Virus record (IMG/VR): IMGVR_UViG_3300036944_000513 | Span: 37,644-101,643 of that record | Direction: 5' to 3' (one strand) | DNA: 64,000 nt | Source of the DNA: a virus | Lineage: Duplodnaviria > Heunggongvirae > Uroviricota > Caudoviricetes | Notes under the pieces: model-generated | What the model was told of the DNA's origin: nothing | Database searches by the model: none | What the model saw: the letters and a program-made list of their open reading frames with translations, nothing else | Shown here: one piece after another, positions 1-64,000 of the stretch | Layout of the letters: each line of letters begins with the position of its first letter | How positions within the stretch are numbered: the stretch's first letter is position 1 | Program-made: the position numbers and the translations under genes

Positions 1-683
1 ACGTCATCCATTCGTAAAACTCTAACTTCACCACCACCAGCACTTGTGGCAGCAACACGACTCATCCATTGTTCCAGATATTTAATCTTCTGAGTCAATG
101 CATTAATTTCTAACTTAGTAGTATCAAGTTCTTCTTCTACGTTATCATCTGCTCTGTCCGCAATAAACTTAGAAGCAACATCAACTAAAGTATCAATCTT
201 CTCAGGTACAACAGGCTCTACAATTTCTTCTACGGTATCAACAATAACTTCTTCTACGGGTAAACTAGTAAAGAACTCAGTTAATTCCTCTAATGAAGGC
301 GGTGTAGGATAAGAAATCTCTTTAGTTTCAACCAGAGGTACAATAACATCTTCAAATTCTAAATTAACAACATCACTTAAAGATGGTGGTTTTGGATAAG
401 AAGCCTTAGTTTCTTCTATAATCTGCACACGTTTAGCAGCAGTACCAAAGTCTTTAGAGAAATTGGAACGAATAGAAGATTTAAGTTTTTCTTGAATACT
501 ATTATAACGATCAATCTCAGCAACAATTTTAGGATCAGGAACTTCACCAAATTGCTTTGCTAGATTAACTAGTAGTATTTTTTCTTTGATGTTATCTTTA
601 ATGGACACGATGTAAAGGGAATTAGAATTAATTCTATATTTATTAGAATAGAAAACTCTAGAATCATCCTTTACACACCACAT
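1..683 (-). CDS. hypothetical protein, 3' end truncated by the window edge (acidic, PP/E-rich repeats)
   Basis: Open minus-strand frame from the ATG at 683 to position 1 with no stop. It has protein-like composition but is absent from the ORF track because it is incomplete. Confidence 0.45.
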   Translation of the reverse strand, partial: MWCVKDDSRVFYSNKYRINSNSLYIVSIKDNIKEKILLVNLAKQFGEVPDPKIVAEIDRYNSIQEKLKSSIRSNFSKDFGTAAKRVQIIEETKASYPKPPSLSDVVNLEFEDVIVPLVETKEISYPTPPSLEELTEFFTSLPVEEVIVDTVEEIVEPVVPEKIDTLVDVASKFIADRADDNVEEELDTTKLEINALTQKIKYLEQWMSRVAATSAGGGEVRVLRMDD

Positions 684-847
684 AGCGAATTTAACACAGG
701 TGTCAATACAAGTCAATACATAAAGCCCCATTGTCTTTCTATTTCATATAAAGCCTTTTTTTGACGATTTTTTTGGCGGGAAATTTTTTCCAGAAAATCG
801 AGTCCACCTCTTTTTTCAGATTTAAGGGGTAGGGTGCTAAATAAAGA

Positions 848-1441
848 ATGATTAAAACTGACCCTATAGCATACTCCGCATACCCACAGGATTGCCACCT
901 GTATAATAAACTAGCACTGTCACGCATCCTTGGCTATACATGTGGCACAGGACATATTCCTTATAGCGGAACATGGATTGTACGCCCAATAATCAATCTA
1001 GATGGAATGGGACTTGGTGCTGTTATAAAACACTATGAGTATGGTGAAAGTATACCAGAAGGAATGTTCTACAGTGAAGTCTTTAAAGGTAGACATATCA
1101 CGATAGACTATGAGAGAAAAGGCAATGTATGGAAACAAACAGATACATTTGAAGGATTCAATACGCCAGATAATCTAATCCAGTTTAGTCACTGGAAGCG
1201 CGTAGAATTCCCATACCATTTGCCGCTGCTATTACGCTCAGTAGAAGCAAAGCATATCAACATAGAAATTATAGATGGAAATATAATTGAAGTGCATCTA
1301 CGTAGAAATCCAGATCCAGTAATGTATGATGAATTTTGGCCCATCTGGTTAGAAGATCAGAAGCCATTTGATGGATATAAGAGAATCGTAGACGTAGAAG
1401 ATCACATTGGGAGACTTGGATTCTACGTGCCAGCTTCTTAG
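848..1441 (+). CDS. ATP-grasp-like protein (putative)
   Basis: 197 aa; the motif IVRPIINLDGMGLG resembles the ATP-grasp KPxxGSxGxGV loop and IIEVHLRRNP resembles the ATP-grasp E-x-N motif. It is the only plus-strand gene in the region and lies immediately upstream of the iteron array. Confidence 0.45.
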   Translation: MIKTDPIAYSAYPQDCHLYNKLALSRILGYTCGTGHIPYSGTWIVRPIINLDGMGLGAVIKHYEYGESIPEGMFYSEVFKGRHITIDYERKGNVWKQTDTFEGFNTPDNLIQFSHWKRVEFPYHLPLLLRSVEAKHINIEIIDGNIIEVHLRRNPDPVMYDEFWPIWLEDQKPFDGYKRIVDVEDHIGRLGFYVPAS

Positions 1442-1522
1442 AATTACTATGGTATTGGAGAGAAATTTACTATGGTATAGCAGAAAAGGGTGATGGGGAT
1501 AGACTTAGAAGCACCATAGGAT

Positions 1523-1600
1523 GGGCGTAGAGAAGGCGTAGAAGAGCCGCAGTATAGACGTAGAATTGACGTAGAATTGACGTAGAAGGTTTAGAAGTAT
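1523..1600. repeat. iteron-like array: seven 11-bp-periodic copies of (A/G)CGTAGAA
   Basis: gcgtagagaag gcgtagaagag ccgcagtatag acgtagaattg acgtagaattg acgtagaaggt ttagaagtata, in a 250-bp non-coding stretch. Confidence 0.7.
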
Positions 1601-1808
1601 AAAGGTTAAAAGATGTTAAAAATAGGGTGGCACTAAACCCGCCAAAAACGACCCCACCCCGAAATTTCAAAAATGCAGGAGGGTTGTCTTTTTGGCAACT
1701 ATTACCACAATAAAAACCCCACGACCTGTGGGGCTTCTACGTCTCTTTTTTACAACAAAATATATATTTTTTTCTGTTGTATTTTCACCACAGTTCTACG
1801 TTGTATTT

Positions 1809-2048
1809 TTACAACATAGCCTTGAGTTCAGCCTTAACGCGCCGCGCAGTCTCCCCACGGTACGTCCCAGCGTTACCCAGAAAATACGACACCACGGAGC
1901 GCCCAGAATCAAGGCCGTAGGCGTCACTGATGGACTCTAGCCCCATCATGGCATCAAGGTAGGGCTTGGCACTGTAGTGTACCTTAGCGCCCCAATCACG
2001 GCGAATCTCACGGGCAATCGTAGAAATGGTTCGGGAAATGGTTTGCAT
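1809..2048 (-). CDS. hypothetical protein (GC-rich)
   Basis: 79-aa ORF with ATG and an AGGAAC SD; local GC is clearly above the window average. Confidence 0.45.
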   Translation of the reverse strand: MQTISRTISTIAREIRRDWGAKVHYSAKPYLDAMMGLESISDAYGLDSGRSVVSYFLGNAGTYRGETARRVKAELKAML

Positions 2049-2087
2049 TTTATCGTTCCTAATATGGTTGTGAATATGGATTATCGT

Positions 2088-2396
2088 TTAGGCGCGAACA
2101 GTTTGCATATTGATAACTGAATTAAATTCGTTCATGAATGGTGTGTCATCAGTGGCCGACACTGTTTCATCATTCTCGCAGCCGAATGGTATAACCAAAG
2201 CCAACCCCACAGTTTTGCCCGCTGCGTCACGTATGGTCAATCCAGCTTCTTCTACGCTCTCAATGGCTTCAATGATGGCCTTGTAGTCGCTGCTACGCTT
2301 TGCGGCGTAGGCTTCGCCGTCATACACAGAAATGGTGAAATTACGCTCCAGAGCCATGTTGACCAGAGTGATGTAGGATTTTGGGAAGAATTTCAT
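2088..2396 (-). CDS. hypothetical protein (GC-rich)
   Basis: In-frame ATG at 2396 preceded by a PeSL-variant leader; 103 aa. Confidence 0.45.
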   Translation of the reverse strand: MKFFPKSYITLVNMALERNFTISVYDGEAYAAKRSSDYKAIIEAIESVEEAGLTIRDAAGKTVGLALVIPFGCENDETVSATDDTPFMNEFNSVINMQTVRA

Positions 2397-2475
2397 TTTG
2401 TAGTCCTTAGTGAGTAGAAGTCTAGTATAAGCGAAAAGCGATTCTTTGTGTAAATTATTTTGCAGTGTGTTGTAT

Positions 2476-2694
2476 TTACGCAACACACTCAGTGCGACGA
2501 TCAATATACCCTGCACCCTTACGAATCTCAGCAGCCCAGTCGCTGTTAAAAACAATGTCGCGGATTACAACCGAGTAGCCAGCAATTTTATGGTTGCAAT
2601 ATGCGTCAAATGCTTGATCGTAAGTATCAAATTCCATGATGCCGTTTTCAAGGGTTTCAACGCAGGCATAAGAGAGAAAGTAGTTGCAGATCAT
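2476..2694 (-). CDS. hypothetical protein
   Basis: 72-aa ORF with an ATG start downstream of a PeSL-variant cassette. Confidence 0.4.
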   Translation of the reverse strand: MICNYFLSYACVETLENGIMEFDTYDQAFDAYCNHKIAGYSVVIRDIVFNSDWAAEIRKGAGYIDRRTECVA

Positions 2695-2792
2695 TTTAGA
2701 GTTCCTTGTTGGTAGGACTCTAGTATATCAAAAAACAGCCCTTCTACGTAGAAATTTACAAATATATTTGCACTGTTGTTTCTACGTCACAC

Positions 2793-2996
2793 TCAAAAAT
2801 ATTCATTGACATTTGCCGAACGATCCCGTAACTTCTCAGCCTGCTTGATTCTACGTTTAAGCGCATCAATCTCAAAGTCAATACGTTTGTCTTTTTGGCG
2901 AATCTCATCACGTTGGTCAATGAGTGCATTCAGTTCGTCGTACAGTTCTTCAATGTTTTTCATAATGTTAATCGTTGTCAAGGTTGATAAGGTCAT
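2793..2996 (-). CDS. hypothetical coiled-coil protein
   Basis: 67 aa with charged heptad-like sequence. Confidence 0.35.
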   Translation of the reverse strand: MTLSTLTTINIMKNIEELYDELNALIDQRDEIRQKDKRIDFEIDALKRRIKQAEKLRDRSANVNEYF

Positions 2997-3348
2997 CTTT
3001 TGGTTCTACGTATGCAACAGGCTGATTCCACAGCAATTGCACAATGTTATCAGAATGTATACTATTTTGCGTACAGAAATCAATGGCAAGTTGTCTACGT
3101 ATAAACAAATGGGGAACAAAGTCACCCTGATGATTCCTAACAGTATAACCAGCAAATTTAATCATAGTATAAAACGTAGAAACCCATGGAATAATCCAGT
3201 GATAAAACCAGTGAATGCCACAAGTATAATTAGATCAGTGAATGACATAGTTACCATAAGTATAATATTAGAGTTTCTCATTATCGCCCACATGGCGATT
3301 ATTACATAGAGTCAATAGAATGTCAATAGAATCTTTGTAGTGTTGTAT

Positions 3349-3558
3349 TTACGCAACAGAGTCAATTTCGTATACTTCTTCGTCCTCGCAGCCAATCCAC
3401 GTAGAATTAATTGAAGGCCCACCAAAGCCGTGAACGTACTCAGTGGTGACATTGTATTCAGATTCGCCAGTACCAGCGAGTTCCATTGCTTCATGCTTAG
3501 AATCAGCTTCGACTTCGATTTCTACGACGAAATACTGACGAACAATATAAGTAGCCAT
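3349..3558 (-). CDS. hypothetical protein, MATY(I/Y)V...VEVEA(D/E)SK family
   Basis: In-frame ATG at 3558 (MATYIVRQYF...); paralogous to 9755..9946; preceded by a PeSL-variant leader. Confidence 0.5.
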   Translation of the reverse strand: MATYIVRQYFVVEIEVEADSKHEAMELAGTGESEYNVTTEYVHGFGGPSINSTWIGCEDEEVYEIDSVA

Positions 3559-3827
3559 TTTGATATCCTTTGTTGGTAGAATTACAGTATAACACAAAAG
3601 TCAATATTCAGCGTTGTTTTCGCGCAACATTTACGTAGAATAACCTGTCAAGCATTTCGTGGTATAAAAGAGACACATTGACGTAGAATCTTATATAAGT
3701 AATGGCTTATTCAATTGTTTAGTTAAATAGTTAAATAGTTTAATAAGCAAAGACTTATACTTCAAAAACGCCTTATTTATACTACTAAATTCTAGGCCCA
3801 TTTGCACAATTTACCACTTTCACCCAC

Positions 3828-4115
3828 TTATTCTACGTTATTGCCCCGAGTTTTCTTTTTACGAATATTTTCATATAATTTCCATAGTATCGCCCATAAT
3901 GGTAATTGCTTTTCTTTTTCTACGTAGTATTTTCCCTCAATGCCGCATGGATTCTGTGGTATTCTATACCCAAAAACATTTTCCCTATGGTCTGAGCACT
4001 TATAATATACTTTATTACCATTAACCGGATTAGAATACATTGCAGTATACTTGCATATTTCAGTACCGCCACTCATGGAATAATAATACTTACAGTTTAT
4101 ACAGAATTTGCTCAT
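3828..4115 (-). CDS. hypothetical Cys-rich protein
   Basis: 95 aa with multiple CxxC pairs; ATGA stop/start overlap with the upstream gene. Confidence 0.45.
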   Translation of the reverse strand: MSKFCINCKYYYSMSGGTEICKYTAMYSNPVNGNKVYYKCSDHRENVFGYRIPQNPCGIEGKYYVEKEKQLPLWAILWKLYENIRKKKTRGNNVE

Positions 4116-4714
4116 TTTATTCCCTTATAAAATACGTGTGCCCCAGCCGTTGCTACTAATGCGGTTTTATCCCCCCATTTTGGTTGCACGTATGTTGCAT
4201 GATAATGTAGTATTTTAGTTGATGCCAATGGTTCTACGCGCATACCTTCACGCATCATGCCTGTTGCAATGGTCATATAATAGTCTTGCTGCTTTGCTGA
4301 CCAATTGACCACTTTCTTTTCCAGTGTCCAAGAGAATTGTGCCTTAGCAAACACCACTTTGCACATGCTAGAACCCCAATTCCCGGCCTTTAAACGGTTG
4401 ATGTGTACCTGACCCACTGCATACTGGTCTTGGGGCTTCTGGTTGCCTGCTTCCCTGAATATAGAGTATGCCAGACACTTTACATCTTTATTTGTTTGTC
4501 CCTTGATTGGAGTATATCCGGGCTGTATATCATCATCAGTTATACTATGCAGTTTAGCTTTAACTGGTTTTTGTACCGGCTTTTTAAACATTGCATCTAA
4601 TTTGGCTGTGATATCTTTTGATAATGCAAATTCTTTTGCGGTTTCTGTCCACATAGCATTTGCTGTTGTGCATACTAATGCAGATAATAATACTGTTAAT
4701 TTAATAGTTATCAT
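4112..4714 (-). CDS. secreted SleB/CwlJ-like cell-wall hydrolase
   Basis: N-terminal signal peptide (MITIKLTVLLSALVCTTANA); motifs CLAYSIFREAG and GQVHINR are typical of the SleB (Hydrolase_2) family. Confidence 0.6.
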   Translation of the reverse strand: MITIKLTVLLSALVCTTANAMWTETAKEFALSKDITAKLDAMFKKPVQKPVKAKLHSITDDDIQPGYTPIKGQTNKDVKCLAYSIFREAGNQKPQDQYAVGQVHINRLKAGNWGSSMCKVVFAKAQFSWTLEKKVVNWSAKQQDYYMTIATGMMREGMRVEPLASTKILHYHATYVQPKWGDKTALVATAGAHVFYKGIK

Positions 4715-4952
4715 GGTTTTTTACCGCTTTATCCATATCATCATAGATTCGGTCATAATCTTCTTGAGTTATCTTTTTTTCTAACCACTTCGCTGGCTTT
4801 CCCTTTGTGGTCAGCACTTCAAAAGTATTATCATTGATATAGTCGCCGAATGAAGTAATCTCAATGATGCAGGGAATTCCTTGGATTTTAGAATCAAACG
4901 GTATCATTTGGTTATACTTTGAAAAACGATTTAATCTGATCTGATGCGGCAT
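4701..4952 (-). CDS. hypothetical protein
   Basis: 83-aa ORF. Confidence 0.4.
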   Translation of the reverse strand: MPHQIRLNRFSKYNQMIPFDSKIQGIPCIIEITSFGDYINDNTFEVLTTKGKPAKWLEKKITQEDYDRIYDDMDKAVKNHDNY

Positions 4953-5166
4953 TTAATACTGCACTATCGCCGCCTTCTACATCTTCCAAATTAGTATTGC
5001 GGACAATAGACGCGCATTGGGCAATGATTAACTCAGCGAATTTCTGAATTTGCTCTAATTGCGCTTGTTCTGTTTGAGTTAACGCATTAACCGTGCCATA
5101 GTGGTTCAGCGCGATGACTGACCCAAATTTGGCTTGTAGAGCAAGTTGTTTGATTTGCTGGTTCAT
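4912..5166 (-). CDS. MNxRIKELAEQAG / FAELIVKEC / FGVEE family small protein (paralog)
   Basis: In-frame ATG at 5166 directly after the PeSL leader ...CACTTCAAG-ATG; sequence MNQQIKQLALQAKFG...KFAELIIAQCA...SFFKV. Confidence 0.55.
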   Translation of the reverse strand: MNQQIKQLALQAKFGSVIALNHYGTVNALTQTEQAQLEQIQKFAELIIAQCASIVRNTNLEDVEGGDSAVLNAASDQIKSFFKV

Positions 5167-5257
5167 CTTGAAGTGTCTTTTCGTTGCGATAACTGATTGT
5201 AACCGATTTTCTGGGTGAAACACCAAAATATTTTTTAGTGTCTCTTTTTTACAACAG
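5167..5257 (-). promoter_or_regulatory. PeSL-like early promoter cassette
   Basis: Conserved TTGTTGCGATAACTGATTGTAACCGAT (plus strand; equals -10 TACAAT plus leader on the minus strand) and a TGTTGTAAAAAAGAGACAC box at the upstream stop codon. Confidence 0.6.
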
Positions 5258-5482
5258 TTATACTCCGAAAAACTCTTTGATTTTGTTTTGTACCTGAGTT
5301 GCTGCCGCATACGTCAATTCCGAATCTTCATCACGCAATACGTCCCTGACGCATTCAGTGGCGTGATTTATAATTAACTCAGCGAATTTATTACTGTCAA
5401 AGCCTGATGTAAGTAATTCACCGTTGATGCCGTGAATTTCAATCTGACATTGGTCAGCGAGTTCTTGGATTCTATTTTGCAT
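5258..5482 (-). CDS. MNxRIKELAEQAG / FAELIVKEC / FGVEE family small protein (paralog)
   Basis: MQNRIQELADQCQ...KFAELIINHATEC...EFFGV. Confidence 0.55.
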   Translation of the reverse strand: MQNRIQELADQCQIEIHGINGELLTSGFDSNKFAELIINHATECVRDVLRDEDSELTYAAATQVQNKIKEFFGV

Positions 5483-5483
5483 A

Positions 5484-5927
5484 TTAGTCCACGTAGAATT
5501 TAAATACTGCCAGAATGCGTGTGCCCGCTTTCATGCGTCCGGTATCAACTAATTGACCATTTTCGACTACCGTAGCATGACCGCGCACAATCACGATAAA
5601 CTTACCAAAAGGATTAGCTTCCATGAACGATTTGATGGTCATACTTTTGTCATGGAATACACCGCTGATTTTGCGATACTTTGCCCAAATCACAGTTTTT
5701 GCGCCGTAGAATTCGGTGCTGATTGCGCCGTTACGCTTATAGCATTCGATCACGTTTTCTATGGTCATACCGCGATTTTTGGTGCGGTATTTCATGGTAG
5801 CTTTGTGCGCTTCTGGGTACTCGATTTCCAGAGCATTTGCCAATGCACGAACTGTGCAGTCACGGGTTTCGCTGATGCCGTGAGAGGAAGGATTTTCACC
5901 GCGAGAGACTGGAGCAATGTAGGCCAT
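5484..5927 (-). CDS. hypothetical protein (GC-rich island)
   Basis: 147 aa; start directly after a PeSL cassette. Confidence 0.5.
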   Translation of the reverse strand: MAYIAPVSRGENPSSHGISETRDCTVRALANALEIEYPEAHKATMKYRTKNRGMTIENVIECYKRNGAISTEFYGAKTVIWAKYRKISGVFHDKSMTIKSFMEANPFGKFIVIVRGHATVVENGQLVDTGRMKAGTRILAVFKFYVD

Positions 5928-6019
5928 AATTCAGTACCGTTTTTTGTTGCGATAAGGTATTGTAACCGATTTTCGGGGTCTTTTTACAGTTTCCCCGAAA
6001 ATATTTCTAACCGTTGTTT
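5928..6019 (-). promoter_or_regulatory. PeSL-like early promoter cassette
   Basis: Box GTTGCTTAAAAACAAC overlaps the upstream stop codon; a 10-bp-stem hairpin ATTTTCGGGG/CCCCGAAAAT carries TGTAAAAA in its loop; -10 TACAAT; leader TTATCGCAACAAAAAAC. Confidence 0.65.
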
Positions 6020-6850
6020 TTAAGCAACTTCTGCAACTTCCACTTGCTTTTTGTACGATAAGCGAGTAATGATGGTCTGATTCACGCCATCATAGACATT
6101 GTGTTCTTTAACGCTGAATGAAGCGGTCTCAAATGCCTCATACGCGGGTTCGCCGTTAGTGGTGTACCAAGTCAACACATTGCCCTCTGCGGTCTCCAAT
6201 TTGACCACATAGCGCGTCAGAAAGGGGTAGAAATCAGTCTTACCAATTGCAAAGCAGGCGGTCACGCGAACCTGAGCATCTTTAACACGTTTGCCAATTT
6301 GACCAACGTGTTTGCTGTTGGCGCGTTGGGCTTCGATGCGCTCAGTGGCTGCAAAGCTGGACGCTACGGCGCTGGCGTGGCGGTCAGTCAATCGCCCCCA
6401 CAATGCCAAGCTGGCTTGCGAATCGAGCAAGAACTGATTGATGCCATTGTATGCGCGTAAACGCGCCACTAATGCCGCATTCCCATTGCGCCATTGCTCG
6501 GTGGCTTCCAAGCGAGTGTGCAGGCGCTCAAGGCGTTCTGCTGCCACTTTTGCAGCGCGTTGCTCACGGCGTACAACTGCACCAGCTTCGCGGCGGGATT
6601 TGATGTTGGCTTTGCGAACCGTATCAAAATCTTCAATCATTCCCGTTTTTTCTACGCAGTCGCAGCCAACATGAAAATGTGCGCCATCAGTGGATTTGAT
6701 TTGATACGCCCAGCGAATTCCAGTACCGCAATACTGACAAGCGCCACCGGCCTTAGATTCACCACCGGGCATAGTGAACACCATTTCTTCTACGCCAATG
6801 CACCGAAAAGGTGCTTTACCGAGACCAGCTTTTTCAAAGGGGTGTGTCAT
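6020..6850 (-). CDS. hypothetical Cys/His-rich (zinc-binding?) protein (GC-rich island)
   Basis: 276 aa with CQYCGTG...HFHVGCDC and an Arg/Ala-rich coiled middle; elevated GC. Confidence 0.5.
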   Translation of the reverse strand: MTHPFEKAGLGKAPFRCIGVEEMVFTMPGGESKAGGACQYCGTGIRWAYQIKSTDGAHFHVGCDCVEKTGMIEDFDTVRKANIKSRREAGAVVRREQRAAKVAAERLERLHTRLEATEQWRNGNAALVARLRAYNGINQFLLDSQASLALWGRLTDRHASAVASSFAATERIEAQRANSKHVGQIGKRVKDAQVRVTACFAIGKTDFYPFLTRYVVKLETAEGNVLTWYTTNGEPAYEAFETASFSVKEHNVYDGVNQTIITRLSYKKQVEVAEVA

Positions 6851-6924
6851 AATGTCAGTACCAATTTTGTTGCGATAAAGAATTGTAACCGATAAATCAG
6901 AGTAAAAGTGCAGTTGTAGTAAAT
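6851..6924 (-). promoter_or_regulatory. PeSL-like early promoter cassette
   Basis: AATTTTGTTGCGATAAAGAATTGTAACCGATAAATCAGAG...AAATTTACAACAA. Confidence 0.6.
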
Positions 6925-7227
6925 TTACAACAATTCTGCTGGAATATCAACTTCTTCGCCCAGCTTGGACGCTACGTAGCAGCGCATTGCTGCAATCAGG
7001 GGTGTGGGGCCGTCCTCTTGATACAGCGGTGTGTCAAGGTCTGTCGAGTCTTGCGTTGTAGCTGTCCAGCAGTCGTGCTTGGGGTGCGTCAGCACAATGA
7101 TCTCCCTTTCAATGATCGGGCCGCCGTGTGACCAATTGGTGGAGGGACTGAAATAGCCCCAAACATTCGCTTCGATCTTTGCCACCGCCCAGTCAAGGGC
7201 AATGTCTGTTAGTTCTGATGTTTTCAT
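6925..7227 (-). CDS. hypothetical protein (GC-rich island)
   Basis: 100-aa ORF. Confidence 0.5.
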   Translation of the reverse strand: MKTSELTDIALDWAVAKIEANVWGYFSPSTNWSHGGPIIEREIIVLTHPKHDCWTATTQDSTDLDTPLYQEDGPTPLIAAMRCYVASKLGEEVDIPAELL

Positions 7228-7328
7228 AATGTCAGTACCAATTTTGTTGCGATAACTGATTGTAAGCGATTTCCGAGACTTTTTTAACTTTTTTACAGAA
7301 ATATTTTTTCTGTTGTTTTTTTGCTACT
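7228..7328 (-). promoter_or_regulatory. PeSL-like early promoter cassette
   Basis: The same conserved core is present, with a G in place of C in the TTGTAACCGAT element (TTGTAAGCGAT). Confidence 0.6.
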
Positions 7329-7637
7329 TTAGAAATTGTAGTCGTAGAATCGGCGTGGAGCATCAGCAAGACCGAATTTGCGACCATTGGCGTCTTTCCA
7401 AGTACCAGCTTTATTCAAACGAATACGAACAACCGGATTATTTTCATTTTGGGAAATAACCCACTTTTGCTCATTCTGATTAGTACAATGACCAGCAAAG
7501 CCGCCAACAACCCAATTCAATTCTACGCTTGCGTCTTTTTCGGCGTCCATTTCACGCACTTCAACGCATTTGTCGCTGATCTTGCGAACTACTTCGTAAG
7601 GATAAACATCAGAGTAACCGTATTGATTTGCGTACAT
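7329..7637 (-). CDS. hypothetical protein
   Basis: 102-aa ORF; leader ...ACTTCAAA-ATG. Confidence 0.5.
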   Translation of the reverse strand: MYANQYGYSDVYPYEVVRKISDKCVEVREMDAEKDASVELNWVVGGFAGHCTNQNEQKWVISQNENNPVVRIRLNKAGTWKDANGRKFGLADAPRRFYDYNF

Positions 7638-7740
7638 TTTGAAGTCCAGTTTTGTTGCGATAACTGATTCTAGTTGATTTTCAACTCTTTTTTACAAAAA
7701 AATAAAAAATAATTTATTCTGTTGTATTTTTACAACAACC
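7638..7740 (-). promoter_or_regulatory. PeSL-like early promoter cassette
   Basis: TTGAAGTCCAGTTTTGTTGCGATAACTGATTCTAGTTGA...TGTTGTATTTTTACAACAA. Confidence 0.6.
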
Positions 7741-7850
7741 ATAAAAAAACACACTGTAAGAATTGCACCCCCCAAGTTCCTACGCTTGGTTACGTCTAGG
7801 GGTTACAGACCGATTCGGCAGTCCTGCAAGAAATGTGTTTTTGTATGTAA

Positions 7851-7883
7851 AGACCCCACGCCATGCAGGGTCTTTGTTTTTGT
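7851..7883. terminator. hairpin terminator (GC stem agaccc/gggtct plus T-run)
   Basis: agaccccacgccatgcagggtct followed by ttgtttttgtg, just downstream of the end of 7885..8151. Confidence 0.4.
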
Positions 7884-7884
7884 G

Positions 7885-8151
7885 TTATACAATCACTGCG
7901 AGTTGATTTTCCATTGCTACCGAAATGATAGCATCACGATCAATTGCGCGATAGCCTTTTTTGGTCATGTCGTAAACGATAACGAATTTGTCAGCGTCCA
8001 ATGTAGACTGACCACCACGCAAATCTTTTGTCACACCAGTGCGGCAATTCATTTTGCGAATGCTACCGTCTTTTTTAACGAAATTCACTGTGAGAAATTT
8101 GCCCTTAGAGTTAGCAATTGCGGATGCGAGAGAGCGGGATACTGCGTTCAT
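7885..8151 (-). CDS. hypothetical protein
   Basis: 88-aa ORF; PeSL leader upstream. Confidence 0.5.
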   Translation of the reverse strand: MNAVSRSLASAIANSKGKFLTVNFVKKDGSIRKMNCRTGVTKDLRGGQSTLDADKFVIVYDMTKKGYRAIDRDAIISVAMENQLAVIV

Positions 8152-8242
8152 TTTGAAGTCCTGTTTTGTTGTCGATAAGTAATTATAAGCGATTTCGGGG
8201 TCTTTTTACCGATTTCCCGAAAATAAATTTCTTTTGTTGTTT
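8152..8242 (-). promoter_or_regulatory. PeSL-like early promoter cassette
   Basis: TTGAAGTCCTGTTTTGTTGTCGATAAGTAATTATAAGCGAT...TTGTTGTTTTTAAGCAAC. Confidence 0.6.
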
Positions 8243-8440
8243 TTAAGCAACAGTCTCTTTGATAGTCACTTCTACGTCTTGTTTCAGTGCGCGAATCATG
8301 CAGTCCATTGCCACTCTGCCCGGAATTGCGTCGAGTTTACGATCAAATTGTCCGCTGTTAAGTTTGAGTTCGTCCACAATTCCAAATAAAATAGTCATTG
8401 CTTTGTGGGCTTCGATCAAGTCAAGTGAAGAAATTTTCAT
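8243..8440 (-). CDS. hypothetical protein
   Basis: In-frame ATG placed after the stop of the upstream gene; the longer track ORF overlaps 8451..8633. Confidence 0.3.
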   Translation of the reverse strand: MKISSLDLIEAHKAMTILFGIVDELKLNSGQFDRKLDAIPGRVAMDCMIRALKQDVEVTIKETVA

Positions 8441-8450
8441 TTTAGTCCAA

Positions 8451-8633
8451 TCAGCAAACTTGATGCAGTTTTTGGACTTCATCAAAATAAAAATCATACA
8501 GTTTAATGGCACTGCCCCAAACTGCCAGCTTCTTCGAATCATATTCGAATTGGTTGTTCCAAGTTTCCTCGTCATCCCACGTTGTGAGATCAACAACCTT
8601 GCCTTCGCGTAGATAGATGATGTAGTATTTCAT
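8451..8633 (-). CDS. hypothetical protein
   Basis: Canonical PeSL leader GGACTTCAAA-ATG at 8633; 60 aa. Confidence 0.5.
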   Translation of the reverse strand: MKYYIIYLREGKVVDLTTWDDEETWNNQFEYDSKKLAVWGSAIKLYDFYFDEVQKLHQVC

Positions 8634-8723
8634 TTTGAAGTCCTGTTTTGCCGTCGATAAGTAATTATAAGCGATTTTCAGGGAATTTTTAGAGTTCCCC
8701 GAAAATAAATTTAACTGTTGTTT
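8634..8723 (-). promoter_or_regulatory. PeSL-like early promoter cassette
   Basis: Conserved core plus hairpin CAGGGAA/TTCCCCG. Confidence 0.6.
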
Positions 8724-8987
8724 TTATGCAACTTCGTACATATAATTTTTAACGCTTGGGTCAAGTGCGATCAATTCTTTTACTGCGCCCATCAAAGCCT
8801 TATAATTCGCATTCACTTGGCTTGCAGACAATTCGCCGTCACAAGTGAGATTCTCAGGGCTCAAATCTGAATCAAGAGATTGTGCAATAGATTTGCGATC
8901 ATCCGCATTTTGAATACTAAGTTGCTTGGAACCAACCAATTTGGCAAATGCGTTCTTGCGGTCTACGTAGGCGGTGAGTTTAGACAT
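8724..8987 (-). CDS. hypothetical protein
   Basis: 87-aa ORF. Confidence 0.5.
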   Translation of the reverse strand: MSKLTAYVDRKNAFAKLVGSKQLSIQNADDRKSIAQSLDSDLSPENLTCDGELSASQVNANYKALMGAVKELIALDPSVKNYMYEVA

Positions 8988-9078
8988 TTTGCGAATCCGT
9001 TTTTTGTTGCGATAATGTATTCTAGTTGATTTTCAGGGAATTTTTACAGTTCCCCGAAAATAAATATTTCTGTTGTTT
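8988..9078 (-). promoter_or_regulatory. PeSL-like early promoter cassette
   Basis: Conserved core plus hairpin. Confidence 0.6.
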
Positions 9079-9486
9079 TTACGCCACAAGTTCGTATGGC
9101 TTGTCCCATTTGCCAATGTTTACGCCAACATACCAACCCACATCAAAGTAATCAGATTGAATGTCAGAACGATTATGATTGCCAACATTCATTGCTTGCA
9201 ATACTTCATTCAAAAACGCCACAGCTTCGCCATCAAACTGCTCATGATACCAGTAAGGATTAACGCCGATATATTTTATATCTTTATTATTGTGATAATT
9301 ATACTCAGGACGCTTTGATGTGACATTGACAAAGCTATTGATAAAGTCAATACTTCCAGCTTTGACATTCAATTGCAAGCTAGAATGATTGTCGATTGAC
9401 AACGTAGCCTTCACGCCGTACTTGGCGCAAATTGGCTTGATGACTGCTGCAATTTGCTTCTTTTTGATTTGGTCAATGTATGCCAT
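9079..9486 (-). CDS. hypothetical protein
   Basis: 135-aa ORF. Confidence 0.5.
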   Translation of the reverse strand: MAYIDQIKKKQIAAVIKPICAKYGVKATLSIDNHSSLQLNVKAGSIDFINSFVNVTSKRPEYNYHNNKDIKYIGVNPYWYHEQFDGEAVAFLNEVLQAMNVGNHNRSDIQSDYFDVGWYVGVNIGKWDKPYELVA

Positions 9487-9572
9487 TTTAAAGTTCCAGT
9501 TTTTGTTGCGATAAAGAATTATAACCGATAAATCAGAATAAAAACGCCATTGTGGCGAAAATACAACAAATC
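9487..9572 (-). promoter_or_regulatory. PeSL-like cassette with terminator hairpin followed by a TATAAT -10
   Basis: Minus-strand reading: GCCACAATGGC hairpin, then TTTTTATT, then GGTTATAAT, then leader TTATCGCAACAAAAACTGGAACTTTAAA-ATG. Confidence 0.6.
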
Positions 9573-9754
9573 TGTTTATGCGTCAAAAGTGTGGTAGCGT
9601 TTCTGTGTGTCATTGACCAAACGCTCATGTTCTGCTTTTTCCAATGATGATTTCAATTGTTTGAACAATTCCCGATTGAAGTAACTCATTTCTGCCAAAA
9701 AAGTATCCATTTCTTTTTTTGACAAGTTATTCAATTTGCGAATGATTTCTTCCA

Positions 9755-9946
9755 TTAGATTACATCCATATTAGAATTGACAACGATTGGGTCATCATAC
9801 TCATTGAGTTCCATTTGTGCGCCTGAATCACTATCATCAACGAAATCATATTCAATATCAAGAGCTTTATCAATTGCTTCTGCTTTTGATTCTGCTTCCA
9901 CTTCAACCCAAACCGTATAGGTGCGACCCACATAATATGTTGCCAT
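9755..9946 (-). CDS. hypothetical protein, MATY family paralog
   Basis: In-frame ATG (MATYYVGRTYTVWVEVEAESKAEA); paralog of 3349..3558. Confidence 0.45.
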   Translation of the reverse strand: MATYYVGRTYTVWVEVEAESKAEAIDKALDIEYDFVDDSDSGAQMELNEYDDPIVVNSNMDVI

Positions 9947-9965
9947 TTTTATATCTTTCAGTAAA

Positions 9966-10160
9966 TTAGCAAACTTCGCACATATCAATGGAAACTTCTT
10001 CCATGATATAACCTTTGGCAATGATTCTAGCGTCTGCTATGCTATCAGCGCAGCCAATCCAAGTAGTACCCCTAGCATCAGAATAAATCTCATACACCCA
10101 TGCAACATCATCATAGCTGCAATAGATTTGATAACCATCTAAATCAAGTAGTAAGAACAT
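9966..10160 (-). CDS. hypothetical protein
   Basis: 64 aa; PeSL leader upstream; shares a TWIGC motif with 3349..3558. Confidence 0.45.
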   Translation of the reverse strand: MFLLLDLDGYQIYCSYDDVAWVYEIYSDARGTTWIGCADSIADARIIAKGYIMEEVSIDMCEVC

Positions 10161-10234
10161 TTTGAAGTTCCAGTTTTTGTTGCGATAAGCTATTGTAACC
10201 GATAAATCAGGGTAAAAACGCTACTGTGGTAAAT
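10161..10234 (-). promoter_or_regulatory. PeSL-like early promoter cassette
   Basis: Conserved core. Confidence 0.6.
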
Positions 10235-10423
10235 TTACAACACCGTCAGAATTACTTCATCATTCAATTCAAATGGGCAATCCATTTCAGTTTGGAAAGC
10301 ATTGCCACCAGTTATAAAGATTGCTGTGGTATCGCCCGTCTTTTCAAAGTATTCACCAGAAAAGGGGTCAAAGAAAGTGTCACCCGTATTGAGTGTTTGG
10401 AATTGGGTCAGTGTATCGGTCAT
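10235..10423 (-). CDS. hypothetical protein
   Basis: In-frame ATG with an AGGGGG SD, placed after the stop of 10434..10688. Confidence 0.45.
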   Translation of the reverse strand: MTDTLTQFQTLNTGDTFFDPFSGEYFEKTGDTTAIFITGGNAFQTEMDCPFELNDEVILTVL

Positions 10424-10433
10424 GTGTTCCCCC

Positions 10434-10688
10434 TTAAATTTTGATGCCCGAATAGCTGAATACACGGCGCATTTCTGCGACTGTTTCGGCTTGCGCAATA
10501 CTTCCCAAAAGAGAATTCATATATCCGGTCATGTAGGCAAATTTATCTGATGGCTGACTTGTTGGGTGTGCTGCATCATACTCTTGCATTTTAGCTGCAA
10601 TGGCAGCGTTAACAATTTCACGGCGCTTTTGGGCGCGATCAATGGATTTGTTCAGTTTGTCATTGGTGGAGAATGCTGCTTTGGACAT
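10434..10688 (-). CDS. hypothetical protein
   Basis: 84-aa ORF after a PeSL cassette. Confidence 0.5.
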   Translation of the reverse strand: MSKAAFSTNDKLNKSIDRAQKRREIVNAAIAAKMQEYDAAHPTSQPSDKFAYMTGYMNSLLGSIAQAETVAEMRRVFSYSGIKI

Positions 10689-10792
10689 TTTAAACTTTCG
10701 TTTTTTGTTGCGATAACTGATTGTAACCGACTTCCAATGCTTTTTTCCAAAAAAACTAAAAATAACTTTCTTTGTTGTTTTTATGCAACAAG
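10689..10792 (-). promoter_or_regulatory. PeSL-like early promoter cassette
   Basis: Conserved core. Confidence 0.6.
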
Positions 10793-11134
10793 TTACGCAA
10801 AATTATAGTAAGCGAATTTTGTATTAACTACTTGCCCAATACCTTCAACGATTCGATTATAAACTTCCTTTTTGCTCATGTAATAAGCATAATCAGAATC
10901 AGATGGATTAAAATTCTGCCATTGATTATATCGTTGATTTTGGAGAATATCACGCACAAGTGAATGAGTATCGTAATAATCAATGAAACCATTAAGGTTA
11001 TAGTGAGCAATAAACCCACTTGCCAAATTGATAAATTTGTAACCCGTAGAATTCAGTTTTGTAATATCCTGCACAGCCTTGAGGACATTTGACACAATAA
11101 GGTCTTGCTGGCGCTGAGAGAGAGGTTCAATCAT
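10793..11134 (-). CDS. hypothetical protein
   Basis: 113-aa ORF. Confidence 0.5.
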   Translation of the reverse strand: MIEPLSQRQQDLIVSNVLKAVQDITKLNSTGYKFINLASGFIAHYNLNGFIDYYDTHSLVRDILQNQRYNQWQNFNPSDSDYAYYMSKKEVYNRIVEGIGQVVNTKFAYYNFA

Positions 11135-11219
11135 GATAAAGATTCCGTTTTGTTGTCGATAAAGTATTGTAACCGACTCTCAGCACTTTTTGTAAAAAAT
11201 CTTCTACGCTGTTGTTTTT
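11135..11219 (-). promoter_or_regulatory. PeSL-like early promoter cassette
   Basis: Conserved core (TTGTTGTCGATAAAGTATTGTAACCGAC). Confidence 0.6.
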
Positions 11220-11495
11220 TTACAACTGCACAGCAGCGTAATAATCGGCCAATGCTGCGTCCATACCAATGCCTTCTTCCCCTTCCCATACCCACACGAT
11301 ATCGGCGTCAGGTTCGGCGTTTAAACACTGTTCTTCGGCGTGATCTACATCTTCCGCCCAGCACTGAAACCCAAATGGAGAATCAGTTGCACACATAATG
11401 GATTCAATACGAAAGAGTACGATATAATTTTGCATTTGATTTTCCTGTTGCAGTTGATCTTGTTTGAATTGACGTTTTGAATTAAATCCGGTCAT
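11220..11495 (-). CDS. hypothetical acidic protein
   Basis: 91-aa ORF. Confidence 0.45.
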   Translation of the reverse strand: MTGFNSKRQFKQDQLQQENQMQNYIVLFRIESIMCATDSPFGFQCWAEDVDHAEEQCLNAEPDADIVWVWEGEEGIGMDAALADYYAAVQL

Positions 11496-11645
11496 TTACT
11501 TTTTTCCAATCTACTCATTGCAGTTTGTAATTGCTGCTCATACTTTTCAAGGTTTTCACCTAGTTGCAATATTGCACTCTGAGTTTCTTCGATGCACATT
11601 TTCCAATGTGCAATCTCTGCGTTTAGAATATCTGCGTCCATTATA

Positions 11646-12086
11646 TCACCAAGACGCCTGATACTCAAAATCGAATCCTTTGAGCAATGGATTATTAATT
11701 AGCGCAGTCAATTCATTTTTGGTGCGCTCCAATTCTTCAAAATAATAATCATCATACTCAGTTGAACCAAAAAAGAATCCTGAGCCAGTTGGTAGAATTT
11801 CTTCTGCTTTGCCTCGGTTTTCCAATACAGTTGCAATATCATTAATCAATTGCTCAATATTTTCTTGACTAACATTATATGGCGCACAATTATCTTCACC
11901 ATCTTGAACATTTTCCACAAACCAATTATGGATTGCGTTTGCCTTGCGCCAGTACATAGCGCGGACACTAATTTCTTTTACATCAAGTCCACCAAAAATT
12001 TCGCATACTGCTACGCGCTTTTCTGCGACTGCATCATCATATTCAGACAAATATTTCTTTGCGGTCAAGTACATATCCAAACCCAT
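11646..12086 (-). CDS. hypothetical protein
   Basis: 146-aa ORF. Confidence 0.5.
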   Translation of the reverse strand: MGLDMYLTAKKYLSEYDDAVAEKRVAVCEIFGGLDVKEISVRAMYWRKANAIHNWFVENVQDGEDNCAPYNVSQENIEQLINDIATVLENRGKAEEILPTGSGFFFGSTEYDDYYFEELERTKNELTALINNPLLKGFDFEYQASW

Positions 12087-12110
12087 AATATTCTCCTAGT
12101 TAAAATAAAA

Positions 12111-12377
12111 TTATACTGCTTTGTAGCTGTTATAGCTACGAATTTTGCTGCTTTTGTTGCTAGATTTCTCAACAAATTTTACACCAATGTTTCGCGTAGT
12201 CAACTCACGCGCCAACAATCCCAAATCACAATCTTCTTCCAAGTATACATGATTTTTGCGCTCATAACTGTAACGGCTGATTTTATTTGCAATGCCAAGA
12301 AAATCAATCACGCTGCGTTCAACTTTGCCCCATGCGTGGGCTGGGTCTTGGTATACTGTGATGGTCAAATTTTTCAT
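12111..12377 (-). CDS. hypothetical protein
   Basis: 88 aa; PeSL leader ACTTAAAA-ATG. Confidence 0.5.
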   Translation of the reverse strand: MKNLTITVYQDPAHAWGKVERSVIDFLGIANKISRYSYERKNHVYLEEDCDLGLLARELTTRNIGVKFVEKSSNKSSKIRSYNSYKAV

Positions 12378-12445
12378 TTTTAAGTCCAGTTTTTGTTGCG
12401 ATAACGTATTGTAACCGACTTCCGAAACTTTTTGTAGAAAATCTT
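12378..12445 (-). promoter_or_regulatory. PeSL-like early promoter cassette
   Basis: Conserved core. Confidence 0.6.
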
Positions 12446-12787
12446 TTAATCGTTGTTTTTACGCAACGCCACACGCTCTTTGAGTTCTTCGAGTTCAATT
12501 TCCAGCGCAGCATTTAGCATTTCGACAAATATTTTCAATTCCGTTTTTTTCATACATGCAACAACAACTTCCCCCATCATATCGGTGACTTTAATAGCAA
12601 CGCCATAATTTTCTTTTGTCCATGACGCTTCGATAATGCCATCACCCTCGGAATCTGTGATATAAACCCTTCGCTGAGTATTATCAGAATAATCTTCATC
12701 AATTTCATCTGTCATATCACAATATGATGTAAATCCCATTTCATCAGTAATAATCAATGGTGAAATCATTTCAATTAATTTTCTCAT
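12446..12787 (-). CDS. hypothetical protein
   Basis: 113 aa; ATGA overlap with the upstream family gene. Confidence 0.5.
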   Translation of the reverse strand: MRKLIEMISPLIITDEMGFTSYCDMTDEIDEDYSDNTQRRVYITDSEGDGIIEASWTKENYGVAIKVTDMMGEVVVACMKKTELKIFVEMLNAALEIELEELKERVALRKNND

Positions 12788-12993
12788 TCTTCAACTCCAA
12801 AATGTTCTAAAATACCACGGGGGCCGTCATATGCAAGTGTGGCGCATTCTTTAACAATCAATTCGGCAAACTTTTGATCATAAACATGAAGGAAAGTATA
12901 ATCTATTTCTCCGCCATCATCAAAAAAACTACCAAATTTTTCTTCGGTGTCATCCCACGCCTGTTCAGCAAGTTCTTTAATTCGTTCGTTCAT
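12784..12993 (-). CDS. MNERIKELAEQAG / FAELIVKEC / HFGVEE family small protein (paralog)
   Basis: MNERIKELAEQAWDD...KFAELIVKECATLAY...EHFGVEE. Confidence 0.6.
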   Translation of the reverse strand: MNERIKELAEQAWDDTEEKFGSFFDDGGEIDYTFLHVYDQKFAELIVKECATLAYDGPRGILEHFGVEE

Positions 12994-13002
12994 GCGCTTC
13001 CC

Positions 13003-13233
13003 CTAGTTTTTAACGGTGCGGCGCACAGTACAAAGACGATCATGCACAGTCTTTTCCACTTTTGCATCATTGACCATCATAAACCCGATAAACCCCGCCA
13101 AATAGCCAAGAGTCATTTCTGCAATATCATGATTGCTGGTCTCTGGACTACGATTCTTTTCGCGTTCTTTGAGGGTTTTAATCAACTCGGATGCCATTTG
13201 CAGACATTTATCGTCGTGGGACATTGTGGTCAT
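13003..13233 (-). CDS. hypothetical protein
   Basis: 76-aa ORF. Confidence 0.4.
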   Translation of the reverse strand: MTTMSHDDKCLQMASELIKTLKEREKNRSPETSNHDIAEMTLGYLAGFIGFMMVNDAKVEKTVHDRLCTVRRTVKN

Positions 13234-13234
13234 A

Positions 13235-13417
13235 TTAAGTATTCCATTCAGTTACTAGGGATTCTTTGAAGTCATCAAACAACTCATGGTTTTCCATTGC
13301 ATTGATGAGCATTGTACCATTTCCGATACTCATGTGTTCCATGATATACTCGGCATATTGGTCATCGAGTTCATATCGGTCATACATATCTTCAAATTGA
13401 TCTTCTGTCATGGTCAT
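13235..13417 (-). CDS. hypothetical acidic protein
   Basis: 60-aa ORF. Confidence 0.4.
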   Translation of the reverse strand: MTMTEDQFEDMYDRYELDDQYAEYIMEHMSIGNGTMLINAMENHELFDDFKESLVTEWNT

Positions 13418-13488
13418 CCTTTGTTGCTATGAAAGTATTGTAACCGATTTTTAGACTTTGTGCGCGTTTGTTGCGAATTTACAACAAC
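13418..13488 (-). promoter_or_regulatory. PeSL-like early promoter cassette (degenerate)
   Basis: GAAAGTATTGTAACCGATTTTTAG...GAATTTACAACAA. Confidence 0.5.
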
Positions 13489-13677
13489 TTAAATATATCC
13501 AATGTGGCGCTGAAATACCATGTCGTATACTTCAATGCACCGCTTATTGGTGATTTCATCATATGCAACATCTAAAATATATTCTTCGCAAGTATCTTTA
13601 TCAACCTTATCAATAAACTTATTTGCCAAATCAATAGTGGCAAAAAATGTAGTTGGGTGTGGCTTTACTTTAATCAT
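13489..13677 (-). CDS. hypothetical protein
   Basis: 62-aa ORF. Confidence 0.4.
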   Translation of the reverse strand: MIKVKPHPTTFFATIDLANKFIDKVDKDTCEEYILDVAYDEITNKRCIEVYDMVFQRHIGYI

Positions 13678-13830
13678 ATTCTGCTGGTGCGTAGTGGTCT
13701 TGAATATAATCCATTAGGTGGATAATACCATCAATCAATTCTACATTTGCCAATTGACCAGCAGGTGGATTGTCTGCCAATGATACAAGATATTGCTTTT
13801 GTACTTTAAACATTTCCCAATCAATATTCA

Positions 13831-14016
13831 TCATACAACTGCCCCATAATTTAGTGGATTAACATTATATGCAATTGCTTTATGAATTGCATTATTTAAA
13901 ACTTGATAAGTTCCAATTGCTTCACTGCATTCTGGATAATTGTCAAAAAGAGAAGTTGCTTCAATGCAAGCCGCCAGCAACTCGGATGCAATTTCTTCAA
14001 TGGTTGGAGTTTTCAT
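13831..14016 (-). CDS. hypothetical protein
   Basis: 61-aa ORF. Confidence 0.35.
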   Translation of the reverse strand: MKTPTIEEIASELLAACIEATSLFDNYPECSEAIGTYQVLNNAIHKAIAYNVNPLNYGAVV

Positions 14017-14309
14017 GTAATTATCTCTACTGTTTTTGGGTTGCCAGTCTCGCCGTCAAAGGTGATTTTGAGATTGTGTTCGTTGTATTGTTCTTCGCAA
14101 AAGCGCAGCCATTTGCCTTCATGGGCATAAGCATAAGAAACAATATCAGGTTTCGGCTCGGGCTTGATGCGGTAGTCTTGATATTCTTCCCATGTTGGTG
14201 CGGAACCTCCACATTCAACCCACTGTGCGCCGTATTTTTCCCAATATTCAATTTCAGCGCCATCTGCCCATGCTTTGATGAGGGCTGCGTGTTTGTGTGG
14301 TGTTTTCAT
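14013..14309 (-). CDS. hypothetical protein
   Basis: 98 aa; ATGA overlaps. Confidence 0.45.
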   Translation of the reverse strand: MKTPHKHAALIKAWADGAEIEYWEKYGAQWVECGGSAPTWEEYQDYRIKPEPKPDIVSYAYAHEGKWLRFCEEQYNEHNLKITFDGETGNPKTVEIIT

Positions 14310-14310
14310 A

Positions 14311-14571
14311 TTAATGTTGATTCAGTTGAATTTGATGTTGTGACCAAGTTCCTGCAATTCCGACTGTGCATTGATCTGCAATCCCCGCGCCGCCCTTGCT
14401 GTTTTCAAGCGCAGCCAATGCTTGCTGAATGCCAAGATTAACACTTGTAAAATCACCTACGCCATCACGAATTGCTTTTGCAGTAGTGTAAAAAGACACA
14501 CCATTGATAACTACCCGAAATTTTTGTGTTTGCTTAAATTTCATAACAGTCCTTCGTTGTTGATGTGTCAA
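14311..14571 (-). CDS. hypothetical protein
   Basis: 86-aa ORF. Confidence 0.4.
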   Translation of the reverse strand: MTHQQRRTVMKFKQTQKFRVVINGVSFYTTAKAIRDGVGDFTSVNLGIQQALAALENSKGGAGIADQCTVGIAGTWSQHQIQLNQH

Positions 14572-14622
14572 GTATACACGACTTTTTACTAAAAAACTGG
14601 CTTGTGGTAAAAATACAACAAA

Positions 14623-15549
14623 TTATGCACCAGCAGTCAAGACGTATTTTGCCAAGTTTTTCCAGTCGCCACCATCATCTTCTGCGCGAATTTTTACAGT
14701 AGAAATCAGTGAGCGCAAAGAAAGATTGTCAATTTTATCAGCAACTGATGTAATAAAATCTAGTGCGTCCATCTTGCATTCTAGCGAATACTCGGGCATA
14801 AAATCATCATCCAGCAAAATAGATTCCATGCGCTCAATTTTTTGTGCATCCGTCATGCCCACATCAACGCACATTGCCCGACTGCGAACAGCTTGGTCAA
14901 TTTGCTCGGGCATCATGTTACTGATAAAAATAACCGACCCAGTAAACAAAAAACTACGTGGCAAATCTTCATCTTTCATGTCGGCATTCCATGAAATGTA
15001 ACGCTCACCATAAGAGTCAAGCGCACCCTTCAATAGATTGAGTGCCTTAGAATCTTCCAATACGCTATCGCAGTCATCAAAGATCAAAGTCATTCCATTG
15101 CCCTCAAAAAGAGTGCGATACAATCCTTTTGCAGAACTATAACCCTTAATGAAACGATAACTATTTGAACTTTGAAGTTTGGTTCCTTCTTCAAATTTTG
15201 ATAGATCGCTAACATCTACCATGTTTTGTTTCTTTAACGCTTTGGTAACAGTATGCGTCTTGCCAAGTCCACCCTGACCAGTAATGATTGCTGATGCAAT
15301 AGTTTTCTTTGAAACCATTGTAACCATTTTGGAAACGAACTCGAATCGTTGCGTAATTGAAAACTCTGAGTTTACTTTTTCAGGGGCAACTTTTGTTTGC
15401 ATTTGATCGGCTGGAATGCTTGCACCCAGAGACAATACTTTGCTTTCTACGTGCTGGCGTGATGCCGACCACGATACAATTTTGCCATTAATAAAACCAT
15501 CGTAACGACCTTTTGCGTCATTATAAACTACTGTGCCATTCAATTGCAT
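14623..15549 (-). CDS. P-loop NTPase (AAA-type ATPase) with an N-terminal extra domain
   Basis: Walker A GQGGLGKTH and Walker B LIFDDCD; 308 aa. Confidence 0.6.
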   Translation of the reverse strand: MQLNGTVVYNDAKGRYDGFINGKIVSWSASRQHVESKVLSLGASIPADQMQTKVAPEKVNSEFSITQRFEFVSKMVTMVSKKTIASAIITGQGGLGKTHTVTKALKKQNMVDVSDLSKFEEGTKLQSSNSYRFIKGYSSAKGLYRTLFEGNGMTLIFDDCDSVLEDSKALNLLKGALDSYGERYISWNADMKDEDLPRSFLFTGSVIFISNMMPEQIDQAVRSRAMCVDVGMTDAQKIERMESILLDDDFMPEYSLECKMDALDFITSVADKIDNLSLRSLISTVKIRAEDDGGDWKNLAKYVLTAGA

Positions 15550-15782
15550 ACGATTCCTAAGTTGTTATGGATGAAGTATAACAGAAAAACAATAACCCTT
15601 TACTTAAAGGGGTCATAGGGAATAATGTTGTGTTTGCCTTTATATTTTGTAGCTGCTTTGATCTTCAATGCTTCGATGTGCTTGATGTTGTCTGCGTATG
15701 CGACTTTCTTTGCGCCAGCCAAAATTGCAATCATGTTTTCCCAAGGGGTCATTTTAAATCTCCAGTTGTTGATGATGAACGA

Positions 15783-15812
15783 ATTGTATCAGACTTCTAA
15801 TACCCAAGTCAA
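15783..15812 (-). promoter_or_regulatory. sigma70-type promoter (-35 TTGACT, 18 bp, -10 TACAAT)
   Basis: Read on the minus strand, immediately downstream of a terminator; it drives a 49-aa ORF and the ATPase gene. Confidence 0.5.
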
Positions 15813-15832
15813 GCGTAGGGGCATTACAAACA

Positions 15833-15868
15833 AAAAAGCCCAACTACGTGTGCGTTGGGCTTTTTCAT
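15833..15868. terminator. bidirectional rho-independent terminator
   Basis: aaaaaagcccaac-tacgtgtgcg-ttgggcttttt: an 8-bp GC stem flanked by an A-run and a T-run. Confidence 0.6.
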
Positions 15869-15881
15869 GGGCATACACTAA

Positions 15882-16082
15882 TCAATAGGTATCGTCGTAG
15901 TCATCCGAGTAGCTATCGGTATCCTCTGCCATTTCAGGGATAAAGTCATTGGACGCAAGCATATCTTGCACATCAGCAAGTGACATATACTTTAGACACG
16001 CCGTAAGCATATCTTCTGCGCTCACAATACCATCATTGACCAGTTCATGTGCCAAGTCGCGGGAATGTTGATTTTTTGCCAT
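15882..16082 (-). CDS. hypothetical acidic protein
   Basis: 66 aa; GGAG SD. Confidence 0.45.
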   Translation of the reverse strand: MAKNQHSRDLAHELVNDGIVSAEDMLTACLKYMSLADVQDMLASNDFIPEMAEDTDSYSDDYDDTY

Positions 16083-16110
16083 ATAGTTAGCTCCGGTGGT
16101 TGAAAATTAA

Positions 16111-16139
16111 ATTTTAAGGGAAAATCAAATCGGTGTCAA
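16111..16139 (-). promoter_or_regulatory. sigma70-type promoter (-35 TTGACA, 17 bp, -10 TAAAAT)
   Basis: The -35 element overlaps the stop of the upstream gene, within the recurring AAAAATGCTTGAC motif. Confidence 0.5.
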
Positions 16140-16486
16140 GCATTTTTGAAAGAAAGAATTTTTTCTGGCGACACTTCAATAAATTTGTAGTCATCAATTG
16201 ATTCTTCAAATTCAACTTCTTTTTCGGTACACTCTTTCATGTATGCTTCAACGAAATCGGGGGAAATCCAGCGAAATTGTTGACCATTAATCCATGCTTG
16301 CATTTCATAGACAAATTGCGTTTTCTTATCAAAAACGATTGTAAAAATTCGTTCATCGCTAAAATGGCTACCATTCCAAGAATCCAATGAATAAGCATTT
16401 GGGCCATATGAATTCCAATGATACTCACTTCCTTCGGTAATTTTGTAATCAATTGATTCAAACCAGTCTTTTAGCGTGGGGGTCAT
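16136..16486 (-). CDS. hypothetical protein
   Basis: 116-aa ORF. Confidence 0.5.
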   Translation of the reverse strand: MTPTLKDWFESIDYKITEGSEYHWNSYGPNAYSLDSWNGSHFSDERIFTIVFDKKTQFVYEMQAWINGQQFRWISPDFVEAYMKECTEKEVEFEESIDDYKFIEVSPEKILSFKNA

Positions 16487-16776
16487 TTCAAATTTCCTTT
16501 AATATTGTTAATTACATCATTTGCATCGGATAAATCGGAATAAAATACTGATTCATCCTGCAACTCTCCGAGAGAATTTTCATAGCGTCTTAGCAACTCC
16601 TGTGCATAGATAATATCGTCTGCATCTGCCTGAGCATACCATCGCTTAATTGTATCCGTGCTTGATTCAATGAGGAACTTTAAATTATCTGCATCGCGTG
16701 GATTCAAAATATGGTTCCTTAAAATATCGTTTTCCGAAATATTGTTTTTGAAAGTCAACGAAATATGGGTTATCAT
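16483..16776 (-). CDS. hypothetical protein
   Basis: 97-aa ORF. Confidence 0.5.
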   Translation of the reverse strand: MITHISLTFKNNISENDILRNHILNPRDADNLKFLIESSTDTIKRWYAQADADDIIYAQELLRRYENSLGELQDESVFYSDLSDANDVINNIKGNLK

Positions 16777-17002
16777 TTCTGATTACCGGTAATATCCGAC
16801 TTAAACAGCAATCCACACAAAAACATAATACCCCATGCTTGCAGCCACTCAATTTCATGAATGGATGGAATTGCGGGAACAAGACAGGCATTCCATAGCA
16901 GCATAATTGGATATGACATAATCAATCCAAGTACAACCATCAGCACAAGAATACCAAATAATTTTAAGAATAATTTCCATGATTTCTCCAGTTAAAAAAT
17001 AC

Positions 17003-17032
17003 AGTTTACCAAAATATCGTTTCGTTGTCAAG
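17003..17032 (-). promoter_or_regulatory. sigma70-type promoter (-35 TTGACA, 17 bp, -10 TAAACT)
   Basis: Immediately downstream of the macro-domain gene stop; followed by a GGAGA SD and an ATG. Confidence 0.5.
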
Positions 17033-17495
17033 CAAATTCTACGACAGTTACACTTCCAAAAAAATTACTTTCAATTTTTTCAGAAAATGATTCAAGTAGT
17101 GCCATGATTTTTTCTGAATCGCCGCCAGCCAATCCCATTCCAATCATTGGAAATCCAATCTTTTTATCGTTATAGCGAACAATAAGTTTATTGAGAATTT
17201 TTTCAAATGAATCATATTCAAAAAGGTCTTTCATATCATCGCCACGATTCATGCCATATTGAGTATATGCGTTAACGATAACCAAGTCATGCCAATTACC
17301 AATAGTATAGCAGCCAAGTTTATCGGTATCGCCCCATACACTATGCTGATCTGCTAACCAAGCATCGGGAAAATGCTCTTTAATTTGACGCGCAATGCCA
17401 CCGCCCATTGTATTAAAACAATTTGCGCCATGCACGATAACATCGAATCTACCCTCTTTTGCGAGAGCAATCAAATCACCTTTAATTTTATTCAT
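17028..17495 (-). CDS. macro-domain protein (ADP-ribose / ADP-ribose-1''-phosphate processing)
   Basis: GDLIALAKEGRFDVIVHGANCFNTMGGGIA matches the macro-domain GD...NAAN...GGGV signature. The in-frame ATG at 17495 was used, because the track start is TTG. Confidence 0.65.
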   Translation of the reverse strand: MNKIKGDLIALAKEGRFDVIVHGANCFNTMGGGIARQIKEHFPDAWLADQHSVWGDTDKLGCYTIGNWHDLVIVNAYTQYGMNRGDDMKDLFEYDSFEKILNKLIVRYNDKKIGFPMIGMGLAGGDSEKIMALLESFSEKIESNFFGSVTVVEFA

Positions 17496-17691
17496 CTTTA
17501 AGCTCAAATATTGATTTAATTAAATCCACGCATTCTTGTGGAGTTCCATCTGCAATTTTTACAACATTGCAAGCTATTATTGCATGATCTAAAATATTAA
17601 GTGCAAAATATTCAAGTTCTTCTACTTTAATCCATTTTCCACTGGTATCAGTAGGAACCAGTGAAATGTATTCTTTCAATTGTTTATTCAT
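17488..17691 (-). CDS. hypothetical protein
   Basis: 67-aa ORF. Confidence 0.4.
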   Translation of the reverse strand: MNKQLKEYISLVPTDTSGKWIKVEELEYFALNILDHAIIACNVVKIADGTPQECVDLIKSIFELKDE

Positions 17692-17698
17692 AATATCC

Positions 17699-18163
17699 TT
17701 AATTAATTATAATAATTTCTGAGTAACCTTCATCGGTGGTTGGCATCTGAAATTGAGAAATCATTGAGTCTACCACATTTTTTGGAATATGCTTTCCTGC
17801 CCGACCAGACAATCGTACATCCAATTCATCACGCCTTGGAGTAGGAAATACTACTGCAATATGAGTATATCGTTTCAACATATTGAATTTCTTTTTGCGA
17901 CTGGCAATTGTCGTAGAAGTTTGATCCCAAATAATATCTTTCCCTGTAATGCGCGCATTGATAACATCATCCATCATCAAATCAATTGCAGTTGGCATAT
18001 ATTCAGCAAACACTTCATTATAGGTAAGATCAAGTTTTTTTGCTTGGGCTTCAATATGATGGTCAGTTGAAATATAAACGTAATCCTTCGTGAGAGTTTG
18101 ATTCTTAACCCACGTAGATTTACCAGCAGCAGGGACACCAACTAACACGTATACTTTCAACAT
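17699..18163 (-). CDS. P-loop kinase (polynucleotide-kinase-like / AAA_33)
   Basis: VLVGVPAAGKST Walker A close to the N-terminus; 154 aa. Its size and position next to a phosphoesterase and an RNA ligase suggest a Pnk kinase-domain analogue. Confidence 0.55.
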   Translation of the reverse strand: MLKVYVLVGVPAAGKSTWVKNQTLTKDYVYISTDHHIEAQAKKLDLTYNEVFAEYMPTAIDLMMDDVINARITGKDIIWDQTSTTIASRKKKFNMLKRYTHIAVVFPTPRRDELDVRLSGRAGKHIPKNVVDSMISQFQMPTTDEGYSEIIIIN

Positions 18164-18171
18164 ACTTTCCT

Positions 18172-18717
18172 TTAATGATTATGACGTTTAATTTCGCCCT
18201 TTAATGCCATATCAATCGCCGTACTTAATTGAATTGGATAGCAATTATGATTATCCATACCAACATCAATGCAACGATATTGTTCCATTCCACTTTTGCC
18301 GCCATGCAAATGTCCATGAAAATGAACAGACCCACGATGCATCTGATCCCATTCGCATATGGGGTAATGAAACATTATAACTTTAGTTTTATCAATTGTC
18401 AACGAATAATAATCTTGAATTGCATCAAACTCATTGCAAAATGCTCTGTCGTTTATCAGTTTAACATCATGATTGCCACGAATCAAGGTTTTATTACCAT
18501 TGAGCCGCTTCAAATATCGTACTGCTTTTTCTGCATTACAAAAAGCCACATCACCCAAAATATAGGTATGGTCATTGGGCTGAACTACTGAGTTCCATCG
18601 CCGAATAATTTCTTCATCCATTTTATCCGCATCACCTTCGCCAAATGCCCGTGATACAGGACAAAAGCTCATGATGTTTTTATGCGAAAAATGAATATCG
18701 CTTGTAATAAAATCCAT
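18172..18717 (-). CDS. calcineurin-like metallophosphoesterase
   Basis: Motifs DIHFSH, GDVAF, GNHD and HGHLH. Confidence 0.65.
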   Translation of the reverse strand: MDFITSDIHFSHKNIMSFCPVSRAFGEGDADKMDEEIIRRWNSVVQPNDHTYILGDVAFCNAEKAVRYLKRLNGNKTLIRGNHDVKLINDRAFCNEFDAIQDYYSLTIDKTKVIMFHYPICEWDQMHRGSVHFHGHLHGGKSGMEQYRCIDVGMDNHNCYPIQLSTAIDMALKGEIKRHNH

Positions 18718-18728
18718 AACTATCTTTC

Positions 18729-19097
18729 TTATTTTTGCTCTAATGCCTTAAAAAGCATTTCCCATTTTTCGGCTGGAGTAATTGTACCCATTGCCATTTC
18801 CTTTAATACTTCTTTCATTTCTTCTGGATGTTTAAAGTAAATGTTTGCATAGGTGCAATCAAAATCATCATCATCATCGTAATCATACAAAGGATGCTCT
18901 GACATTTCATCAAAAACATCTTCATAATCCTCGCGGTTTCCACCGCCATTGCGGGTATGAATAACGATATGAGTATCGGTAACATAGGCATCACGATAAC
19001 GACCAAAGTCTCCTTGGGTCTTGCCAAGCAATTCAAGGAGAAATTGAGAATGGTCAAAATTCTCACCAAACAACATATTATACAAACTCATTTTCAA
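18729..19097 (-). CDS. hypothetical acidic protein
   Basis: 122-aa ORF. Confidence 0.45.
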   Translation of the reverse strand: MKMSLYNMLFGENFDHSQFLLELLGKTQGDFGRYRDAYVTDTHIVIHTRNGGGNREDYEDVFDEMSEHPLYDYDDDDDFDCTYANIYFKHPEEMKEVLKEMAMGTITPAEKWEMLFKALEQK

Positions 19098-19145
19098 TCC
19101 TCCAAAAAGTTACGAACCCAAGATAAACGCGAAAATTGCATTTTA

Positions 19146-19153
19146 TATAAATA
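19146..19153 (+). promoter_or_regulatory. T4-type late promoter box TATAAATA
   Basis: Exact TATAAATA about 95 nt upstream of the plus-strand homing endonuclease gene. Confidence 0.4.
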
Positions 19154-19247
19154 AGTATAGCACAACATTTTGTGCGTGTCAACAAAAATGTCCATCGCCG
19201 TACTGGTAATACGCATGGACTCTAACAGTTTAAAAGGAACTATCAGC

Positions 19248-19919
19248 ATGACTATTTATTGCGTCTATCTAACCATATACCGAGGAATAAGACTTCCCCC
19301 ATTTTACATTGGTTCAAGTTCAGTAGAAAAAGTTCAAACCGGCTATCATGGATCAGTATGTTCCAACGAGTATAAGTCTATTTGGAAATCGGAACTTAGA
19401 TTTAACTCTAACTTATTTGAAACAAAAATAATTTCCATTCATTCGAACAGAAAAGAAGCAACTCTTAAAGAACATACGCTTCAAAAGAAAGTCGATGCTG
19501 TTAAAAATCCTCTTTATATTAATAAATCATTTGCTGTATATGATGGTTTTACAGATATGGATCAGTCTGGCAAAAATAACCCAATGTATGGCACCTCCCG
19601 CACCGGAGAAGCAAATCCGTTTTATGGGCAAAAACACACAGAAGAAGCTATTGCTAAGATGAGAGGAAGAAAATGTTCAGATAAAAACAAAAGGTTATAT
19701 AGCAAACTCAAATCGGGCATTACTGACTCTGCGGAAACTAAACAAAAAAAGAGTATATCCAAAAAAGGGAAGCCGCCAAACAGTTCCAAAGTTCTCAACT
19801 TGATATTAAAACAGAAGTTTATCTGTATGCTTGATACTAAGAAAGAATATACCTATGTAAATGCTTGTCAACGGCTCCCTGAGATTAAACATCTTTTTTG
19901 GAAAAAAAAGTTAGTTTAA
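19248..19919 (+). CDS. GIY-YIG homing endonuclease (Seg-like, with NUMOD3 repeats)
   Basis: TIYCVYL...FYIGSS is a GIY-YIG signature; two NUMOD3-like NPMYG / NPFYGQKHTEE motifs. It is on the opposite strand to its neighbours, with an AAAGGAA SD before the ATG at 19248. Confidence 0.7.
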   Translation: MTIYCVYLTIYRGIRLPPFYIGSSSVEKVQTGYHGSVCSNEYKSIWKSELRFNSNLFETKIISIHSNRKEATLKEHTLQKKVDAVKNPLYINKSFAVYDGFTDMDQSGKNNPMYGTSRTGEANPFYGQKHTEEAIAKMRGRKCSDKNKRLYSKLKSGITDSAETKQKKSISKKGKPPNSSKVLNLILKQKFICMLDTKKEYTYVNACQRLPEIKHLFWKKKLV

Positions 19920-20810
19920 AAACTCTCGAACCCACTTCAATTTTTCTTGTTCAGTCTTTGTGGTGTATGCGTCAATATTTTCACGAATCGCAGAAAGCAA
20001 CGGGTAATATTCCTCATCAATTTGTTCTTTAAACTCCTTGGTGAGCAATTTTTCAGTTTTAGGATTGCGTGCTACCCATTTACTTACTAAATAGTAAGGG
20101 CTTTTAATTTTAAAAGACTGACTATCTTCTGTGTATGCAATGAATCCTTCGTGCTTAACCTTCTTTGATTCAGCAATCAATTCACCCACGGTCATACGAT
20201 AAGATTCTACCGGATGACATTTAATTGTATCCTCAGAAAATATCTTCCATACTACATCACAAACAAAGCCGTTAACCTTAGACTCCCATGAGTTTTCACG
20301 CCAGCCAAGAAAATACATTCCTGCTTTTTCTGGGACAATGTGTGGGTCACTTGGATGCACACATTCAAACATGAAAGTATGACCTTCATTGCTGGCAATA
20401 TTGATAACCCAATCCTCCCAGCACATATGCTTTAACATCATTTCTTTTGCATAGTCAACGTAATCGTTGGCAGTGCTTCCAGTGGTGGATATTAAAATAT
20501 CGTTATTGTGCCAAGTCATCGCAATCATAAAGCCATTAACTTTACGATATGCAATTACCGGAGTATCATCCGATAAAATAGGAGATTTATCTTCTACGCC
20601 ATAATTATAGATTTTCGTGAATGGGCGTGATATTACATTGAAATCTTTATCAATGATTGTACCACGACATTCCTCAAGAAAATCGTTCCATAAATTATCA
20701 TAAAATACTTTTTTAGAATATTTTAGTACAAAAATTCCATCACCGGCTGGCTTCATTGAAACCAGAGTTGGATTAGATTCTACGAAATGTTTTAGTGCAG
20801 CTTTGTTCAT
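19911..20810 (-). CDS. RNA ligase 1 (T4 RnlA-like)
   Basis: ECRGTIID / SRPFTKIYN / YRKVNGFM (motif I KxNG) / TTGS align with T4 Rnl1 ECRGIMF / SRPMEKFFN / KEDGSL / SKGS; HEGFIAY (motif IV) and FKIKSP (motif V). Confidence 0.6.
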   Translation of the reverse strand: MNKAALKHFVESNPTLVSMKPAGDGIFVLKYSKKVFYDNLWNDFLEECRGTIIDKDFNVISRPFTKIYNYGVEDKSPILSDDTPVIAYRKVNGFMIAMTWHNNDILISTTGSTANDYVDYAKEMMLKHMCWEDWVINIASNEGHTFMFECVHPSDPHIVPEKAGMYFLGWRENSWESKVNGFVCDVVWKIFSEDTIKCHPVESYRMTVGELIAESKKVKHEGFIAYTEDSQSFKIKSPYYLVSKWVARNPKTEKLLTKEFKEQIDEEYYPLLSAIRENIDAYTTKTEQEKLKWVREFLN

Positions 20811-20816
20811 GGATGC

Positions 20817-20845
20817 AGTATAACGTAGACTTTACTATGCGTCAA
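20817..20845 (-). promoter_or_regulatory. sigma70-type promoter (-35 TTGACG, 17 bp, -10 TATACT), near-leaderless
   Basis: The -35 overlaps the TGA stop of the upstream gene; the ATG of the ligase gene lies 6 nt after the -10. Confidence 0.45.
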
Positions 20846-21324
20846 GCATTTTTTGATTTTAGTTTGGCTTCGATGGCTCGGGCACGGCCCTCTGCTGTGA
20901 GGTAGCTATCTAAAATTTCATCGCGTTCCTCATCCGTCAGCCCTACCCACGGGCGCGGTTGTGGGGTGGTGTAGAGTTTGGTTCCCACAGGCAAATCCTT
21001 GAACAACATACCTTCATTTGGTCGATCCTCACCGACGTACTCAACGACGGCCACCGGCTCCTGCGCTGACCTCAATTCGTGGGGCGCATGTTGTTCAAGC
21101 CAAGCAGTGCCTAGCAGCGCCATTGCCTTAGCCTGTTCTATTGTGGTTGGCATTGAAATGCGGGCGACTGGCTGTGATAGCCCATCGGGGCGGTAGGCCA
21201 TATCACTGGATTTCCACTCTTGGCGCATACGCTGCTCCATTTCAATGCGGGTAAACTCATCATCTTCATCGTCTTTAGTCATTTTAAATCCAATATTAAA
21301 ATTTGTCAATCTGTCATTTATCAA
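20842..21324 (-). CDS. hypothetical protein (GC-rich island)
   Basis: 160 aa with clearly elevated GC. Confidence 0.45.
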   Translation of the reverse strand: MINDRLTNFNIGFKMTKDDEDDEFTRIEMEQRMRQEWKSSDMAYRPDGLSQPVARISMPTTIEQAKAMALLGTAWLEQHAPHELRSAQEPVAVVEYVGEDRPNEGMLFKDLPVGTKLYTTPQPRPWVGLTDEERDEILDSYLTAEGRARAIEAKLKSKNA

Positions 21325-21520
21325 ACTCGTCTGCTGGATAGTAACGACCCATCTTCAAGTCATCAATATCAACTTCCATGCGCAAAACATTTTCATGGCT
21401 AGATTCGTACATACACAGCAGCCATTCTACGCGCTCAACTACGCTTCCCTCGCGCCAGTCTTTGCTATCCTCAAATAGCTCAGTTGGCAGCAGTTTTTTG
21501 ATTCGGTCTAGTTCGTTCAT
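21314..21520 (-). CDS. hypothetical protein
   Basis: 68-aa ORF. Confidence 0.4.
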   Translation of the reverse strand: MNELDRIKKLLPTELFEDSKDWREGSVVERVEWLLCMYESSHENVLRMEVDIDDLKMGRYYPADEFDK

Positions 21521-21936
21521 TTTAAAAAAGAATTTCTAATTGCAACTGCATCATGGAGAGCATTATGTGGGATTCTTGACTCATATTCAATAGCAAGATT
21601 CAACTCAAAATTAATTTTTGTGGGCATCAAAATTCGTTCACCCGGCCCCGTAATCAAAGACTCACAGAAATATTTAATATCATCGGGCCAATCCGCAACA
21701 ATGGTGCATTTATTGAACATGAAAAGATAGGATGATAGTTTGGATTGGAACTCACCCCTTGAAAGTGGAACATGAAACATATGCGGCACGACATTATCCC
21801 GAACCCAAGGGTCAAGTTGATCTGTCATTTCCAACTCACAATAAAATACTGGAATATTTACATCTTCTGGCACAAGCGCCATAGACATTAGTTTACCACC
21901 AAATCCATTAAATTCTGTATCTAAAAATAGTTTCAT
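21517..21936 (-). CDS. DEDD-family 3'-5' exonuclease (DnaQ/RNase T-like)
   Basis: Exo I LDTEFNG and Exo III HNALHDA motifs. Confidence 0.6.
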   Translation of the reverse strand: MKLFLDTEFNGFGGKLMSMALVPEDVNIPVFYCELEMTDQLDPWVRDNVVPHMFHVPLSRGEFQSKLSSYLFMFNKCTIVADWPDDIKYFCESLITGPGERILMPTKINFELNLAIEYESRIPHNALHDAVAIRNSFLK

Positions 21937-22268
21937 TTTTCTATCCTATCATATTTAAATTTTTCATGCAACATAATAATATAATTTGCTTTAGCAAAAA
22001 CCCATGGATTTCGATGCGGAAGATGGTTTCCGGTTGCGCCAGTCCAATCTTTAAATTCCCAATCGTAAAAATCAATATTACAATCCTTTGGATTTTCTTT
22101 CTGCAAAGTTTCTAATTCATCTGCCCATTTTTGCCATAAGTGGTCACTCACTATTTCCGTATTCAGTTCATAGTAGATACATGAATGAATAAGCATTTGT
22201 GCCCTTCGCTGCCGTATCTTATCTTTAATGCTTTGCTGCATACTCATTTCAAAAATATCGACTATCAA
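21933..22268 (-). CDS. hypothetical protein
   Basis: 111-aa ORF. Confidence 0.45.
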   Translation of the reverse strand: MIVDIFEMSMQQSIKDKIRQRRAQMLIHSCIYYELNTEIVSDHLWQKWADELETLQKENPKDCNIDFYDWEFKDWTGATGNHLPHRNPWVFAKANYIIMLHEKFKYDRIEK

Positions 22269-22655
22269 TTAGTAAGACATATTTCCCATGCGATCAAATG
22301 CAGTTTCACCTTTAGTCTTTGCATTCAAAATATAAATATTTTTTACATTGTACCGCTTTTCGTTAACATCGTCAAGATAGACGTATGGATTAAGTTCCCA
22401 TTTACAGACTTTATTATAGTTTTTCTTTAGATCAGCGAGTTCTTCTGGGGGGAGTTGATAGTCCCAATCTTTACGATCAATGCATTGTTCTAAGCGACAT
22501 GATTCCAGCCAATATTTCTCAGTCATTTTTACAAGGTCAGATTCAGCCAACTCTGGGTTAATATCCATCCAGTCTCCAACCATGCCATTCCATAGTTTGA
22601 TTTCTGGGTCTCCTTTTAAGGAATTCAATATTTCAATCAATTTAGATTTCTTCAT
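22269..22655 (-). CDS. hypothetical protein
   Basis: 128-aa ORF. Confidence 0.45.
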   Translation of the reverse strand: MKKSKLIEILNSLKGDPEIKLWNGMVGDWMDINPELAESDLVKMTEKYWLESCRLEQCIDRKDWDYQLPPEELADLKKNYNKVCKWELNPYVYLDDVNEKRYNVKNIYILNAKTKGETAFDRMGNMSY

Positions 22656-22879
22656 TCTTCAACTCCGAAATGTTTATCAACCTCATCAAAGATATCATCA
22701 ATGTCTCGTTCAGGGTCATGAGGATTCATTTCCTCAATAACGCTTAAACATTCCTTCACAATCAACTCGGCGAATCTAACTTCTTTTGGCATATACGTCA
22801 GCATATCAAAATCATCAAGATTGCCCTGCCCATAAATCATACCTGCTTCTTTAGCAAGTTCTAAGATTCGTTTGTTCAT
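22652..22879 (-). CDS. MNxRIKELAEQAG / FAELIVKEC / HFGVEE family small protein (paralog)
   Basis: MNKRILELAKEAG...RFAELIVKECLS...KHFGVEE. Confidence 0.6.
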   Translation of the reverse strand: MNKRILELAKEAGMIYGQGNLDDFDMLTYMPKEVRFAELIVKECLSVIEEMNPHDPERDIDDIFDEVDKHFGVEE

Positions 22880-23385
22880 TTTTCAACTCCAATATATCGT
22901 TTAGCTTCTGCCATGAGAGTTGCATCGCCCTTAGTTAATACTTCAAGGAGCAATCTTTTTTCTTCAAGATATACAACTGCAAAGTTTGGGTCATACTGCA
23001 TAATACTTTTCGTATTACTAATCAAGTCTGCAAGTTTAACTGTTTGCGCTTCTGCTGGAGCATTGAAAATATACTCTCTGTCCATGCGCTTGCGAAATTC
23101 TCTGTTACCATATTCTGGTTTAGAGATATCGGTCAACCAACCAACCAATCCAGCAATAATACTGCCAAATTCTTGGGTAATAATTTCGTTGGTAACTTTA
23201 GTATCTTCTACAACATCATGCAGCCATGCAGCAGCAATCATATCAGGAGTGCCACCCACACGTTTTACGATGCTGGCAACTTCTGCTGGATGGACGATAT
23301 AAGGCGCACCAGTGTATTTCCTGCGCTGGTCAACGGCTGCGTGTGCAGCGGTGGCAAAAATCCTTGCCTTTTCCACTTTGTCCAT
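22876..23385 (-). CDS. HD-domain (p)ppGpp hydrolase-like protein (small alarmone hydrolase, RelA/SpoT HD family)
   Basis: ATAAHAAVDQRRKYTGAPYIVHP...AAWLHDVVEDT matches the SpoT/Mesh1 HD hydrolase signature. Confidence 0.65.
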   Translation of the reverse strand: MDKVEKARIFATAAHAAVDQRRKYTGAPYIVHPAEVASIVKRVGGTPDMIAAAWLHDVVEDTKVTNEIITQEFGSIIAGLVGWLTDISKPEYGNREFRKRMDREYIFNAPAEAQTVKLADLISNTKSIMQYDPNFAVVYLEEKRLLLEVLTKGDATLMAEAKRYIGVEK

Positions 23386-23416
23386 TACTATTCTCCATAT
23401 GAATGTCTATAAACGT

Positions 23417-23446
23417 AGTTTACAACAACATTGGAGTCTATGTCAA
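23417..23446 (-). promoter_or_regulatory. sigma70-type promoter (-35 TTGACA, 18 bp, -10 TAAACT)
   Basis: Upstream of the HD hydrolase gene; GGAGAA SD. Confidence 0.45.
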
Positions 23447-23568
23447 GCATTTCTTCTGGTGTTCTATAAGAAAATGCTTTATTTTGACTTTTCCACCACA
23501 ATTCTATTAAAGCATTGCTGCCAAGTAATGCTAATAGATACGGTTGCAATTTTTCTTTAATTGCAATA

Positions 23569-23814
23569 TTATTTCTGAGTATATTCTTTGCCATCAATAA
23601 TAACTGAGGTGGTGCGAGCTTTATTGCCCATTTGTACCGTAGTTGAACTTTCTGGGCAGCGACCAACGGTAATGCGGGAACCGGTGCCGTTGACTATCTC
23701 ATAAAACTTACAATCCTTTAGCTCATCAGGTACGGCAGGAAAGTTTATTTGTGTTGCGCTTGGTGTACATCCAACCAATAATGCTAGGGTTGATACTAAG
23801 ATAAATCGTTTCAT
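23569..23814 (-). CDS. lipoprotein (signal peptide with lipobox LVGC)
   Basis: MKRFILVSTLALLVGCTPS. Confidence 0.55.
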   Translation of the reverse strand: MKRFILVSTLALLVGCTPSATQINFPAVPDELKDCKFYEIVNGTGSRITVGRCPESSTTVQMGNKARTTSVIIDGKEYTQK

Positions 23815-23817
23815 TCT

Positions 23818-23940
23818 TCAACTCCAAAACATTTTTTTAACAAAACTAAAGATAATCATAAAAATTGTAAAGTAAGCAGCAACACCTATCATCAATAAAA
23901 ATAAAGTAGCCAACCAACCTGCTTTATCGCCTTCACTCAT
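23818..23940 (-). CDS. small membrane protein (40 aa, single TM)
   Basis: MSEGDKAGWLATLFLLMIGVAAYFTIFMIIFSFVKKMFWS; ATGA overlaps at both ends. Confidence 0.4.
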   Translation of the reverse strand: MSEGDKAGWLATLFLLMIGVAAYFTIFMIIFSFVKKMFWS

Positions 23941-24197
23941 TCTTCAACTCCGAAATGTTCTTTAATCCGATATGCTGACCAATTTGCCCCATGACCAAAC
24001 TCTGGACTACCATCTAACTCATCGCTTATATGAGCATGGCCTATTTCACTGCAAATTTTAGCACATTCTTTAACAATCAACTCGGCGAAATTTGCAATTT
24101 GATTCTCGCCCCAGAGCACATTTTCAGGCATACCATAACCTAGCGAACACTCTCTCATTCCAGCCTGTTCAGCCAGTTGTTTAATTCGTTCGTTCAT
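23937..24197 (-). CDS. MNERIKELAEQAG / FAELIVKEC / HFGVEE family small protein (paralog)
   Basis: MNERIKQLAEQAG...NFAELIVKECAKIC...EHFGVEE. Confidence 0.6.
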   Translation of the reverse strand: MNERIKQLAEQAGMRECSLGYGMPENVLWGENQIANFAELIVKECAKICSEIGHAHISDELDGSPEFGHGANWSAYRIKEHFGVEE

Positions 24198-24394
24198 ACC
24201 TTCGCCACCTGTTCAGGAAATTTCAAACATTCATCGGCAGAATAAGACCAACATTTATTAGTAAGTTTTATCTTCACCTTCATCGGCGTAAATCCAATAA
24301 TGACTCCCATTGACAACTCGTGTGTATAACCATTTTGCGGAATCAACACGATCTTGTCGCCTACTGCCAATTCTTTACCGGTTACGTCTTTCAT
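24194..24394 (-). CDS. hypothetical protein
   Basis: In-frame ATG at 24394 with an ATGA overlap to the upstream 57-aa ORF; the track start is TTG. Confidence 0.45.
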   Translation of the reverse strand: MKDVTGKELAVGDKIVLIPQNGYTHELSMGVIIGFTPMKVKIKLTNKCWSYSADECLKFPEQVAKV

Positions 24395-24564
24395 TCTTTT
24401 ACTCCCGTTTCCCAAAGACCATTACTAATCATCAAGCGCAACCAGTATGTAAACTTACGATTGCCAAACTTTCGGCGATACTTGTTTAGCATGGCCTTGG
24501 CTTCAACATACTCATTGCTATTGATAGCGTCCGCAATTCTTTCAACTGCTGTTTTGACTTTCAT
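24391..24564 (-). CDS. hypothetical small protein (57 aa)
   Basis: MKVKTAVERIADAINSNEYVEAKAML...; below the track's size cut-off; ATGA coupling at both ends. Confidence 0.4.
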   Translation of the reverse strand: MKVKTAVERIADAINSNEYVEAKAMLNKYRRKFGNRKFTYWLRLMISNGLWETGVKE

Positions 24565-24836
24565 TCTTCAACTCCGAAATGTTGTTTCATTTTGAATCGC
24601 AATATGTCACAAGCCGCTTCACCCTCTGTATAGATTTTCTTCATCTTAAGGTCTGTTTGTTCTTTTCGATTATTAAAGTATTGTGCTTCCAGTTCGGTTG
24701 CCATTCCCATACATTCTTTCACAATCAACTCGGCGAACTTTTCAGCAAAGTCTTTACTGTATGGAATAGTCACAGGATATCCATCAGGACTTTGATGTGA
24801 AGCCTGTTCAGCCAGTTCTAGAATTCGTTCATTCAT
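24561..24836 (-). CDS. MNERIKELAEQAG / FAELIVKEC / HFGVEE family small protein (paralog)
   Basis: MNERILELAEQAS...KFAELIVKECMG...QHFGVEE. Confidence 0.6.
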   Translation of the reverse strand: MNERILELAEQASHQSPDGYPVTIPYSKDFAEKFAELIVKECMGMATELEAQYFNNRKEQTDLKMKKIYTEGEAACDILRFKMKQHFGVEE

Positions 24837-24999
24837 TCTTCAACTCCGAAATGTTGTTTCAAGACCAACTTAAATTCAATCTCCGGCGTGAGCATTGGAT
24901 GCTCAACTTTGTCTTGGATTAGTTGGTGTCGCCCTTCGGTATTTGATCTACCAAGCAACACACCATTATAGTATACTTCCCACTCATAATTTTCGTAAA

Positions 25000-25239
25000 T
25001 CATTCCTCAACTCCGAAATGTTCTTTTACTCGTCTTGCCGCATTTTGAACAGCATTGGCGCTTTCAAATTCATCTTTATCCCAGTACCACTTTGATTCTT
25101 TAAGAATAGTGGTCATACATTCTGCCACAATCAACTCGGCGAACTTTTCTAATTCATTGTTACGAAATACAAGCCCGCTAATGCCTGCCCTTCGTCCAGC
25201 GCCAGCCTGTTCGGCAAGTTCTTGTATTCGTTCGTTCAT
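25000..25239 (-). CDS. MNERIKELAEQAG / FAELIVKEC / HFGVEE family small protein (paralog)
   Basis: MNERIQELAEQAGAG...KFAELIVAECMT...EHFGVEE. Confidence 0.6.
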   Translation of the reverse strand: MNERIQELAEQAGAGRRAGISGLVFRNNELEKFAELIVAECMTTILKESKWYWDKDEFESANAVQNAARRVKEHFGVEE

Positions 25240-25721
25240 TCAATCCGTTCCTCATATACAGTTGTTGGCGTATATGGGAATTCTACTGCAACTCGGCTCT
25301 CTCTGCAAGTAAAATGTGATTTACTTTTTACGCCTGTTTCTGGGTCGGTATACCAATCCCAAAAAACTTTACCGTCAATATCATATGCGCTGCCATCGGC
25401 ATCTTTAAAAACCCTACTGGCGCGTTTATTTTGATAGTGAGGTGTGCCATCGCCATACCCTGAAACATCTACCCATTCGTCATCTTCACCAGTAAGTGGG
25501 GTCAATGGATCAAATCTAAGGAGTTTTTCAAGCACATTAACAGCATAACTTGCAGAGAATCCAGAAAATCCAGAATTACTAAATACTAATATGATATTCA
25601 AAATAGATTCCCGCATCATGCGATTTATTTCATCGGGAGAATCTTCGGTCATTCCAATAATATCCAACTCTCGCTTACTAAATTCAATCATAAAACTATG
25701 CCCCATATAAAAATTAAACAT
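25236..25721 (-). CDS. hypothetical protein
   Basis: 161-aa ORF. Confidence 0.45.
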   Translation of the reverse strand: MFNFYMGHSFMIEFSKRELDIIGMTEDSPDEINRMMRESILNIILVFSNSGFSGFSASYAVNVLEKLLRFDPLTPLTGEDDEWVDVSGYGDGTPHYQNKRASRVFKDADGSAYDIDGKVFWDWYTDPETGVKSKSHFTCRESRVAVEFPYTPTTVYEERIE

Positions 25722-26642
25722 ACTTGCACGGATAGAACACCATATACCTATTTAATTGGCTGGTCAAACATGAATATATATTATTATGGTAGACGAACCG
25801 CAAAAAATTGTCATCCCAGTGATCTATTTGTGACTTATTATACATCATCAAAATATGTCTGTCAACATATAAAAGACCACGGAATCCCCGATATTATTAA
25901 AATTAGAAAAACATTTAATTCAATAAAAAAATGCATTCGTTGGGAAGAAAAAGTTTTAAAAAAATTAGATGCAAAAAATCATAAGCAATTTTTGAATCAC
26001 TCAAATGGGCCAAATGATTTTCATAGCACCAATAAAGTAGCAGTTAAAGATATGAATGGAAATATATTTTTTGTATATACAAATGATCCAAAATTTATAT
26101 CAAAAGAATACGTTGCACTATCAAAGGGAAGAAAATATTCTAAAGAAATTAATTCAAAAAAGGCGTGTGCAATTGGAAAGGTTGCGGTTAAAGATAAGGA
26201 TAATAATTATTTTCAAGTGTTAAAGACCGATCCCCGATATATTTCAGGAGAATTAATCCCAGTTGCAACTGGAAATAAAAGGACTAAAGATCAAAATAAA
26301 AATTGTGGAAAACATATGGTTGGATTTCTTCTTGCAAAAGATTTAAATGGGGATACACTAAAAGTAAAAAAAGATGATCCATTAATTATTTCCGGAGGTT
26401 TAATTCCAATTGGAACTAATATGCCAATGGCAAAAGATTTAAATGGAAAAATATTTAGAACTACGCGAGATGACCCAAGGTGGCTCACTGGAGAAATAAT
26501 AAACCCAAATACAGGAAAAAGTTTTAATAAGGGCATATCAAAACCAAAATTATTATGCCCACACTGCGATAAATTAATTGCAATTAATATGTTCAATAGG
26601 TATCACGGGGATGCATGCAAATTAAAATCAATATTTGAATAA
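25698..26642 (+). CDS. repeat protein, possible degenerate GIY-YIG-type homing endonuclease with five ~35-aa tandem repeats
   Basis: N-terminal YTYLIGWSNMNIYYYGRR (GIY...YIG-like spacing); five repeats of KD(L/M)NG......DP(R/K)(Y/F)ISGELIP..TG; opposite strand to its neighbours. Confidence 0.4.
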   Translation: MPHIKIKHTCTDRTPYTYLIGWSNMNIYYYGRRTAKNCHPSDLFVTYYTSSKYVCQHIKDHGIPDIIKIRKTFNSIKKCIRWEEKVLKKLDAKNHKQFLNHSNGPNDFHSTNKVAVKDMNGNIFFVYTNDPKFISKEYVALSKGRKYSKEINSKKACAIGKVAVKDKDNNYFQVLKTDPRYISGELIPVATGNKRTKDQNKNCGKHMVGFLLAKDLNGDTLKVKKDDPLIISGGLIPIGTNMPMAKDLNGKIFRTTRDDPRWLTGEIINPNTGKSFNKGISKPKLLCPHCDKLIAINMFNRYHGDACKLKSIFE

Positions 26643-26939
26643 TTATCCTTTTCTTTCATTCATATTGATTATATCAAGGTCTAAGTTTGGATGGACTTCA
26701 AACGAATCTTGAATATATTGTTCCAGTCTTTGAATCTCATTAGCAGCTTCTTCAAGCAAATCTGAAATACGATCAGGCTTACCTTCTTCTACGCTTTTAC
26801 GACTTTGAATCTGTCTGCGTATCTCTGCGCGTTTACGCAGACGAAATACTAGGCTTTGTTCTGAAACTGGCAAATGACTCTCATCTTTTAAAATATCGTT
26901 TGCCATATGTTCTTCAAAGCGATCAAATTCTTCCTTCAT
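26643..26939 (-). CDS. hypothetical protein
   Basis: 98-aa ORF. Confidence 0.4.
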   Translation of the reverse strand: MKEEFDRFEEHMANDILKDESHLPVSEQSLVFRLRKRAEIRRQIQSRKSVEEGKPDRISDLLEEAANEIQRLEQYIQDSFEVHPNLDLDIINMNERKG

Positions 26940-27138
26940 CTTTTTTCGCTAAAGAGTGGAGAAAGTGTTCATATACGCTACGTAAAATGAGATAAAGCAT
27001 TCCAATTAGTAGACCAAATATAATAAAATTGACTCCAAAATATTGAATTGCAGAACCAATCACCAATGAAAGCAAAAGCATCCCAAAAAACACCAGTGCA
27101 GTAAAAAACGCAGCAGTGAGTTTATCATTTTTAAACAT
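26923..27138 (-). CDS. small membrane protein
   Basis: 71 aa with two hydrophobic segments. Confidence 0.4.
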   Translation of the reverse strand: MFKNDKLTAAFFTALVFFGMLLLSLVIGSAIQYFGVNFIIFGLLIGMLYLILRSVYEHFLHSLAKKDEGRI

Positions 27139-27157
27139 AAAATATCCTTTATAAAAA

Positions 27158-27532
27158 TTAATCTAGGGTAACGTCAAACATTTTCTTTTCCATCGCATGC
27201 AACTGAACTCGCGCAGTTTCAACATCACTATCATATAGACTACGTTCAATATTTCGGAAGTCTTCCCTAAACTCTCCAAATATGGCTTCAATTACTTGGC
27301 GCTTGGTGCGCTGAACCGCCAACTCAATCGCATTATCATTTCTTATTATTGCAAGGTCATCAACCCAACATTGTGAACCTAGAGTAATTCCAATCCTATA
27401 TTGCGTCTGAGTCATGGCTTGCACTTCTGCAATATCTTCTCTTACAGAAAATACATCTTGAAATAGCCTTGTTTGTTTAAGTCGGCGGCGATCACCTTTA
27501 ATTGCCGTGATTGCGTTTACTACTTGGCTCAT
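27158..27532 (-). CDS. hypothetical protein
   Basis: 124-aa ORF. Confidence 0.45.
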   Translation of the reverse strand: MSQVVNAITAIKGDRRRLKQTRLFQDVFSVREDIAEVQAMTQTQYRIGITLGSQCWVDDLAIIRNDNAIELAVQRTKRQVIEAIFGEFREDFRNIERSLYDSDVETARVQLHAMEKKMFDVTLD

Positions 27533-27795
27533 ACTTTATCTTTCTCTTGAGTGAATACAATATCCCACATCTTATACTTGTCAATACAATCATTCAAATC
27601 AACATCAATAATAGTTGCATCTTGTTTCAAGATTTTATTGATATAACCAGCAGGTTCTCTGCTCATGTAGCAGTCATCATATTCGCGTTCATAAACGACA
27701 ACTTTACCAACCATATCCCGATACCACATGAGTGAATCGGAACACTGTTTGATTAGGATTGCTTTAATGAAAGATGAGTAGTTGTGAGTGGTCAT
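27529..27795 (-). CDS. hypothetical protein (leaderless mRNA predicted)
   Basis: The second ATG, at 27795, lies 6 nt downstream of the TACAAT -10; the first track ATG overlaps the -10 itself. Confidence 0.45.
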   Translation of the reverse strand: MTTHNYSSFIKAILIKQCSDSLMWYRDMVGKVVVYEREYDDCYMSREPAGYINKILKQDATIIDVDLNDCIDKYKMWDIVFTQEKDKV

Positions 27796-27801
27796 AATAT
27801 G

Positions 27802-27830
27802 ATTGTACCTCAAATATCGTTCTGTGTCAA
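27802..27830 (-). promoter_or_regulatory. sigma70-type promoter (-35 TTGACA, 17 bp, -10 TACAAT)
   Basis: Read on the minus strand. Confidence 0.5.
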
Positions 27831-28087
27831 GGAGTTTTTACCCAAGTGCAGCCAAGGCAAATTTTCATCATCCAGCGAATGAACCAGTTTGGTACTTTGC
27901 CTTCAACTGGCTGATATGTAATGCCGTTAGTGCCATCGCTGCCAAACAGGTGACACTTCCAGTTAGCGTGTTTTGGGGTTTCAAAGAAAGAATATTTGGC
28001 ATTTGATGGATCAATATAATGATCTGGGTAATGATCTGGGGTTTTAATATCTGCTGTAAAAAATTCGGGGGGTATACCAGTGGTCAT
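27827..28087 (-). CDS. hypothetical protein
   Basis: 86-aa ORF. Confidence 0.4.
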   Translation of the reverse strand: MTTGIPPEFFTADIKTPDHYPDHYIDPSNAKYSFFETPKHANWKCHLFGSDGTNGITYQPVEGKVPNWFIRWMMKICLGCTWVKTP

Positions 28088-28356
28088 AATTTTAATTCTG
28101 GGTTATCGTTCACCAACGCCAAAATTGCATGTGATGCAAACGTGACTTGTTCATGAGACAATTTTAGATTATATGCCATATCAATGATGTGCAATACTTC
28201 ATGATACAGTGCTAGGTTTTGAGATTGTTGAGTAATCTCCAAGTTAATGGAAATCTCTTGTTTATTGAAATCTGCTAAACCAAGAGTGCCATTCATTTCA
28301 GCGGAAGATTTATAAACAATATCATAAATCATTCCGCATATTTTTATATTTTTCAT
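28084..28356 (-). CDS. hypothetical protein
   Basis: 90-aa ORF. Confidence 0.4.
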   Translation of the reverse strand: MKNIKICGMIYDIVYKSSAEMNGTLGLADFNKQEISINLEITQQSQNLALYHEVLHIIDMAYNLKLSHEQVTFASHAILALVNDNPELKL

Positions 28357-28571
28357 AGTCTATCAAATTTAGTTGTTGCTCCATGATATAAATCATATTC
28401 TTTAATTGGAACCCATTCTTCAATTGGTTGTTTTCCATGAACATTGAGCAACAAGAATTTATGATTAGTTAAATCGGCATCTATCTTTTTTTTAATAGAT
28501 ACTTCTATCGTAATCGGATTTCCTTCGTTATCGGTTCTTGGGCCGAGCATTACAATATATTCAGTTGTCAT
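28353..28571 (-). CDS. hypothetical protein
   Basis: 72-aa ORF. Confidence 0.4.
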   Translation of the reverse strand: MTTEYIVMLGPRTDNEGNPITIEVSIKKKIDADLTNHKFLLLNVHGKQPIEEWVPIKEYDLYHGATTKFDRL

Positions 28572-28786
28572 TCTGTTATTCCGAAATTCTTTTTAATCAT
28601 AAACTTAGCAAAGTCAATATCACCATCTTCCATATATGACATACATTCTTTCACAATCAACTCGGCGAACTTTTCTTGAAAATCATCATCAAAAGAATAT
28701 TCATAATCTTCATCATCGCCTTCATTGGATTTATCCAAAGCATATTGTACAGCCTGTTTAGCATGTTCTTGAATTCGTGCGTTCAT
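28568..28786 (-). CDS. MNxRIKELAEQAG / FAELIVKEC family small protein (paralog, divergent C-terminus NFGITE)
   Basis: MNARIQEHAKQAV...KFAELIVKECMSYM. Confidence 0.55.
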   Translation of the reverse strand: MNARIQEHAKQAVQYALDKSNEGDDEDYEYSFDDDFQEKFAELIVKECMSYMEDGDIDFAKFMIKKNFGITE

Positions 28787-29049
28787 AGGTTTACTCCAAG
28801 TCGTTGCTGAATGCGTTTGTTGATGGCGTGTGCAGTGTTAATTGGTTCCGCTGTGTTAGTGTTTGCTCGACCTACCCATGTGGCGCAACTCATGCATTCC
28901 TGAACAATCAACTCGGCGAACTTTTCTAAGGCATCTTCGGTAAACTCAACTCCCATCTTGCCACTCTCATATTCTATGGTATATACACCCGGCATTAAAA
29001 GGGCAGTTTTATCGGCTAAAGATTTAATTCGTTTGTTCAATTGTATCAC
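28783..29049 (-). CDS. MNxRIKELAEQAG / FAELIVKEC family small protein (divergent paralog)
   Basis: LNKRIKSLADKTA...KFAELIVQECMS...RLGVNL. Confidence 0.5.
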   Translation of the reverse strand: MIQLNKRIKSLADKTALLMPGVYTIEYESGKMGVEFTEDALEKFAELIVQECMSCATWVGRANTNTAEPINTAHAINKRIQQRLGVNL

Positions 29050-29236
29050 CCCACGCTTTCTGGTATTTTTCCATCACATACTCTCGTTCCCAAAGACCAG
29101 CATACTTTTTTAGCAGCAACAGATATGCCTTCGTTTCTTCAACAGATAGGTATTGTTTCATATTTGTAAGCTGATACTCAATCTCCATCAGTACCACTTG
29201 CTCACGTTGATAATGTGATAATTGTAGTTCAAACAT
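29024..29236 (-). CDS. hypothetical protein
   Basis: 70-aa ORF. Confidence 0.35.
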   Translation of the reverse strand: MFELQLSHYQREQVVLMEIEYQLTNMKQYLSVEETKAYLLLLKKYAGLWEREYVMEKYQKAWGDTIEQTN

Positions 29237-29490
29237 TATTCTATATCTTCCAACTGATTACTGACCAACTCAAGCTGTGCAATTAAATCTTTGCAGAGCT
29301 GCTTGCTCATTGTGAATGTTGTATGGCCAAGATTGAGTGTCATATGCGTATCGATATCAGTTCTACCAATACTATACCATACTTCTGGCTCTTTTAGTTC
29401 TGGTTTAATATACTCAGTTGGTTCAGGCAAGTTATACTCGCGTCTATTGAAGAAATTCATCATTCGTTCTTTCATCTGGGTCTTTCTCAT
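29236..29490 (-). CDS. hypothetical protein
   Basis: 84-aa ORF. Confidence 0.4.
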   Translation of the reverse strand: MRKTQMKERMMNFFNRREYNLPEPTEYIKPELKEPEVWYSIGRTDIDTHMTLNLGHTTFTMSKQLCKDLIAQLELVSNQLEDIE

Positions 29491-29662
29491 AACAAGTTAA
29501 ACATACTGCATCATAACATGGGCCACCCATAGATGCAATAGCTCCACGACAATATTTGCATAAAATAAATGCCGCAGTTACAATATAACCGCGAGGTATT
29601 TCATATAAAGGATAAAATCCTTCTTCTCGCTCAGTATACCCGATTAGTTTGCGTTCGCTCAT
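29444..29662 (-). CDS. hypothetical Cys-rich protein
   Basis: 72 aa; CKYC...C...CLTC. Confidence 0.4.
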   Translation of the reverse strand: MSERKLIGYTEREEGFYPLYEIPRGYIVTAAFILCKYCRGAIASMGGPCYDAVCLTCYEKDPDERTNDEFLQ

Positions 29663-29830
29663 CGCAATTCTTCCAATGCTTTCTTTACATGCTTCTTTTT
29701 GTAGTGTGAAAAATATTTTATGATATCCTCATCAAACAGATAGTGAGGATTGCTAAGATTGTGCTCTCCAATAAACTCTTCTATCTCATCTTTTAGTTTA
29801 TCGAATTTCTCTTGCCTCATACTTCAATCC

Positions 29831-30151
29831 TTAAAAAGGGATGTCATCATCCATCATATCAACAAACACCACTGGCTCACGTTTAGGTGCAACATAGTCA
29901 ACATTATCAAAATTATTGAACACCTCTTGATATTCACCACGCAACCTATCTTGATTGTCTGACAGAATCTCTACTCGATCAAGTGAACTGAAGTCGCCCC
30001 CCGGTGCTCCGTAGATTGTGATCCATCCATCAATGTACTTGCCTTTCCAAGCACCATTGACGACCCAGAATTCAAATATGTCAAGATCAAAGTCTTCGGA
30101 TACATCGACCAACAGACTTGGATTGTCTTTGGTGCCTAGCATAAGTCTCAT
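29831..30151 (-). CDS. hypothetical protein
   Basis: 106-aa ORF. Confidence 0.45.
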   Translation of the reverse strand: MRLMLGTKDNPSLLVDVSEDFDLDIFEFWVVNGAWKGKYIDGWITIYGAPGGDFSSLDRVEILSDNQDRLRGEYQEVFNNFDNVDYVAPKREPVVFVDMMDDDIPF

Positions 30152-30387
30152 ACTTCATGCTCCCAGTATAATGGTTCTTGTTTTATAATTTTCCATTGAA
30201 GATTCCGGCGATAATATCCATCGCCATAATTCGTGGGAATATTTTTGTACTCTTCGGTTATTTCATAAGTCTCAAGCCAAACATAATACAATTCAGTGTC
30301 GATATAGAAATGCACTGGTAGCCAAGCGAACTTACGGCGAACTCGAATAGTGCCTTCTTTTTTATTTGATTCTGCTTTCCATTTCAT
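30148..30387 (-). CDS. hypothetical protein
   Basis: 79-aa ORF. Confidence 0.4.
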   Translation of the reverse strand: MKWKAESNKKEGTIRVRRKFAWLPVHFYIDTELYYVWLETYEITEEYKNIPTNYGDGYYRRNLQWKIIKQEPLYWEHEV

Positions 30388-30587
30388 CCCTCAACTCCAA
30401 AGTGCTTCTTGGCAGCATTCCAGCCGGTTTGGAAGGCATCCCATTCAACTTCATCATAACCAACCGCACCACTATGATGCCTTTGCCTATCGTAGAAGTC
30501 AGCCGTTAGCTTAGTCCACTCATCAAATGCATTACATTGTTCTTCGGTATCATAATCATCATTCTGATTTATCATGTTCAACCTCAA
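30384..30587 (-). CDS. hypothetical protein sharing only the family's C-terminal KHFGVEG tail
   Basis: The C-terminus KKHFGVEG resembles the HFGVEE tail, but the N-terminal and FAELIV motifs are absent. Confidence 0.4.
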   Translation of the reverse strand: MRLNMINQNDDYDTEEQCNAFDEWTKLTADFYDRQRHHSGAVGYDEVEWDAFQTGWNAAKKHFGVEG

Positions 30588-30753
30588 TCACTTCTGACCA
30601 AAATATATAAGATTCCGATTTACCAAACAGACCAAATTTGCCAAAATCAGATTGTAGTTTGGCGTGATCTTCACAATATGGCTGGCTTCCCTCAAGCTCA
30701 GTGAATCGAATGTGTTTAGCGGGTTTGGCGCATTCTACGCATACTATTACCAT
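30559..30753 (-). CDS. hypothetical zinc-ribbon protein
   Basis: CVEC...C.DH. Confidence 0.4.
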   Translation of the reverse strand: MVIVCVECAKPAKHIRFTELEGSQPYCEDHAKLQSDFGKFGLFGKSESYIFWSEVIEVEHDKSE

Positions 30754-30947
30754 GATGATTCATCCACAATGATTTTACTAATGGTCACTTCATCCCCATT
30801 TAGTTCAGTGGAAATATTGGCTTTAATAATAGAACCAATTCCAGAGGATGAATCAGTAGTAATTTCAACATAACTTACATGCGGATACTTATCCATGAAA
30901 CGTATAATTTCAATTAAGGCATCTTTTCTCAACGTAACTTCTTGCAT
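30747..30947 (-). CDS. hypothetical protein
   Basis: 66-aa ORF. Confidence 0.4.
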   Translation of the reverse strand: MQEVTLRKDALIEIIRFMDKYPHVSYVEITTDSSSGIGSIIKANISTELNGDEVTISKIIVDESSW

Positions 30948-30950
30948 ATA

Positions 30951-31235
30951 TTATTCCTGTGTTTCAGTTTTATATTTCTCATCTAATTGTTTAATATTGG
31001 TGAATCCAACTTTAAACAAAAAACTTTCGACTATTGTAAGCCAATGTGGAGTACCGTCGGAGCAAATTAATAGAGGGCCGTCAACATGATACCAATTGAT
31101 ATGTGGTTCACCATCTTCTGGATAACTAAACATTATTTGACCTAATCTTACGCCATACGATCTGAAATGTATCTGCTTTAAACAGCACTTCCCATCCAGC
31201 GGGAATATGTTCTGGAAAAAGACTACGAGTACCAT
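30951..31235 (-). CDS. hypothetical protein
   Basis: 94-aa ORF. Confidence 0.4.
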   Translation of the reverse strand: MVLVVFFQNIFPLDGKCCLKQIHFRSYGVRLGQIMFSYPEDGEPHINWYHVDGPLLICSDGTPHWLTIVESFLFKVGFTNIKQLDEKYKTETQE

Positions 31236-31253
31236 TACTATGTGTATATAATT

Positions 31254-31475
31254 TCATTTTCTATCCAATCCATTCCAACAGTTAATCAATTGCGCTTGGG
31301 CATTACGTATATTCCAGAAGTCAGCATTAAGGCACAAATCCATTCCGCAGTTCTCATCTTTCTCTTTAGTACATTCAATATAAAGAGTTTGCCAATCATG
31401 ATGAGCTTCCATTGTACCAGTTGCATCTAAAATTGCAGGCGACCCACACATCGGGCATGGCAATATTGAGTGCAT
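31254..31475 (-). CDS. Lar-like restriction-alleviation family protein (putative)
   Basis: An N-terminal LPCPMCGSPAIL resembling the CPFCG signature of Lar-family proteins, plus further Cys/His residues; 73 aa. Confidence 0.4.
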   Translation of the reverse strand: MHSILPCPMCGSPAILDATGTMEAHHDWQTLYIECTKEKDENCGMDLCLNADFWNIRNAQAQLINCWNGLDRK

Positions 31476-31699
31476 TATTTTACTTTGAACTGTTTTTTTA
31501 ATTCTTTAACATACACATCATACTGTTCGCCATTATCAATAGACCAGTATATACGGGCACATTTTCGTATAATCAACTCGGCGAACGTTTCCAAATCTTC
31601 TCCCCATGCTTCAACAAACACTCTCGTTGGTGTTTCAGTTGGGTCATAAGTAAATTCTAGTCCAGCTTGTTTAGCAAGTTCTTTAATTTGTTTGTTCAT
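31475..31699 (-). CDS. MNxRIKELAEQAG / FAELIVKEC family small protein (paralog)
   Basis: In-frame ATG at 31699 with an ATGA overlap to the upstream paralog; MNKQIKELAKQAGLEF...TFAELIIRKCARIY. Confidence 0.55.
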   Translation of the reverse strand: MNKQIKELAKQAGLEFTYDPTETPTRVFVEAWGEDLETFAELIIRKCARIYWSIDNGEQYDVYVKELKKQFKVK

Positions 31700-31899
31700 T
31701 CTTTGACTCCGAAATGTTCTACCAATGCAATATATGCCGTAGGACTTGCACACTTTTTAGCAACAACATCCATACATTCACCCACAATCAACTCAGCAAA
31801 CTTTTCAATTGCTGCGCGATCATATGCGTCCATTGTATCCCAACAACCGGCTGCTGTCAACCCCGCGTGATACATTAAATCTTCAATTTTTTTGTTCAT
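31696..31899 (-). CDS. MNxRIKELAEQAG / FAELIVKEC / HFGVKE family small protein (paralog)
   Basis: MNKKIEDLMYHAG...KFAELIVGECMD...EHFGVKE. Confidence 0.55.
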   Translation of the reverse strand: MNKKIEDLMYHAGLTAAGCWDTMDAYDRAAIEKFAELIVGECMDVVAKKCASPTAYIALVEHFGVKE

Positions 31900-32039
31900 C
31901 TTTCACGCTCATCATAAATAAAATTGCCAGCAGATATGTCCACATACTCCAATTGTAATTAATTACAACATAAGTAGTTCCTGCAACTATTGCAAAATTA
32001 TATAGTAAAACTCCGATAATTTCAACACTTTTCATAATA

Positions 32040-32507
32040 TTATTTTAGTTTAGATATTGGTAAATTGTAGCAATTACTTTTTACTTTAAAATTATTTGAT
32101 GGGTCAACTTGACCCTTGATTAAATATGTCGCATCACGATAATAGTTATCTTTTTTATAGACGCCCAGAAACCATCCGACATTGCGTTCTACGTTTACTC
32201 GAACAAATGCGTAATAATCGCAATCTTGTTTGGTATTAAGTTCTGCAACACTGCATTCATAATGTGGTAACGGCGCAACTGTTGTGCGCTTAGTTTTAAC
32301 ATCTACCTTGAATCCGGTTTTGCTAACTAAATCATAATCATATGTGTTAGTTATTTTGCCACCGATTATACTTAATGCAATTTCTTCACCTATGAATCCA
32401 GCAAGGTTGCCTTCGCCATCGGTAATACTATTTCGCAGAGTTCCCATTTCAAATGCCTTTGCCTTGGCATTTGAAATCATATTTGGGGTAATGGATACTT
32501 CAATCAT
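32040..32507 (-). CDS. hypothetical protein
   Basis: 155-aa ORF. Confidence 0.5.
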   Translation of the reverse strand: MIEVSITPNMISNAKAKAFEMGTLRNSITDGEGNLAGFIGEEIALSIIGGKITNTYDYDLVSKTGFKVDVKTKRTTVAPLPHYECSVAELNTKQDCDYYAFVRVNVERNVGWFLGVYKKDNYYRDATYLIKGQVDPSNNFKVKSNCYNLPISKLK

Positions 32508-32573
32508 TGGGTTATCGAAACGGACTTATTGACATTGCCGTTACGCACACCGCAGGGATTTATTGTGACAATC

Positions 32574-33371
32574 TTACTTGTTCATCATCAAAGCATTGAA
32601 GTTTGATGGCACAACAATTGTTTGTACTTTACCAGTCTTAATACCTTCTGAGATATTCAACATAGCTTGGGCTTGCATGAATGCAATTGAAGAACCGGAG
32701 TTGTTAGCTAGTGCAGCCATACGACGAGATTCGGCTTCGGCAGTTTTAACTTCAACTTCCTTTTGTTTCAGTTCGTTCTTAGCCTTCACCAATTCGTTAG
32801 CACTTGCTACAACTGAATCTGCGGGCACTACATTACGAATCAAAACCTGACTGATAGTGATAGAACCATCCAGCTTTTCTTCGGTGAGGTTACGGACAAT
32901 TTCTTCCTTGATAAAGTTTTCCATATCGGAACGAGCATCTGCCATATCCAAGGCTTCGTATTTACGCGCTGCCTTGTAAATGGAGTTACGAGCATTTTGT
33001 ACAATGTAGTTATACATCACATAGGTATCACCTTTGGCTTCGGCATGGAAGCTCTTGTTCTTGGTGGAGTAAAGTTCAGCCACTTGTTGTGGGTTGATAT
33101 TATAAACAACCACCGCATCAAAGTCTTTCATGGTGGAGTTGTCTTTAGCAACCGGAGTCATGTTCTCCAAAACTACATTAACATCTTTGATAGGGAAAGT
33201 TAGCACATTACCAATCAATTCTTGATTAAAAGACCCCGGCAAGAGTTCACCACTTTGAACTTGCTTATCAAAACCAACACGAACACCAACTTGGCCGGTT
33301 TCAATACGAGTACATGCGGAAGTCAAAGCAACGGCAGCAACAACCAAAAACAATTTTACAAAACGATTCAT
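32574..33371 (-). CDS. SPFH/band-7 domain lipoprotein (HflK/C-prohibitin-like)
   Basis: Signal peptide with lipobox LTSAC, an SPFH-domain-like region, and a C-terminal coiled coil (KAKNELKQKEVEVKTAEAESRR). Confidence 0.55.
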   Translation of the reverse strand: MNRFVKLFLVVAAVALTSACTRIETGQVGVRVGFDKQVQSGELLPGSFNQELIGNVLTFPIKDVNVVLENMTPVAKDNSTMKDFDAVVVYNINPQQVAELYSTKNKSFHAEAKGDTYVMYNYIVQNARNSIYKAARKYEALDMADARSDMENFIKEEIVRNLTEEKLDGSITISQVLIRNVVPADSVVASANELVKAKNELKQKEVEVKTAEAESRRMAALANNSGSSIAFMQAQAMLNISEGIKTGKVQTIVVPSNFNALMMNK

Positions 33372-33383
33372 TTCAAATTTCCT

Positions 33384-33560
33384 TTAGAATAAATTAACAA
33401 TAACAAACAAAATTACAAACGCAATGGATGCGAACACAGTAGCTTTAAACAGTGCTATTAAAACAAAAGCACGTTCTTCCTTACCTGCTTGCGACCACAT
33501 ATTATATGTGAAAGCAATAACCACGATCAACACTGAAAAAATAAAAGCCATACCAATCAT
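33384..33560 (-). CDS. small two-TM membrane protein (NfeD/YqiJ-like partner of the SPFH protein?)
   Basis: 58 aa: MIGMAFIFSVLIVVIAFTYNMW...FVILFVIVNLF; GGAGAA SD; located immediately upstream of the SPFH gene. Confidence 0.4.
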   Translation of the reverse strand: MIGMAFIFSVLIVVIAFTYNMWSQAGKEERAFVLIALFKATVFASIAFVILFVIVNLF

Positions 33561-33561
33561 A

Positions 33562-34101
33562 TTACTTTTCTCCTTTTGCTAAAATTAGATTTTTACCAGT
33601 CTGCCAAATGCATTCTTCCAGAATTAAACCTTGTTTTACCGTTCCATCACATAAAATATGATATAAAGATTGAACAGTAATTTCAAATTCAACTCCCCGT
33701 GGATCTAAAATTTTAAACAATTTATTTCCACGATAACGATTCACTGTGTCAATCAATTTAAATCCACTGAGAGGAACATTATCCCATATTCGGGGAGCAT
33801 AGTCAAGCTCAATTGGTCTATCAAACTTAATTTCATTGCGTTGGCGAGTAACGGAGTCATATGCAAATGTTGATCCCCTTTCCCACCATTCGTTTCCATT
33901 TTTATATGCAGTTCCAGTATAAGCCCAATGCATTTGCGTTTCTTTACGCGCAGCATCGGTTTTTTTATTTGGTTCATGTGGATGAAGAAACCCAAAATTA
34001 TGGGATTCTTCATTATATGTATTCCAATCACCTTTAATTGGATAACTACGCTCAGAACGATTCTTTGAAACTACAAATATTTTATCTGGAATTTTAGTCA
34101 T
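33562..34101 (-). CDS. hypothetical protein
   Basis: 179 aa; ATGA overlap with the ligase gene. Confidence 0.5.
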   Translation of the reverse strand: MTKIPDKIFVVSKNRSERSYPIKGDWNTYNEESHNFGFLHPHEPNKKTDAARKETQMHWAYTGTAYKNGNEWWERGSTFAYDSVTRQRNEIKFDRPIELDYAPRIWDNVPLSGFKLIDTVNRYRGNKLFKILDPRGVEFEITVQSLYHILCDGTVKQGLILEECIWQTGKNLILAKGEK

Positions 34102-35144
34102 TGCGTTTCTCCAAGCAAATATTTGTTGCTGATGCTTTTAAAAGTCATTCCCCCCGCAACATGCTTAAACACAATACCTTCACGCTCCACACTAGGATTC
34201 AGTTTAGACTTATCCTCCGCCCATTGTAGAATTTCTTCCACTGAACCAACGCCAAGGTCTTTATCTACAAACAATACGGGGACATGAAGTAGTTCAAGAG
34301 AATCTACAAAATGACGCCTTACTGCTGGCTCAAAATATTTGCCGCTATTGATATGGTAGCAATCAAATACGCGAAACTCTGGCTTAGATAGCTTATAGAT
34401 ATTACCCTGAATTCCGGGGCCAATCAATTCACCTTGAATAGCAATATCATATGGCAAAGACATAATCTTTTCCTTAATATTGTTTTCAATTGCAGCTTTC
34501 CAGAATGCGTTATTCTCATCTTCCTTCAAGTCAAGATTGCGTGAGCATACACCAAATGTATCACCAATCTTATATACAGTCATCGAAGAGCCTTCCAGCT
34601 TTTCAGTGACTTCAAAGTGCATAGTCTTACATGCTGCAATTTCTTTGGTAAGATTTTGGGCACGTTCTTGATCGGTCTTAGGAATCAGTGATGGGAAGTT
34701 ACCCTTTGCCATGCCAGCCAACTGAGCATTCATAGGCTTTTCCCACTTTTGAATGCCAAGCAGTTCAGATACATCTTGCTCCATAGTAACTGTCCATTTG
34801 TGCGGGCTACCGTTGGCGTCAATGCCATGGATGAAGTTGCCAACTGATGTTTGATAAACCGGTAGCAACAGACCCTGAGACAATTGACCGCGCAACTTTA
34901 CAGTACGCAGACGTTCGCCTTTCACTCCATCGTATTCCCGTGGTTCTTTGCCTTTGCTAAGAAAAGGCGCCAACGCTGTAGGCACCCATGAATCGATCTC
35001 CAAATAAACTGCAAGCTCTCCAACATTATATTCGCCTTTTTTAACAACAACTTTCCAACCACCCACGGTTGCGCATTCAATAGCATCTGCACCCTCGATA
35101 GGATTCAGTGCATCAATCTTTCTAATAGTAGCTAATTTTCTCAT
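34098..35144 (-). CDS. RNA ligase, Rnl2/DraRnl-type (second RNA ligase)
   Basis: N-terminal MRKLATIRKIDALNPIEGADAIECATVGGWKVVVKKGE resembles the N-domain of DraRnl-type ligases; motif-I-like EVTEKLEGSSM (KxxG[ST]). Confidence 0.5.
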   Translation of the reverse strand: MRKLATIRKIDALNPIEGADAIECATVGGWKVVVKKGEYNVGELAVYLEIDSWVPTALAPFLSKGKEPREYDGVKGERLRTVKLRGQLSQGLLLPVYQTSVGNFIHGIDANGSPHKWTVTMEQDVSELLGIQKWEKPMNAQLAGMAKGNFPSLIPKTDQERAQNLTKEIAACKTMHFEVTEKLEGSSMTVYKIGDTFGVCSRNLDLKEDENNAFWKAAIENNIKEKIMSLPYDIAIQGELIGPGIQGNIYKLSKPEFRVFDCYHINSGKYFEPAVRRHFVDSLELLHVPVLFVDKDLGVGSVEEILQWAEDKSKLNPSVEREGIVFKHVAGGMTFKSISNKYLLGETQ

Positions 35145-35351
35145 AATATAATCCTCAATAACAAATCATGATGCAAGTATAACACATTCAATAAAAAAAG
35201 CAACTGGCTTGTTGCATTTATACCACACTAAAATGGTGCATCTTCTAATTCATTCCAGTTAATAGGTTCTGGCTTATCTGGAAAATATGGTACATGCTCA
35301 AGTTTTTCTGGCAACTTAGACGGAAAAGGCCATGTAACTTTTTTCGGAACT

Positions 35352-35579
35352 TCATTCATATTTGACTCCCAATGTAGCTGGATTGTGATCTAACAACAAT
35401 GTTTCTCCATCTTCATAGAGAGTTGCATCTTCATCATCAATTGTAACATACAAATCAGAGTGAAGCAACTCATAATCCTTGAAGCTAAAAGTTTTTTCGG
35501 TATAAACACGAAAGAAATATTTACCGCCCATTGTGCGAATTAAATGACCGGAAACGCCATTTGCCGATTTAATTTTCAT
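35352..35579 (-). CDS. hypothetical protein
   Basis: In-frame ATG at 35579; the track start is GTG. Confidence 0.4.
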   Translation of the reverse strand: MKIKSANGVSGHLIRTMGGKYFFRVYTEKTFSFKDYELLHSDLYVTIDDEDATLYEDGETLLLDHNPATLGVKYE

Positions 35580-35745
35580 CTGGTTGTTCCTCACTGAACC
35601 AGAAAACTATACGGGCAAATGCTGCCGTGATAGAAACATAGCAAAATGCTTCAAAAAATAAAGCTGGATTATGCCATGCATAGTTTCCACTGAAAATGAA
35701 TAATATTACTGCGGAAAGCCATACGCTAATTGGGATACTTTTCAT
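35569..35745 (-). CDS. small membrane protein (58 aa)
   Basis: MKSIPISVWLSAVILFIFSGNYAWHNPALFFEAFCYVSITAAFARIVFWF; below the track cut-off. Confidence 0.4.
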   Translation of the reverse strand: MKSIPISVWLSAVILFIFSGNYAWHNPALFFEAFCYVSITAAFARIVFWFSEEQPDEN

Positions 35746-35748
35746 AAT

Positions 35749-36168
35749 TTAATTCCTGTTAAGATAATCAACTGCCTTCATCACGCCTTCAAGTGTATCA
35801 CCAAGAGACCCAATAGATTTATTACAATCATCGCATAACCAGCCCCTGAATGTTTTAGTAATCGGGTCATGATCTAGAACAAGTCCCCGTATTCTTCTAT
35901 TCGGATTTGCATTTGGGCCACTGTTTGGGGCTTTGCCACAACACTCGCACACACTTGTTTTTGGTGGCGCGGTTAGTCTAATTTTCTCTACTTCTTTACT
36001 TCGCGTTTTAATGCATACCCGGCATCGAGTATCATGCCCATCGGAAATATGTGAATGCTTTGGAAAATCAGTTAACGGCTTATCTTCTTTACAGTATATG
36101 CAGGATTTGGTTGTAACTTCATGTTCTCCAAATACTGTATTAACTTTCAACTGCGCCACCAATAACAT
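35749..36168 (-). CDS. endonuclease VII-family protein (T4 gp49-like Holliday-junction resolvase)
   Basis: LVLDHDPITKTFRGWLCDDCNKSIGSLGD matches the EndoVII signature (LDHDH...RGLLC..CN...G), with an N-terminal Cys cluster. Confidence 0.6.
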   Translation of the reverse strand: MLLVAQLKVNTVFGEHEVTTKSCIYCKEDKPLTDFPKHSHISDGHDTRCRVCIKTRSKEVEKIRLTAPPKTSVCECCGKAPNSGPNANPNRRIRGLVLDHDPITKTFRGWLCDDCNKSIGSLGDTLEGVMKAVDYLNRN

Positions 36169-36649
36169 GATATTTCAACTTAGCTGCTTGATATGCTTCA
36201 CTGGCTAGTTCTGGGGTTTCATAGTGACCAAGGCAAATATCCTTGCCATTCAACATAATTCGTGCCCGCCAAGAACGAGATTTATATTTAGACACACCCA
36301 AATATCCAGATTTTGCTAAAATCTTGTTGATATTAAATTGATTTTCCTGATTGGTAACATCCCGCAAATTACTGAGTTTATTATTTGATCTATTTCCGTC
36401 AATATGATCAATATGATTGGTAGGCCATTTTCCATAAGTAAATAGCCAAGCCAAACGATGGGCGCGATAACTTTTAAAATTAAACTTAATACCAATATAC
36501 CCACGGCTTAAACTACCAATAATATCACCCACTTTAGATTTAGATTTCAATTTAACTTTAATCCAAGTAAAATGACCCGTCTCTGGGTCATAAGACAAAT
36601 ATTGTTTCATTTCTTCCAACAGAGCCGTAACATCATCAACTTTATCCAT
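36140..36649 (-). CDS. HNH homing endonuclease with an AP2 DNA-binding domain
   Basis: HRLAWLFTYGKWPTNHIDHIDGNRSNNKLSNLR (HNH) and GYLGVSKYKSRSWRARI (AP2-like). The in-frame ATG at 36649 has a GGGGGA SD. Confidence 0.6.
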   Translation of the reverse strand: MDKVDDVTALLEEMKQYLSYDPETGHFTWIKVKLKSKSKVGDIIGSLSRGYIGIKFNFKSYRAHRLAWLFTYGKWPTNHIDHIDGNRSNNKLSNLRDVTNQENQFNINKILAKSGYLGVSKYKSRSWRARIMLNGKDICLGHYETPELASEAYQAAKLKYHVIGGAVES

Positions 36650-36712
36650 GCGTCCCCCAATTTTATAAGATTCCAAAGTGTATACTAATTTTACCCGATT
36701 GTCAACTACTTT

Positions 36713-37075
36713 TTAGAAATCGTTATCAACTTCCCATATGCTTCCATCTGCAACATAGGTTGATGGTTCAACATCATAGCCAAGTTCCGGTAACATAAAA
36801 AAATCTTCCGCTGTAATTTCTTCCGCATCAAGTTCAGGATTCAGCCCAAATAATCTTTCGTTTTTAATTATCTGTGTCACTTTCCATTTATGCAATTCAA
36901 CTTCTGGCGTATCCTTTGCCATGTATTCAGTCTGCTTCTTTGAAAAATTAGCTTTCTGTTCATCTGACCAAGTTCTTGAAGCATTGGAGCAAGATTTTGA
37001 ACAAAATGGCCCACGCTGACGGTGCATCAGACTACAAGTAGGACAAGGTTTTTCTAATTTTTTTCTGCGGCCCAT
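36713..37075 (-). CDS. hypothetical zinc-finger protein
   Basis: CPTC...C.KSCSN. Confidence 0.45.
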   Translation of the reverse strand: MGRRKKLEKPCPTCSLMHRQRGPFCSKSCSNASRTWSDEQKANFSKKQTEYMAKDTPEVELHKWKVTQIIKNERLFGLNPELDAEEITAEDFFMLPELGYDVEPSTYVADGSIWEVDNDF

Positions 37076-37292
37076 ATTATTTCTCTATGCAAAAAGCGCC
37101 GAGTGGCGCTTTGTTTTATTCCTCTGTTTCAATTATTCCTTCATCCTCAAGATATTCTATCGTATCTTGAACTCCCTTTACGTGACCAGCTTTGTAACAT
37201 GCATAACATGCTCCGAGCATTAGAAAAATTTGGCCCATATCTAACCAAGAAAAGACATTTTGTGACATTGGTATATTCCTTATATTTTTTTA

Positions 37293-37934
37293 TTATCTTG
37301 CATGGGGCAACCACTTGGTTACTTGTTCTAGCAAGTTTGGCTTTACTGCACTCCACCCTTCCTTTTTAAAAGATTGTTTGTAATAGTTATATGAATTGAG
37401 TTTTCGCTTTTTATCTATGTTATTTAACACTTCATACGGGTCTTGGTTTTTATAATAAAATTTTATCTCCATTGCAATATCATGTCCACGCGCATCCATT
37501 TCATCTGGGTCAATTAAGTATTCAAGCGTATCTTTTTCAGATACTTCATAATTTAAATATAGCTTCTTAAAATTGATTTTCTGAATTGGTTCTCTGCGTT
37601 TAACTCTTTTCCATTGGTCTGAGTGTATTGTTTCATGTTGTATTGTCTGGGATATAGAAAAATGAAACTCTTTAAATTTAGTTGGGGGTAATCTAAGATC
37701 ATCTACATGTTCTGAAAAAAATAAAACTACATGTCTAATGTTTCTATAAGAATCATATACTCCCCCAACTGCATATTCATCTGGGGGAAGATTTATCTTT
37801 TGGAAATTAAACTTCAATGTTTCACTGCCCAATTCAGACTTGAGTAGTTTAACTATTTTTTTATATGAATTTGTCCCAATTAATTCTGGTTTAATATTAC
37901 GAATTCCTTCGTTTATTTTATCAGCAAAATGCAT
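37293..37934 (-). CDS. hypothetical protein
   Basis: 213-aa ORF. Confidence 0.5.
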   Translation of the reverse strand: MHFADKINEGIRNIKPELIGTNSYKKIVKLLKSELGSETLKFNFQKINLPPDEYAVGGVYDSYRNIRHVVLFFSEHVDDLRLPPTKFKEFHFSISQTIQHETIHSDQWKRVKRREPIQKINFKKLYLNYEVSEKDTLEYLIDPDEMDARGHDIAMEIKFYYKNQDPYEVLNNIDKKRKLNSYNYYKQSFKKEGWSAVKPNLLEQVTKWLPHAR

Positions 37935-37988
37935 ATAGTTCTCCCAAACTTTATAAACTTATTTATCGCTTATAAAGTTTAGGAGAAT

Positions 37989-39392
37989 TTAAAACTTAAT
38001 CCCAGAGAAATCTGCCGCTGGTTTGCGACCAAAATCTAATTGACTATTGTGTTCCTTTGCAATTGGCTTTTCTGGCAGTGGTTGCCCAGAATCGGTCAAT
38101 CCTTTTTGTGCATCCGGCTCCAGATCATACAATTTCATTTTTGCTCTATCAATCCCAAGAACAAATCGCTTATAACTATTTGGATCACCATAACGATTTT
38201 TCAATTGCTTAACCATAATCTGATTCATTGCATCCAATTCCTCTGATGCAATCAATGCAAACATCAAGTCAGCAGTAGCAGGGAGTCCAAACGATTCTGA
38301 GGTATCAGTCAATTCAACATCGGTGTTACCATAGCCACCACGAGTAGTTTGTGTAGCACTTAGAATTGGGACATTCATTTCAACCGCAAGTCCCCGCAAT
38401 TCTTCTGCAATGGATTTAATAATGGTGTAACTGTTTACGTTTGATCCACCTTTAAATCTAGAACTGGTACAAATGTTCAAATAGTCAACAATAATAATAT
38501 CTGGCTTAAATGATCGCTTCATGGACAATTCTGTTAGAAGACCTTTGAAGTGTCCAACGTGAGCACCAGCAGTTGGATATTCCTTGATAATCAATCTGCC
38601 TTCGGTTTTATTGCGAATCTTCTCAATTCTACTATCAAATACTTCCCGTGGAATTTCTCTCAACTGATCTAATGTAATATTCATTAGATTGGCATCAATA
38701 CGTTCTGCAATGCGTTCCTCTGCCATTTCAAGGGTAATGTATAGAACATTTCTTCCTTGCGTCAAACAGGCTGCTGCTTGGTGACACATGAATAGAGATT
38801 TTCCTGCACCAGTTCCAGCAAGAATAATATTAAGGGTTTTGTTTGGCATTCCCCCGTTAGTAATCTTGTTCAACAACTCCAAGTCAAATGGAATTCTGGT
38901 TGTTAACTTGTGGTAGAAATCGTAACGACTTTCGGCATTATCAATATAATCGTGTCCAATATTTGTATCAAAGCAAACACTGAGTGCAGCTTGTAGAATT
39001 GATGGAATTCCATCTTTAGATGCAGTGGAATTCTTTTCGTCAATGAGACTAATTGATTCTAAAATTGCATTGTATAATGCCTTATCTTTGCAGAATTTTT
39101 CGCTCTCGACAATCAACCACTCCAAATTATTATCAGTTGGCTCCAGTTGATGAATGATATCCACTACTTGCGCATATTGCATCTCTGCAATCTTTTTATC
39201 ATTTTGAACTGAAATAATCAACGCATCTTGGTCAGGCAATGCATTATATTGATTTATAAAATGAACAATTTTATCAAACACTACCTTCTCATTACTATCA
39301 CTAAAATACTCCCGTGTTAAAAATGGGAGTACCTTTCTCATGTAAATTTCGTTATTAACTAGATTCGCTAAAATTACCTGTTCGATTTTCAT
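37989..39392 (-). CDS. 41: replicative DNA helicase gp41 (DnaB-like)
   Basis: N-terminus MKIEQVILANLVNNEIYMRKVLPFL aligns with T4 gp41 MVEIILSHLIFDQAYFSKVWPYM; Walker A AGTGAGKS; length 467 aa. Confidence 0.9.
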   Translation of the reverse strand: MKIEQVILANLVNNEIYMRKVLPFLTREYFSDSNEKVVFDKIVHFINQYNALPDQDALIISVQNDKKIAEMQYAQVVDIIHQLEPTDNNLEWLIVESEKFCKDKALYNAILESISLIDEKNSTASKDGIPSILQAALSVCFDTNIGHDYIDNAESRYDFYHKLTTRIPFDLELLNKITNGGMPNKTLNIILAGTGAGKSLFMCHQAAACLTQGRNVLYITLEMAEERIAERIDANLMNITLDQLREIPREVFDSRIEKIRNKTEGRLIIKEYPTAGAHVGHFKGLLTELSMKRSFKPDIIIVDYLNICTSSRFKGGSNVNSYTIIKSIAEELRGLAVEMNVPILSATQTTRGGYGNTDVELTDTSESFGLPATADLMFALIASEELDAMNQIMVKQLKNRYGDPNSYKRFVLGIDRAKMKLYDLEPDAQKGLTDSGQPLPEKPIAKEHNSQLDFGRKPAADFSGIKF

Positions 39393-39672
39393 GCTCTTTA
39401 ACTACCTCTTTAATCAGTGTTGCAACTATGTCTTGTAAGATATATTGGAATTCAGTATCAGCATAAATGCTTTCATCAATTCCTTCTGGCTTGTTTACAA
39501 CATGGTAGTTTAGTTGCACTTCATTATCATCGCCAAAGTCAAGTTGTTGAATTTGGATAATTGTTCCATTAAATTTACCCGCAGCCGTTAAAGTTACTCC
39601 CCAATCAGTTTCGCTTACATACCACGGCTCAAAGTTTTCAGACATTTTTAAGTTCATCATCCAGTTCCTCAT
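39355..39672 (-). CDS. hypothetical protein at the T4 gene-40 position
   Basis: 105-aa ORF between gene 41 and uvsX; the start is probably the internal MSENF (39645); no recognisable similarity. Confidence 0.4.
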   Translation of the reverse strand: MRNWMMNLKMSENFEPWYVSETDWGVTLTAAGKFNGTIIQIQQLDFGDDNEVQLNYHVVNKPEGIDESIYADTEFQYILQDIVATLIKEVVKEHENRTGNFSESS

Positions 39673-40729
39673 CGGTCATAGTTCCACCACTTTCAATTTC
39701 TTCATTAATCATCAATCCGCCGTTACTTAGCTGGTATTTTTGTTTAACAAACTCATTAAATCTTTTATCAGCAAGGATAGAAGTCCAGAAATCAGATGTG
39801 TTCGTATCTGCTTCACGATATTTCTTTGCTTCCATTTCTCCGGTTTCCAAATCTACTTTTGAATACCAACCATTGCTTGGCTTTATGACATGCTTTGATT
39901 CAAGAGCAATGTCAAGTAAGCCAGACCACTTGCTGATGCCACCATTATAAGATAGAGAGACAGGTATTTTAGATTTTTCTTTAACATAGCGAGATTTTTC
40001 TACATTGATAATAAAATTGTAACCAGTAACTTCTGTGCCATCTTTTTCTTGCTGGCGACCAAGAATAAAAATATTGTCTGCGCTGTAATAACTTCCAGTG
40101 CCACCACCAACAACATCTTTTGCATATAGCTCAAGAGTTTTATAGGTATGGTTCACCACAATCATTGGAATATCCTTCAATGATAGATGCGGAGTTATCA
40201 TGCGAAACAATGACTTAACTTGTTTTGCTCGGGACATGTCTGCAACAGATTTCCCATCCATTGCATCATCAACTTCCTTCTTGGATGCAAGATTGCCAAT
40301 AGAGTCGATGACAATGATTAGATTATCTCCGCGCTGAACTTCACTTAGCTGCTTCATGATATCAAACTTCAACTGTTCAATGTCGGTGAGCGGCGTATGC
40401 AAAACCCTGCTTGTATCAATTCCAAATGCATCAAAATAACTTTGTGGAGTTCCAAACTCCGAATCATAGAATAGCAATGCTGCTTCTGGGTACTTGTCCA
40501 AATAAGACTTTGCCATCAACAACGAGAACCCGGTCTTAAAGTGTTTTGATGGGCCAGCCCACATAGTAAGTCCCGGAGTCAATCCACCATCCAATTTACC
40601 AGACAATGCAACATTGATGATTGGAATTGATGTTGGAATCATATCCTTCTGATTGAAGAACTTTGACTTTGATAGAATGGCAGAATCCTTGATGCTGCTA
40701 TTCTTTTTAATTTTATCTAGTATGCTCAT
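39638..40729 (-). CDS. uvsX: UvsX recombinase (RecA-like)
   Basis: Close alignment to T4 UvsX throughout, for example VNHTYETQE / GGGTG / FIINVEKSR. Confidence 0.9.
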   Translation of the reverse strand: MSILDKIKKNSSIKDSAILSKSKFFNQKDMIPTSIPIINVALSGKLDGGLTPGLTMWAGPSKHFKTGFSLLMAKSYLDKYPEAALLFYDSEFGTPQSYFDAFGIDTSRVLHTPLTDIEQLKFDIMKQLSEVQRGDNLIIVIDSIGNLASKKEVDDAMDGKSVADMSRAKQVKSLFRMITPHLSLKDIPMIVVNHTYKTLELYAKDVVGGGTGSYYSADNIFILGRQQEKDGTEVTGYNFIINVEKSRYVKEKSKIPVSLSYNGGISKWSGLLDIALESKHVIKPSNGWYSKVDLETGEMEAKKYREADTNTSDFWTSILADKRFNEFVKQKYQLSNGGLMINEEIESGGTMTDEELDDELKNV

Positions 40730-40780
40730 AATTTTCCTATAAAGCTGAATTCTAACTGACTATTATAAAAAATGCAATAC

Positions 40781-41221
40781 TTAATCGCACCAGCTTTTCT
40801 TCGCATCGCCATAATATTCTCTAGCATATCCTTTTTTGATTAGCATTTCGCGTAGACTTTTTCCATCAAGAAAAACATCACCTAAAACTCTGCCGCCGTA
40901 CTTATCCCAATCAATAATGACAATCTCGGTTTTTTTACTATCACGGATAGTTTGCTTGGTAAACTCAGTCGCAGTTTGCCCCAATGTATTTTCCTTTGGA
41001 CACTTTGCTCTAAATCCTTTTTCTGGTGTATCGACACCAAATACTCGAATAGATAATTCTTTCTTCAATGGCTCTGGTAGAAAGTTTGCTTGAAATGCAA
41101 CAGTATCCCCATCAATTACGCGGGTCAAAGGATAGTCATATGTTACTCCATCTTTTTGCTTTTGTGCAAATGCAGATGTTGCCAATACGGCAAGTAAGAT
41201 AAATGTTAGTAATTTTTTCAT
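40781..41221 (-). CDS. secreted thermonuclease (staphylococcal-nuclease/SNase-like)
   Basis: Signal peptide MKKLLTFILLAVLATSAFA; SNase-like RVIDGDTV...VFGVDTPE...YGRVLGDV. Confidence 0.6.
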   Translation of the reverse strand: MKKLLTFILLAVLATSAFAQKQKDGVTYDYPLTRVIDGDTVAFQANFLPEPLKKELSIRVFGVDTPEKGFRAKCPKENTLGQTATEFTKQTIRDSKKTEIVIIDWDKYGGRVLGDVFLDGKSLREMLIKKGYAREYYGDAKKSWCD

Positions 41222-41409
41222 TCTGATAATCCTTTAATTAAATTTTGTATTTCTTCTTGGGTTAGATAGTATTTTTGTACCGTAGGTGCATCTTTTAATC
41301 CCAAATTTTCAGAGATTAATTTAACCTCTTTAATATTGAATTTTGGTATTTCACTGACTACCATTGTAAAACGGTATGCTGGGGTTTCACTGATAATAAA
41401 ATGTTTCAT
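41218..41409 (-). CDS. hypothetical protein
   Basis: 63-aa ORF coupled to its neighbours. Confidence 0.4.
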   Translation of the reverse strand: MKHFIISETPAYRFTMVVSEIPKFNIKEVKLISENLGLKDAPTVQKYYLTQEEIQNLIKGLSE

Positions 41410-43898
41410 GTAAATAATCCTTCAAGGGTTGCTTTGGGTTTGGCTGACCATTTGATGCCTTCCAAAATGGTGTTCAATGGTTCAATGAATGATTTTTCAA
41501 ACATCAAATCATAATCAATATATTTGTGAATATCGAATTCTGCGGGTATGTTATTTATAAATGCAATGCAGTTTTCTCCAATAGTATTTGGCTCTCTCAA
41601 GTAAATAAACTTAACTTTACTCCCTTCTTTAATTTCCTCATAAGTCATATCTAGCTTATGCTTCTTTAGATGGAAATTATAAAGCAATGATCCCCTTACA
41701 TGAATCGGAGTTGCTTTTTTGTATATCATTGAAGAATCGGTATACTTCATCAATCCATTAACGCCACGGGGAAATGCAATATTCTCAGGAGTCATTTTCA
41801 TATACTCAGCTTCAAACTTGGAGATATATTTCTGCAATTCGCTTTCGGTGGATGTTAAAGCCAGATTAACTGCCTTTTTTAACCCTTTACGGATTGGCTC
41901 AGGCGTAGACGATCTAACAATCTCCAATCCCATGACCTTCAATTTTGGTTCAGCGTATTGCACACCTTCATTGTTATAAACATTTAATGCGTATCGTTTC
42001 TTTGCTACCCAAATTCCTCTATCCGCAATTGCTTCGCGCTTAAAGAAAATCTTATTCTCAAATGCATTAGTATTATTTGCAAGTTTCTGACATGCAATAT
42101 TCAATTGCTTCTCAATCTTTTCTTTGCAAATCTTATCAAGAATTTCAATGATCTTTTCTTTGCTGGCATCTTTATAATACTTATCAACCAATGGGCCAAA
42201 TGTTACATAGCATGAATCGGTGTCTGAGTAGAATACATAATCGAACCCAACAGTACCACAGACACCATTCAAATAGTCATTCAATGCCGCAGCAACTTCA
42301 CGAATGATATATTGCCCAGTCATTGTAATACCTTCTGCGATATATGAATCATAGAATCTAAAGTATTCATTGGAGAATGCCCCGAACAATGAGTTAAGCA
42401 AAATCTTGTATGCCATTTGCTTATTATTGAACTTGGAAATCTCATTCAAATACTTTTTGTCCTTAGTATCCTCATACTTAGTCTGTGACGCAAGCATCAG
42501 CTTCTTTGCAGTCTGCCTATTACCAAATAGCTTTGCAGTAATCTCTGGAAACAATCCTTGCTTATCTCTGGAATAGCATCGACCATTTGACGCCATTGCA
42601 TAATCAACTTCTGTTAAGTCACTTAGATCAACATTATTTTTCAATAGCTGTTCAACGGTAATATCAAAGTGTTTAGTATAATTAGGAATTAATGTCTCGG
42701 GAGACATATTATATTGCATAATAATACTTGGATACAAACTTGTTGCATCAAATGATACTACCCAATCATACTGACCGGGAACTGGAGTCTGAACATATGC
42801 ACCAACAATGCTGCGAGAAGGCTTGTGATCCTTCTGCGGAATCATGATATTCTGTTTCCATAGGTGATTATATAAAATACAATCCCACGTTCTAACCGCA
42901 GAAAAGATATCCACGAAATTGCACTTGGCATCATATGCCATAGTCATAATCAAGTCAATAAGACGCATCTTATCTTCAAGTTGATCGACTCGTTCAACGT
43001 CAACAATATTGTATTCTACGAATAGATTCCAATCTTTTGTATAGAATTCCTTGAATGTGGAATATGGATTTTCAAGTTTACCTGCCCCCAATTCAAGTTT
43101 TGCAATATGATCTAGCTTATAACTTTCTTGCACGTTATAAGTAAACTTCTTATACAATTGCAGATAGTCTAGAATAGAAATGCCAAAAATATCATAAACG
43201 ATATCAATGGATTTTCCGCGTTCTATTTCTCTACGATTAACATTTTTCCACGGTGACAATCTATTAAGAAAATCTTTTCCAAGCATCTTCTCAATTCTGG
43301 CACATAAATAGCCAATGTCAAATAGTTCAACATTCCAGCCAGTGACAATATGCGGATAATCTCCCTCAAAGAACTCAATGACGCGCTTCAATAAACCAAT
43401 TTCACTGTGGCAGTTAATATATGTTTTATTCGGGTGAGTTTGCTCATATGGCTTTATGCCAAATGTAGTAATAGCCTTGGATACATTATCCTGAATAGAT
43501 ACCAGAATAACTTCTTCCATGGGGTCGGAAACATCGGGAAACCCATGCTCGACAGTAGTTTCAATATCGAGTGTCCAGATTTTCATCTGTGACGAATCAT
43601 ATTCTATTTCTTCGGGGAAAGTCTCGGTGATGTACTGATATGCGTAATTAGTATTCCCAAAGACTGGGAAGTTAGAAACTTCGCTGTACGTTTTCACATA
43701 TTCTTTGGCATCATTGATATCCGTAAACTTAATAGAATCAAGAGTATCGCCAAAAAGTGATTTGTATTTTGTTTGTTCTTTTGTTTTAACAAACAGGCTT
43801 GGGCGAAAGCCTACCTTTTCATGGACTTGCTTTCCTTCATTGATTCCGCGAACAAGAATCTTGTTTCCATACTGTATGACTGACGTATAAAATCGCAT
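41406..43898 (-). CDS. 43: DNA polymerase gp43 (family B, with 3'-5' exonuclease domain)
   Basis: Exo I DIETT; polymerase motifs DFTSLYPSI and YGDTDS-like (YSDTDSCYV); N- and C-termini align to T4 gp43. The start was moved to MRFY (AAGGA SD) at 43898. Confidence 0.9.
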   Translation of the reverse strand: MRFYTSVIQYGNKILVRGINEGKQVHEKVGFRPSLFVKTKEQTKYKSLFGDTLDSIKFTDINDAKEYVKTYSEVSNFPVFGNTNYAYQYITETFPEEIEYDSSQMKIWTLDIETTVEHGFPDVSDPMEEVILVSIQDNVSKAITTFGIKPYEQTHPNKTYINCHSEIGLLKRVIEFFEGDYPHIVTGWNVELFDIGYLCARIEKMLGKDFLNRLSPWKNVNRREIERGKSIDIVYDIFGISILDYLQLYKKFTYNVQESYKLDHIAKLELGAGKLENPYSTFKEFYTKDWNLFVEYNIVDVERVDQLEDKMRLIDLIMTMAYDAKCNFVDIFSAVRTWDCILYNHLWKQNIMIPQKDHKPSRSIVGAYVQTPVPGQYDWVVSFDATSLYPSIIMQYNMSPETLIPNYTKHFDITVEQLLKNNVDLSDLTEVDYAMASNGRCYSRDKQGLFPEITAKLFGNRQTAKKLMLASQTKYEDTKDKKYLNEISKFNNKQMAYKILLNSLFGAFSNEYFRFYDSYIAEGITMTGQYIIREVAAALNDYLNGVCGTVGFDYVFYSDTDSCYVTFGPLVDKYYKDASKEKIIEILDKICKEKIEKQLNIACQKLANNTNAFENKIFFKREAIADRGIWVAKKRYALNVYNNEGVQYAEPKLKVMGLEIVRSSTPEPIRKGLKKAVNLALTSTESELQKYISKFEAEYMKMTPENIAFPRGVNGLMKYTDSSMIYKKATPIHVRGSLLYNFHLKKHKLDMTYEEIKEGSKVKFIYLREPNTIGENCIAFINNIPAEFDIHKYIDYDLMFEKSFIEPLNTILEGIKWSAKPKATLEGLFT

Positions 43899-43946
43899 AA
43901 TATCCTTAGACTCAAATTCATATCTTACCACACCCCAACACGAATG

Positions 43947-44774
43947 TCAACTGATCGCACATGGAAATACCAATTCCTGAACAATTTCTTCTGCGGAGTA
44001 GCTGCTATAATAGCCCAAGTTTTTAAGTTTAGAATTATCCATGTACATTGACTTCACCTGTACAATTTTATGGAAGTCTGCCTGCGGAATATTCTTGATC
44101 TGAGATGTTGACAATGATATTTTTTTAGCATATCTAATAATATCACCAAAGTTCACTGGAATCCCATTGCCAACATTATAAATTGTATTATACTCGCCAA
44201 CAGTTACAATCATGTTGATTGCTCTACACAAGTCTGATACATGAATATAATCACGATAAAAATCACCGTTATCGTATAATTCAATATCTCTATTTGCGCT
44301 AATTTCATTAACAAGATATGTTAATGCATTTTTCTTTTTCGATACTTTTTTATCGTTTCCACCAACTACATTTGCAAATCTCAAAATGCGATACTTTATA
44401 TTAAAGGTTTCGCAGTATGAGATAAGCAACTGTTCAGCGGTGCGTTTGGTGATGGAATAAAATCCTTTTGGATTACATGGTGATGTTTCTTTTGCTGGCA
44501 ATTCGGTATCACCATAAACAAACCATGAACTAACAAAATTGAAAACTGTGTCAGGATTATCCTTACACTTTTCTAATACTCGCATGAGAGTTGTTAGATT
44601 AGTTTCAATATCTATAAAAGGATTTGTTGAAACCGAATAGTTATCAACTGTAGAAATCATGTATAAAATATCATTTAACTTTGGGGTCAAATCATTTCTA
44701 TCATTGACGATGCACATATACTTAGAAGCATATGCTGAACCAACATACCCCTTTCCACCAAACACATTAATCAT
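43947..44774 (-). CDS. NAD(P)-dependent SDR epimerase/reductase (nucleotide-sugar modifying)
   Basis: GGKGYVG Rossmann motif and a YSITK catalytic YxxxK. Confidence 0.55.
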   Translation of the reverse strand: MINVFGGKGYVGSAYASKYMCIVNDRNDLTPKLNDILYMISTVDNYSVSTNPFIDIETNLTTLMRVLEKCKDNPDTVFNFVSSWFVYGDTELPAKETSPCNPKGFYSITKRTAEQLLISYCETFNIKYRILRFANVVGGNDKKVSKKKNALTYLVNEISANRDIELYDNGDFYRDYIHVSDLCRAINMIVTVGEYNTIYNVGNGIPVNFGDIIRYAKKISLSTSQIKNIPQADFHKIVQVKSMYMDNSKLKNLGYYSSYSAEEIVQELVFPCAIS

Positions 44775-44783
44775 AATAAAATC

Positions 44784-45038
44784 TTATTGGTTAATAAATT
44801 CCATAAATGCAGTTTTAGTCATTCCACCAATCTTACGATGAGTCTCGACTCCATTTTCATCAAGTAAAACCAATGCAGGAATACTTCTGATATTGAATTT
44901 ATTTGCCATTTCAGTATTTTCGTCAATGTCAATATTTTCAAGTTCTACTGGCAACTCTTGAGAAATTCCGGCAATAGTATCTGACAACATTTTACATGGT
45001 TGGCACCATGTTGCATGGAACTTTAAAACTTTTTTCAT
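44784..45038 (-). CDS. thioredoxin-like protein
   Basis: WCQPCK active site; in-frame ATG with an ATGA overlap to the upstream gene. Confidence 0.65.
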   Translation of the reverse strand: MKKVLKFHATWCQPCKMLSDTIAGISQELPVELENIDIDENTEMANKFNIRSIPALVLLDENGVETHRKIGGMTKTAFMEFINQ

Positions 45039-45481
45039 ATCTTTTCCTCTATAATTTTTACATAATCGCTGCAAATAGCATAGCAATTGGTGGGTAACTT
45101 TTTAAATTCTGGATCATTCCATTCGGGTAAAACTGCAATGCTTTTTTGTGTCAACTCTTTATTTGGATATGCCCATATCCATTTATGGCTGGTTATAACA
45201 TAATCGTCATTTTGATGCCAAAAATAATTGTAGGAAGTATCGGTTAGCCAACGTAATGCGCCCAAGTTTTTTGCATGTATCCAAAATCCAATATCGTTTA
45301 AAAACTCCATTGATATTGGATATGTTGGTTCATCATGCCCCAAATAAAGTTCGGAGTGTATTACCCATAAATCTATTTCACAATCAAACCCAAGTTTTCT
45401 TGCTAACAAAATTTGTGCTGGGCTATTTTCTATGGCGGGATTTGGGCCATCAATTAAGCCACGATGGGCAATCAATTTCAT
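45035..45481 (-). CDS. glycerophosphodiester phosphodiesterase-like (GDPD) protein
   Basis: N-terminal IAHRG...EN...E.D..., characteristic of GP-PDE. Confidence 0.5.
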   Translation of the reverse strand: MKLIAHRGLIDGPNPAIENSPAQILLARKLGFDCEIDLWVIHSELYLGHDEPTYPISMEFLNDIGFWIHAKNLGALRWLTDTSYNYFWHQNDDYVITSHKWIWAYPNKELTQKSIAVLPEWNDPEFKKLPTNCYAICSDYVKIIEEKI

Positions 45482-46845
45482 TTTGTATTATTTAAGAAAT
45501 AATTCAAATCCTCTGGAGTACCAATTCCCCACATATTTTCAATTTCTTTGATTCTAATCTTTTTATTATCTTCAATTGCTTCATTGAAAACTGGACACAC
45601 ATAAAATTCATTGTTGACCCGAATATTTTTCTCGATCATTTTTTCCGCATATTTTACATAATCCGAGCCCTTAGACCAATAATATACCCCAACGGTTGCA
45701 TTATCGGAGATTGGTTTTTTCTCTGCAACTTCTGCGACAAACCCATCATCGCCAAGTCTTGCATAACTCCATTTTGGATGAGTGGATTTAAATGTTAACA
45801 TACCAGCATCTATTCCATCTGCTTTAAATGCATACATTACATTGTTGCTGTTCCATTCAATATACTGGTCACTGTTTGCAATGACAAGTGGATCATCGTT
45901 ATCAATCAAATCCTTTGCCAACAAAGTAGTACACGCTGCACCCTCAGTTATCCCATCCAATTGAACAATTTTACAATTTGGAGCAATTAGATTAAGCAAA
46001 TATTGCAAATTATACTTTTCATAATGTGATTTTTGAACTAAGAAAATATAGTTTGCTTGGATATTGAGATTCTCAACAACCACCTGAATCATCGGCTTAC
46101 CTCTAACATCAATTAAAGGCTTTGGAAATGTGTAGCCCTGAGTCTGGAATCTAGAGCCAGCCCCCGCCATAGGAATTAGCACATTTAACTTACTATCTTT
46201 CCATGGAATGGAAGTATTAACAGAATTTTTCATATCATTTATTTTATTAAATATTTTCTCAAATGTAACATCATGGCTATTTTCAACTGCCAATAAATTA
46301 GCGCCGCTATTTAATGCGCCTTCTCTTCCAATGTGACTATCTTCTACGATAATAGTATCTTTGGGCAATACATGCAATGCAGTCATACATTTCCAGTACA
46401 TTTCTGGATATGGTTTTGGGTGTTTAACGTCCTGATTACTTACAAAATAATCAACATACTCAATTACACCAATTTTTAGTAAACTTAATTTTACTGTTTC
46501 TCTGATGCTATTACTTGCAACGGCAATTAAATATCCGGCACTTTTAGCATACTTAAATATATCAATTAATTTTTTATCTATTGGAAAATTAGAAATCAAT
46601 TCCAATGTTGCAGATTGCTTCATTTCCCAAATTAAATTGTGGGAAGAGCTTGGCAATCCTTTTAACTTTGTTAAAATTTCTAATTTTTTAGTAGTATTTA
46701 ATCCATCATATGTAGAAAGATGTTCTTCTCTAGTAATTATATACTTCTCATCAATTTTAGCCAATGACATATTGAGTGTTTGGTAATGTAATTCTCTGCT
46801 TTCGATTAGAACTCCATCCAAATCAAATATTATAAGTTTATTCAT
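45478..46845 (-). CDS. bifunctional HAD-family phosphatase / sugar-phosphate nucleotidyltransferase
   Basis: N-terminal FDLDGVLIES (HAD motif I, beta-PGM-like); C-terminal LIPMAGAGSRF...PKPLIDVRGKPMI (NTP-transferase G-x-G-x-R motif). Confidence 0.6.
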   Translation of the reverse strand: MNKLIIFDLDGVLIESRELHYQTLNMSLAKIDEKYIITREEHLSTYDGLNTTKKLEILTKLKGLPSSSHNLIWEMKQSATLELISNFPIDKKLIDIFKYAKSAGYLIAVASNSIRETVKLSLLKIGVIEYVDYFVSNQDVKHPKPYPEMYWKCMTALHVLPKDTIIVEDSHIGREGALNSGANLLAVENSHDVTFEKIFNKINDMKNSVNTSIPWKDSKLNVLIPMAGAGSRFQTQGYTFPKPLIDVRGKPMIQVVVENLNIQANYIFLVQKSHYEKYNLQYLLNLIAPNCKIVQLDGITEGAACTTLLAKDLIDNDDPLVIANSDQYIEWNSNNVMYAFKADGIDAGMLTFKSTHPKWSYARLGDDGFVAEVAEKKPISDNATVGVYYWSKGSDYVKYAEKMIEKNIRVNNEFYVCPVFNEAIEDNKKIRIKEIENMWGIGTPEDLNYFLNNTK

Positions 46846-46851
46846 AATTAA

Positions 46852-47595
46852 TTATCTATGTAATGCCAATAGACGCATAGGATATCCAATAATATTATCG
46901 GTAGCGAATCTTTTAGCAAAAGTTGCAAATTTATATTTCTCTGGAATTGGGTCATCAATATCTTTATAAACATGATTTACATCATCAAACATATTGCTAG
47001 TCCATTCAAGGTATTTAGGATTAAATACTAATAGATTATCATCAAATGTTTTTCCATCAAAATCTACTCGTTGAGTATATAATTTATTCGGGTCAATTGT
47101 ATTTAAATTGGGAAGATCCCAAATCTGTGAATCATATCGTGTCATAACAACCGCATCATATTTAACCGAATTTTCAATTGAATATTTTTCAACTAGTTTT
47201 GATGCCTGCGAAATAGAATATAGTTGAGATAAAACATTACTATGATTAACTGTCCCAGCAGTCCACCACAAAGTTTTTGTTAAATTTTCATCGTGATATT
47301 TTTTAATCTCAGTATCATATTCAAATATTCTAGGCGGTTCAATCGTTAATATTTTAGGACGAAATACACTATTCAATACTAAAATTGAATCAGATAATTC
47401 GACTGGAACTTTTGAAATCTGTGACCAAGTAGAATTGACATATGTTTTATTCTTTCCAGACCACCATACATGCCCAAACACATCAGTATTATATTTTGAT
47501 AATATCTCATGATGCAATGTATTAACTACACTCCCATATTCAGGAGTATTGCTAACATGTCTAGCTTGCCCATAAAATAGTAGAGCAACTCTCAT
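46852..47595 (-). CDS. hypothetical protein (associated with the sugar locus)
   Basis: 247-aa ORF. Confidence 0.45.
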   Translation of the reverse strand: MRVALLFYGQARHVSNTPEYGSVVNTLHHEILSKYNTDVFGHVWWSGKNKTYVNSTWSQISKVPVELSDSILVLNSVFRPKILTIEPPRIFEYDTEIKKYHDENLTKTLWWTAGTVNHSNVLSQLYSISQASKLVEKYSIENSVKYDAVVMTRYDSQIWDLPNLNTIDPNKLYTQRVDFDGKTFDDNLLVFNPKYLEWTSNMFDDVNHVYKDIDDPIPEKYKFATFAKRFATDNIIGYPMRLLALHR

Positions 47596-47598
47596 ATG

Positions 47599-47892
47599 TT
47601 AGAGTTTACCGCCAACGATCTGAATGCCAGAACCAAAAATTCCGTTATATTGATTGTAAATTTCTTCGATGATATCGCCTTGCCAAATCACATGATTGGC
47701 TGAGATTTCAATTGAGTGGTCTTTGGTATATGGGCCATATGGAACCATTCCCATTGCTTGCTGTCCCGGCTGATCGCGGGATGGTACATATGCTAATGCG
47801 ACTGGCTTATCAATTCGCATTCTGTTATCTGGCAATGGAGTAACATCACCGATAATTTCTTCGCCGCTAATCAATTTAGTAATTTTAATCAT
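47599..47892 (-). CDS. hypothetical protein
   Basis: 97-aa ORF. Confidence 0.45.
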   Translation of the reverse strand: MIKITKLISGEEIIGDVTPLPDNRMRIDKPVALAYVPSRDQPGQQAMGMVPYGPYTKDHSIEISANHVIWQGDIIEEIYNQYNGIFGSGIQIVGGKL

Positions 47893-48101
47893 TTCATCAA
47901 TTCCTCTAATAATTCAAACGCTACATCTTCATTGTAGCACATTTTAAACATAATAATATTGCTATTACTATCTACGCATAACACTAATACTTGATCGCCA
48001 TAGGTGCTAACTTTTAAAATCCGAGAGCCATATCTAATAGCCCTCAGATCACAAAATTCTATGTGCTCACGCGCATTAGTCTTTTTTGGATACAAATCCA
48101 T
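47889..48101 (-). CDS. hypothetical protein
   Basis: 70-aa ORF. Confidence 0.4.
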   Translation of the reverse strand: MDLYPKKTNAREHIEFCDLRAIRYGSRILKVSTYGDQVLVLCVDSNSNIIMFKMCYNEDVAFELLEELMK

Positions 48102-48312
48102 ACATTTCTGTGGCTTTTTTAGTCAACTCATCAATTGAATATTGTGCTGGCGTAAAATCTTTCCATGTTTCAGCGGTGACTTTTCCGGCACTCAATGCAA
48201 CATCATATGCACGTTGTGCAAATTGCATATTGATTTCTTGTTGACGATCCATATAATCTTTAGCCATTGCCAAGATATCGGTACGAATTTCGAATGGGTT
48301 TTTATTTGACAT
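48076..48312 (-). CDS. hypothetical protein
   Basis: 78-aa ORF. Confidence 0.4.
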   Translation of the reverse strand: MSNKNPFEIRTDILAMAKDYMDRQQEINMQFAQRAYDVALSAGKVTAETWKDFTPAQYSIDELTKKATEMYGFVSKKD

Positions 48313-48555
48313 ATTTTTCCTTGTGTAGTGTGTTGTGATTATAGACCAAATTGTCTATTATGTCGATTCTTTTCATATTGATTTATCCAATATTCCACTT
48401 CATGAGTGGTAGTTGGATGCTTACTCGCAATGTATAGCTCAAGGTTATACTGTGAGTTCTGGTCTGGAAATATTTTATTGAATAATTCCGATAGATATTT
48501 TAACATGGTAATGTTTCTTTCTGTGATGTGTGTGTGATGTGTACGACATAGATAT

Positions 48556-49023
48556 TTATGCCTTAGTGGATTCAGTCAACAACTGTTTTTTAGATGTTGG
48601 CTTATAGTCACTAACTCCAATAGAAATTTTGCGTGGCTTCTTTTCTTCTGGTATAATCTTCTCGACATTGATTACGAGAATACCATTAGTCAATTCAGCA
48701 CTATTCACGACTACATGTTCTGCTAGTCTGAATGAACGCGAAAATTTGCGGGAAGAAATCCCTCTATGGGCATATGTTCTAGTATCTTCTTTTTCACCTG
48801 ATACAACCAAAGAATCATTTTCAACCTGAATGGTTAAATCTGATTCGGCAAATCCAGCAACAGCTAATTCAATAGCAAATTGGTTTTCACCAAGTTCTAT
48901 GATATTGTGTGGGGGATATGTTTCTTTTGCTGCGGTTGCAGATGATATTCGTTCAATTTCTTGGAACAATTGTTCAAAGCCGACGAATGAAGAACGTGGA
49001 ACGTAAAAATGATCTCTAGTCAT
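48556..49023 (-). CDS. small heat-shock protein (Hsp20/alpha-crystallin family)
   Basis: Alpha-crystallin-domain pattern FAIELAVAGF...L.I..........V.GE; 155 aa. Confidence 0.65.
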   Translation of the reverse strand: MTRDHFYVPRSSFVGFEQLFQEIERISSATAAKETYPPHNIIELGENQFAIELAVAGFAESDLTIQVENDSLVVSGEKEDTRTYAHRGISSRKFSRSFRLAEHVVVNSAELTNGILVINVEKIIPEEKKPRKISIGVSDYKPTSKKQLLTESTKA

Positions 49024-49120
49024 GAGAATCTCCTTAAAAGCAAGATTAAAAATGCCACCCCGAAGGCATGGCGGTAAATTCCAGCTTACTGTATACTGGG
49101 ATAGATATAAATTATACCCA

Positions 49121-49723
49121 TCAGATATGCTGAATTGTTCTTTTCAGCATTTTATTTATATTGACATAATCATCAATATAAAGATTTTTTCTCTGCGTAT
49201 TATTTACGCCTTCATCTAAATTAACTAACCAACCACCAAATGATACTAATCCAAATATATCAATGAGTTTTGATTCTAGACATAATGCTTCTTTTTCGGT
49301 AAGAGATGTTTTTAATATTTTTATTTGAATCTCTTTGCCGGATTTTTCTATCATTTGTCGCTTTTTACGATGACCATCATTGCGATTTATATTGTATGCC
49401 CGATCACCTTCGCCTTTACCGACATAAAATGGCAAATGCTCTATTCCCAATGTTGAAGCAAATGCAATTTTACCATTGGCATCTGCTTTCAATTTAAAAA
49501 ATGGATCGCAATGAACATAAACATAAAATTTTCTTTCATCAGACGATTCAATATCATTATAAAGATGAGCTATATCATATTCATGGATATAATTACATGA
49601 ATCAAAAACAGATGAATGCATTTTTTTCTGCACTTTATCTACTACTATTAATTGATTTAGCCGTCGATCTATTTTAGATCGCAGCGCCTTTAAATGTTCT
49701 ATCGAATCCCAATCTATATGCAT
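49121..49723 (-). CDS. GIY-YIG homing endonuclease (free-standing)
   Basis: FYVYVHCDP...PFYVGKGEGDR is a GIY-YIG signature; conserved E and N residues occur downstream. Confidence 0.6.
   Translation of the reverse strand: MHIDWDSIEHLKALRSKIDRRLNQLIVVDKVQKKMHSSVFDSCNYIHEYDIAHLYNDIESSDERKFYVYVHCDPFFKLKADANGKIAFASTLGIEHLPFYVGKGEGDRAYNINRNDGHRKKRQMIEKSGKEIQIKILKTSLTEKEALCLESKLIDIFGLVSFGGWLVNLDEGVNNTQRKNLYIDDYVNINKMLKRTIQHI
49153..49160 (-). promoter_or_regulatory. T4-type late promoter box TATAAATA (minus strand)
   Basis: Exact box about 130 nt upstream of the sHSP start, embedded in the 3' end of the endonuclease gene. Confidence 0.35.
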
Positions 49724-49985
49724 ACAGCTTCCTTTAAGAAACCGGTTACAAATCCGGTGATGCCTTATCGGAGCATCTGCTCGATTTTCCCGCTATATGT
49801 TAATCAAGTGGCGTTGATATTTTTTTACGTTACATATAGTACAACGGACGCCTGAAATTGCCATTGCTGGCAGCTTCTAACCGTTAGCATCAAACGGCCC
49901 CAAGGTAGGGTGAATCGGCACCGCTGGATAATTTTACTAGCCTTCAACGGTATGCTAGTTCCCATCCCTGAGAATATTTAACTAT

Positions 49986-50273
49986 TTAGCAATTCCACTT
50001 TTTCAGTGCCAATGCTTTGCGGGTCGGTTTCCCGTTTTCATCCTTCATTGGCCCATCTACGCCACTCATACGGGCACAAAAGGATTTACGGCGATTATAT
50101 GCCTTACTTCCTTTTTTCAACTCCGACGGCGGTGTAGTAACTGCCATTTTTAAATTTCCACCAGTTTCTCTATTATAAGCATCAACGCCTTTTTGCGTCA
50201 ACCCACCCTCAGAGGACTTATGCCCCTTAGAGTCGATTGCATATTCTGTAATGAATTCTTTAAAACTTTGCAT
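49986..50273 (-). CDS. hypothetical basic protein
   Basis: 95-aa ORF between regA and the endonuclease. Confidence 0.45.
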   Translation of the reverse strand: MQSFKEFITEYAIDSKGHKSSEGGLTQKGVDAYNRETGGNLKMAVTTPPSELKKGSKAYNRRKSFCARMSGVDGPMKDENGKPTRKALALKKWNC

Positions 50274-50283
50274 AGTGGATTAT

Positions 50284-50721
50284 TTATACTGAATCTTGTT
50301 TCTTTTTACCAATATTATATTTAGTTTCAAGTGTCCAATCATATTTTTCTTTGAAAGAAATAACTTTGATCTGGGATAATGGAGCAGTATCTTCAAAATC
50401 CTTTGCATCAATAATGGTGATTAATCCCCAATCAACGAGCAATTTTGCAATTGTATTTCTACGTTGAATGTCATTCTCAGCCAAATCAGCAACTTTTCCA
50501 TCAAGCGCAAAAAGTTCTTTAAAGTGAACAATAAAGTAGCGACCTTGTTTATGTAAAATATGGCAAGACTGAAATAAAGTCTTATCCTTACGAGAAGCTA
50601 CACCAATTCTAGTAAGCGTTTCACGCACCTTTAAGAAATCATCTGGTTCTTTTAATACTATTTCCAACGGCTTATAGCCGGGGAAATTAATGTGAAATAC
50701 ATCATCTGCCATTACGTCCAC
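50284..50721 (-). CDS. regA: RegA translational repressor
   Basis: LKEPDDFLKVRETLTRIGVASRKDKTLFQSCHILHKQGRYFIVHFKE aligns closely with T4 RegA. Confidence 0.9.
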   Translation of the reverse strand: MDVMADDVFHINFPGYKPLEIVLKEPDDFLKVRETLTRIGVASRKDKTLFQSCHILHKQGRYFIVHFKELFALDGKVADLAENDIQRRNTIAKLLVDWGLITIIDAKDFEDTAPLSQIKVISFKEKYDWTLETKYNIGKKKQDSV

Positions 50722-51151
50722 CCTTTATTGTTTTTATTCTCAAATTATCTAATTCTTGGTCATTGAATAATGGCAAAATTTGGCGAGCTTTTTCAGTGCT
50801 ATAACCATAATATTCCTTTATCACATCAATTCCATCTAGTTTTTCAGCCTTGATCCATTTGTTGAATCTTTTCTTAGCTCTCAAACTATTTATAAGAAAT
50901 AGAAATTTGAATTTATTATCAATATGGGGACGAGAATTCATCTCATTTGCATAAATTACAGTGTCATTTCCAAACGACAATCCTCGATTAACCAAGTAAG
51001 AATTGTACTGTTTTTCTGACCAGTCATCTACAATTAAGTTTTCCTTTGTAAAATGGATTGCATTAATGAAATCAAATGGGCTGATTGCTACTTCTTTTAC
51101 CTTTTCTACGGTATATTCTTTAACGGGCAATTCCCCAAATAAGGTATTCAT
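50702..51151 (-). CDS. 62: clamp-loader small subunit gp62
   Basis: Position between gene 44 and regA; RAKKRFNKWIK...LRIKTIKGG aligns with T4 gp62 PRGKRYGKWAK...LVLKELKG. Confidence 0.75.
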   Translation of the reverse strand: MNTLFGELPVKEYTVEKVKEVAISPFDFINAIHFTKENLIVDDWSEKQYNSYLVNRGLSFGNDTVIYANEMNSRPHIDNKFKFLFLINSLRAKKRFNKWIKAEKLDGIDVIKEYYGYSTEKARQILPLFNDQELDNLRIKTIKGGRNGR

Positions 51152-52092
51152 TTTTTAAACGAGCATCTAGCCATAATTTCAGTTAAACATGCGACCAAGT
51201 TAATTTCTTGATCTGATACGAATGCACTTTTATATGAGTAATCTGCCAGTATAAGAATTAGCTGTGGAATCTCTGCGACTTCTGTTGTGAGGGTATCATA
51301 CAACTTTCTAAAAATTGCGGATGGCTCACTGTCGATATTATTAACTACCCACCCACGCATCTTTTTCCAGTCCTTTTCCCGCAGAGAAGCAATCAATTCA
51401 TTGATATTTGTATCTGCCATATTAACAAGGATTCCCTCATCAATAACGCCAGATGAAGAATATCGTTGCAACTCATTAAGAATTCGACGATAATCTGGGA
51501 AATGCTTCTCAACGACCTTCGCAACTACCTTTTGGTCAAATTGAATTCCTTGGTGAGTTAGAATGCCACATGCACGTTTAAAGAATTGACCGGCAATCTT
51601 TGGCTTATCTTCTTTTAGTAATTTAAACTCAATTACTGCACAGCGAGAATGCAATGCAGGAATGATTCTGTGTTTGTAATTACAAGTTAAAATAAAGCGG
51701 CAGTTTGACGAGAATTCTTCAATAAATGCACGTAGTGCTGGCTGAAATGAATTGGGATTCAGATAGTCAGCTTCATCTAAAATTACGACCTTTGGATTTC
51801 CACTGAATGATACAGTGGATGCAAACTGCTTAATTTTTGTACGTAGAACATCAATGCCAGATTCCTCTGATCCATTGATAATCATGTAGTCAGTATTCAA
51901 TTCTTCACATAATGCACGAGCAACAGTGGTTTTACCCATTCCTGCACCGCCACACAAGAGCATATTCTGAATCTCGCCCTTCTCCAGCATTTCCTTAAAG
52001 ATATGCTTTTGATCTGCTGGCAAAACGCAGTCATCAATTGTGCGTGGACGAAATTTCTCTACCCACAAAAACTCTTCTTCACGAATATCCAT
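51148..52092 (-). CDS. 44: clamp-loader ATPase gp44 (RFC-like AAA+)
   Basis: GGAGMGKTT Walker A; DEAD-like VVILDEAD; SRC-like motif; conserved gene order. Confidence 0.9.
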   Translation of the reverse strand: MDIREEEFLWVEKFRPRTIDDCVLPADQKHIFKEMLEKGEIQNMLLCGGAGMGKTTVARALCEELNTDYMIINGSEESGIDVLRTKIKQFASTVSFSGNPKVVILDEADYLNPNSFQPALRAFIEEFSSNCRFILTCNYKHRIIPALHSRCAVIEFKLLKEDKPKIAGQFFKRACGILTHQGIQFDQKVVAKVVEKHFPDYRRILNELQRYSSSGVIDEGILVNMADTNINELIASLREKDWKKMRGWVVNNIDSEPSAIFRKLYDTLTTEVAEIPQLILILADYSYKSAFVSDQEINLVACLTEIMARCSFKK

Positions 52093-52110
52093 AATAATAT
52101 AATTTCCAAA

Positions 52111-52767
52111 TTAGATTGAAGAATCGGGTTCCATCGCAATAAAGTATTCAAGTTCCTTTGCAGAATTTTTAAAGTGCAGTAGTTTCTTTTTGGATACAGT
52201 CACAGTATATGCACCGGGAATAATCTTAAAGTTCTCAACTGCAACATGGCACTCAAAGTCGTTTTCTGCATCGCCAATAGTTTTGCGATATGTATTTGCA
52301 GTGTCGTTCTTTTTGTCGCCAACAACCAATACAACTTTTTCATCGCTGGACACGATGGAAATTGTTGGTGCTGCTGTAATTGCAGCCGCTTTCATAAGCA
52401 TATTAACTTCTTCTGCCGACAACTTAAATTCAAAGTAAGAATCCAATTCAATGGTCTTATCTGGTGCAGCAACAATAACATTCAAGTTAGAGTAGAAATA
52501 TTCAAATTTGCCATTATCTTTGGAGATAGTCAATGATTTTGCACCGAAGTCTACGTTTTGATTTTCCATCAATGTAAGCAAAGCAAGCAATGAATTAAGA
52601 TCATAGATTGCGACTTCCATTGGAAAATCTTCTGCAACAGTTGCTTTAGCAAAGATGTTTTTAGCAGTGCTAATTGTGGAAAGGGATTTGCCCTTACGGA
52701 TAAGAATGTTACCATTGATGGAGGCAAAATTCTTTAGGATTTGGATTGTTTCAGTGCTGATTTGCAT
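52111..52767 (-). CDS. 45: sliding clamp gp45
   Basis: Size (218 aa), position and the N-terminal MQISTETIQILKNFASING resemble T4 gp45. Confidence 0.8.
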   Translation of the reverse strand: MQISTETIQILKNFASINGNILIRKGKSLSTISTAKNIFAKATVAEDFPMEVAIYDLNSLLALLTLMENQNVDFGAKSLTISKDNGKFEYFYSNLNVIVAAPDKTIELDSYFEFKLSAEEVNMLMKAAAITAAPTISIVSSDEKVVLVVGDKKNDTANTYRKTIGDAENDFECHVAVENFKIIPGAYTVTVSKKKLLHFKNSAKELEYFIAMEPDSSI

Positions 52768-52783
52768 AATATAATTCTCTTAG

Positions 52784-53083
52784 TTAAACGGGGTGATAGT
52801 CTACGGTTTTTGTTTTGTGCTCTTCATCATGAACATGCAATAGCATGATTGCATAGTGTAACACCTTTAAAATGTCTTTTCTATTTGCACCTTCTTTTTT
52901 ACCATATCTTTGTGCATATTTCATGACATTACCAACAGTAAATCCAACTCCATGCCCAGAGTCAATGATAAACTCCGTTGCTTGAAATTTATCCTGTGAG
53001 TAATGTTCGCCATATGTTTTATCAATATATTCAGTCAATTCTTTGAGTAATTTGTCCTCATTGTATTTGTATTTTATAGCCAT
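52784..53083 (-). CDS. DUF3310-family phage protein
   Basis: GFTVGNVMKYAQRYGKKEG matches the DUF3310 signature. Confidence 0.5.
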   Translation of the reverse strand: MAIKYKYNEDKLLKELTEYIDKTYGEHYSQDKFQATEFIIDSGHGVGFTVGNVMKYAQRYGKKEGANRKDILKVLHYAIMLLHVHDEEHKTKTVDYHPV

Positions 53084-53096
53084 AATAAAAGTTCTT

Positions 53097-53792
53097 TCAA
53101 GTATTTAAAAGCGATTGGCATTTTTCATAAAAACGCTTTTGATTTCCGGGCATTCTGATTTGGAAATTATGATAAGACATTTCTCCAATAGAATCATTGC
53201 CATACGTTGTTCCAATGCCATATACTGGCATGCCATCGGCTAGGGGCCAATTGGGAGCTTCTCTGGGAGCAGCTTCAAATTTGATGGGCATAAACAACTC
53301 AATAGGTATATTACACTCTTCTGCCTTAAAAGTCAATTCTTCTGCCATATCTCCGCGATAAGTTTCTCTAAAAGATGGGCGACCAATTTTATTATAAGTT
53401 TCCATACTAAATGCAATCAAACTTGGAGCAGCAAATACGTGTTGATTATTTTGAATATGATTTGATCGTTGAGCATTACCAATTAAAATTCCTGATGCAG
53501 ATTGGGTGGCGAGGTAATCCAATGTTTTATCGGACAATGGAACACAATCAATATCAAGAATGATAATATTATCATATCCCATATCGTCTCTGGAATCATT
53601 AAGTTTAATAAATTCATCTACTCCATCTCCATTGTTATCAACCGTGGGCATTGGGCATTGCACCCGAATATGTGGAAATTTAGATACATTAAATTTTTCA
53701 ACCACCTGTCGTTGAGCCTCAACTGTTGCCTCATGAATGTTTGGCATAAAAAATGATACGATGCAAGTTCTCATGTGTTTTCTTCTTTCCAT
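53097..53792 (-). CDS. putative GT-A-fold glycosyltransferase (DxD motif)
   Basis: IIILDIDCVP is DxD-like; 231 aa. The start may instead be the second ATG, at 53774. Confidence 0.4.
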   Translation of the reverse strand: MERRKHMRTCIVSFFMPNIHEATVEAQRQVVEKFNVSKFPHIRVQCPMPTVDNNGDGVDEFIKLNDSRDDMGYDNIIILDIDCVPLSDKTLDYLATQSASGILIGNAQRSNHIQNNQHVFAAPSLIAFSMETYNKIGRPSFRETYRGDMAEELTFKAEECNIPIELFMPIKFEAAPREAPNWPLADGMPVYGIGTTYGNDSIGEMSYHNFQIRMPGNQKRFYEKCQSLLNT

Positions 53793-54619
53793 TGTTTAAT
53801 GTGTTCAATAACGTCAATTTTTGGGTTCCAGTTAGGAACATTATTCTTTGTACAAATTGTATCTTGCAACTCATACTTTCTATCCTCGATAAGCTGCAAT
53901 GGATGGGTAAATGCTCTAGCCAATTCCATAATAGATACATTTTTACCGGTTCCAAGATGATATGCATCTTCATAATCAGTAACATTAACTAAAATGTTCA
54001 ATGCGTCAACTGTATCTTCGACTGAGGTAAAATCGCGTTTACGAGTACCATCGCCAACAATTGTAAGTGGCTTATTTTCCAATACTAGCTGCTTGAATTT
54101 TCTAATGACGGTGGTATGTTCTCCGAGATCTTTTTCTCTCATTGAACCATATACGTTGTAGAATTTAACCAGACTATTTTGAATTTTGAATACTGTGCGA
54201 TAGAATTCTAATAGATAATCACACATATATTTTGAGAACGTATATGGATTATTGAATCTATCGGTAAATTCGGTAGTAGAAGATGACGCAAAGAATAAAT
54301 GACCTGAGCCAGTACGTCTAATATATTCACATAATGCAACAGTGCTGTTGTAATTATTTAATAGAGTTTCCTCTGTATATTCAAACGATCTAACAATTCT
54401 GGCACAGTTTGCAAGATGAAAAATCTTATCATACTTATAATCAAACTTGTGGCAAAACTCATCAACGCCCATTACAAAGGTTATGGCTTTATCATTTCTA
54501 TTTTCGAGTTTACCTGTGCTAATATTATCGACTACATGAACTTCATGTCCGCCATCAATAAATTTATCAACAAGATGACTTCCAACAAAGCCAAGCCCAC
54601 CTGTCACTAAAATTTTCAT
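53771..54619 (-). CDS. NAD-dependent sugar epimerase/dehydratase (SDR extended family)
   Basis: MKILVTGGLGFVGSHLV (GxxGxxG) and a YxxxK motif (YTFSK). Confidence 0.7.
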   Translation of the reverse strand: MKILVTGGLGFVGSHLVDKFIDGGHEVHVVDNISTGKLENRNDKAITFVMGVDEFCHKFDYKYDKIFHLANCARIVRSFEYTEETLLNNYNSTVALCEYIRRTGSGHLFFASSSTTEFTDRFNNPYTFSKYMCDYLLEFYRTVFKIQNSLVKFYNVYGSMREKDLGEHTTVIRKFKQLVLENKPLTIVGDGTRKRDFTSVEDTVDALNILVNVTDYEDAYHLGTGKNVSIMELARAFTHPLQLIEDRKYELQDTICTKNNVPNWNPKIDVIEHIKQWKEENT

Positions 54620-55368
54620 TATTTACTTTCTTTCACCCAAGGTAATTTGCCGTTTAAATAATTCGACATTACCTTATTACCATTTATAAAAAATTCTTTT
54701 TGCACAGAATTTGGAGTATTACCTGCTCGGTAATTAACTGAGTATTTATACGTAGAATCAAAATCCAGATACTTATTACTCAAGAAATTATAAATTGCCC
54801 TATCAATTTCCATGACTCCCGGCTGTCTAAATTTCCTATACCAAATTGGCGACATTTCTATTGCAATATTTTTTGGAATAATGTAACAATTTACATCAAC
54901 AAAAAAGTCATTTGAATTTATAACAGTATGCCATTGCCCAAGACTTTCACAGTTATCTTGGCACAAGAAATTGCTATCTGCATCAATGATGTTTCTAAGG
55001 GAATATGCCCATACATTAGGCTTCTTAGTCACTGCATGTACCATTGATGCTACGTGGCCTCTTTCTAACGTGTTATCGTCATCCAGATAGATGACATAAT
55101 CACCTTTCATTAGATAAGTACACGCACCATAAATTCGATGCCCATTGTATCCATCTTCGCCAACTGAATATGGCAAAATAATGAATTCAGTATTTGCGTT
55201 ACCATACTTATAGATAGCGCTCATGGCATCGCCTTGGCGGTGTTTACCATCAACTACTACCAGATGTTGTATGTTCTTATATGTTTGCTCTGCAACGCTT
55301 TTAAGAGTGTACTCCAGAAATTTGGAGCCAGTGGTCGCAGTTATAATTGTTACTAATGGTTCAGACAT
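54619..55368 (-). CDS. family 2 glycosyltransferase
   Basis: TIITATTGSKFLEYTLKSVAEQTY...VVVDG...YLDDDN (GT2 DxD). Confidence 0.65.
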   Translation of the reverse strand: MSEPLVTIITATTGSKFLEYTLKSVAEQTYKNIQHLVVVDGKHRQGDAMSAIYKYGNANTEFIILPYSVGEDGYNGHRIYGACTYLMKGDYVIYLDDDNTLERGHVASMVHAVTKKPNVWAYSLRNIIDADSNFLCQDNCESLGQWHTVINSNDFFVDVNCYIIPKNIAIEMSPIWYRKFRQPGVMEIDRAIYNFLSNKYLDFDSTYKYSVNYRAGNTPNSVQKEFFINGNKVMSNYLNGKLPWVKESK

Positions 55369-56074
55369 TTGATTTATATCCCTTTATCATTCTATCATCA
55401 AAGACCCAAAGATGGTCTATATCATATTTTTTTCTGTAATGCCAAATATCAGGCTCAGAAATTTCAAGTCGCGGCGTAACTGGTTTGGTATGCTTTACTG
55501 GATACTTATCAATGAATGCAACCCAGCCACCTAACTCAGTTCTACCAGTATAAGATTCTAGCACCCATTGCCAAGAATATTCTAATCCATATCCCATACT
55601 ATATGGAGCAGTATCAAAGTCAAATACGCAATTAGCAAATGCTTTTTGCGAGAAAAATGGACACATGATTTCAACAGTATTAGTTATCCTAAAATCATAT
55701 CCTTCATGTTTCAATGTCTGGGGATGCGATATGTAACTATCATGAGTCAAAGTTGGCTGGCATAAATCAAATTTATGATACTTTGCCATTTTAAAAATAT
55801 TGTCTATTGTTTCTGGCGTAGTTTCAATATCATCATCAATATTTCCAATAAACTCATACTTAGAATATATTTCAGGAGTTATATGACGCTTCATCAATGG
55901 GAATTTATATCCCTTGTCTTTTATTACCCACTTTGCTTTATTAATAACTTCGGGTGAGTAATCCGCATCATCATAAATCAATAAAAAAACATCAAAGTTG
56001 TATTGAGAATAATCTCCCCACTTTTGATGTAATGCATCTTTACCGCAACATATTACTAGTAAATTTGGCTTCAT
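55361..56074 (-). CDS. putative nucleotide-diphospho-sugar transferase-like protein
   Basis: LLIYDDAD and GNIDDD acidic motifs; 237 aa. Confidence 0.4.
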   Translation of the reverse strand: MKPNLLVICCGKDALHQKWGDYSQYNFDVFLLIYDDADYSPEVINKAKWVIKDKGYKFPLMKRHITPEIYSKYEFIGNIDDDIETTPETIDNIFKMAKYHKFDLCQPTLTHDSYISHPQTLKHEGYDFRITNTVEIMCPFFSQKAFANCVFDFDTAPYSMGYGLEYSWQWVLESYTGRTELGGWVAFIDKYPVKHTKPVTPRLEISEPDIWHYRKKYDIDHLWVFDDRMIKGYKSNV

Positions 56075-57069
56075 AAAAATACATCCTTAAATTTGCTCAT
56101 TACCAACTCAGGGGAGAATGATTTAACTCTTTTACTCCATTCAATATTAGTCATGCTAGGCAACTCTTGAATTTTATCAATTAAATTTGATTCTTCATAA
56201 AGAAGTCCAGAGTTATTTAACATCAAAAGATGATTTAAGTCATGTCCACCATTAAATGCTAATATCGGCTTATTTAAGTATAGAAATTCTGCAATGGATA
56301 GTCCAAAAGATTCGCCCCGCATTCTAGCATGAATTCCCGCATCGCATGAATTGATAATATCAGTTTTTAATTGAACATCATGAATCTCTTGCGTAAATTT
56401 TACATTTGGATGATTTATCCATGGAGCAGTGCCAATAAACAAGAATACAAATTTATCGGTTTTAGATACCAAATATTCAATTTGCTTTTTAACAAACTCA
56501 ATATCAAAAGTATAATATCCACCAATTCTACCAATTAAAAATTGATCAGGTCTTACGCCAAGCATATCTCTATAATTCTTGGTTGGCTCCGGCAACTTTA
56601 CAATATGTGGAACATATGGAACTTTTTGTTTTGTGATAGAATATACATGCCTAGATAGCCATTCTGAAATATATGCATACCTATCTCCATGCGGCTCAAA
56701 TTCTTGAAACACGCAATGCACAGCAGTCTTGGCAGTATTAATAACTTTCTCATCAAATGCATCATATGGAAGTTCTTGTGCTTTGCAACCAGCCTTAATA
56801 AAATATGCAAGATCGAGATTTTCTTTCTCGCATATGTTACTAACTTCTCTGAATGCATGATCGCCATTATAACCAATAACTTCAAATTCTTCTTTGAATT
56901 TATCTATTACTGCTTGCTCGTTGCCTTCATCTTTTACATATTTGTGATTAGAATTATATAAGATTACGCTTTCATTCCCCAATATTTCTTGGTTATATCT
57001 AGCGTAATCTCGTACTGCAACAGCAACACCTCTATAATTTAGAGTATGTGTATGAAACAGAACTTTCAT
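56071..57069 (-). CDS. GT-B glycosyltransferase (GT4-like)
   Basis: The C-terminal GESFGLSIAEFLYLNKPILA matches the GT4 E-x7-E region. Confidence 0.55.
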   Translation of the reverse strand: MKVLFHTHTLNYRGVAVAVRDYARYNQEILGNESVILYNSNHKYVKDEGNEQAVIDKFKEEFEVIGYNGDHAFREVSNICEKENLDLAYFIKAGCKAQELPYDAFDEKVINTAKTAVHCVFQEFEPHGDRYAYISEWLSRHVYSITKQKVPYVPHIVKLPEPTKNYRDMLGVRPDQFLIGRIGGYYTFDIEFVKKQIEYLVSKTDKFVFLFIGTAPWINHPNVKFTQEIHDVQLKTDIINSCDAGIHARMRGESFGLSIAEFLYLNKPILAFNGGHDLNHLLMLNNSGLLYEESNLIDKIQELPSMTNIEWSKRVKSFSPELVMSKFKDVFL

Positions 57070-58361
57070 CAGTTATCCCATTTTTCCAATACAGACTCGA
57101 TATATGAAAATACCGCATCATTATAATGAGGTGGGCAACCAACAAAGAATACATGACTCAATGCCCGATTTGCATTTGGATATTTTGTATAGTCATCTAG
57201 ATGTTTGTAACCGGGATGCATTAGAATATTGCCAGCAAAATAGTTGCGAGTTTGAATCTTATTTGCTTCTAAGTGTTTTTGCAAACGTTCTTTTTGAATT
57301 TGGCTACGGCAAATAATAGGAACTCCAAACCAACTTGGATCAGCTAGATCATGATGTGATGCAACACGAATTCCGTTGACATGATTAGTCAAAATACTTT
57401 GAAACTTAATTTTATTCTCTCGGCGAGACTTGTCAACAATTTCCATTTTGTCAAGTTGTGCCAATCCGATGGAACCTTGCATATCCAATGGCTTTAGATT
57501 GTATCCCATGTTTGTAAATAGATACTTGTGGTCAATGACGCCCTCATAGCCATCAAGCCACTTATCAAAGCGTTTGCCGCATGTGCCACATGGCAATAGA
57601 TTATTAGCACCTACGCAGTAGCAATCACGACCCCACCATGCAATGCTTCTAACAGTATTCATGAAATCTGCATCATTGGAGCAAATCATTCCACCTTCAC
57701 CCGTAGTAATATGATGAGCAGGATAGAACGAAGTTGTCCATGCAGTATAATATTCAGTTAGAAATTCACCATTCCAGCGTGAACCAAGACTATCGCAGTT
57801 ATCACCAATCAACATGATATCATGGTCAAATGCAAGTTGTTGCAAATAATCCATATCAGGAGGATTGCCCAATACTGGAGACACGAAAATAGCTACAGTT
57901 TTATCAGTAATCTTTTCTGCAATCTTTGTTACATCAAAGTTTAATGTATTGAGTTCAATATCAACGAATACTGGAGTAAGATTGTTTTGTGCAATTGGCG
58001 CAATTGTAGTTGGGAATCCAACGGGAGAAACAATAATCTCTGCACCATCTTCCCATTTATAGAATTTTTTAAGTGCAGTAATAAGCACTAGATTGGCTGA
58101 ACTGCCAGAGTTAACCATGTGTGCATGTTCGACATTGAACATGGTAGCAAACTTCTCTTGAAACTTCTGAACTTGTTCACCTGATGGCAACCATGCACCA
58201 GTTAGAAAAGTCTTCATTGCACCATAAATTTCATTATGATCCCACAATGGGCCAGCATAATAAACGGGACTTACTCCGGGAACAAATGTTTCTTGATTGT
58301 AGGTGTATGGAGGCTTAACAGTTTTGCTAATTTCCATGAGAATTTCATCTAGATTTTCCAT
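57069..58361 (-). CDS. DegT/DnrJ/EryC1-family PLP-dependent enzyme (CDP-4-keto-6-deoxyglucose 3-dehydrase DdhC/RfbH-like)
   Basis: 430 aa with N-terminal region and overall length typical of E1 dehydrases and sugar aminotransferases; SGSSANL. Confidence 0.6.
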   Translation of the reverse strand: MENLDEILMEISKTVKPPYTYNQETFVPGVSPVYYAGPLWDHNEIYGAMKTFLTGAWLPSGEQVQKFQEKFATMFNVEHAHMVNSGSSANLVLITALKKFYKWEDGAEIIVSPVGFPTTIAPIAQNNLTPVFVDIELNTLNFDVTKIAEKITDKTVAIFVSPVLGNPPDMDYLQQLAFDHDIMLIGDNCDSLGSRWNGEFLTEYYTAWTTSFYPAHHITTGEGGMICSNDADFMNTVRSIAWWGRDCYCVGANNLLPCGTCGKRFDKWLDGYEGVIDHKYLFTNMGYNLKPLDMQGSIGLAQLDKMEIVDKSRRENKIKFQSILTNHVNGIRVASHHDLADPSWFGVPIICRSQIQKERLQKHLEANKIQTRNYFAGNILMHPGYKHLDDYTKYPNANRALSHVFFVGCPPHYNDAVFSYIESVLEKWDN

Positions 58362-58439
58362 AATTTTTCATTCTGTAGTCAAAGGGGGTTAATGTAAGCG
58401 TCAATTATAATATAGCTTTAATATAATATCAATACATAT

Positions 58440-58634
58440 TTATATTCTTCCAAGTAGCCAATCTAACATTTCGTCTTCTTGGAGCGCGTAGCCTTGGTCT
58501 TGGTAATATTCTTTACAGTCTTTGCAGTAGTGACCGTATTTGGAGGTGCGATTTTTGTTTTCGTCGAACGATTTGATAGAGAGATAAAAGCCGCCCCCTT
58601 CTTTGATATCGTGACCACAGGTTCCAGTGAGCAT
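58440..58634 (-). CDS. hypothetical Cys-rich protein
   Basis: CGHD...YCKDCKEYY. Confidence 0.4.
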   Translation of the reverse strand: MLTGTCGHDIKEGGGFYLSIKSFDENKNRTSKYGHYCKDCKEYYQDQGYALQEDEMLDWLLGRI

Positions 58635-58819
58635 GAATGATAATCCTCGTATTCTTGTTTTGTTATTTTCTTATACGTGGTATTATTTATCCATTCTATG
58701 CTTTCATTAGTTCTTAGCATACTGGTCAACTCAAATCCTCTACAATAAAGATCATGGGTGAATCCATGTTTCCATACTGTAGTTAAACAAATATAATCGT
58801 CGCGGGTAACACTATCCAT
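58463..58819 (-). CDS. hypothetical protein (frame conflict with 58440..58634; possible frameshift)
   Basis: The in-frame ATG at 58819 avoids overlap with the tRNA. The N-terminal half looks protein-like, whereas the C-terminal half is low-complexity and overlaps the Cys-rich ORF in another frame. Confidence 0.3.
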   Translation of the reverse strand: MDSVTRDDYICLTTVWKHGFTHDLYCRGFELTSMLRTNESIEWINNTTYKKITKQEYEDYHSCSLEPVVTISKKGAAFISLSNRSTKTKIAPPNTVTTAKTVKNITKTKATRSKKTKC

Positions 58820-58837
58820 ATTATTTTTATTATATTT

Positions 58838-58912
58838 TGGTCCGGGATGACGGAATCGAACCGCCATTTAGGGAGTAGAAATCCCCTGTATTATCCATTA
58901 TACGAATCCCAG
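58838..58912 (-). tRNA. tRNA-Arg (anticodon UCU)
   Basis: 75-nt cloverleaf: 7-bp acceptor stem, GTAT/ATAC D-stem, anticodon loop TT-TCT-AC, T-arm GGCGG-TTCGATT-CCGTC, encoded CCA. Confidence 0.85.
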
Positions 58913-58967
58913 ATAATTTATTCCGCTTACGTTTATGCGGAAACACCTAAGTGTTCGTGGGGTCTAA

Positions 58968-59213
58968 TTACTTAGAAAATACGTCTGCACCAAACATTTT
59001 GTATGCCAATGCAACCGCAGTTGTGCTATCACCGAGTTGGTAAAAAGTTCCGGTCTTGGTTTTGGTGGTATAGATTGCGTGACCCTCTGAGCGGAGTTCG
59101 CTAATGCGACCATGAACGGAATGACTTCCACCCGCAGCAACCATCGATACCAATTTAGCAGCACTAACTTGTTTACCGCTCTTCAAGACTTTCAAAATTT
59201 TTGCTTTAAGCAT
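58968..59213 (-). CDS. hypothetical winged-helix-like DNA-binding protein
   Basis: 81 aa; an HTH-like segment AAKLVSMVAAGGSHSVHGRISELRSEGH. Confidence 0.4.
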   Translation of the reverse strand: MLKAKILKVLKSGKQVSAAKLVSMVAAGGSHSVHGRISELRSEGHAIYTTKTKTGTFYQLGDSTTAVALAYKMFGADVFSK

Positions 59214-59270
59214 AATATAACTCCATAAAATAAATTAAAAAATATGCAGTAGCTACCGCATGCTCACATT

Positions 59271-59477
59271 CTACAACAATTCATCTTCATTGTCAAGAGA
59301 AATTTTATCTAAAGTTGATTTTAATTTATCTCGGTAGTCCATCCCACCAGTTTTAATTTGTAATCTTATAGGATGCAATAACACATTTACTAACTTATTT
59401 GAAAAATCTTCTAACACAATGTTAGCATCTTTTCCGTTCTTTAATTGTATTATTGCCTTCTCTATATGATTACTCAT
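59271..59477 (-). CDS. hypothetical protein
   Basis: 68-aa ORF. Confidence 0.4.
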   Translation of the reverse strand: MSNHIEKAIIQLKNGKDANIVLEDFSNKLVNVLLHPIRLQIKTGGMDYRDKLKSTLDKISLDNEDELL

Positions 59478-59667
59478 TCAATAGAGTTTTATTTGCTGGG
59501 ATTGAATTTTCTGGCATAGTTTCAGTCAATGGCTTATATTGAGTATTGTCAATATATTCAACCATTACTTCTTTTCCAAAAATTTCATTCCATCGTGTAG
59601 CATATTCTAAATTAGAAACGCTAAATGGTCTAGGAGAACTGCCTTTTCCGCCGTCTGATGTTGCCAT
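59470..59667 (-). CDS. hypothetical protein
   Basis: 65-aa ORF. Confidence 0.4.
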   Translation of the reverse strand: MATSDGGKGSSPRPFSVSNLEYATRWNEIFGKEVMVEYIDNTQYKPLTETMPENSIPANKTLLNE

Positions 59668-59683
59668 ATAATTACCTTAAAAA

Positions 59684-59760
59684 TGGTGCGACTTGTTGGG
59701 CTCGAACCAACGACCAATCGATTATGAGTCGAATGCTCTGACCAACTGAGCTAAAGTCGC
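59684..59760 (-). tRNA. tRNA-Met (anticodon CAU; elongator-type, or a lysidine-modified tRNA-Ile2)
   Basis: 77-nt cloverleaf: acceptor GCGACTT/AAGTCGC, D-arm GCTC/GAGC, anticodon loop CT-CAT-AA, T-arm GTTGG-TTCGAGC-CCAAC, encoded CCA. Confidence 0.85.
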
Positions 59761-59805
59761 ATAGAGAACCAGTCCGTACCAAATGAGGCAGAGGGACTAG
59801 CCGTG

Positions 59806-60300
59806 TTAAACTGCTGCTTCTGCTTGCTCCTGTTCAGCCAGAATACGTTTCAATCTATCAGCACAGAAGCTGGCTGCGGGAGCATCTGGTTTAACCATTG
59901 GTGTCATGTTACATGTACCTTTGATATAACCAATTGCTTGCTGAACCACGCAAGAGCTTCCATGCTCATCGGATTTGTTCAAATCCAAATGAACTTCTAC
60001 GTGACGATCTTCAAGAACATCTTGCAATTCTTGGAACAATTCAGAAACTTTATAGACTTCTGACATTAAACGCAAAGCTGGCTTAGATTTTTTGTGGTCG
60101 TAGTCAATTTCACGTTGAACATAACCAAAAATCTTGCAACCATGTTTGCCATCAATATGAACAACTACCGCCAAAGCATAGTCCGCATACCAAACTCCAT
60201 CAATGCGGATTCTTTCCGAATCTGCCCCAAGATAGATTTTTGTTTCTGGCCCCTGTGCCAAGATGAACTCTTTAGTTTTAGCTATGTCGAAGGTTTTCAT
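59806..60300 (-). CDS. conserved hypothetical protein (possible RNase-H-like fold)
   Basis: In-frame ATG at 60300 (the track start is TTG); 165 aa; KIYLGADSERIRIDGVWYADYALAVVVHIDG. Confidence 0.45.
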   Translation of the reverse strand: MKTFDIAKTKEFILAQGPETKIYLGADSERIRIDGVWYADYALAVVVHIDGKHGCKIFGYVQREIDYDHKKSKPALRLMSEVYKVSELFQELQDVLEDRHVEVHLDLNKSDEHGSSCVVQQAIGYIKGTCNMTPMVKPDAPAASFCADRLKRILAEQEQAEAAV

Positions 60301-60331
60301 TTCATGTACCAATGTAGTTAATGTGTGACGG

Positions 60332-60360
60332 ATTGTACCATCGTTTTTCAATGTTGTCAA
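60332..60360 (-). promoter_or_regulatory. sigma70-type promoter (-35 TTGACA, 17 bp, -10 TACAAT)
   Basis: Read on the minus strand, upstream of 59806..60300. Confidence 0.45.
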
Positions 60361-60399
60361 GCATTACATGTATTTATACGACTTTGAAGATAAAAAACA

Positions 60400-60407
60400 T
60401 ATAAATA
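60400..60407 (+). promoter_or_regulatory. T4-type late promoter box TATAAATA
   Basis: Exact box in the divergent intergenic region, heading the plus-strand block 60495..64000. A second box lies on the minus strand at 60371..60378. Confidence 0.45.
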
Positions 60408-60494
60408 TAGGGAATAAGTAAAATTAAATTATAGTGATTGCAGATTTATACTATTGGTTGATTATATCATCTAATCCATTAAATCCGCCCTATA

Positions 60495-60713
60495 ATGTTT
60501 GCACATATTCTAGCATTTCAGCTTTCATCTGTCCACGTTTTACCATATGAAAATTATAATCATTGGTCAAAATTAAAGGAAGTCTGCGAAAGTAAATCGT
60601 CAATCAATGGTAAACCAGTAACCTATTCCGCAAATGAATATGTTAAATCTGGTAGTGGAAATTCGTTCGTTATTTGCAGATGGGCATTAGTGCCATTAAA
60701 GGATAAAAAATGA
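60495..60713 (+). CDS. hypothetical protein
   Basis: 72 aa; ATGA coupling to the next gene. Confidence 0.4.
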   Translation: MFAHILAFQLSSVHVLPYENYNHWSKLKEVCESKSSINGKPVTYSANEYVKSGSGNSFVICRWALVPLKDKK

Positions 60714-61201
60714 TAGATCCATTTACCGCTTTCGCTATGGCTCAGGGGGCAGTTAAAGGAATTAAGGCAGCAATTGCATTGGGCAAAGATGTTAAAGGTC
60801 TTATAGACGATTTTAGCAAGTTTTATTCAAGTGCAGATGCGGTGCATGCGGCAAGCACCAAAATGAAAATTGATAATATCGGGAAAACCGATGCCCAAAT
60901 AAGTTCAGATGCTTTAAAAATTGCAATGGCATCTAAAGCATTAAGAGAGCATGAGAAAGAATTAAAGGATATTTTATTTTGGTCAGGTAATGCGCCGGTA
61001 TGGGAAGAAATGATGGCAGAGCGCACACGTATGACCAAAGAACGTAATGCAGCAGAAAAAGCAATTGCTGATAAGAAGCAAAAAGATAGAGAAGCAATGT
61101 ACAATTTATTCATGAATATGTTAATTTTTATTGCATGCGTTGCACTCTCTGCGCCTATTATATGGCTAACTTTTTATGTAATAACGAATCGAGGATTTTA
61201 A
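60710..61201 (+). CDS. hypothetical protein with a C-terminal TM anchor
   Basis: AAGGA SD; C-terminal LIFIACVALSAPIIWLTFYVI. Confidence 0.5.
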   Translation: MIDPFTAFAMAQGAVKGIKAAIALGKDVKGLIDDFSKFYSSADAVHAASTKMKIDNIGKTDAQISSDALKIAMASKALREHEKELKDILFWSGNAPVWEEMMAERTRMTKERNAAEKAIADKKQKDREAMYNLFMNMLIFIACVALSAPIIWLTFYVITNRGF

Positions 61202-61202
61202 A

Positions 61203-61811
61203 GTGGCAATATATATGCAAATTGGTGCGGGGGCAGGGGACAGAGATTCTAGATTAGATTTCAGAGACGGATTTACTGAGTTAGTTAAAAAACAAGATAA
61301 AAGTACAATTGATAAAATAATTTTAATCGAGCCCAATTTAACAAATATTCCAGAATTAACCGTATGCTGGAAAGATTATCCACAGGCAGTTATTTATCAA
61401 ATTGGTATATGTCTAGAATCTGCAATGGAAAAGTCTATAACATTTTTTTATGTAGAAGAAGATGCGCCACATTTTCAAGTATTTTCCATGAATAAAGAAC
61501 ATGTCCAAAAACACTATCCAGATAAAGAAATTAAATCAAAAATTGTTCAATGCAAAACGTTAATAGAATTTTTAAATGAAAATTTAAATGGGGCGTCTAT
61601 TGATACATTGGCAATAGACATTGAAGGAATAGACGCCGAATTAGTTTTAGAAACAGATTGGACTAAAATAGATTGCAGATATATTTCCATTGAGCATTTA
61701 CATTTAGGAGATAATTCAGAAAAAGTAAAACAGAAATTGATAGATGCGGGATACAAATATAATGGAGATGGAATAGATCATAAAGGGTATGATTGGTCAT
61801 TTATAAAATAA
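61203..61811 (+). CDS. FkbM-family methyltransferase
   Basis: MQIGAGAGD (SAM-binding glycine loop) and AIDIEGIDAELVL (the FkbM DIEG.E motif); GTG start with a GAGGAT SD. Confidence 0.6.
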   Translation: MAIYMQIGAGAGDRDSRLDFRDGFTELVKKQDKSTIDKIILIEPNLTNIPELTVCWKDYPQAVIYQIGICLESAMEKSITFFYVEEDAPHFQVFSMNKEHVQKHYPDKEIKSKIVQCKTLIEFLNENLNGASIDTLAIDIEGIDAELVLETDWTKIDCRYISIEHLHLGDNSEKVKQKLIDAGYKYNGDGIDHKGYDWSFIK

Positions 61812-61829
61812 ATAATAAAGGATTTTAGA

Positions 61830-62624
61830 GTGAAAAAATATAAAACAATTTTTATATCGGATATCCATTTAGGAACGCGGGATTGTAAAGCAGATAAATT
61901 AATTAATTTCTTAAAAAATAATAGCTGTGAAACATTATATCTAGTCGGGGATATTATTGATGCTTGGAGAATACAGCAAAATAAATGGCAGTGGAAACAA
62001 AGTCACACCAATGTAGTTAGAAGTATACTTAATCATGCTAAAAAGGGAACTAAAATCATTTATGTGACAGGGAATCACGATGAGTTTCTAAGACCACTTA
62101 TTCCTTATAGCATTGGATTTGGTAATGTAGAGATATTAAATCAAGTCACACATGTGGGAGTGGATGGTAAAAAATATCTCGTAATACACGGTGATTTATT
62201 TGATGGCATTACTAAACTGGCTCCGTGGATATCTTTCCTTGGAGATAAAGCGTATGACTTTATTTTAGGAGTTAATAATAAATACAACTGGATTCGCCAT
62301 AAATTTGGATTTGGATATTTTAGTATCAGTCGATATCTAAAGCATAAAGTAAAAACTGCGGTTGATTTTATTTTTAAATTTGAAGAAAATCTTACTAAGT
62401 ATTGTAAGAAACGTGGATTTGATGGCGTGATTTGTGGGCATATTCATCATGCTGAAATAAAAGAAATCGATGGAATTGCTTATATGAATGATGGTGATTG
62501 GGTTGAATCTTGTACCGCTTTGGTAGAACACCATGACGGAAGATGGGAAATTATTACTTGGACATTGGAAAAAGATAATGAAAAGAATTCTAATAATAAC
62601 GGACAATCTACCGGGCCAAATTAA
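61830..62624 (+). CDS. LpxH-family metallophosphoesterase (UDP-2,3-diacylglucosamine pyrophosphatase-like)
   Basis: FISDIHLG, LYLVGDIIDAWRI, YVTGNHDEF, LVIHGDLFDG, ICGHIHHAEIKEI and DGDWVESCTALV track the E. coli LpxH motif order (FIADLHLC, LYILGDLFEAWIGDD, FIHGNRDFL, LIMHGDTL, LIHGHTHRPAVHEL, GAWHTEG). Confidence 0.6.
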   Translation: MKKYKTIFISDIHLGTRDCKADKLINFLKNNSCETLYLVGDIIDAWRIQQNKWQWKQSHTNVVRSILNHAKKGTKIIYVTGNHDEFLRPLIPYSIGFGNVEILNQVTHVGVDGKKYLVIHGDLFDGITKLAPWISFLGDKAYDFILGVNNKYNWIRHKFGFGYFSISRYLKHKVKTAVDFIFKFEENLTKYCKKRGFDGVICGHIHHAEIKEIDGIAYMNDGDWVESCTALVEHHDGRWEIITWTLEKDNEKNSNNNGQSTGPN

Positions 62625-63579
62625 TGGCGTAGTTACTACATTTAGCAATATTGAACGCATCGCTAAGGAAGATGGGTATGAATTTTTTTATATCAATCCT
62701 GAGCAATTTACATATATAAATGCATATGGATATCCAGAAGTAAAATTATCTTTCCCATGGAGAATTGGGAAGAAAATCAGGGAAATAAATCCAGATTATA
62801 TTCATATAGCAACTGAGGGGCCAATAGGTCTGGCTGCAAGTCTATGGTGCTGGAAATATGATTATAAGTTTAATACCAGCTATCACACAAAATTTCCCGA
62901 ATTTTTAAAAGAAGTTTATGGAATACCGACATGGATAACATATCGGTATGTCAAGTGGTTTCATAGACATTCTGGCAAAGTATTAACAACGACTCAGACA
63001 ATGGTCGATGATTTACATGCACATGGATTTAAAACAAATATAATCCCATGGACACGCGGAGTTGACAGAAATATATTTAGAAGCGAGTTACGAAACGTAG
63101 AGAAAGTACATCCACCCGTATTATTAAGTGTTGGCAGAATAAGTAAAGAAAAGGGGCTCGATGATTTTTGTGAATTGAAATATCCAAAGGCAAAAAAGAT
63201 TATAGTTGGTGATGGGCCATATCGCAATGAATTGCAAGAAAAGTATCCAGACATAGAATTTGTTGGAACTAAAACTGGCGTAGAACTTGCAACTTATTAC
63301 GCAAATGCTGATGTGTTTGTATTTACTAGTAAACATGATACATTTGGGATAGTGATGATAGAAGCATTGGCAGTCGGCACACCAGTGGCGGCATATCCTG
63401 TTGCTGGCCCAAAAGATATTATACAGAATAGAAAGACTGGATATATGCACAGTGATTTAAAGTATGCGGTGAAACAGTCTCTTAGTATAAATAGAAAATT
63501 GATTGAATCCGAAAGTTTAAAATGGTCTTGGGATAATTGCTGGAAAATATTTAAAGAAAATTTAATAAAGGTAAAATAA
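62578..63579 (+). CDS. GT4-family glycosyltransferase
   Basis: N-terminal KRILIITDNLPGQINGVVTTFSNI is typical of GT4 (SqdX- and glycolipid-synthase-like); the C-terminus has E-x7-E (TFGIVMIEALAVGTPV). Confidence 0.65.
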   Translation: MKRILIITDNLPGQINGVVTTFSNIERIAKEDGYEFFYINPEQFTYINAYGYPEVKLSFPWRIGKKIREINPDYIHIATEGPIGLAASLWCWKYDYKFNTSYHTKFPEFLKEVYGIPTWITYRYVKWFHRHSGKVLTTTQTMVDDLHAHGFKTNIIPWTRGVDRNIFRSELRNVEKVHPPVLLSVGRISKEKGLDDFCELKYPKAKKIIVGDGPYRNELQEKYPDIEFVGTKTGVELATYYANADVFVFTSKHDTFGIVMIEALAVGTPVAAYPVAGPKDIIQNRKTGYMHSDLKYAVKQSLSINRKLIESESLKWSWDNCWKIFKENLIKVK

Positions 63580-63932
63580 TGGCAGAAAAAACAGCAGAAT
63601 CAGCACACGAAAAAGGTGCATTTATAGAGAAATTATTATTTGCTCTATTACCATTGTTAGTAGGATCAGTTGGATATTTAATATCTGCACTGGGCGCATT
63701 ACAGCACGATGTAACTATTCTAAATCAAAAAGTAAGTCTTGTTGTCACAACAGATAACAAACAAGCTAGTAACACTGGTGCAGAACTTGCACGTGAAAAA
63801 TTACGTCAAGATTTAGAAAAAGAAATCCAAAAGAACCGCGATATGATTGGTGAAAATCGTCAGCACATTGCTATTTTAGAGGAAAAAATAGGTGCTTCGA
63901 AAAAAATAGGATCAATATCTAGTAAGGATTGA
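63579..63932 (+). CDS. membrane-anchored coiled-coil protein
   Basis: TM segment LLFALLPLLVGSVGYLISALGAL followed by coiled-coil sequence; TAATG overlap. Confidence 0.45.
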   Translation: MAEKTAESAHEKGAFIEKLLFALLPLLVGSVGYLISALGALQHDVTILNQKVSLVVTTDNKQASNTGAELAREKLRQDLEKEIQKNRDMIGENRQHIAILEEKIGASKKIGSISSKD

Positions 63933-63934
63933 GA

Positions 63935-64000
63935 ATGACAGAAGAAAAATTATCACGCAGCGAACGTGAAGCAAAGATCAAAGATAAAGCGGGATGGGTA
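63935..64000 (+). CDS. hypothetical protein (5' fragment, runs off the window end)
   Basis: ATG with an AAGGA SD; the frame stays open to the end of the window. Confidence 0.35.
   Translation, partial: MTEEKLSRSEREAKIKDKAGWV

What the first reader, a model, noticed from the sequence alone, without database searches (positions are those of the whole stretch)
1200..4300. 11-bp-periodic iteron array and about 20-fold over-representation of the palindrome TTCTACGTAGAA
The non-coding stretch 1523-1600 holds seven consecutive 11-bp units built on (A/G)CGTAGAA, one helical turn each. The half-site TTCTACG/CGTAGAA occurs about 20 more times between 1.2 and 4.3 kb, against roughly one expected. These include two perfect 12-bp palindromes, TTCTACGTAGAA at about 2737 and TTCTACGTAG at about 3919. 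The motif also appears inside several PeSL-variant boxes and, at lower density, across the whole window. Iterons at helical periodicity beside an AT-rich tract (1600-1700), plus scattered half-sites, match the architecture of a replication origin or partition/centromere-like site. Alternatively this is a high-affinity array for a phage transcription regulator. The only plus-strand gene nearby, the ATP-grasp-like ORF 848..1441, ends 80 bp upstream.
Basis: seen in the sequence. Interest (0 to 1): 0.7.

Follow-up and report, generated by a model that had tools for sequence, protein, structure and literature searches.

The report
Selected DNA-word island in T4-like phage
A distant T4-like phage packs an exact 7-base DNA word (CGTAGAA) about 60 times above chance into a 3-kb stretch around an 11-bp tandem array; evolution keeps adding copies, even by changing proteins, so it most likely docks an unidentified DNA-binding protein.

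Summary
CGTAGAA/TTCTACG occurs 55 times in the window against about 4.5 expected. Twenty-five copies lie in 1200-4300 (about 0.4 expected). A non-coding array at 1524-1600 holds six in-phase 11-bp units.

It is not codon bias. With protein sequences fixed and codons resampled, island genes hold 13 sites against 0.9. The excess decays with distance, from 8.6-fold to 3.1-fold to 2.7-fold. Both orientations are enriched, and one-mismatch variants barely are.

Four related metagenomic phages (78-88% nucleotide identity) keep the island and the array, with site turnover. More distant relatives lack it. The ATP-grasp gene 848..1441 is an insertion beside the array. It then gained four sites, two through amino-acid changes.

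Best reading: a strict recognition word for an unidentified double-strand DNA-binding protein. The protein would nucleate on the array and occupy a 3-kb hub, including a perfect palindrome over the -35 region of an early promoter.

Origin-specific features are absent: no AT-rich unwinding tract, DnaA boxes, skew switch or initiator gene. No binder was found, so the function remains inferred.

The parts
1524..1600 (+). Tandem array of 11-bp units built on (A/G)CGTAGAA. Six units are in register (4 exact) and a degenerate seventh follows. All are in the same orientation. The array lies in the 367-bp non-coding gap between convergent genes.
   Evidence: (families D10, D12). The same position carries an array in L091, L374, L375 and L376, with different unit numbers.
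1201..4238 (.). Site island: 25 exact CGTAGAA/TTCTACG sites (8.1 per kb), 13 on the + strand and 12 on the - strand. Thirteen lie inside genes and 12 between genes, by my own gene calls. Site 3175 counts as intergenic there, but it falls in a 43-aa ORF (3162..3293) that those calls omit.
   Evidence: Codon resampling gives 13 sites in island genes against 0.92 expected, with a maximum of 6 in 1000 runs.
2742..2753 (.). Perfect 12-bp palindrome TTCTACGTAGAA. It spans -27..-38 of the promoter of the 72-aa ORF 2476..2694(-).
   Evidence: Conserved in L376. The position relative to the -10 element was read from the sequence.
2722..2730 (-). Extended -10 element TGaTATACT of an early-type promoter. 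It is one of three copies of a promoter/5'UTR cassette (2394-2437, 2692-2735, 3556-3599).
   Evidence: family D6. This is a consensus reading only; no transcript data exist.
1735..1741 (-). Site abutting the bidirectional terminator hairpin 1717-1733. It is invariant in the window, L374, L375 and L376, while the hairpin stem changes by compensatory substitutions.
1794..1800 (-). Site abutting the PeSL-type hairpin GTTGTAttttTACAAC (1800-1815) at the end of the 79-aa ORF. Invariant in all four lineages that cover it.
1296..1307 (.). Near-palindrome aTCTACGTAGAA inside the ATP-grasp ORF. Its exact half-site at 1301 is specific to the window lineage.
3918..3927 (.). TTCTACGTAG: one exact half-site plus a partial mate (8-bp palindrome), inside the 95-aa ORF.
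848..1441 (+). ATP-grasp-fold late gene, inserted beside the array in this lineage. It carries four derived sites at 1201, 1301, 1393 and 1421.
4239..64000 (.). 27 dispersed exact sites, 26 of them inside genes. They are at 5492, 5705, 6650, 6788, 7343, 7521, 8270, 11045, 11202, 15445, 17037, 17912, 20592, 20778, 21425, 26787, 30491, 30733, 32187, 43014, 46342, 50457, 51104, 51842, 54751, 59995 and 63279. Density falls with distance from the island.

Best explanation
CGTAGAA (ACGTAGAA in the island) is the half-site of a sequence-specific protein that binds double-stranded DNA. The protein was not identified here.

Proposed mechanism:
1. Protomers line up on one face of the helix on the 11-bp array, which acts as the nucleation site.
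2. By cooperative contacts and DNA looping, the same protein occupies the 20 or so further sites within about 3 kb. These include the palindromic site over the -35 region of an early-type promoter and the two conserved sites next to the terminator hairpins.
3. The resulting nucleoprotein hub sits where late (+) and early (-) transcription converge.
4. Its most likely effect is to time or silence the last early transcription units and to insulate the two converging programmes.
5. The weaker excess of sites elsewhere in the genome feeds or buffers the same protein.

Shown here: the word is exact, strand-independent, under positive and position-dependent selection, and conserved with turnover.

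Inferred: that a protein binds it, that binding is cooperative, and what the binding does.
For: Statistics.
- There are 55 sites against 4.45 expected, and it is the top 7-mer both inside and outside the island.

DNA-level selection.
- With amino-acid sequences fixed, island genes hold 13 sites against 0.92.
- The 4.7-12 kb zone holds 8 against 0.93, 12-33 kb holds 10 against 3.2 (P=0.003), and 33-64 kb holds 8 against 3.0 (P=0.01).
- Outside the island, 17 of 28 GTA-GAA codon pairs are preceded by C, although only 15% of codons end in C.

Recognition of the duplex.
- Sense and antisense orientations are both enriched about 4-fold over codon shuffles.
- In the island 13 sites are on the + strand and 12 on the - strand.
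- Palindromic pairs recur: CTACGTAG occurs 5 times in the first 9 kb.

Strictness.
- Density in 1-4300 exceeds the rest of the window 14-fold for exact sites but only about 2-fold for one-mismatch variants.

Position-dependent gain.
- Homologues of the ATP-grasp gene elsewhere in relatives' genomes have none of its four sites.
- Two sites arose in the common ancestor with L091 and two more in the window lineage.
- The gains include Lys->Val at a position where the five relatives aligned all have Lys, and a Gly->Arg change.
- L375 lacks the gene altogether, with 66 bp in its place, yet keeps the array.

Conservation with turnover.
- L374, L375 and L376 carry 4.7-8.0 sites per kb.
- Sites 1735, 1794, 2742/2747, 2849, 3004 and 3400 are shared. 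Others are lineage-specific in either direction.
- More distant relatives have none.

Regulatory geometry.
- A perfect palindrome lies at -27..-38 of a TGnTATACT promoter.
- Five of nine non-array intergenic sites lie within 5 nt of a hairpin.

Internal controls behave differently.
- The promoter word CGGTTACA is intergenic and in one orientation.
- The words CAACTCGG and GGAGTTGA lie in coding sequence in one orientation, from a paralogous protein family.
Against: - No binder was found. No ORF of 80 aa or more in the window has a recognisable sequence-specific DNA-binding domain.
  - The exceptions are homing nucleases and one weak winged-helix hit, below Pfam's cut-off, at 58968..59213, far from the island.
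  - The basic 79-aa protein next to the array folds confidently but matches nothing solved.
- Sites have no fixed position relative to promoters. The dispersed sites are not enriched near gene boundaries, which is unusual for a transcription factor.
- Such strictness (exact word only) is more typical of enzymes or translocase signals than of regulator sites.
- One of the three promoter cassettes of the island (2394-2437) has no site within 100 bp upstream.
- There are no expression, binding or replication data.
Confidence: 0.45

Rival explanations
1. Iteron-type replication origin. An initiator protein binds the phased direct repeats, melts neighbouring DNA and loads the phage helicase. The palindrome at the early promoter is its autoregulatory operator, and the scattered sites titrate it.
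For: - Six or seven same-orientation repeats sit at one helical turn in a non-coding gap.
- A direct-repeat array plus an inverted-repeat operator is the logic of plasmid Rep proteins (established knowledge).
- The array lies at a local switch of transcribed strand, as do T4 oriE, oriF and oriG (PMC3016281).
- The array position is conserved in five lineages.
Against: - There is no AT-rich unwinding element. The stretch 1600-1700 is 58% A+T, and the nearest 60-bp window of at least 80% A+T starts at 3683.
- No DnaA box lies nearby.
- GC skew does not change sign at the array.
- No initiator-like gene is adjacent.
- The gene behind the palindromic promoter is an acidic 72-aa ORF that L375 has replaced.
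- Known T4 origins work through promoter-driven R-loops.
- The T4 oriE repeats are a 24/48-nt coding repeat of unproven role.
- An origin does not need 20 extra sites inside neighbouring genes.
Confidence: 0.2
2. A strict signal read by a DNA translocase or nuclease, similar to Chi. The word would attenuate a host RecBCD/AddAB-type exonuclease or a phage nuclease. It would be concentrated where DNA ends arise, for example at a packaging start or a programmed break near the array.
For: - It is an exact asymmetric 7-mer embedded in coding sequence through synonymous choices. One-mismatch variants are hardly enriched.
- Genome-wide excess with a local peak resembles known architecture-imparting words.
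- Left of position 1600 sites are mostly on the + strand (7 of 8). To the right they are mostly on the - strand (11 of 17). That is the orientation expected for protection on both sides of a break.
Against: - The orientation pattern is fully confounded with gene strand. Sense to antisense ratios match the codon-shuffle expectation.
- Intergenic sites on the right are in mixed orientation.
- Phasing at 11 bp, palindromes, and a site placed exactly over a -35 region are not expected for a single-strand-read signal.
- No polarity flip is seen across the 68 kb available.
- Known Chi sequences are G-rich (own knowledge).
Confidence: 0.1
3. Hijack or decoy of a host regulator. The 8-bp word plus 3-bp linker in tandem is the geometry bound by OmpR/PhoB-family response regulators (Pho-box-like). 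The phage would recruit or titrate such a host factor.
For: - The unit is 8 bp + 3 bp repeated at 11 bp.
- Arrays with a conserved CGTAGAA(C) core and variable spacers exist in bacterial genomes. In units not forced by the search, core mismatch is 0.18 against 0.34 for spacers.
- No phage-encoded binder was found.
Against: - Control words give as many 11-bp arrays in the viral collection: 1 for the real word against 5 and 1 for controls. The bacterial hits may therefore be background.
- No recurrent neighbouring gene was seen next to those arrays.
- A host regulon box does not explain selection for sites inside phage genes across 60 kb.
- The host is unknown.
Confidence: 0.1
4. Centromere-like or genome-organising site, as in type II parC/ParR, TubR/tubC or ParB/KorB. 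It would position, condense or package the phage chromosome.
For: - Arrays of 11-bp direct repeats are the hallmark of R1 parC (own knowledge).
- A dense nucleation zone with decaying secondary sites resembles ParB-type hubs.
Against: - No ParA, ParM, TubZ, ParB or ParR-like gene occurs in the 68 kb examined.
- T4-like phages are lytic with no known need for partition.
- No packaging genes are nearby.
Confidence: 0.08
5. No function: the word spreads by a mutational or recombinational bias, for example short gene-conversion tracts copied from array units or from PeSL cassettes.
For: - Array unit number changes quickly between lineages.
- Some substitutions that create sites are clustered within 10-13 nt.
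- Several sites sit next to PeSL-type hairpins, which are known recombination substrates (PMC2839356).
Against: - New sites share only the 7-8-bp word, not longer flanks, with array units.
- Gains occur by single synonymous changes, such as TTT->TTC at 1421, as well as multi-step ones.
- Sites persist at orthologous positions across lineages at 78-88% identity while neighbouring bases diverge.
- A conserved Lys was replaced to make a site.
Confidence: 0.05

Closest known systems
Plasmid R1 parC / ParR (type II partition centromere and operator)
   Same: Direct repeats of 11 bp, in phase and in one orientation. In R1 they are bound cooperatively by a small dimeric protein to build one large nucleoprotein complex that also regulates a promoter.
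   Different: - No parM or parR genes are present, and this is a lytic T4-like phage.
- There are only 6-7 units here, against 10 in parC.
- Here 20 further sites spread over 3 kb, inside genes and in both orientations, and the word is enriched genome-wide.
Iteron origins with an inverted-repeat operator (pPS10, F, R6K and P1 Rep proteins; P4 alpha with ori/crr octamers)
   Same: The same short word is used as direct repeats in an array and as an inverted pair over a promoter. P4 uses an 8-bp word in both orientations at two loci.
   Different: - No initiator gene, unwinding element or DnaA boxes were found.
- Typical iterons are 17-22 bp at two-turn spacing.
- Extra sites in coding sequence are not a feature of those origins.
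Global operator sets of mobile genomes (RK2 KorB OB sites; phage P1 C1 operators)
   Same: An exact word is repeated many times around one genome, singly or as overlapping inverted pairs. Some copies lie over promoters and some far from any promoter. All are read by one element-encoded protein.
   Different: - Those sets have 12-20 sites of 13-17 bp, mostly intergenic.
- Here the word is 7-8 bp, with 55 copies in 64 kb.
- Most copies are inside genes, and there is a steep density peak.
Phage T4 oriE 'iterons'
   Same: Evenly spaced direct repeats in a T4-type genome near a switch of transcribed strand. Their role is undefined in the literature (PMC3016281).
   Different: - The T4 repeats have a 24/48-nt period and lie inside gene 5. 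By my own reading they are probably coding repeats of its C-terminal beta-helix.
- There is no sequence similarity.
- The array here is non-coding, has an 11-bp period, and its word is enriched elsewhere.
Chi, KOPS and DNA-uptake sequences (strict over-represented genomic words)
   Same: An exact 7-8-mer written into coding sequence by synonymous choice and enriched genome-wide.
   Different: - Those words show strand polarity or uniform spread.
- They are not arranged in helical-phase arrays, palindromes or a 3-kb island.
PeSL cassettes of T4-type phages (promoter-early stem-loops)
   Same: They occur in the same hyperplastic early region. Four or five motif copies sit directly beside PeSL-type hairpins.
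   Different: - PeSLs are composites of roughly 50-70 bp, intergenic and in one orientation. In this window their -10 word CGGTTACA behaves that way.
- CGTAGAA is not part of that consensus and lies mostly inside genes.

Membership tests
Iteron-type replication origin | Three or more direct repeats in one orientation at helical phase | tested here: met
   Six in-phase 11-bp units, four of them exact.
Iteron-type replication origin | Adjacent AT-rich DNA-unwinding element | tested here: not met
   1600-1700 is 58% A+T against a window mean of 63%. 1588-1627 is 72.5% A+T. No 60-bp window of at least 80% A+T lies before position 3683.
Iteron-type replication origin | Initiator (Rep) gene next to the iterons, autoregulated through an inverted repeat | tested here: inconclusive
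   An inverted repeat over a promoter exists (2742-2753). The genes behind it have no Rep or DNA-binding signature, and the first of them is replaced in L375.
Iteron-type replication origin | Host-factor boxes (DnaA) and a compositional skew switch | tested here: not met
   No TTATCCACA-like box within 1 mismatch between positions 400 and 4728. GC skew tracks gene strand only.
Iteron-type replication origin | Origin activity | not testable with these tools
   Needs marker-frequency or nascent-strand mapping.
Type II/III partition centromere (parC, tubC) | Array of 10-12-bp direct repeats | tested here: met
Type II/III partition centromere (parC, tubC) | Adjacent operon for a cytomotive NTPase and a centromere-binding adaptor | tested here: not met
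   No such domains in any ORF of 80 aa or more in the window, and none among the Pfam hits precomputed for the genes called on the 4.3-kb left flank.
T4 MotA-box-type promoter element | Fixed distance to the -10 element and a single orientation with respect to transcription | tested here: not met
   Sites lie at -27..-38, -55, -65 and -103 of different promoters, or are absent. Both orientations occur, and 42 of 55 sites are inside genes.
Chi-like / polar genomic word | Exact word, enriched in coding sequence beyond codon usage | tested here: met
Chi-like / polar genomic word | Orientation bias independent of gene strand | tested here: inconclusive
   Outside the island the sense to antisense count is 18:8, against 5.0:2.0 expected from coding constraints, which is the same ratio. 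Nearly all genes share one strand, so the test has little power.
PeSL cassette | Intergenic composite of stem-loop plus early promoter, in one orientation | tested here: not met
   The word is not part of the cassette consensus (families D1-D7). The control word CGGTTACA behaves as a PeSL element, whereas CGTAGAA does not.
Simple codon or oligonucleotide bias | Excess disappears when amino-acid sequence and codon usage are kept, and frequency is uniform along the genome | tested here: not met
   The excess persists in every zone, and density varies 30-fold along the window.

The most novel reading that the evidence does not exclude
This lineage of T4-like phages has a dedicated organiser protein, of a fold that current profiles do not recognise. 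It reads a strict 7-8-bp word and uses a 3-kb site island with an 11-bp array as a defined replication origin or chromosome-organising centre. The rest of the genome is seeded with the same word. T4 biology has no counterpart: its origins share no motif and no sequence-specific initiator is known.
Probability: 0.2. Interest if true: 0.8.

Novelty: new variant of a known kind. Interest (0 to 1): 0.55.

Why it matters
T4-type phages are the best-studied large lytic phages, yet no sequence-specific origin-binding or genome-organising protein is known for them, and T4's own 'iterons' have no proven role.

Here the selection is strong enough to overwrite amino acids for a single DNA word around one locus. 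That marks a cis-acting centre that could be isolated directly: an 8-bp bait and a 77-bp array are ready for affinity capture.

If the binder is phage-encoded, it would be a new regulator or initiator family in an abundant group of uncultured phages. If it is host-encoded, the word could help identify the host.

The pattern itself may be useful for finding similar centres in other phage genomes. It combines three signs: an exact word, both orientations, and an excess that survives codon resampling and decays with distance.

Tried and rejected
- **Nucleotide similarity to GenBank phages.** None found in near or distant mode. The best gp43 match is below 50% identity, to cyanophages.
- **RNA gene in the gap.** No Rfam or tRNA match.
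- **Link to the ATP-grasp gene.** Rejected. Its homologues sit elsewhere in relatives without the word, and L375 has the array without the gene.
- **Link to the 79-aa gene next to the array (phrog_13953).**
  - The family is widespread in unrelated phages that carry other words or none.
  - Its confident 4-helix model matches no solved structure.
- **Relatives found through gp43.** They show no enrichment, but those loci cover only the replication module.
- **Literature search for the word.** The 25 top-ranked of 1,409 papers were listed. One was opened, and its match was an unrelated oligonucleotide containing the archaeal SegB site.
- **Global scans for CGTAGAA-N4 x3.**
  - More than 120 hits appeared in each of the genome and metagenome collections, which at first looked like a widely conserved binding site.
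  - In the viral collection, control words give as many arrays.
  - Half of the hits are one repeated element of a few Bacteroidales MAGs.
  - Neighbouring genes are unrelated.
  - I therefore kept this as a side note, not as evidence.
- **L001.** The only viral hit, a high-GC phage, and unrelated.
- **Binder hunt.** Pfam or PHROGs were run over nearly all ORFs of 80 aa or more. They found only nucleases and one sub-threshold winged helix. ORFs under 80 aa were not all scanned.
- **Enrichment of dispersed sites near gene starts or ends.** Not seen.

Full report
**What the window is.** The 64-kb window comes from a distant T4-like myophage.
- It encodes homologues of gp43 polymerase, gp41 helicase, UvsX, RNA ligases, the gp44/62 clamp loader, the gp45 clamp and RegA.
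- It has no nucleotide match among GenBank phages. Its polymerase is under 50% identical to the nearest cyanophage proteins.
- Almost all genes lie on the minus strand.
- Exact copies of the first few kilobases occur in three metagenome assemblies. One of them (L082) extends 4263 bp beyond the left end of the window.

**Checking the observation: the array.**
- It is as described. Units of 11 bp from 1524 read GGCGTAGAGAA, GGCGTAGAAGA, GCCGCAGTATA, GACGTAGAATT, GACGTAGAATT, GACGTAGAAGG. A degenerate TTTAGAA follows, 2 bp out of register.
- Its score is the joint highest among the tandem repeats reported for the window.

**Checking the observation: the counts.**
- CGTAGAA/TTCTACG occurs 55 times against 4.45 +/- 2.08 in dinucleotide shuffles.
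- It is the top-ranked 7-mer both in 1-4500 and in the remaining 59.5 kb.
- Twenty-five sites lie in 1200-4300, where about 0.4 is expected.
- Only three lie in the 4.3 kb to the left of the window, so the island is bounded on both sides.

- There is one perfect 12-bp palindrome (2742-2753), not two.
- A near-palindrome at 1296-1307 was missed.
- The stretch 1600-1700 is not AT-rich: it is 58% A+T against a window mean of 63%.

**Is it codon bias?** No.
- I called genes with a codon-usage model; the calls agree with those on L082.
- Outside the island, 26 of 27 sites are inside genes. Seventeen are in the frame xxC GTA GAA.
- With every protein sequence fixed and synonymous codons redrawn from the genome's own usage:
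  - island genes hold 13 sites against 0.92 expected (maximum 6 in 1000 runs);
  - 4.7-12 kb holds 8 against 0.93;
  - 12-33 kb holds 10 against 3.2 (P=0.003);
  - 33-64 kb holds 8 against 3.0 (P=0.01).
- Outside the island, 17 of 28 GTA-GAA pairs follow a codon ending in C, although only 15% of codons do.
- The antisense orientation is enriched to the same degree as the sense orientation. The signal is therefore in the DNA duplex, not in the RNA or the protein.
- The word is also strict. Between 1-4300 and the rest of the window, exact sites differ 14-fold in density and one-mismatch variants about 2-fold.
- Island sites prefer a 5' A (ACGTAGAA, 20 of 28). Dispersed sites do not.
- Internal controls behave as expected for their kinds.
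  - The PeSL -10 word CGGTTACA is intergenic and in one orientation.
  - The words CAACTCGG and GGAGTTGA are in-frame pieces of a paralogous protein family.

**Evolution: the flanking gene.**
- Homologues of ORF 848..1441 sit between an RNA ligase gene and a kinase gene in relatives at 74-81% identity. They lie directly behind a TATAAATA late promoter, and the word is not enriched there: 0-2 sites per contig, about as expected.
- The gene has an ATP-grasp fold: pLDDT 94, and a best Foldseek E-value of 7e-6 against ATP-grasp ligases.
- A closer relative, L091 (88% nucleotide identity, same synteny), has the array with five units, one of them exact. It has six sites in 2 kb. All five of its sites in the aligned part are also present in the window.
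- A codon alignment shows that all four sites inside the gene are derived.
  - Two arose before the split from L091. One needed three substitutions. The other needed a single TTT->TTC change.
  - Two are specific to the window lineage. They involve a Gly->Arg change and a Lys->Val change at a position where all five relatives aligned have Lys.

**Evolution: further relatives.**
- Relatives reached through the 79-aa gene add three lineages.
  - L374 has 5 sites in 1.0 kb.
  - L375 has 16 sites in 3.4 kb.
  - L376 has 15 sites in 1.9 kb.
  - The more distant L377 has none.
- All three lineages carry an array at the same place, each with a different arrangement. In L375, CGTAGAA alternates with TTTAGAA every 11 bp.
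- L375 lacks the ATP-grasp gene altogether, with 66 bp in its place. The gene is therefore an insertion beside a pre-existing array, and it collected sites after arriving.
- Site by site, 1735, 1794, the palindrome 2742/2747, 2849, 3004 and 3400 are shared. Others are gained or lost in either direction.
- The terminator hairpin next to site 1735 changes by compensatory substitutions, while the site itself stays invariant.
- Taken together, this is position-dependent positive selection with turnover. It is the pattern expected when the local density of a binding word matters.

**Anatomy.**
- The array lies in a 367-bp gap where the late plus-strand gene and the early minus-strand genes converge.
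- On the minus strand, two terminators (1717-1733 and 1625-1659) precede it.
- The perfect palindrome covers -27..-38 of a TGaTATACT promoter. This promoter is one of three copies of a promoter/5'UTR cassette (family D6).
- Other sites lie at -55, -65 and -103 of promoters, beside PeSL-type hairpins, or inside every small gene of the island.
- Dispersed sites are not concentrated near gene boundaries.

**What it most likely is.** The evidence fits a strict half-site for a double-strand DNA-binding protein.
- The protein would nucleate on the phased array and, through cooperative contacts, occupy a 3-kb hub.
- I favour a regulatory or insulating role for the terminal early transcription units (confidence 0.45), because a full dimer site sits over a promoter and the island coincides with those units.
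- That a protein binds, and what follows from binding, are inferences.

**Rivals.**
- An iteron origin (0.2) shares the array geometry. It lacks an unwinding element, DnaA boxes, a skew switch and an initiator gene. The T4 oriE precedent turned out to be a 24/48-nt repeat lying inside gene 5, whose role the literature calls undefined.
- A Chi-like signal (0.1) fits the strictness, but not the phasing, the palindromes or the mixed orientation.
- A host response-regulator box (0.1), a centromere-like site (0.08) and a non-functional conversion process (0.05) remain possible.

**The binder.** It was not found.
- Pfam and PHROGs over nearly all ORFs of 80 aa or more gave only homing nucleases and one sub-threshold winged-helix hit at 58968..59213.
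- The 79-aa protein beside the array is a confident four-helix fold without a structural match.
- The binder may be a small ORFan, lie outside the window, or belong to the host.

- Control words are as frequent in the viral collection.
- Half of the hits are one repeated element in a few Bacteroidales genomes.
- Neighbouring genes are unrelated.
- Some arrays there do keep the core better than the spacer (0.18 against 0.34 mismatch). No link to this phage can be shown.

**Verdict.** This is a real, bounded, selected cis-acting centre of a kind known in outline from plasmids and temperate phages. The combination is one I have not seen described for T4-type phages, and a literature search for the word found nothing on it. 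It comprises an exact 7-8-bp word, an 11-bp array, a 3-kb island that overwrites coding sequence, and a graded genome-wide excess. The function is unresolved but directly testable.

Noticed in passing
window 5179-13440 (for example 5942-6006, 7242-7306, 8164-8228, 8647-8711): PeSL-like intergenic cassettes: a stem-loop plus a promoter with the -10 word CGGTTACAAT. The word occurs 10 times, 8 of them intergenic on the minus strand. The island itself uses a different promoter cassette (TGnTATACT, three copies).
   Followed up: partly
window about 12.7-31.7 kb (words CAACTCGGCGA and GGAGTTGA): A family of at least 11 paralogous small proteins sharing ...KFAELIVKEC... and a C-terminal HFGVEE. It accounts for the next most over-represented words of the window.
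   Followed up: partly
window 848-1441 (+); L085, L087, L089, L092, L375: The 197-aa ORF has a minimal ATP-grasp fold (pLDDT 94). In relatives it is driven by a TATAAATA late promoter. It occupies different genomic positions in related phages and is absent from L375, so it behaves as a mobile late gene.
   Followed up: yes
window 1664-1715 and hairpin 1717-1733: A block of about 50 nt between two terminators is nearly identical in four lineages. The neighbouring terminator stem shows compensatory changes (CCCCAC/GTGGGG against CCCTAC/GTAGGG). It could be a small RNA or a DNA element. No Rfam match.
   Followed up: partly
window 1444-1455 and 1467-1478: Direct repeat TTACTATGGTAT x2, 23 bp apart, just upstream of the array and conserved in L091 and L375. 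In L375 the first copy is fused to an exact CGTAGAA where the window has CTTAGAA, so the junction of the ORF insertion lies at a motif copy.
   Followed up: partly
window 702-720 and 3311-3332: Tandem duplications of GTCAATA(C/G)AA(T). Each creates doubled TTGAC -35 elements in front of minus-strand genes.
   Followed up: no
window 3720-3745: TAGTTAAA x3 within the most AT-rich stretch of the island (3683-3769, at least 80% A+T).
   Followed up: no
window 19248-19919 (+), 25698-26642 (+), 36140-36676 (-), 35749-36168 (-), 49121-49723 (-): Free-standing homing-endonuclease-type genes: a NUMOD3-containing ORF whose sequence looks GIY-YIG-like to my eye, an HNH_3 ORF, and a weak GIY-YIG match. 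There is also an endonuclease VII gene. Two of these genes lie on the strand opposite to their neighbours.
   Followed up: partly
window 25236-25691 (-), 17028-17495 (-), 6925-7227 (-): Homologues of the Thoeris inhibitor Tad3 (E=9e-37), a Macro-domain protein and P22 NinX lie in the early region.
   Followed up: no
L107 (IMG/VR 3300020154_000003, a 366-kb contig); L121-L124: Unrelated phages carrying a homologue of the 79-aa gene have their own strict words in both orientations. L107 has CCAGTAC(TGG), 38 copies in 20 kb against 1.1 expected, including perfect 10-bp palindromes. L121-L124 have TGTTTGACTCAAACA, about 31 copies in 20 kb. This may be the same kind of phenomenon.
   Followed up: partly
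L128-L367 (genome contigs and metagenome contigs): A repeated element...attACGTAGAAAAGACGTAGAAAGGACGTAGAAAGaattgg..., is present in dozens of copies in a few Bacteroidales MAGs. Arrays CGTAGAACGnn with a conserved core and variable spacers, often with inverted copies upstream, occur in high-GC soil bacteria. No common neighbouring gene was seen.
   Followed up: partly
L001 3600-3800: An intergenic region of a high-GC viral contig holds several different short tandem triplets side by side: GGAAACCCCAT, GAAATCACCT and CACGTAGAAAC. It looks like a multi-iteron control region.
   Followed up: no

What the first reader, a model, noticed from the sequence alone, without database searches (positions are those of the whole stretch)
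5167..13488. Fourteen or more copies of a composite intergenic cassette resembling the PeSL elements of T4-type phages
Almost every intergenic gap between 5.1 and 13.5 kb carries the same ~70-100 bp cassette. Read on the coding (minus) strand, the order is:
- the stop codon of the upstream gene, embedded in an inverted-repeat box GTTG(C)nTAAAAA(T)ACAAC;
- often a GC hairpin (for example ATTTTCGGGG...CCCCGAAAAT) whose loop holds TGTAAAAA;
- a conserved core (C/T)TGATTTATCGGTTA(C/T)AAT containing a TAYAAT -10;
- the leader TTATCGCAACAAAAACTGGAACTTCAAA, ending at the ATG.
Variant cassettes (CCTTGTTGGTAG...GTTGTATTTACGCAACA) sit at 2397-2475, 2695-2792, 3310-3348 and 3559-3630. This matches the concept of promoter-early stem-loop (PeSL) cassettes proposed to drive modular shuffling of novel ORFs in hyperplastic regions of T4-type genomes. 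The number, regularity and attached inverted-repeat box here are unusually clear. The inverted-repeat box always sits on the preceding stop codon, which suggests the recombination junctions lie inside it.
Basis: partly seen in the sequence, partly recalled or inferred. Interest (0 to 1): 0.65.

Follow-up and report, generated by a model that had tools for sequence, protein, structure and literature searches.

The report
Repeated promoter cassettes that shuffle genes
An uncultivated T4-type phage carries 14 copies of a roughly 100-base intergenic linker holding a promoter and a translation leader, and sister phages from other metagenomes have whole genes added, lost or moved at these linkers, so this is a clear new example of a gene-shuffling mechanism already proposed for T4-type phages.

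Summary
Fourteen homologous 80-100 nt cassettes lie on the minus strand between 5167 and 13488. None occurs elsewhere in the 64 kb window, and the counts are far above chance. Each cassette has four parts:
- a 16-bp palindromic box (GTTG-N8-CAAC) at or next to the upstream stop codon;
- an A/T-rich tract, with a GC hairpin in 4-5 copies;
- a -10-dominated promoter-like core (AATCGGTTAYAAT) with no conserved -35;
- a conserved leader (TTATCGCAACAAAA..GGA..ATG).

The window is a distant T4-type phage: gp43, UvsX, gp41-like helicase, gp62 and RegA are present.

Relatives at about 62% protein identity carry textbook PeSLs (hairpin, TTGACA, N17, TGnTATAAT, SD) with a homologous leader. Close relatives (78-92% nt) from at least four other metagenome assemblies carry the same cassette family. 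They differ from the window mainly by whole-module insertions, deletions, replacements and one translocation. Hybrid cassettes sit at several junctions.

The PeSL reading is therefore supported, and the shuffling claim is supported from sequence alone. Three points need correcting. The stop codon lies inside the box in only 7 of 14 cassettes. The hairpin is not general. The cassettes lack the consensus -35 and a convincing terminator. Promoter activity and the role of the box remain untested. This is a new variant of a known kind, of moderate interest.

The parts
13412..13488 (-). Cassette c01 (short form; leader CATAGCAACAAAGGA, closest to the leader of the distant relatives' PeSLs)
   Evidence: (E 5e-9)
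12378..12467 (-). Cassette c02 (medium form; the upstream ORF reads through the box)
11135..11226 (-). Cassette c03 (medium form; stop codon inside the box)
10689..10789 (-). Cassette c04 (long form; A/T-rich middle, no GC hairpin)
10161..10241 (-). Cassette c05 (short form B). Left end of the 3-ORF module that sits elsewhere in L133
9487..9567 (-). Cassette c06 (short form B). The only copy with a terminator-like hairpin plus T run (CGCCA-CAA-TGGCG TTTTTATT)
8988..9087 (-). Cassette c07 (long form with GC hairpin; -10 TAGAAT)
   Evidence: z -2.1
8634..8732 (-). Cassette c08 (long form with GC hairpin). Apart from its box, it is absent from L133 together with the following 60-aa ORF
   Evidence: z -2.6
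8152..8251 (-). Cassette c09 (long form with GC hairpin)
7638..7739 (-). Cassette c10 (long form; follows an RNA-like element rather than an ORF)
7228..7327 (-). Cassette c11 (long form; box variant GTAGCAAAAAAACAAC)
6851..6931 (-). Cassette c12 (short form B; its leader is identical to that of c11)
5928..6028 (-). Cassette c13 (long form; best GC hairpin, TTTTCGGGG..CCCCGAAAA)
   Evidence: z -2.6
5167..5255 (-). Cassette c14 (medium form; different hairpin GAGACAC..GGTGTTTC)
14545..14619 (-). Variant cassette: box GTTGTATTTTTACCAC, TATACT -10 and leader CATCAACAACGAAGGA. In the close relatives a 179-181 aa ORF is inserted here
3559..3628 (-). Variant cassette: box, TGtTATACT and leader CTACCAACAAAGGA
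3294..3357 (-). Variant cassette: box (holding the stop codon) and TTGACA-17-AATAAT, only 4 nt before the ATG
2695..2792 (-). Variant cassette: half box, TTCTACGTAGAA palindrome, TGaTATACT and leader CCTACCAACAAGGA
2397..2484 (-). Variant cassette: box (holding the stop codon), TATACT and leader with AAGGA
1800..1815 (-). Isolated box on the stop codon of the last ORF of the block. A hairpin+T-run terminator follows near 1715-1745 and there is no promoter
14623..15549 (-). 308-aa conserved ORF, used as the anchor to find relatives

Best explanation
The 14 repeats are this phage lineage's own version of PeSL cassettes. These are self-contained intergenic expression linkers that also serve as portable homology for recombination.

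Each cassette closes one small ORF module at a stop-proximal palindromic box. It then restarts expression of the next module from a -10-dominated, sigma-70-type promoter (AATCGGTTAYAAT, preceded by an A/T-rich tract). The transcript would begin in TTATCG and carry a conserved unstructured A/C-rich leader with a weak GGA Shine-Dalgarno about 8 nt before the ATG.

The cassettes are direct repeats, 65-100% alike in segments, spaced 350-1300 bp apart in one orientation. The phage's UvsX-type recombination system can therefore pair any two of them. Pairing would delete the ORFs between them, possibly as a circle, or insert or replace modules without disturbing their neighbours' expression.

Shown here: the repeat family, its anatomy, its T4-type host genome, its descent from canonical PeSLs of related phages, the mosaic make-up of the copies, and module-level rearrangements with hybrid cassettes among natural variants.

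Inferred: promoter activity, the start site, early timing, translation properties and the recombination enzyme.
For: The repeat family is real:
- Family and statistics.
- Information is concentrated at -17..-7 and -3..+12.

The genome is T4-type: gp43 at 49% identity to cyanomyovirus gp43; UvsX, a DnaB-type helicase and RNA ligase; RegA and gp62.

Distant relatives show descent from canonical PeSLs:
- Relatives at 62% identity in the anchor protein, on 190-222 kb contigs, carry 7-10 canonical PeSLs per 20 kb. The layout is stop, ACCC..GGGT hairpin with T run, GCTTGACA, N17, TGnTATAAT, then cATAGTAACAAAGGAG and ATG.
- Their leader matches that of c01 (CATAGCAACAAAGGA).
- The homologue of the cassette-flanked 87-aa ORF sits behind such a PeSL in those relatives.

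Close relatives carry the same cassette family and differ by modules:
- L133 has a single c05/c06 hybrid cassette where the window has three ORFs. Those three ORFs sit at the c13 site instead.
- L133 has a single c10/c12 hybrid where the window has 102 aa, c11, 100 aa and c12.
- c08 and its 60-aa ORF are absent from L133, with the left breakpoint at the box edge.
- A 179-aa ORF with its own TCGGTTATAAT and leader is inserted at the 14.6 kb box.
- L146 has the 135-aa ORF in place of the 100-aa ORF, between two three-way mosaic cassettes.
- L144 has two unrelated ORFs in that slot.
- L139 and L142 differ again upstream of c02.

Other support:
- Nine of 14 breakpoints against L133 fall in the 13% of the DNA that is cassette (P about 1e-5 under a uniform null).
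- Within the window the copies are mosaics. c08 has the middle of c07 but the -10 and leader of c09. c12 has the middle of c05/c06 but the leader of c11.
- Orthologous cassettes are 84-93% identical between the window and L133, at least as conserved as the flanking ORFs. Hairpin changes keep the pairing.
Against: - There is no conserved -35. A generic sigma-70 scan calls only 2 of the 14 cassettes, while the same genome uses GCTTGACA-N17-TAnAAT promoters from 15.8 to 60 kb. The cassettes may therefore be weak or factor-dependent rather than 'strong early' promoters.
- The stem-loop that gives PeSLs their name is convincing in only 5 of 14 cassettes (z <= -2). Only c06 looks like an intrinsic terminator.
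- Against a null in which breakpoints may fall at any gene junction, the cassette enrichment is not significant (P = 0.13). Five of the 14 breakpoints lie inside translationally coupled operons.
- All relatives are metagenome assemblies. One junction of the L133 translocation crosses a 100-N scaffold gap, and no junction is confirmed by a second contig.
- No transcript, protein or recombination data exist.
Confidence: 0.75

Rival explanations
1. The cassettes are a separately regulated promoter class that does not use the -35 element, comparable in logic to the MotA-dependent 'PmSL' elements of phage nt-1. A phage or host factor bound at the palindromic box (or at the TGTAAAAAG element near -33) would recruit or release RNA polymerase. 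The 5-13.5 kb block would then be a distinct temporal regulon. This is compatible with the shuffling role and differs only in how transcription is driven.
For: - The -35 region carries little information, whereas TTGACA promoters are used elsewhere in the same genome and in the relatives.
- The box and the -35-less promoters occur together in this lineage only.
- The box-to--10 distance falls into classes 43-44, 54-55 and 63-64 nt in 17 of 18 sites, about one helical turn apart (Rayleigh p about 0.01 on 8 architectures).
- The box is nearly invariant between orthologous cassettes.
- The three promoter types occupy separate blocks.
Against: - There is no Mot box (TGCTT at -30).
- No AsiA or MotA family appeared in the 25 (of 27) matched families listed for the 115 small ORFs of the window, though most of the genome is outside the window.
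- The 10-nt steps are equally explained by loss of one or both ~10-nt hairpin arms.
- The box also accompanies a canonical TTGACA-17 promoter (3294-3357) and stands alone at 1800-1815, so it is not tied to -35-less promoters.
- G at -14 and the A/T-rich upstream tract could be enough for unaided initiation.
Confidence: 0.2
2. The conserved parts act on RNA rather than DNA. Either the box 5' half (UUGUUGC) pairs with the leader (GCAACAA) on read-through transcripts, or the conserved leader is an operator for the phage's RegA-type translational repressor. Either way translation of every module would be controlled together.
For: - Box-leader pairing appears in the minimum-energy folds of c02, c04, c06, c07 and c13.
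- A strong RegA homologue is encoded at 50284-50712.
- The leader is conserved far beyond what a Shine-Dalgarno needs. It is also shared with unrelated phages.
Against: - The pairing is 5-8 bp, does not cover the ribosome-binding site, and has no covariation support.
- Most whole-cassette folds are no better than shuffles.
- No Rfam family matches.
- RegA target rules could not be tested.
Confidence: 0.1
3. The apparent shuffling is an artefact of metagenome assembly across repeats. Assemblers would have joined the wrong flanks at similar cassettes, or mixed co-occurring strains.
For: - Contigs often end in cassettes (L001, L134, L136).
- L133 has a scaffold gap inside a cassette.
- No junction is seen in two assemblies.
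Against: - The longest exact stretch shared by any two cassettes is 31 nt and the median is 14 nt. That is far below the final k of the assemblies named k141.
- Four of the variant modules (179 aa, 88 aa, 125 aa, 72 aa) have no homologue anywhere in the window, so they cannot come from mis-joining window-like DNA.
- Five assemblies from different samples give consistent local maps: L133 = L134 = L136 over their shared part, and L139 and L142 share the 88-aa ORF.
Confidence: 0.08
4. The cassettes are only a terminator or RNA-processing family, or a selfish mobile repeat (MITE-like), and have no promoter function.
For: - Hairpins are present in some copies, and c06 is terminator-like.
- The element has an inverted repeat at one end.
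Against: - The most conserved parts are a TAYAAT hexamer with G at -14 and the sequence from there to the ATG, always in the gene's orientation and at a fixed distance from the ATG.
- Most copies lack a stable hairpin or a U run.
- There is no second terminal repeat or target duplication.
- The homologous cassettes of relatives hold perfect TTGACA-17-TGnTATAAT promoters.
Confidence: 0.04

Closest known systems
PeSL (promoter-early stem-loop) cassettes of coliphages RB49/phi1 (Arbiol et al. 2010, PMC2839356)
   Same: - The host genome is T4-type.
- The repeated composite motif runs from the upstream stop codon through an A/T-rich tract, promoter and SD to the ATG.
- The GGGG..CCCC stem-loop can overlap the -35/spacer.
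- Copies are clustered in a region of small ORFs of unknown function.
- Indels and replacements between close relatives end in the cassettes.
   Different: - The -35 here is degenerate (at best TTGTAA/TTTACA-like at 19 bp) rather than a near-perfect TTGACA-N17-TATAAT.
- The stem-loop is present in only about a third of the copies.
- There is an extra 16-bp palindromic box at the stop codon.
- The leader is much more conserved and the SD is weak.
- Terminator and promoter strength and mini-circles were measured for RB49/phi1 but not here.
PeSL and PmSL elements of Vibrio phages nt-1/KVP40 and of PST/T4 (Comeau et al. 2014, PMC4122927)
   Same: - Consensus sequences are lineage-specific, with relaxed -35 boxes (TTGYVH, TTTACW) and TAYWAT/TAWWAT -10 boxes.
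- Stem-loops are of the A3-4G3..C3T3-4 type, like TTTTCGGGG..CCCCGAAAA read on the other strand.
- Cassettes occur in uninterrupted runs with one cassette per gap.
- 'Half' or degraded cassettes lie next to indels.
- A second promoter class is built into similar cassettes (PmSL).
   Different: - There is no Mot box.
- In those phages the stem-loop lies upstream of the promoter and is general.
- No stop-codon box is described there.
Canonical PeSL-like cassettes of the window's own distant relatives (IMG/VR contigs 3300032334_001433, 3300027747_002221, 3300023174_000050; found here)
   Same: - They belong to the same phage clade (62-63% identity in the 308-aa anchor protein) and sit in the same genomic neighbourhood.
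- The leader is homologous (cATAGTAACAAAGGAG against c01 CATAGCAACAAAGGA).
- They have the same role in front of small ORFs, including the 87-aa ORF shared with the window.
   Different: - They have a true hairpin with T run directly after the stop codon, GCTTGACA at -35, an extended -10 (TGnTATAAT) and a strong SD.
- They have no palindromic box. The window's family has lost or replaced all four of these features.
T4 early promoters as a class (extended conservation from the A/T-rich upstream region to the start site). This comparison rests on my own knowledge of the T4 literature and was not checked here.
   Same: There are many tandem same-strand promoters in front of small early genes. Conservation extends beyond the two hexamers, and the upstream tract is A/T-rich.
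   Different: T4 early promoters keep a recognisable -35 (GTTTAC) at 17 bp.

Membership tests
PeSL cassettes of T4-type phages | Resident in a T4-type myovirus genome | tested here: met
   gp43-type PolB at 49% identity to cyanomyovirus gp43. T4_UVSX_C, DnaB_C and RNA ligase domains. RegA, gp62 clamp-loader subunit and endonuclease VII.
PeSL cassettes of T4-type phages | [quoted passage not shown] | tested here: met
   14 copies, 62% mean column identity, each ending at an ATG. The stop codon is within 12 nt of the 5' edge in 13 of 14.
PeSL cassettes of T4-type phages | Sigma-70-like -10 box | tested here: met
   TACAAT, TATAAT or TAGAAT in 14 of 14 at a fixed distance from the leader. TAYAAT-N3-TTATCG occurs 11 times against 0.03 expected.
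PeSL cassettes of T4-type phages | Sigma-70-like -35 box about 17 bp upstream (near-consensus in RB49/phi1, relaxed in T4/PST and nt-1/KVP40) | tested here: not met
   Information content around -35 is low. A consensus scan accepts only c04 and c11, at 9 of 12 matches. The best candidates (TTGTAA, TTTACA, TTGGAA) lie 19 bp from the -10.
PeSL cassettes of T4-type phages | A/T-rich tract upstream of the promoter that contains the upstream stop codon | tested here: met
   Read directly from alignment A1.
PeSL cassettes of T4-type phages | Stable stem-loop in or next to the promoter, often GGGG..CCCC | tested here: inconclusive
   Present in c07, c08, c09 and c13 (GGGG..CCCC type), in c14 and c10 (other stems), and in c06 (small GC hairpin). 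Five cassettes fold at z <= -2 and the rest are no better than shuffles.
PeSL cassettes of T4-type phages | The stem-loop terminates or attenuates upstream transcription | not testable with these tools
   A pattern scan finds a hairpin with T run in c06 only. This needs reporter or transcript data.
PeSL cassettes of T4-type phages | Shine-Dalgarno sequence and start codon at the 3' end | tested here: met
   There is a GGA/GGT core 7-9 nt before the ATG in most copies. It is weaker than the AAGGAG of the relatives.
PeSL cassettes of T4-type phages | Concentrated in a hyperplastic region of small, mostly unknown ORFs | tested here: met
   All 14 lie in 8.3 kb among ORFs of 46-276 aa. There are few family matches and no cassettes in the other 50 kb.
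PeSL cassettes of T4-type phages | Insertions, deletions and replacements between close relatives end in the cassettes and leave hybrid cassettes | tested here: met
   Comparison of the window with L133, L139, L142, L144 and L146. Nine of 14 breakpoints are at cassettes. The data are metagenome assemblies only.
PeSL cassettes of T4-type phages | Excision of cassette-flanked ORFs as mini-circles | not testable with these tools
   This needs inverse PCR or outward-facing read pairs from infected cells or virions.
MotA-dependent middle promoters / PmSL | Mot box (TGCTT) centred near -30, and AsiA/MotA encoded by the phage | tested here: not met
   No TGCTT lies 11-13 bp upstream of the -10. No AsiA or MotA Pfam family appeared in the 25 (of 27) matched families listed for 115 small ORFs of the window. 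The rest of the genome was not seen.
Intrinsic (rho-independent) terminator family | GC-rich hairpin immediately followed by a U run | tested here: not met
   Only c06 qualifies. The GC hairpins are followed by CGGTTACAAT or similar.
Known RNA families (Rfam 15) | Match to a curated covariance model | tested here: not met
   Only two tRNAs are found in the window, and nothing is found in 5000-13600 at E <= 1 apart from one chance-level hit.

The most novel reading that the evidence does not exclude
The 16-bp palindromic box would be the binding site of an unidentified phage factor with two roles. First, it would drive or gate the -35-independent promoters from helically phased positions near -48, -58 and -68. 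That would give this MotA-less T4-type lineage a middle-mode regulon of its own. Second, it would mark the module boundary at which recombination preferentially resolves. The cassettes would then be a regulated, factor-assisted gene-shuffling system rather than passive homology.
Probability: 0.12. Interest if true: 0.75.

Novelty: new variant of a known kind. Interest (0 to 1): 0.45.

Why it matters
PeSL-mediated shuffling has been documented in only three pairs of cultured phages and has had little follow-up since 2014.

This lineage is uncultivated and distant from those phages. It shows the same logic with unusually regular cassettes. Natural variants from several metagenomes show deletion, insertion, replacement and translocation of ORF modules, with hybrid cassettes left behind. 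That supports the generality of the mechanism across T4-type phages, and it shows the mechanism can be studied in metagenomes without culture.

Comparison with sister clades that keep textbook PeSLs shows that a whole cassette family can be remodelled in one lineage: the -35 and terminator are lost, and a palindromic box and a fixed leader are gained. This gives a defined pair of architectures for testing what each part does.

Practically, such repeats break short-read assemblies of these phages. They also mark where new phage genes are likely to be found.

Tried and rejected
- Near-identical DNA in deposited phage genomes: none.
- Exact cassette patterns in IMG/VR: none for the strict pattern, and only single chance-level matches for the loose one. 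The exception is a separate lineage (L021, L031, L056, L057) with two tandem cassettes sharing the core.
- The same pattern in bacterial genomes: three chance-level hits and no host clue.
- The metagenome pattern scan gave no multi-copy relatives. It did turn up L087 and L091, where the promoter-leader sits upstream of an HNH gene. These loci share no proteins with the window.
- Relatives at 50-63% identity in the anchor protein do not carry this cassette family.
- Known RNA families: none.
- Mot-box/AsiA/MotA reading: no support.
- Enrichment of breakpoints at cassettes relative to other gene junctions: not significant with L133 alone (P = 0.13).
- Independent contigs confirming the L133 junctions: none, because other contigs end in the cassettes.
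- Covariation support for the box-leader pairing or for the GC hairpin: not found. Hairpin differences between subfamilies shorten the stem rather than compensate.
- The helical-phasing idea for the box rests on few independent architectures and has a trivial alternative, loss of hairpin arms.

Full report
CONTEXT. The window comes from a T4-type phage that has no close deposited relative. A megablast of 5000-13600 against 50,697 phage records finds nothing. The 841-aa family-B polymerase (41406-43931, minus strand) is at most 49.6% identical to gp43 of cyanomyoviruses, with 2445 records covering at least 80% of it. Other T4 core functions are present: UvsX with the T4-specific C-terminal domain, a DnaB/gp41-type helicase and RNA ligase; RegA (50284-50712), the gp62 clamp-loader subunit and endonuclease VII. 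Almost all genes are on the minus strand. A Logan contig (SRR11805301_71001) is 100% identical to 7226-11462 and ends in cassettes at both ends.

OBSERVATION. Read on the minus strand, 14 intergenic gaps between 13488 and 5167 hold the same element, and each ends at the ATG of the next ORF.
- MAFFT aligns them in 123 columns with 62% mean column identity.
- An nhmmer profile of that alignment finds these 14 and nothing else in the 64 kb. E values run from 2e-21 to 5e-9 and the next hit has E 0.6.
- TAYAAT-N3-TTATCG occurs 11 times against 0.03 expected.
- GTTG-N8-CAAC occurs 13 times against 0.83 expected.

ANATOMY, WITH CORRECTIONS. The cassette has four parts.

(a) A 16-bp palindromic box, consensus GTTG(Y)NTAAAAACAAC, forms the sharp 5' limit of homology. 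The upstream stop codon lies inside it in 7 cassettes, and those ORFs end in ..VA* or ..L*. The stop lies 0-10 nt upstream in 5 cassettes and 3 nt downstream in c02. At c10 it is 146 nt away, because c10 follows an RNA-like element.

(b) A variable middle defines three length classes. The long class is c04, c07-c11 and c13. The medium class is c02, c03 and c14. The short class is c01 and the 'B' type c05, c06 and c12.
- The TTTTCGGGG..CCCCGAAAA hairpin is present only in c07, c08, c09 and c13. It overlaps the -35/spacer region.
- c14 and c10 have other stems, and c06 has a small GC hairpin with a T run.
- Five whole cassettes fold better than shuffles (z -2.0 to -2.6). The other nine do not.
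- The terminator scan accepts c06 only.

(c) The promoter-like core. Information is high at -17..-7 (AATCGGTTAYAAT, with G at -14) and low around -35. The generic sigma-70 scan accepts just c04 and c11.

(d) The leader. TTATCGCAACAAAA is nearly invariant, followed by a GGA/GGT core 7-9 nt before the ATG. No Rfam family matches.

GENOMIC SETTING. The window uses three promoter regimes in separate blocks.
- From 15.8 to 60 kb the intergenic promoters are canonical, (at)GCTTGACA-N17-TAnAAT. One at 15.8 kb follows a perfect hairpin with T run.
- The 5.1-13.5 kb block uses only the cassette family.
- The 1.5-3.9 kb block, and the gap at 14.6 kb, use TATACT-type or TTGACA promoters. These are combined with the same box and, in the 1.5-3.9 kb block, with a TTCTACGTAGAA palindrome.

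DISTANT RELATIVES. The conserved 308-aa ORF at 14623-15549 retrieved 34 IMG/VR loci at 50-63% identity, several from 168-222 kb contigs. None carries the window's cassette family or the box.
- The closest loci carry 7-10 copies per 20 kb of a textbook PeSL. Its layout is stop codon, ACCC..GGGT hairpin with T run, GCTTGACA, N17, TGnTATAAT, then a leader such as cATAGTAACAAAGGAG and the ATG.
- That leader is clearly homologous to the leader of c01 (CATAGCAACAAAGGA) and more loosely to TTATCGCAACAAAA.
- The homologue of the window's cassette-flanked 87-aa ORF (8724-8987) lies directly behind such a PeSL, immediately after the anchor gene.
The window's cassettes are therefore a remodelled descendant of canonical PeSLs in the same clade.

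CLOSE RELATIVES: THE TEST OF SHUFFLING. The anchor protein has a 96%-identity cluster. Its members lie on contigs from several independent assemblies.

L133 (ENA ERZ28594285, scaffold_493) aligns to window 20876-3721 at 77-91% identity and holds 10 cassettes of the family. The differences are module-sized:
1. A 179-aa ORF is inserted between the anchor gene's stop codon and the 14.6 kb box. It has its own TCGGTTATAAT and leader. The box after it equals the box of c05.
2. The three ORFs between c05 and c06 are missing, and one c05/c06 hybrid cassette remains.
3. Those three ORFs lie instead at the c13 site. The 3' crossover is just after the box. The 5' junction crosses a 100-N scaffold gap.
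4. c08, apart from its box, is absent together with its 60-aa ORF.
5. The 102-aa ORF, c11, the 100-aa NinX-like ORF and c12 are absent, and one c10/c12 hybrid remains.
6. The 69-aa and 113-aa ORFs are replaced by an unrelated 88-aa ORF that ends at the c02 box.
7. and 8. Two single-ORF indels (98 aa, 74 aa) lie inside translationally coupled operons and are not cassette-linked on their left side.

Other variants add to this picture.
- L139 and L142 show further variants upstream of c02.
- L146 has the order 102 aa, cassette, 135 aa, cassette, 276 aa. The first cassette combines the c11 box, the c07 middle and the 3' part of the c06 leader. The second combines the c07 box and middle with the c12 leader.
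- L144 fills the same slot with a TATACT-type cassette and two ORFs (125 and 72 aa).
- The 179-, 88-, 125- and 72-aa ORFs have no homologue in the window.

Statistics. Nine of 14 breakpoint sites against L133 lie in cassettes, which make up 12.7% of the region. P is about 1e-5 if breakpoints fell anywhere. P is only 0.13 if they are restricted to gene junctions. The weight of evidence therefore rests on the hybrid cassettes, not on the count.

Assembly chimeras are unlikely. No two cassettes share more than 31 exact bases and the median is 14. However, no junction is confirmed by a second contig.

MOSAICISM WITHIN THE WINDOW. Nearest neighbours differ by segment.
- c08 has the middle of c07 (0.89) but the -10 and leader of c09 (1.00, 0.91).
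- c12 has the middle and -10 of the B type but a leader identical to that of c11.
- c07 shares its -10 region with c10.
- c04 combines the middle of c10, the -10 of c14/c11 and the leader of c05/c06.
This is the pattern expected from repeated exchange or gene conversion among the copies. Orthologous cassettes of the window and L133 are 84-93% identical, with the box almost unchanged. Hairpin substitutions preserve or improve pairing.

THE CASSETTE OUTSIDE THE LINEAGE. A metagenome scan for TAYAAT-N3-TTATCGCAACAAAA found nine contigs.
- In L087 and L091 the similarity extends about 45 nt upstream of the selected pattern, including CTGTAAAAA at the same distance. The cassette there precedes a 120-aa HNH/EndoVII-like gene next to terminase genes of unrelated phages.
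- A further IMG/VR lineage has two tandem cassettes with the same TATAAT-N3-TTATCG core and a strong SD.
- None of these loci shares proteins with the window.
Either promoter-plus-leader modules move between phages, or phages of one host group converge on this start region.

MECHANISM. What is shown: a repeated, oriented, sharply bounded linker; its descent from canonical PeSLs; its mosaic copies; and module-level rearrangements with hybrid linkers among natural variants. What is inferred:
- Each linker is a sigma-70-type promoter that relies on its -10 element, the G at -14 and the A/T-rich upstream tract.
- Transcripts start in TTATCG.
- The A/C-rich unstructured leader with a weak SD loads ribosomes.
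- The phage's own recombination system (UvsX is encoded at 39638-40729) uses the linkers as homology.
Both the transcription and translation signals are weaker by sequence than those of the sister clade's PeSLs.

THE BOX. Its role is unresolved.
- It occupies the place of the sister clade's terminator hairpin, yet it can form only 4-6 A/U-rich base pairs.
- It usually stays with the upstream ORF when modules move.
- Its distance to the -10 falls into classes about 10 bp apart. That would fit a DNA-bound factor on one face of the helix. It is equally explained by loss of one or both hairpin arms.
- Its 5' half is complementary to the leader, without covariation.

COMPARISON AND VERDICT. By the published definitions (PMC2839356 section 14; PMC4122927, figures 3-6 and text) the cassettes meet most PeSL criteria. 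These are the T4-type host, the composite stop-to-ATG motif, the A/T-rich tract, the -10, the SD and ATG, clustering among small unknown ORFs, and association with indels. They fail the -35 criterion, and the stem-loop is present only in a minority. Terminator action and mini-circles cannot be tested here. I file this as a new variant of a known kind. It works like a PeSL array, in a new and distant lineage, with a remodelled architecture. Interest is moderate. The mechanism was proposed in 2010. The population-level evidence from metagenomes, the contrast with sister-clade PeSLs and the unexplained box are useful additions.

Noticed in passing
window 7740-7885 (minus strand); L133 12190-12330: A structured RNA-like element of about 110 nt lies between the terminator hairpin of the 88-aa ORF and cassette c10. 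Its MFE is -47.6 kcal/mol (z -2.96). It is conserved in L133 with two apparently compensatory stem changes (CCAAG..CUUGG to CCGAG..CUCGG; ACACA..UGUGU to AUACA..UGUAU). It is not a tRNA and has no Rfam match.
   Followed up: partly
window 1300-3925 (19 of 28 copies), e.g. 2742-2753 and 1558-1587: TTCTACGT occurs 28 times against 0.94 expected, in both orientations. It often forms the 12-bp palindrome TTCTACGTAGAA, once in the -35 area of a TATACT promoter. Three 11-bp tandem units lie at 1558-1587. This could be an operator or iteron.
   Followed up: partly
window 4912-5166, 5258-5482, 12784-12993, 22652-22879, 23937-24197, 24561-24836, 25000-25239, 28568-28786, 28783-28995, 31475-31699, 31696-31899 (minus strand): At least 11 paralogues of a 60-85 aa protein (MNERIKELAEQ..KFAELI..C..HFGVEE*) are present. 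They are often translationally coupled to the next gene through GAAGAATGA. Copy number differs between the window, L133, L139 and L142. No Pfam match was found.
   Followed up: partly
L087 4567-4643 and L091 3281-3358: The cassette's promoter and leader (about 75 nt, including CTGTAAAAA at the same spacing) precede 120-aa HNH/EndoVII-like genes. These lie beside terminase genes in contigs that share no proteins with the window. The genes may be free-standing homing endonucleases carrying the same expression cassette.
   Followed up: partly
L021, L031, L056, L057 (IMG/VR), e.g. L031 306-330 and 710-735: Another phage lineage has two tandem intergenic cassettes (AAAAATAGGCGAAAATTGGTGTCTGTGTTATAATACATTATCG..CAAAAAGGAG..ATG). 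They share the TATAAT-N3-TTATCG start region.
   Followed up: no
window 3294-3357 (minus strand): A TTGACA-17-AATAAT promoter with TG lies only 4 nt before the ATG of a 43-aa ORF. This may give a leaderless mRNA.
   Followed up: no
window 50284-50712 (minus strand): A strong RegA (T4 translational repressor) homologue is encoded here (Pfam Translat_reg, 4.8e-47), next to a gp62-like gene. The invariant cassette leader is a candidate shared target, which was not tested. No AsiA or MotA family appeared in the 25 (of 27) matched families listed for the window's 115 small ORFs. A Tad3 (anti-Thoeris) family match exists among them but was not located.
   Followed up: partly
window 15.8-60 kb (minus strand), e.g. 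15812, 16139, 17031, 23446, 60360: Canonical (at)GCTTGACA-N17-TAnAAT promoters, the same type as in the sister clade's PeSLs, are used throughout the rest of the window. They are absent from the intergenic gaps of 5.1-13.5 kb, so the promoter types are partitioned into blocks.
   Followed up: partly
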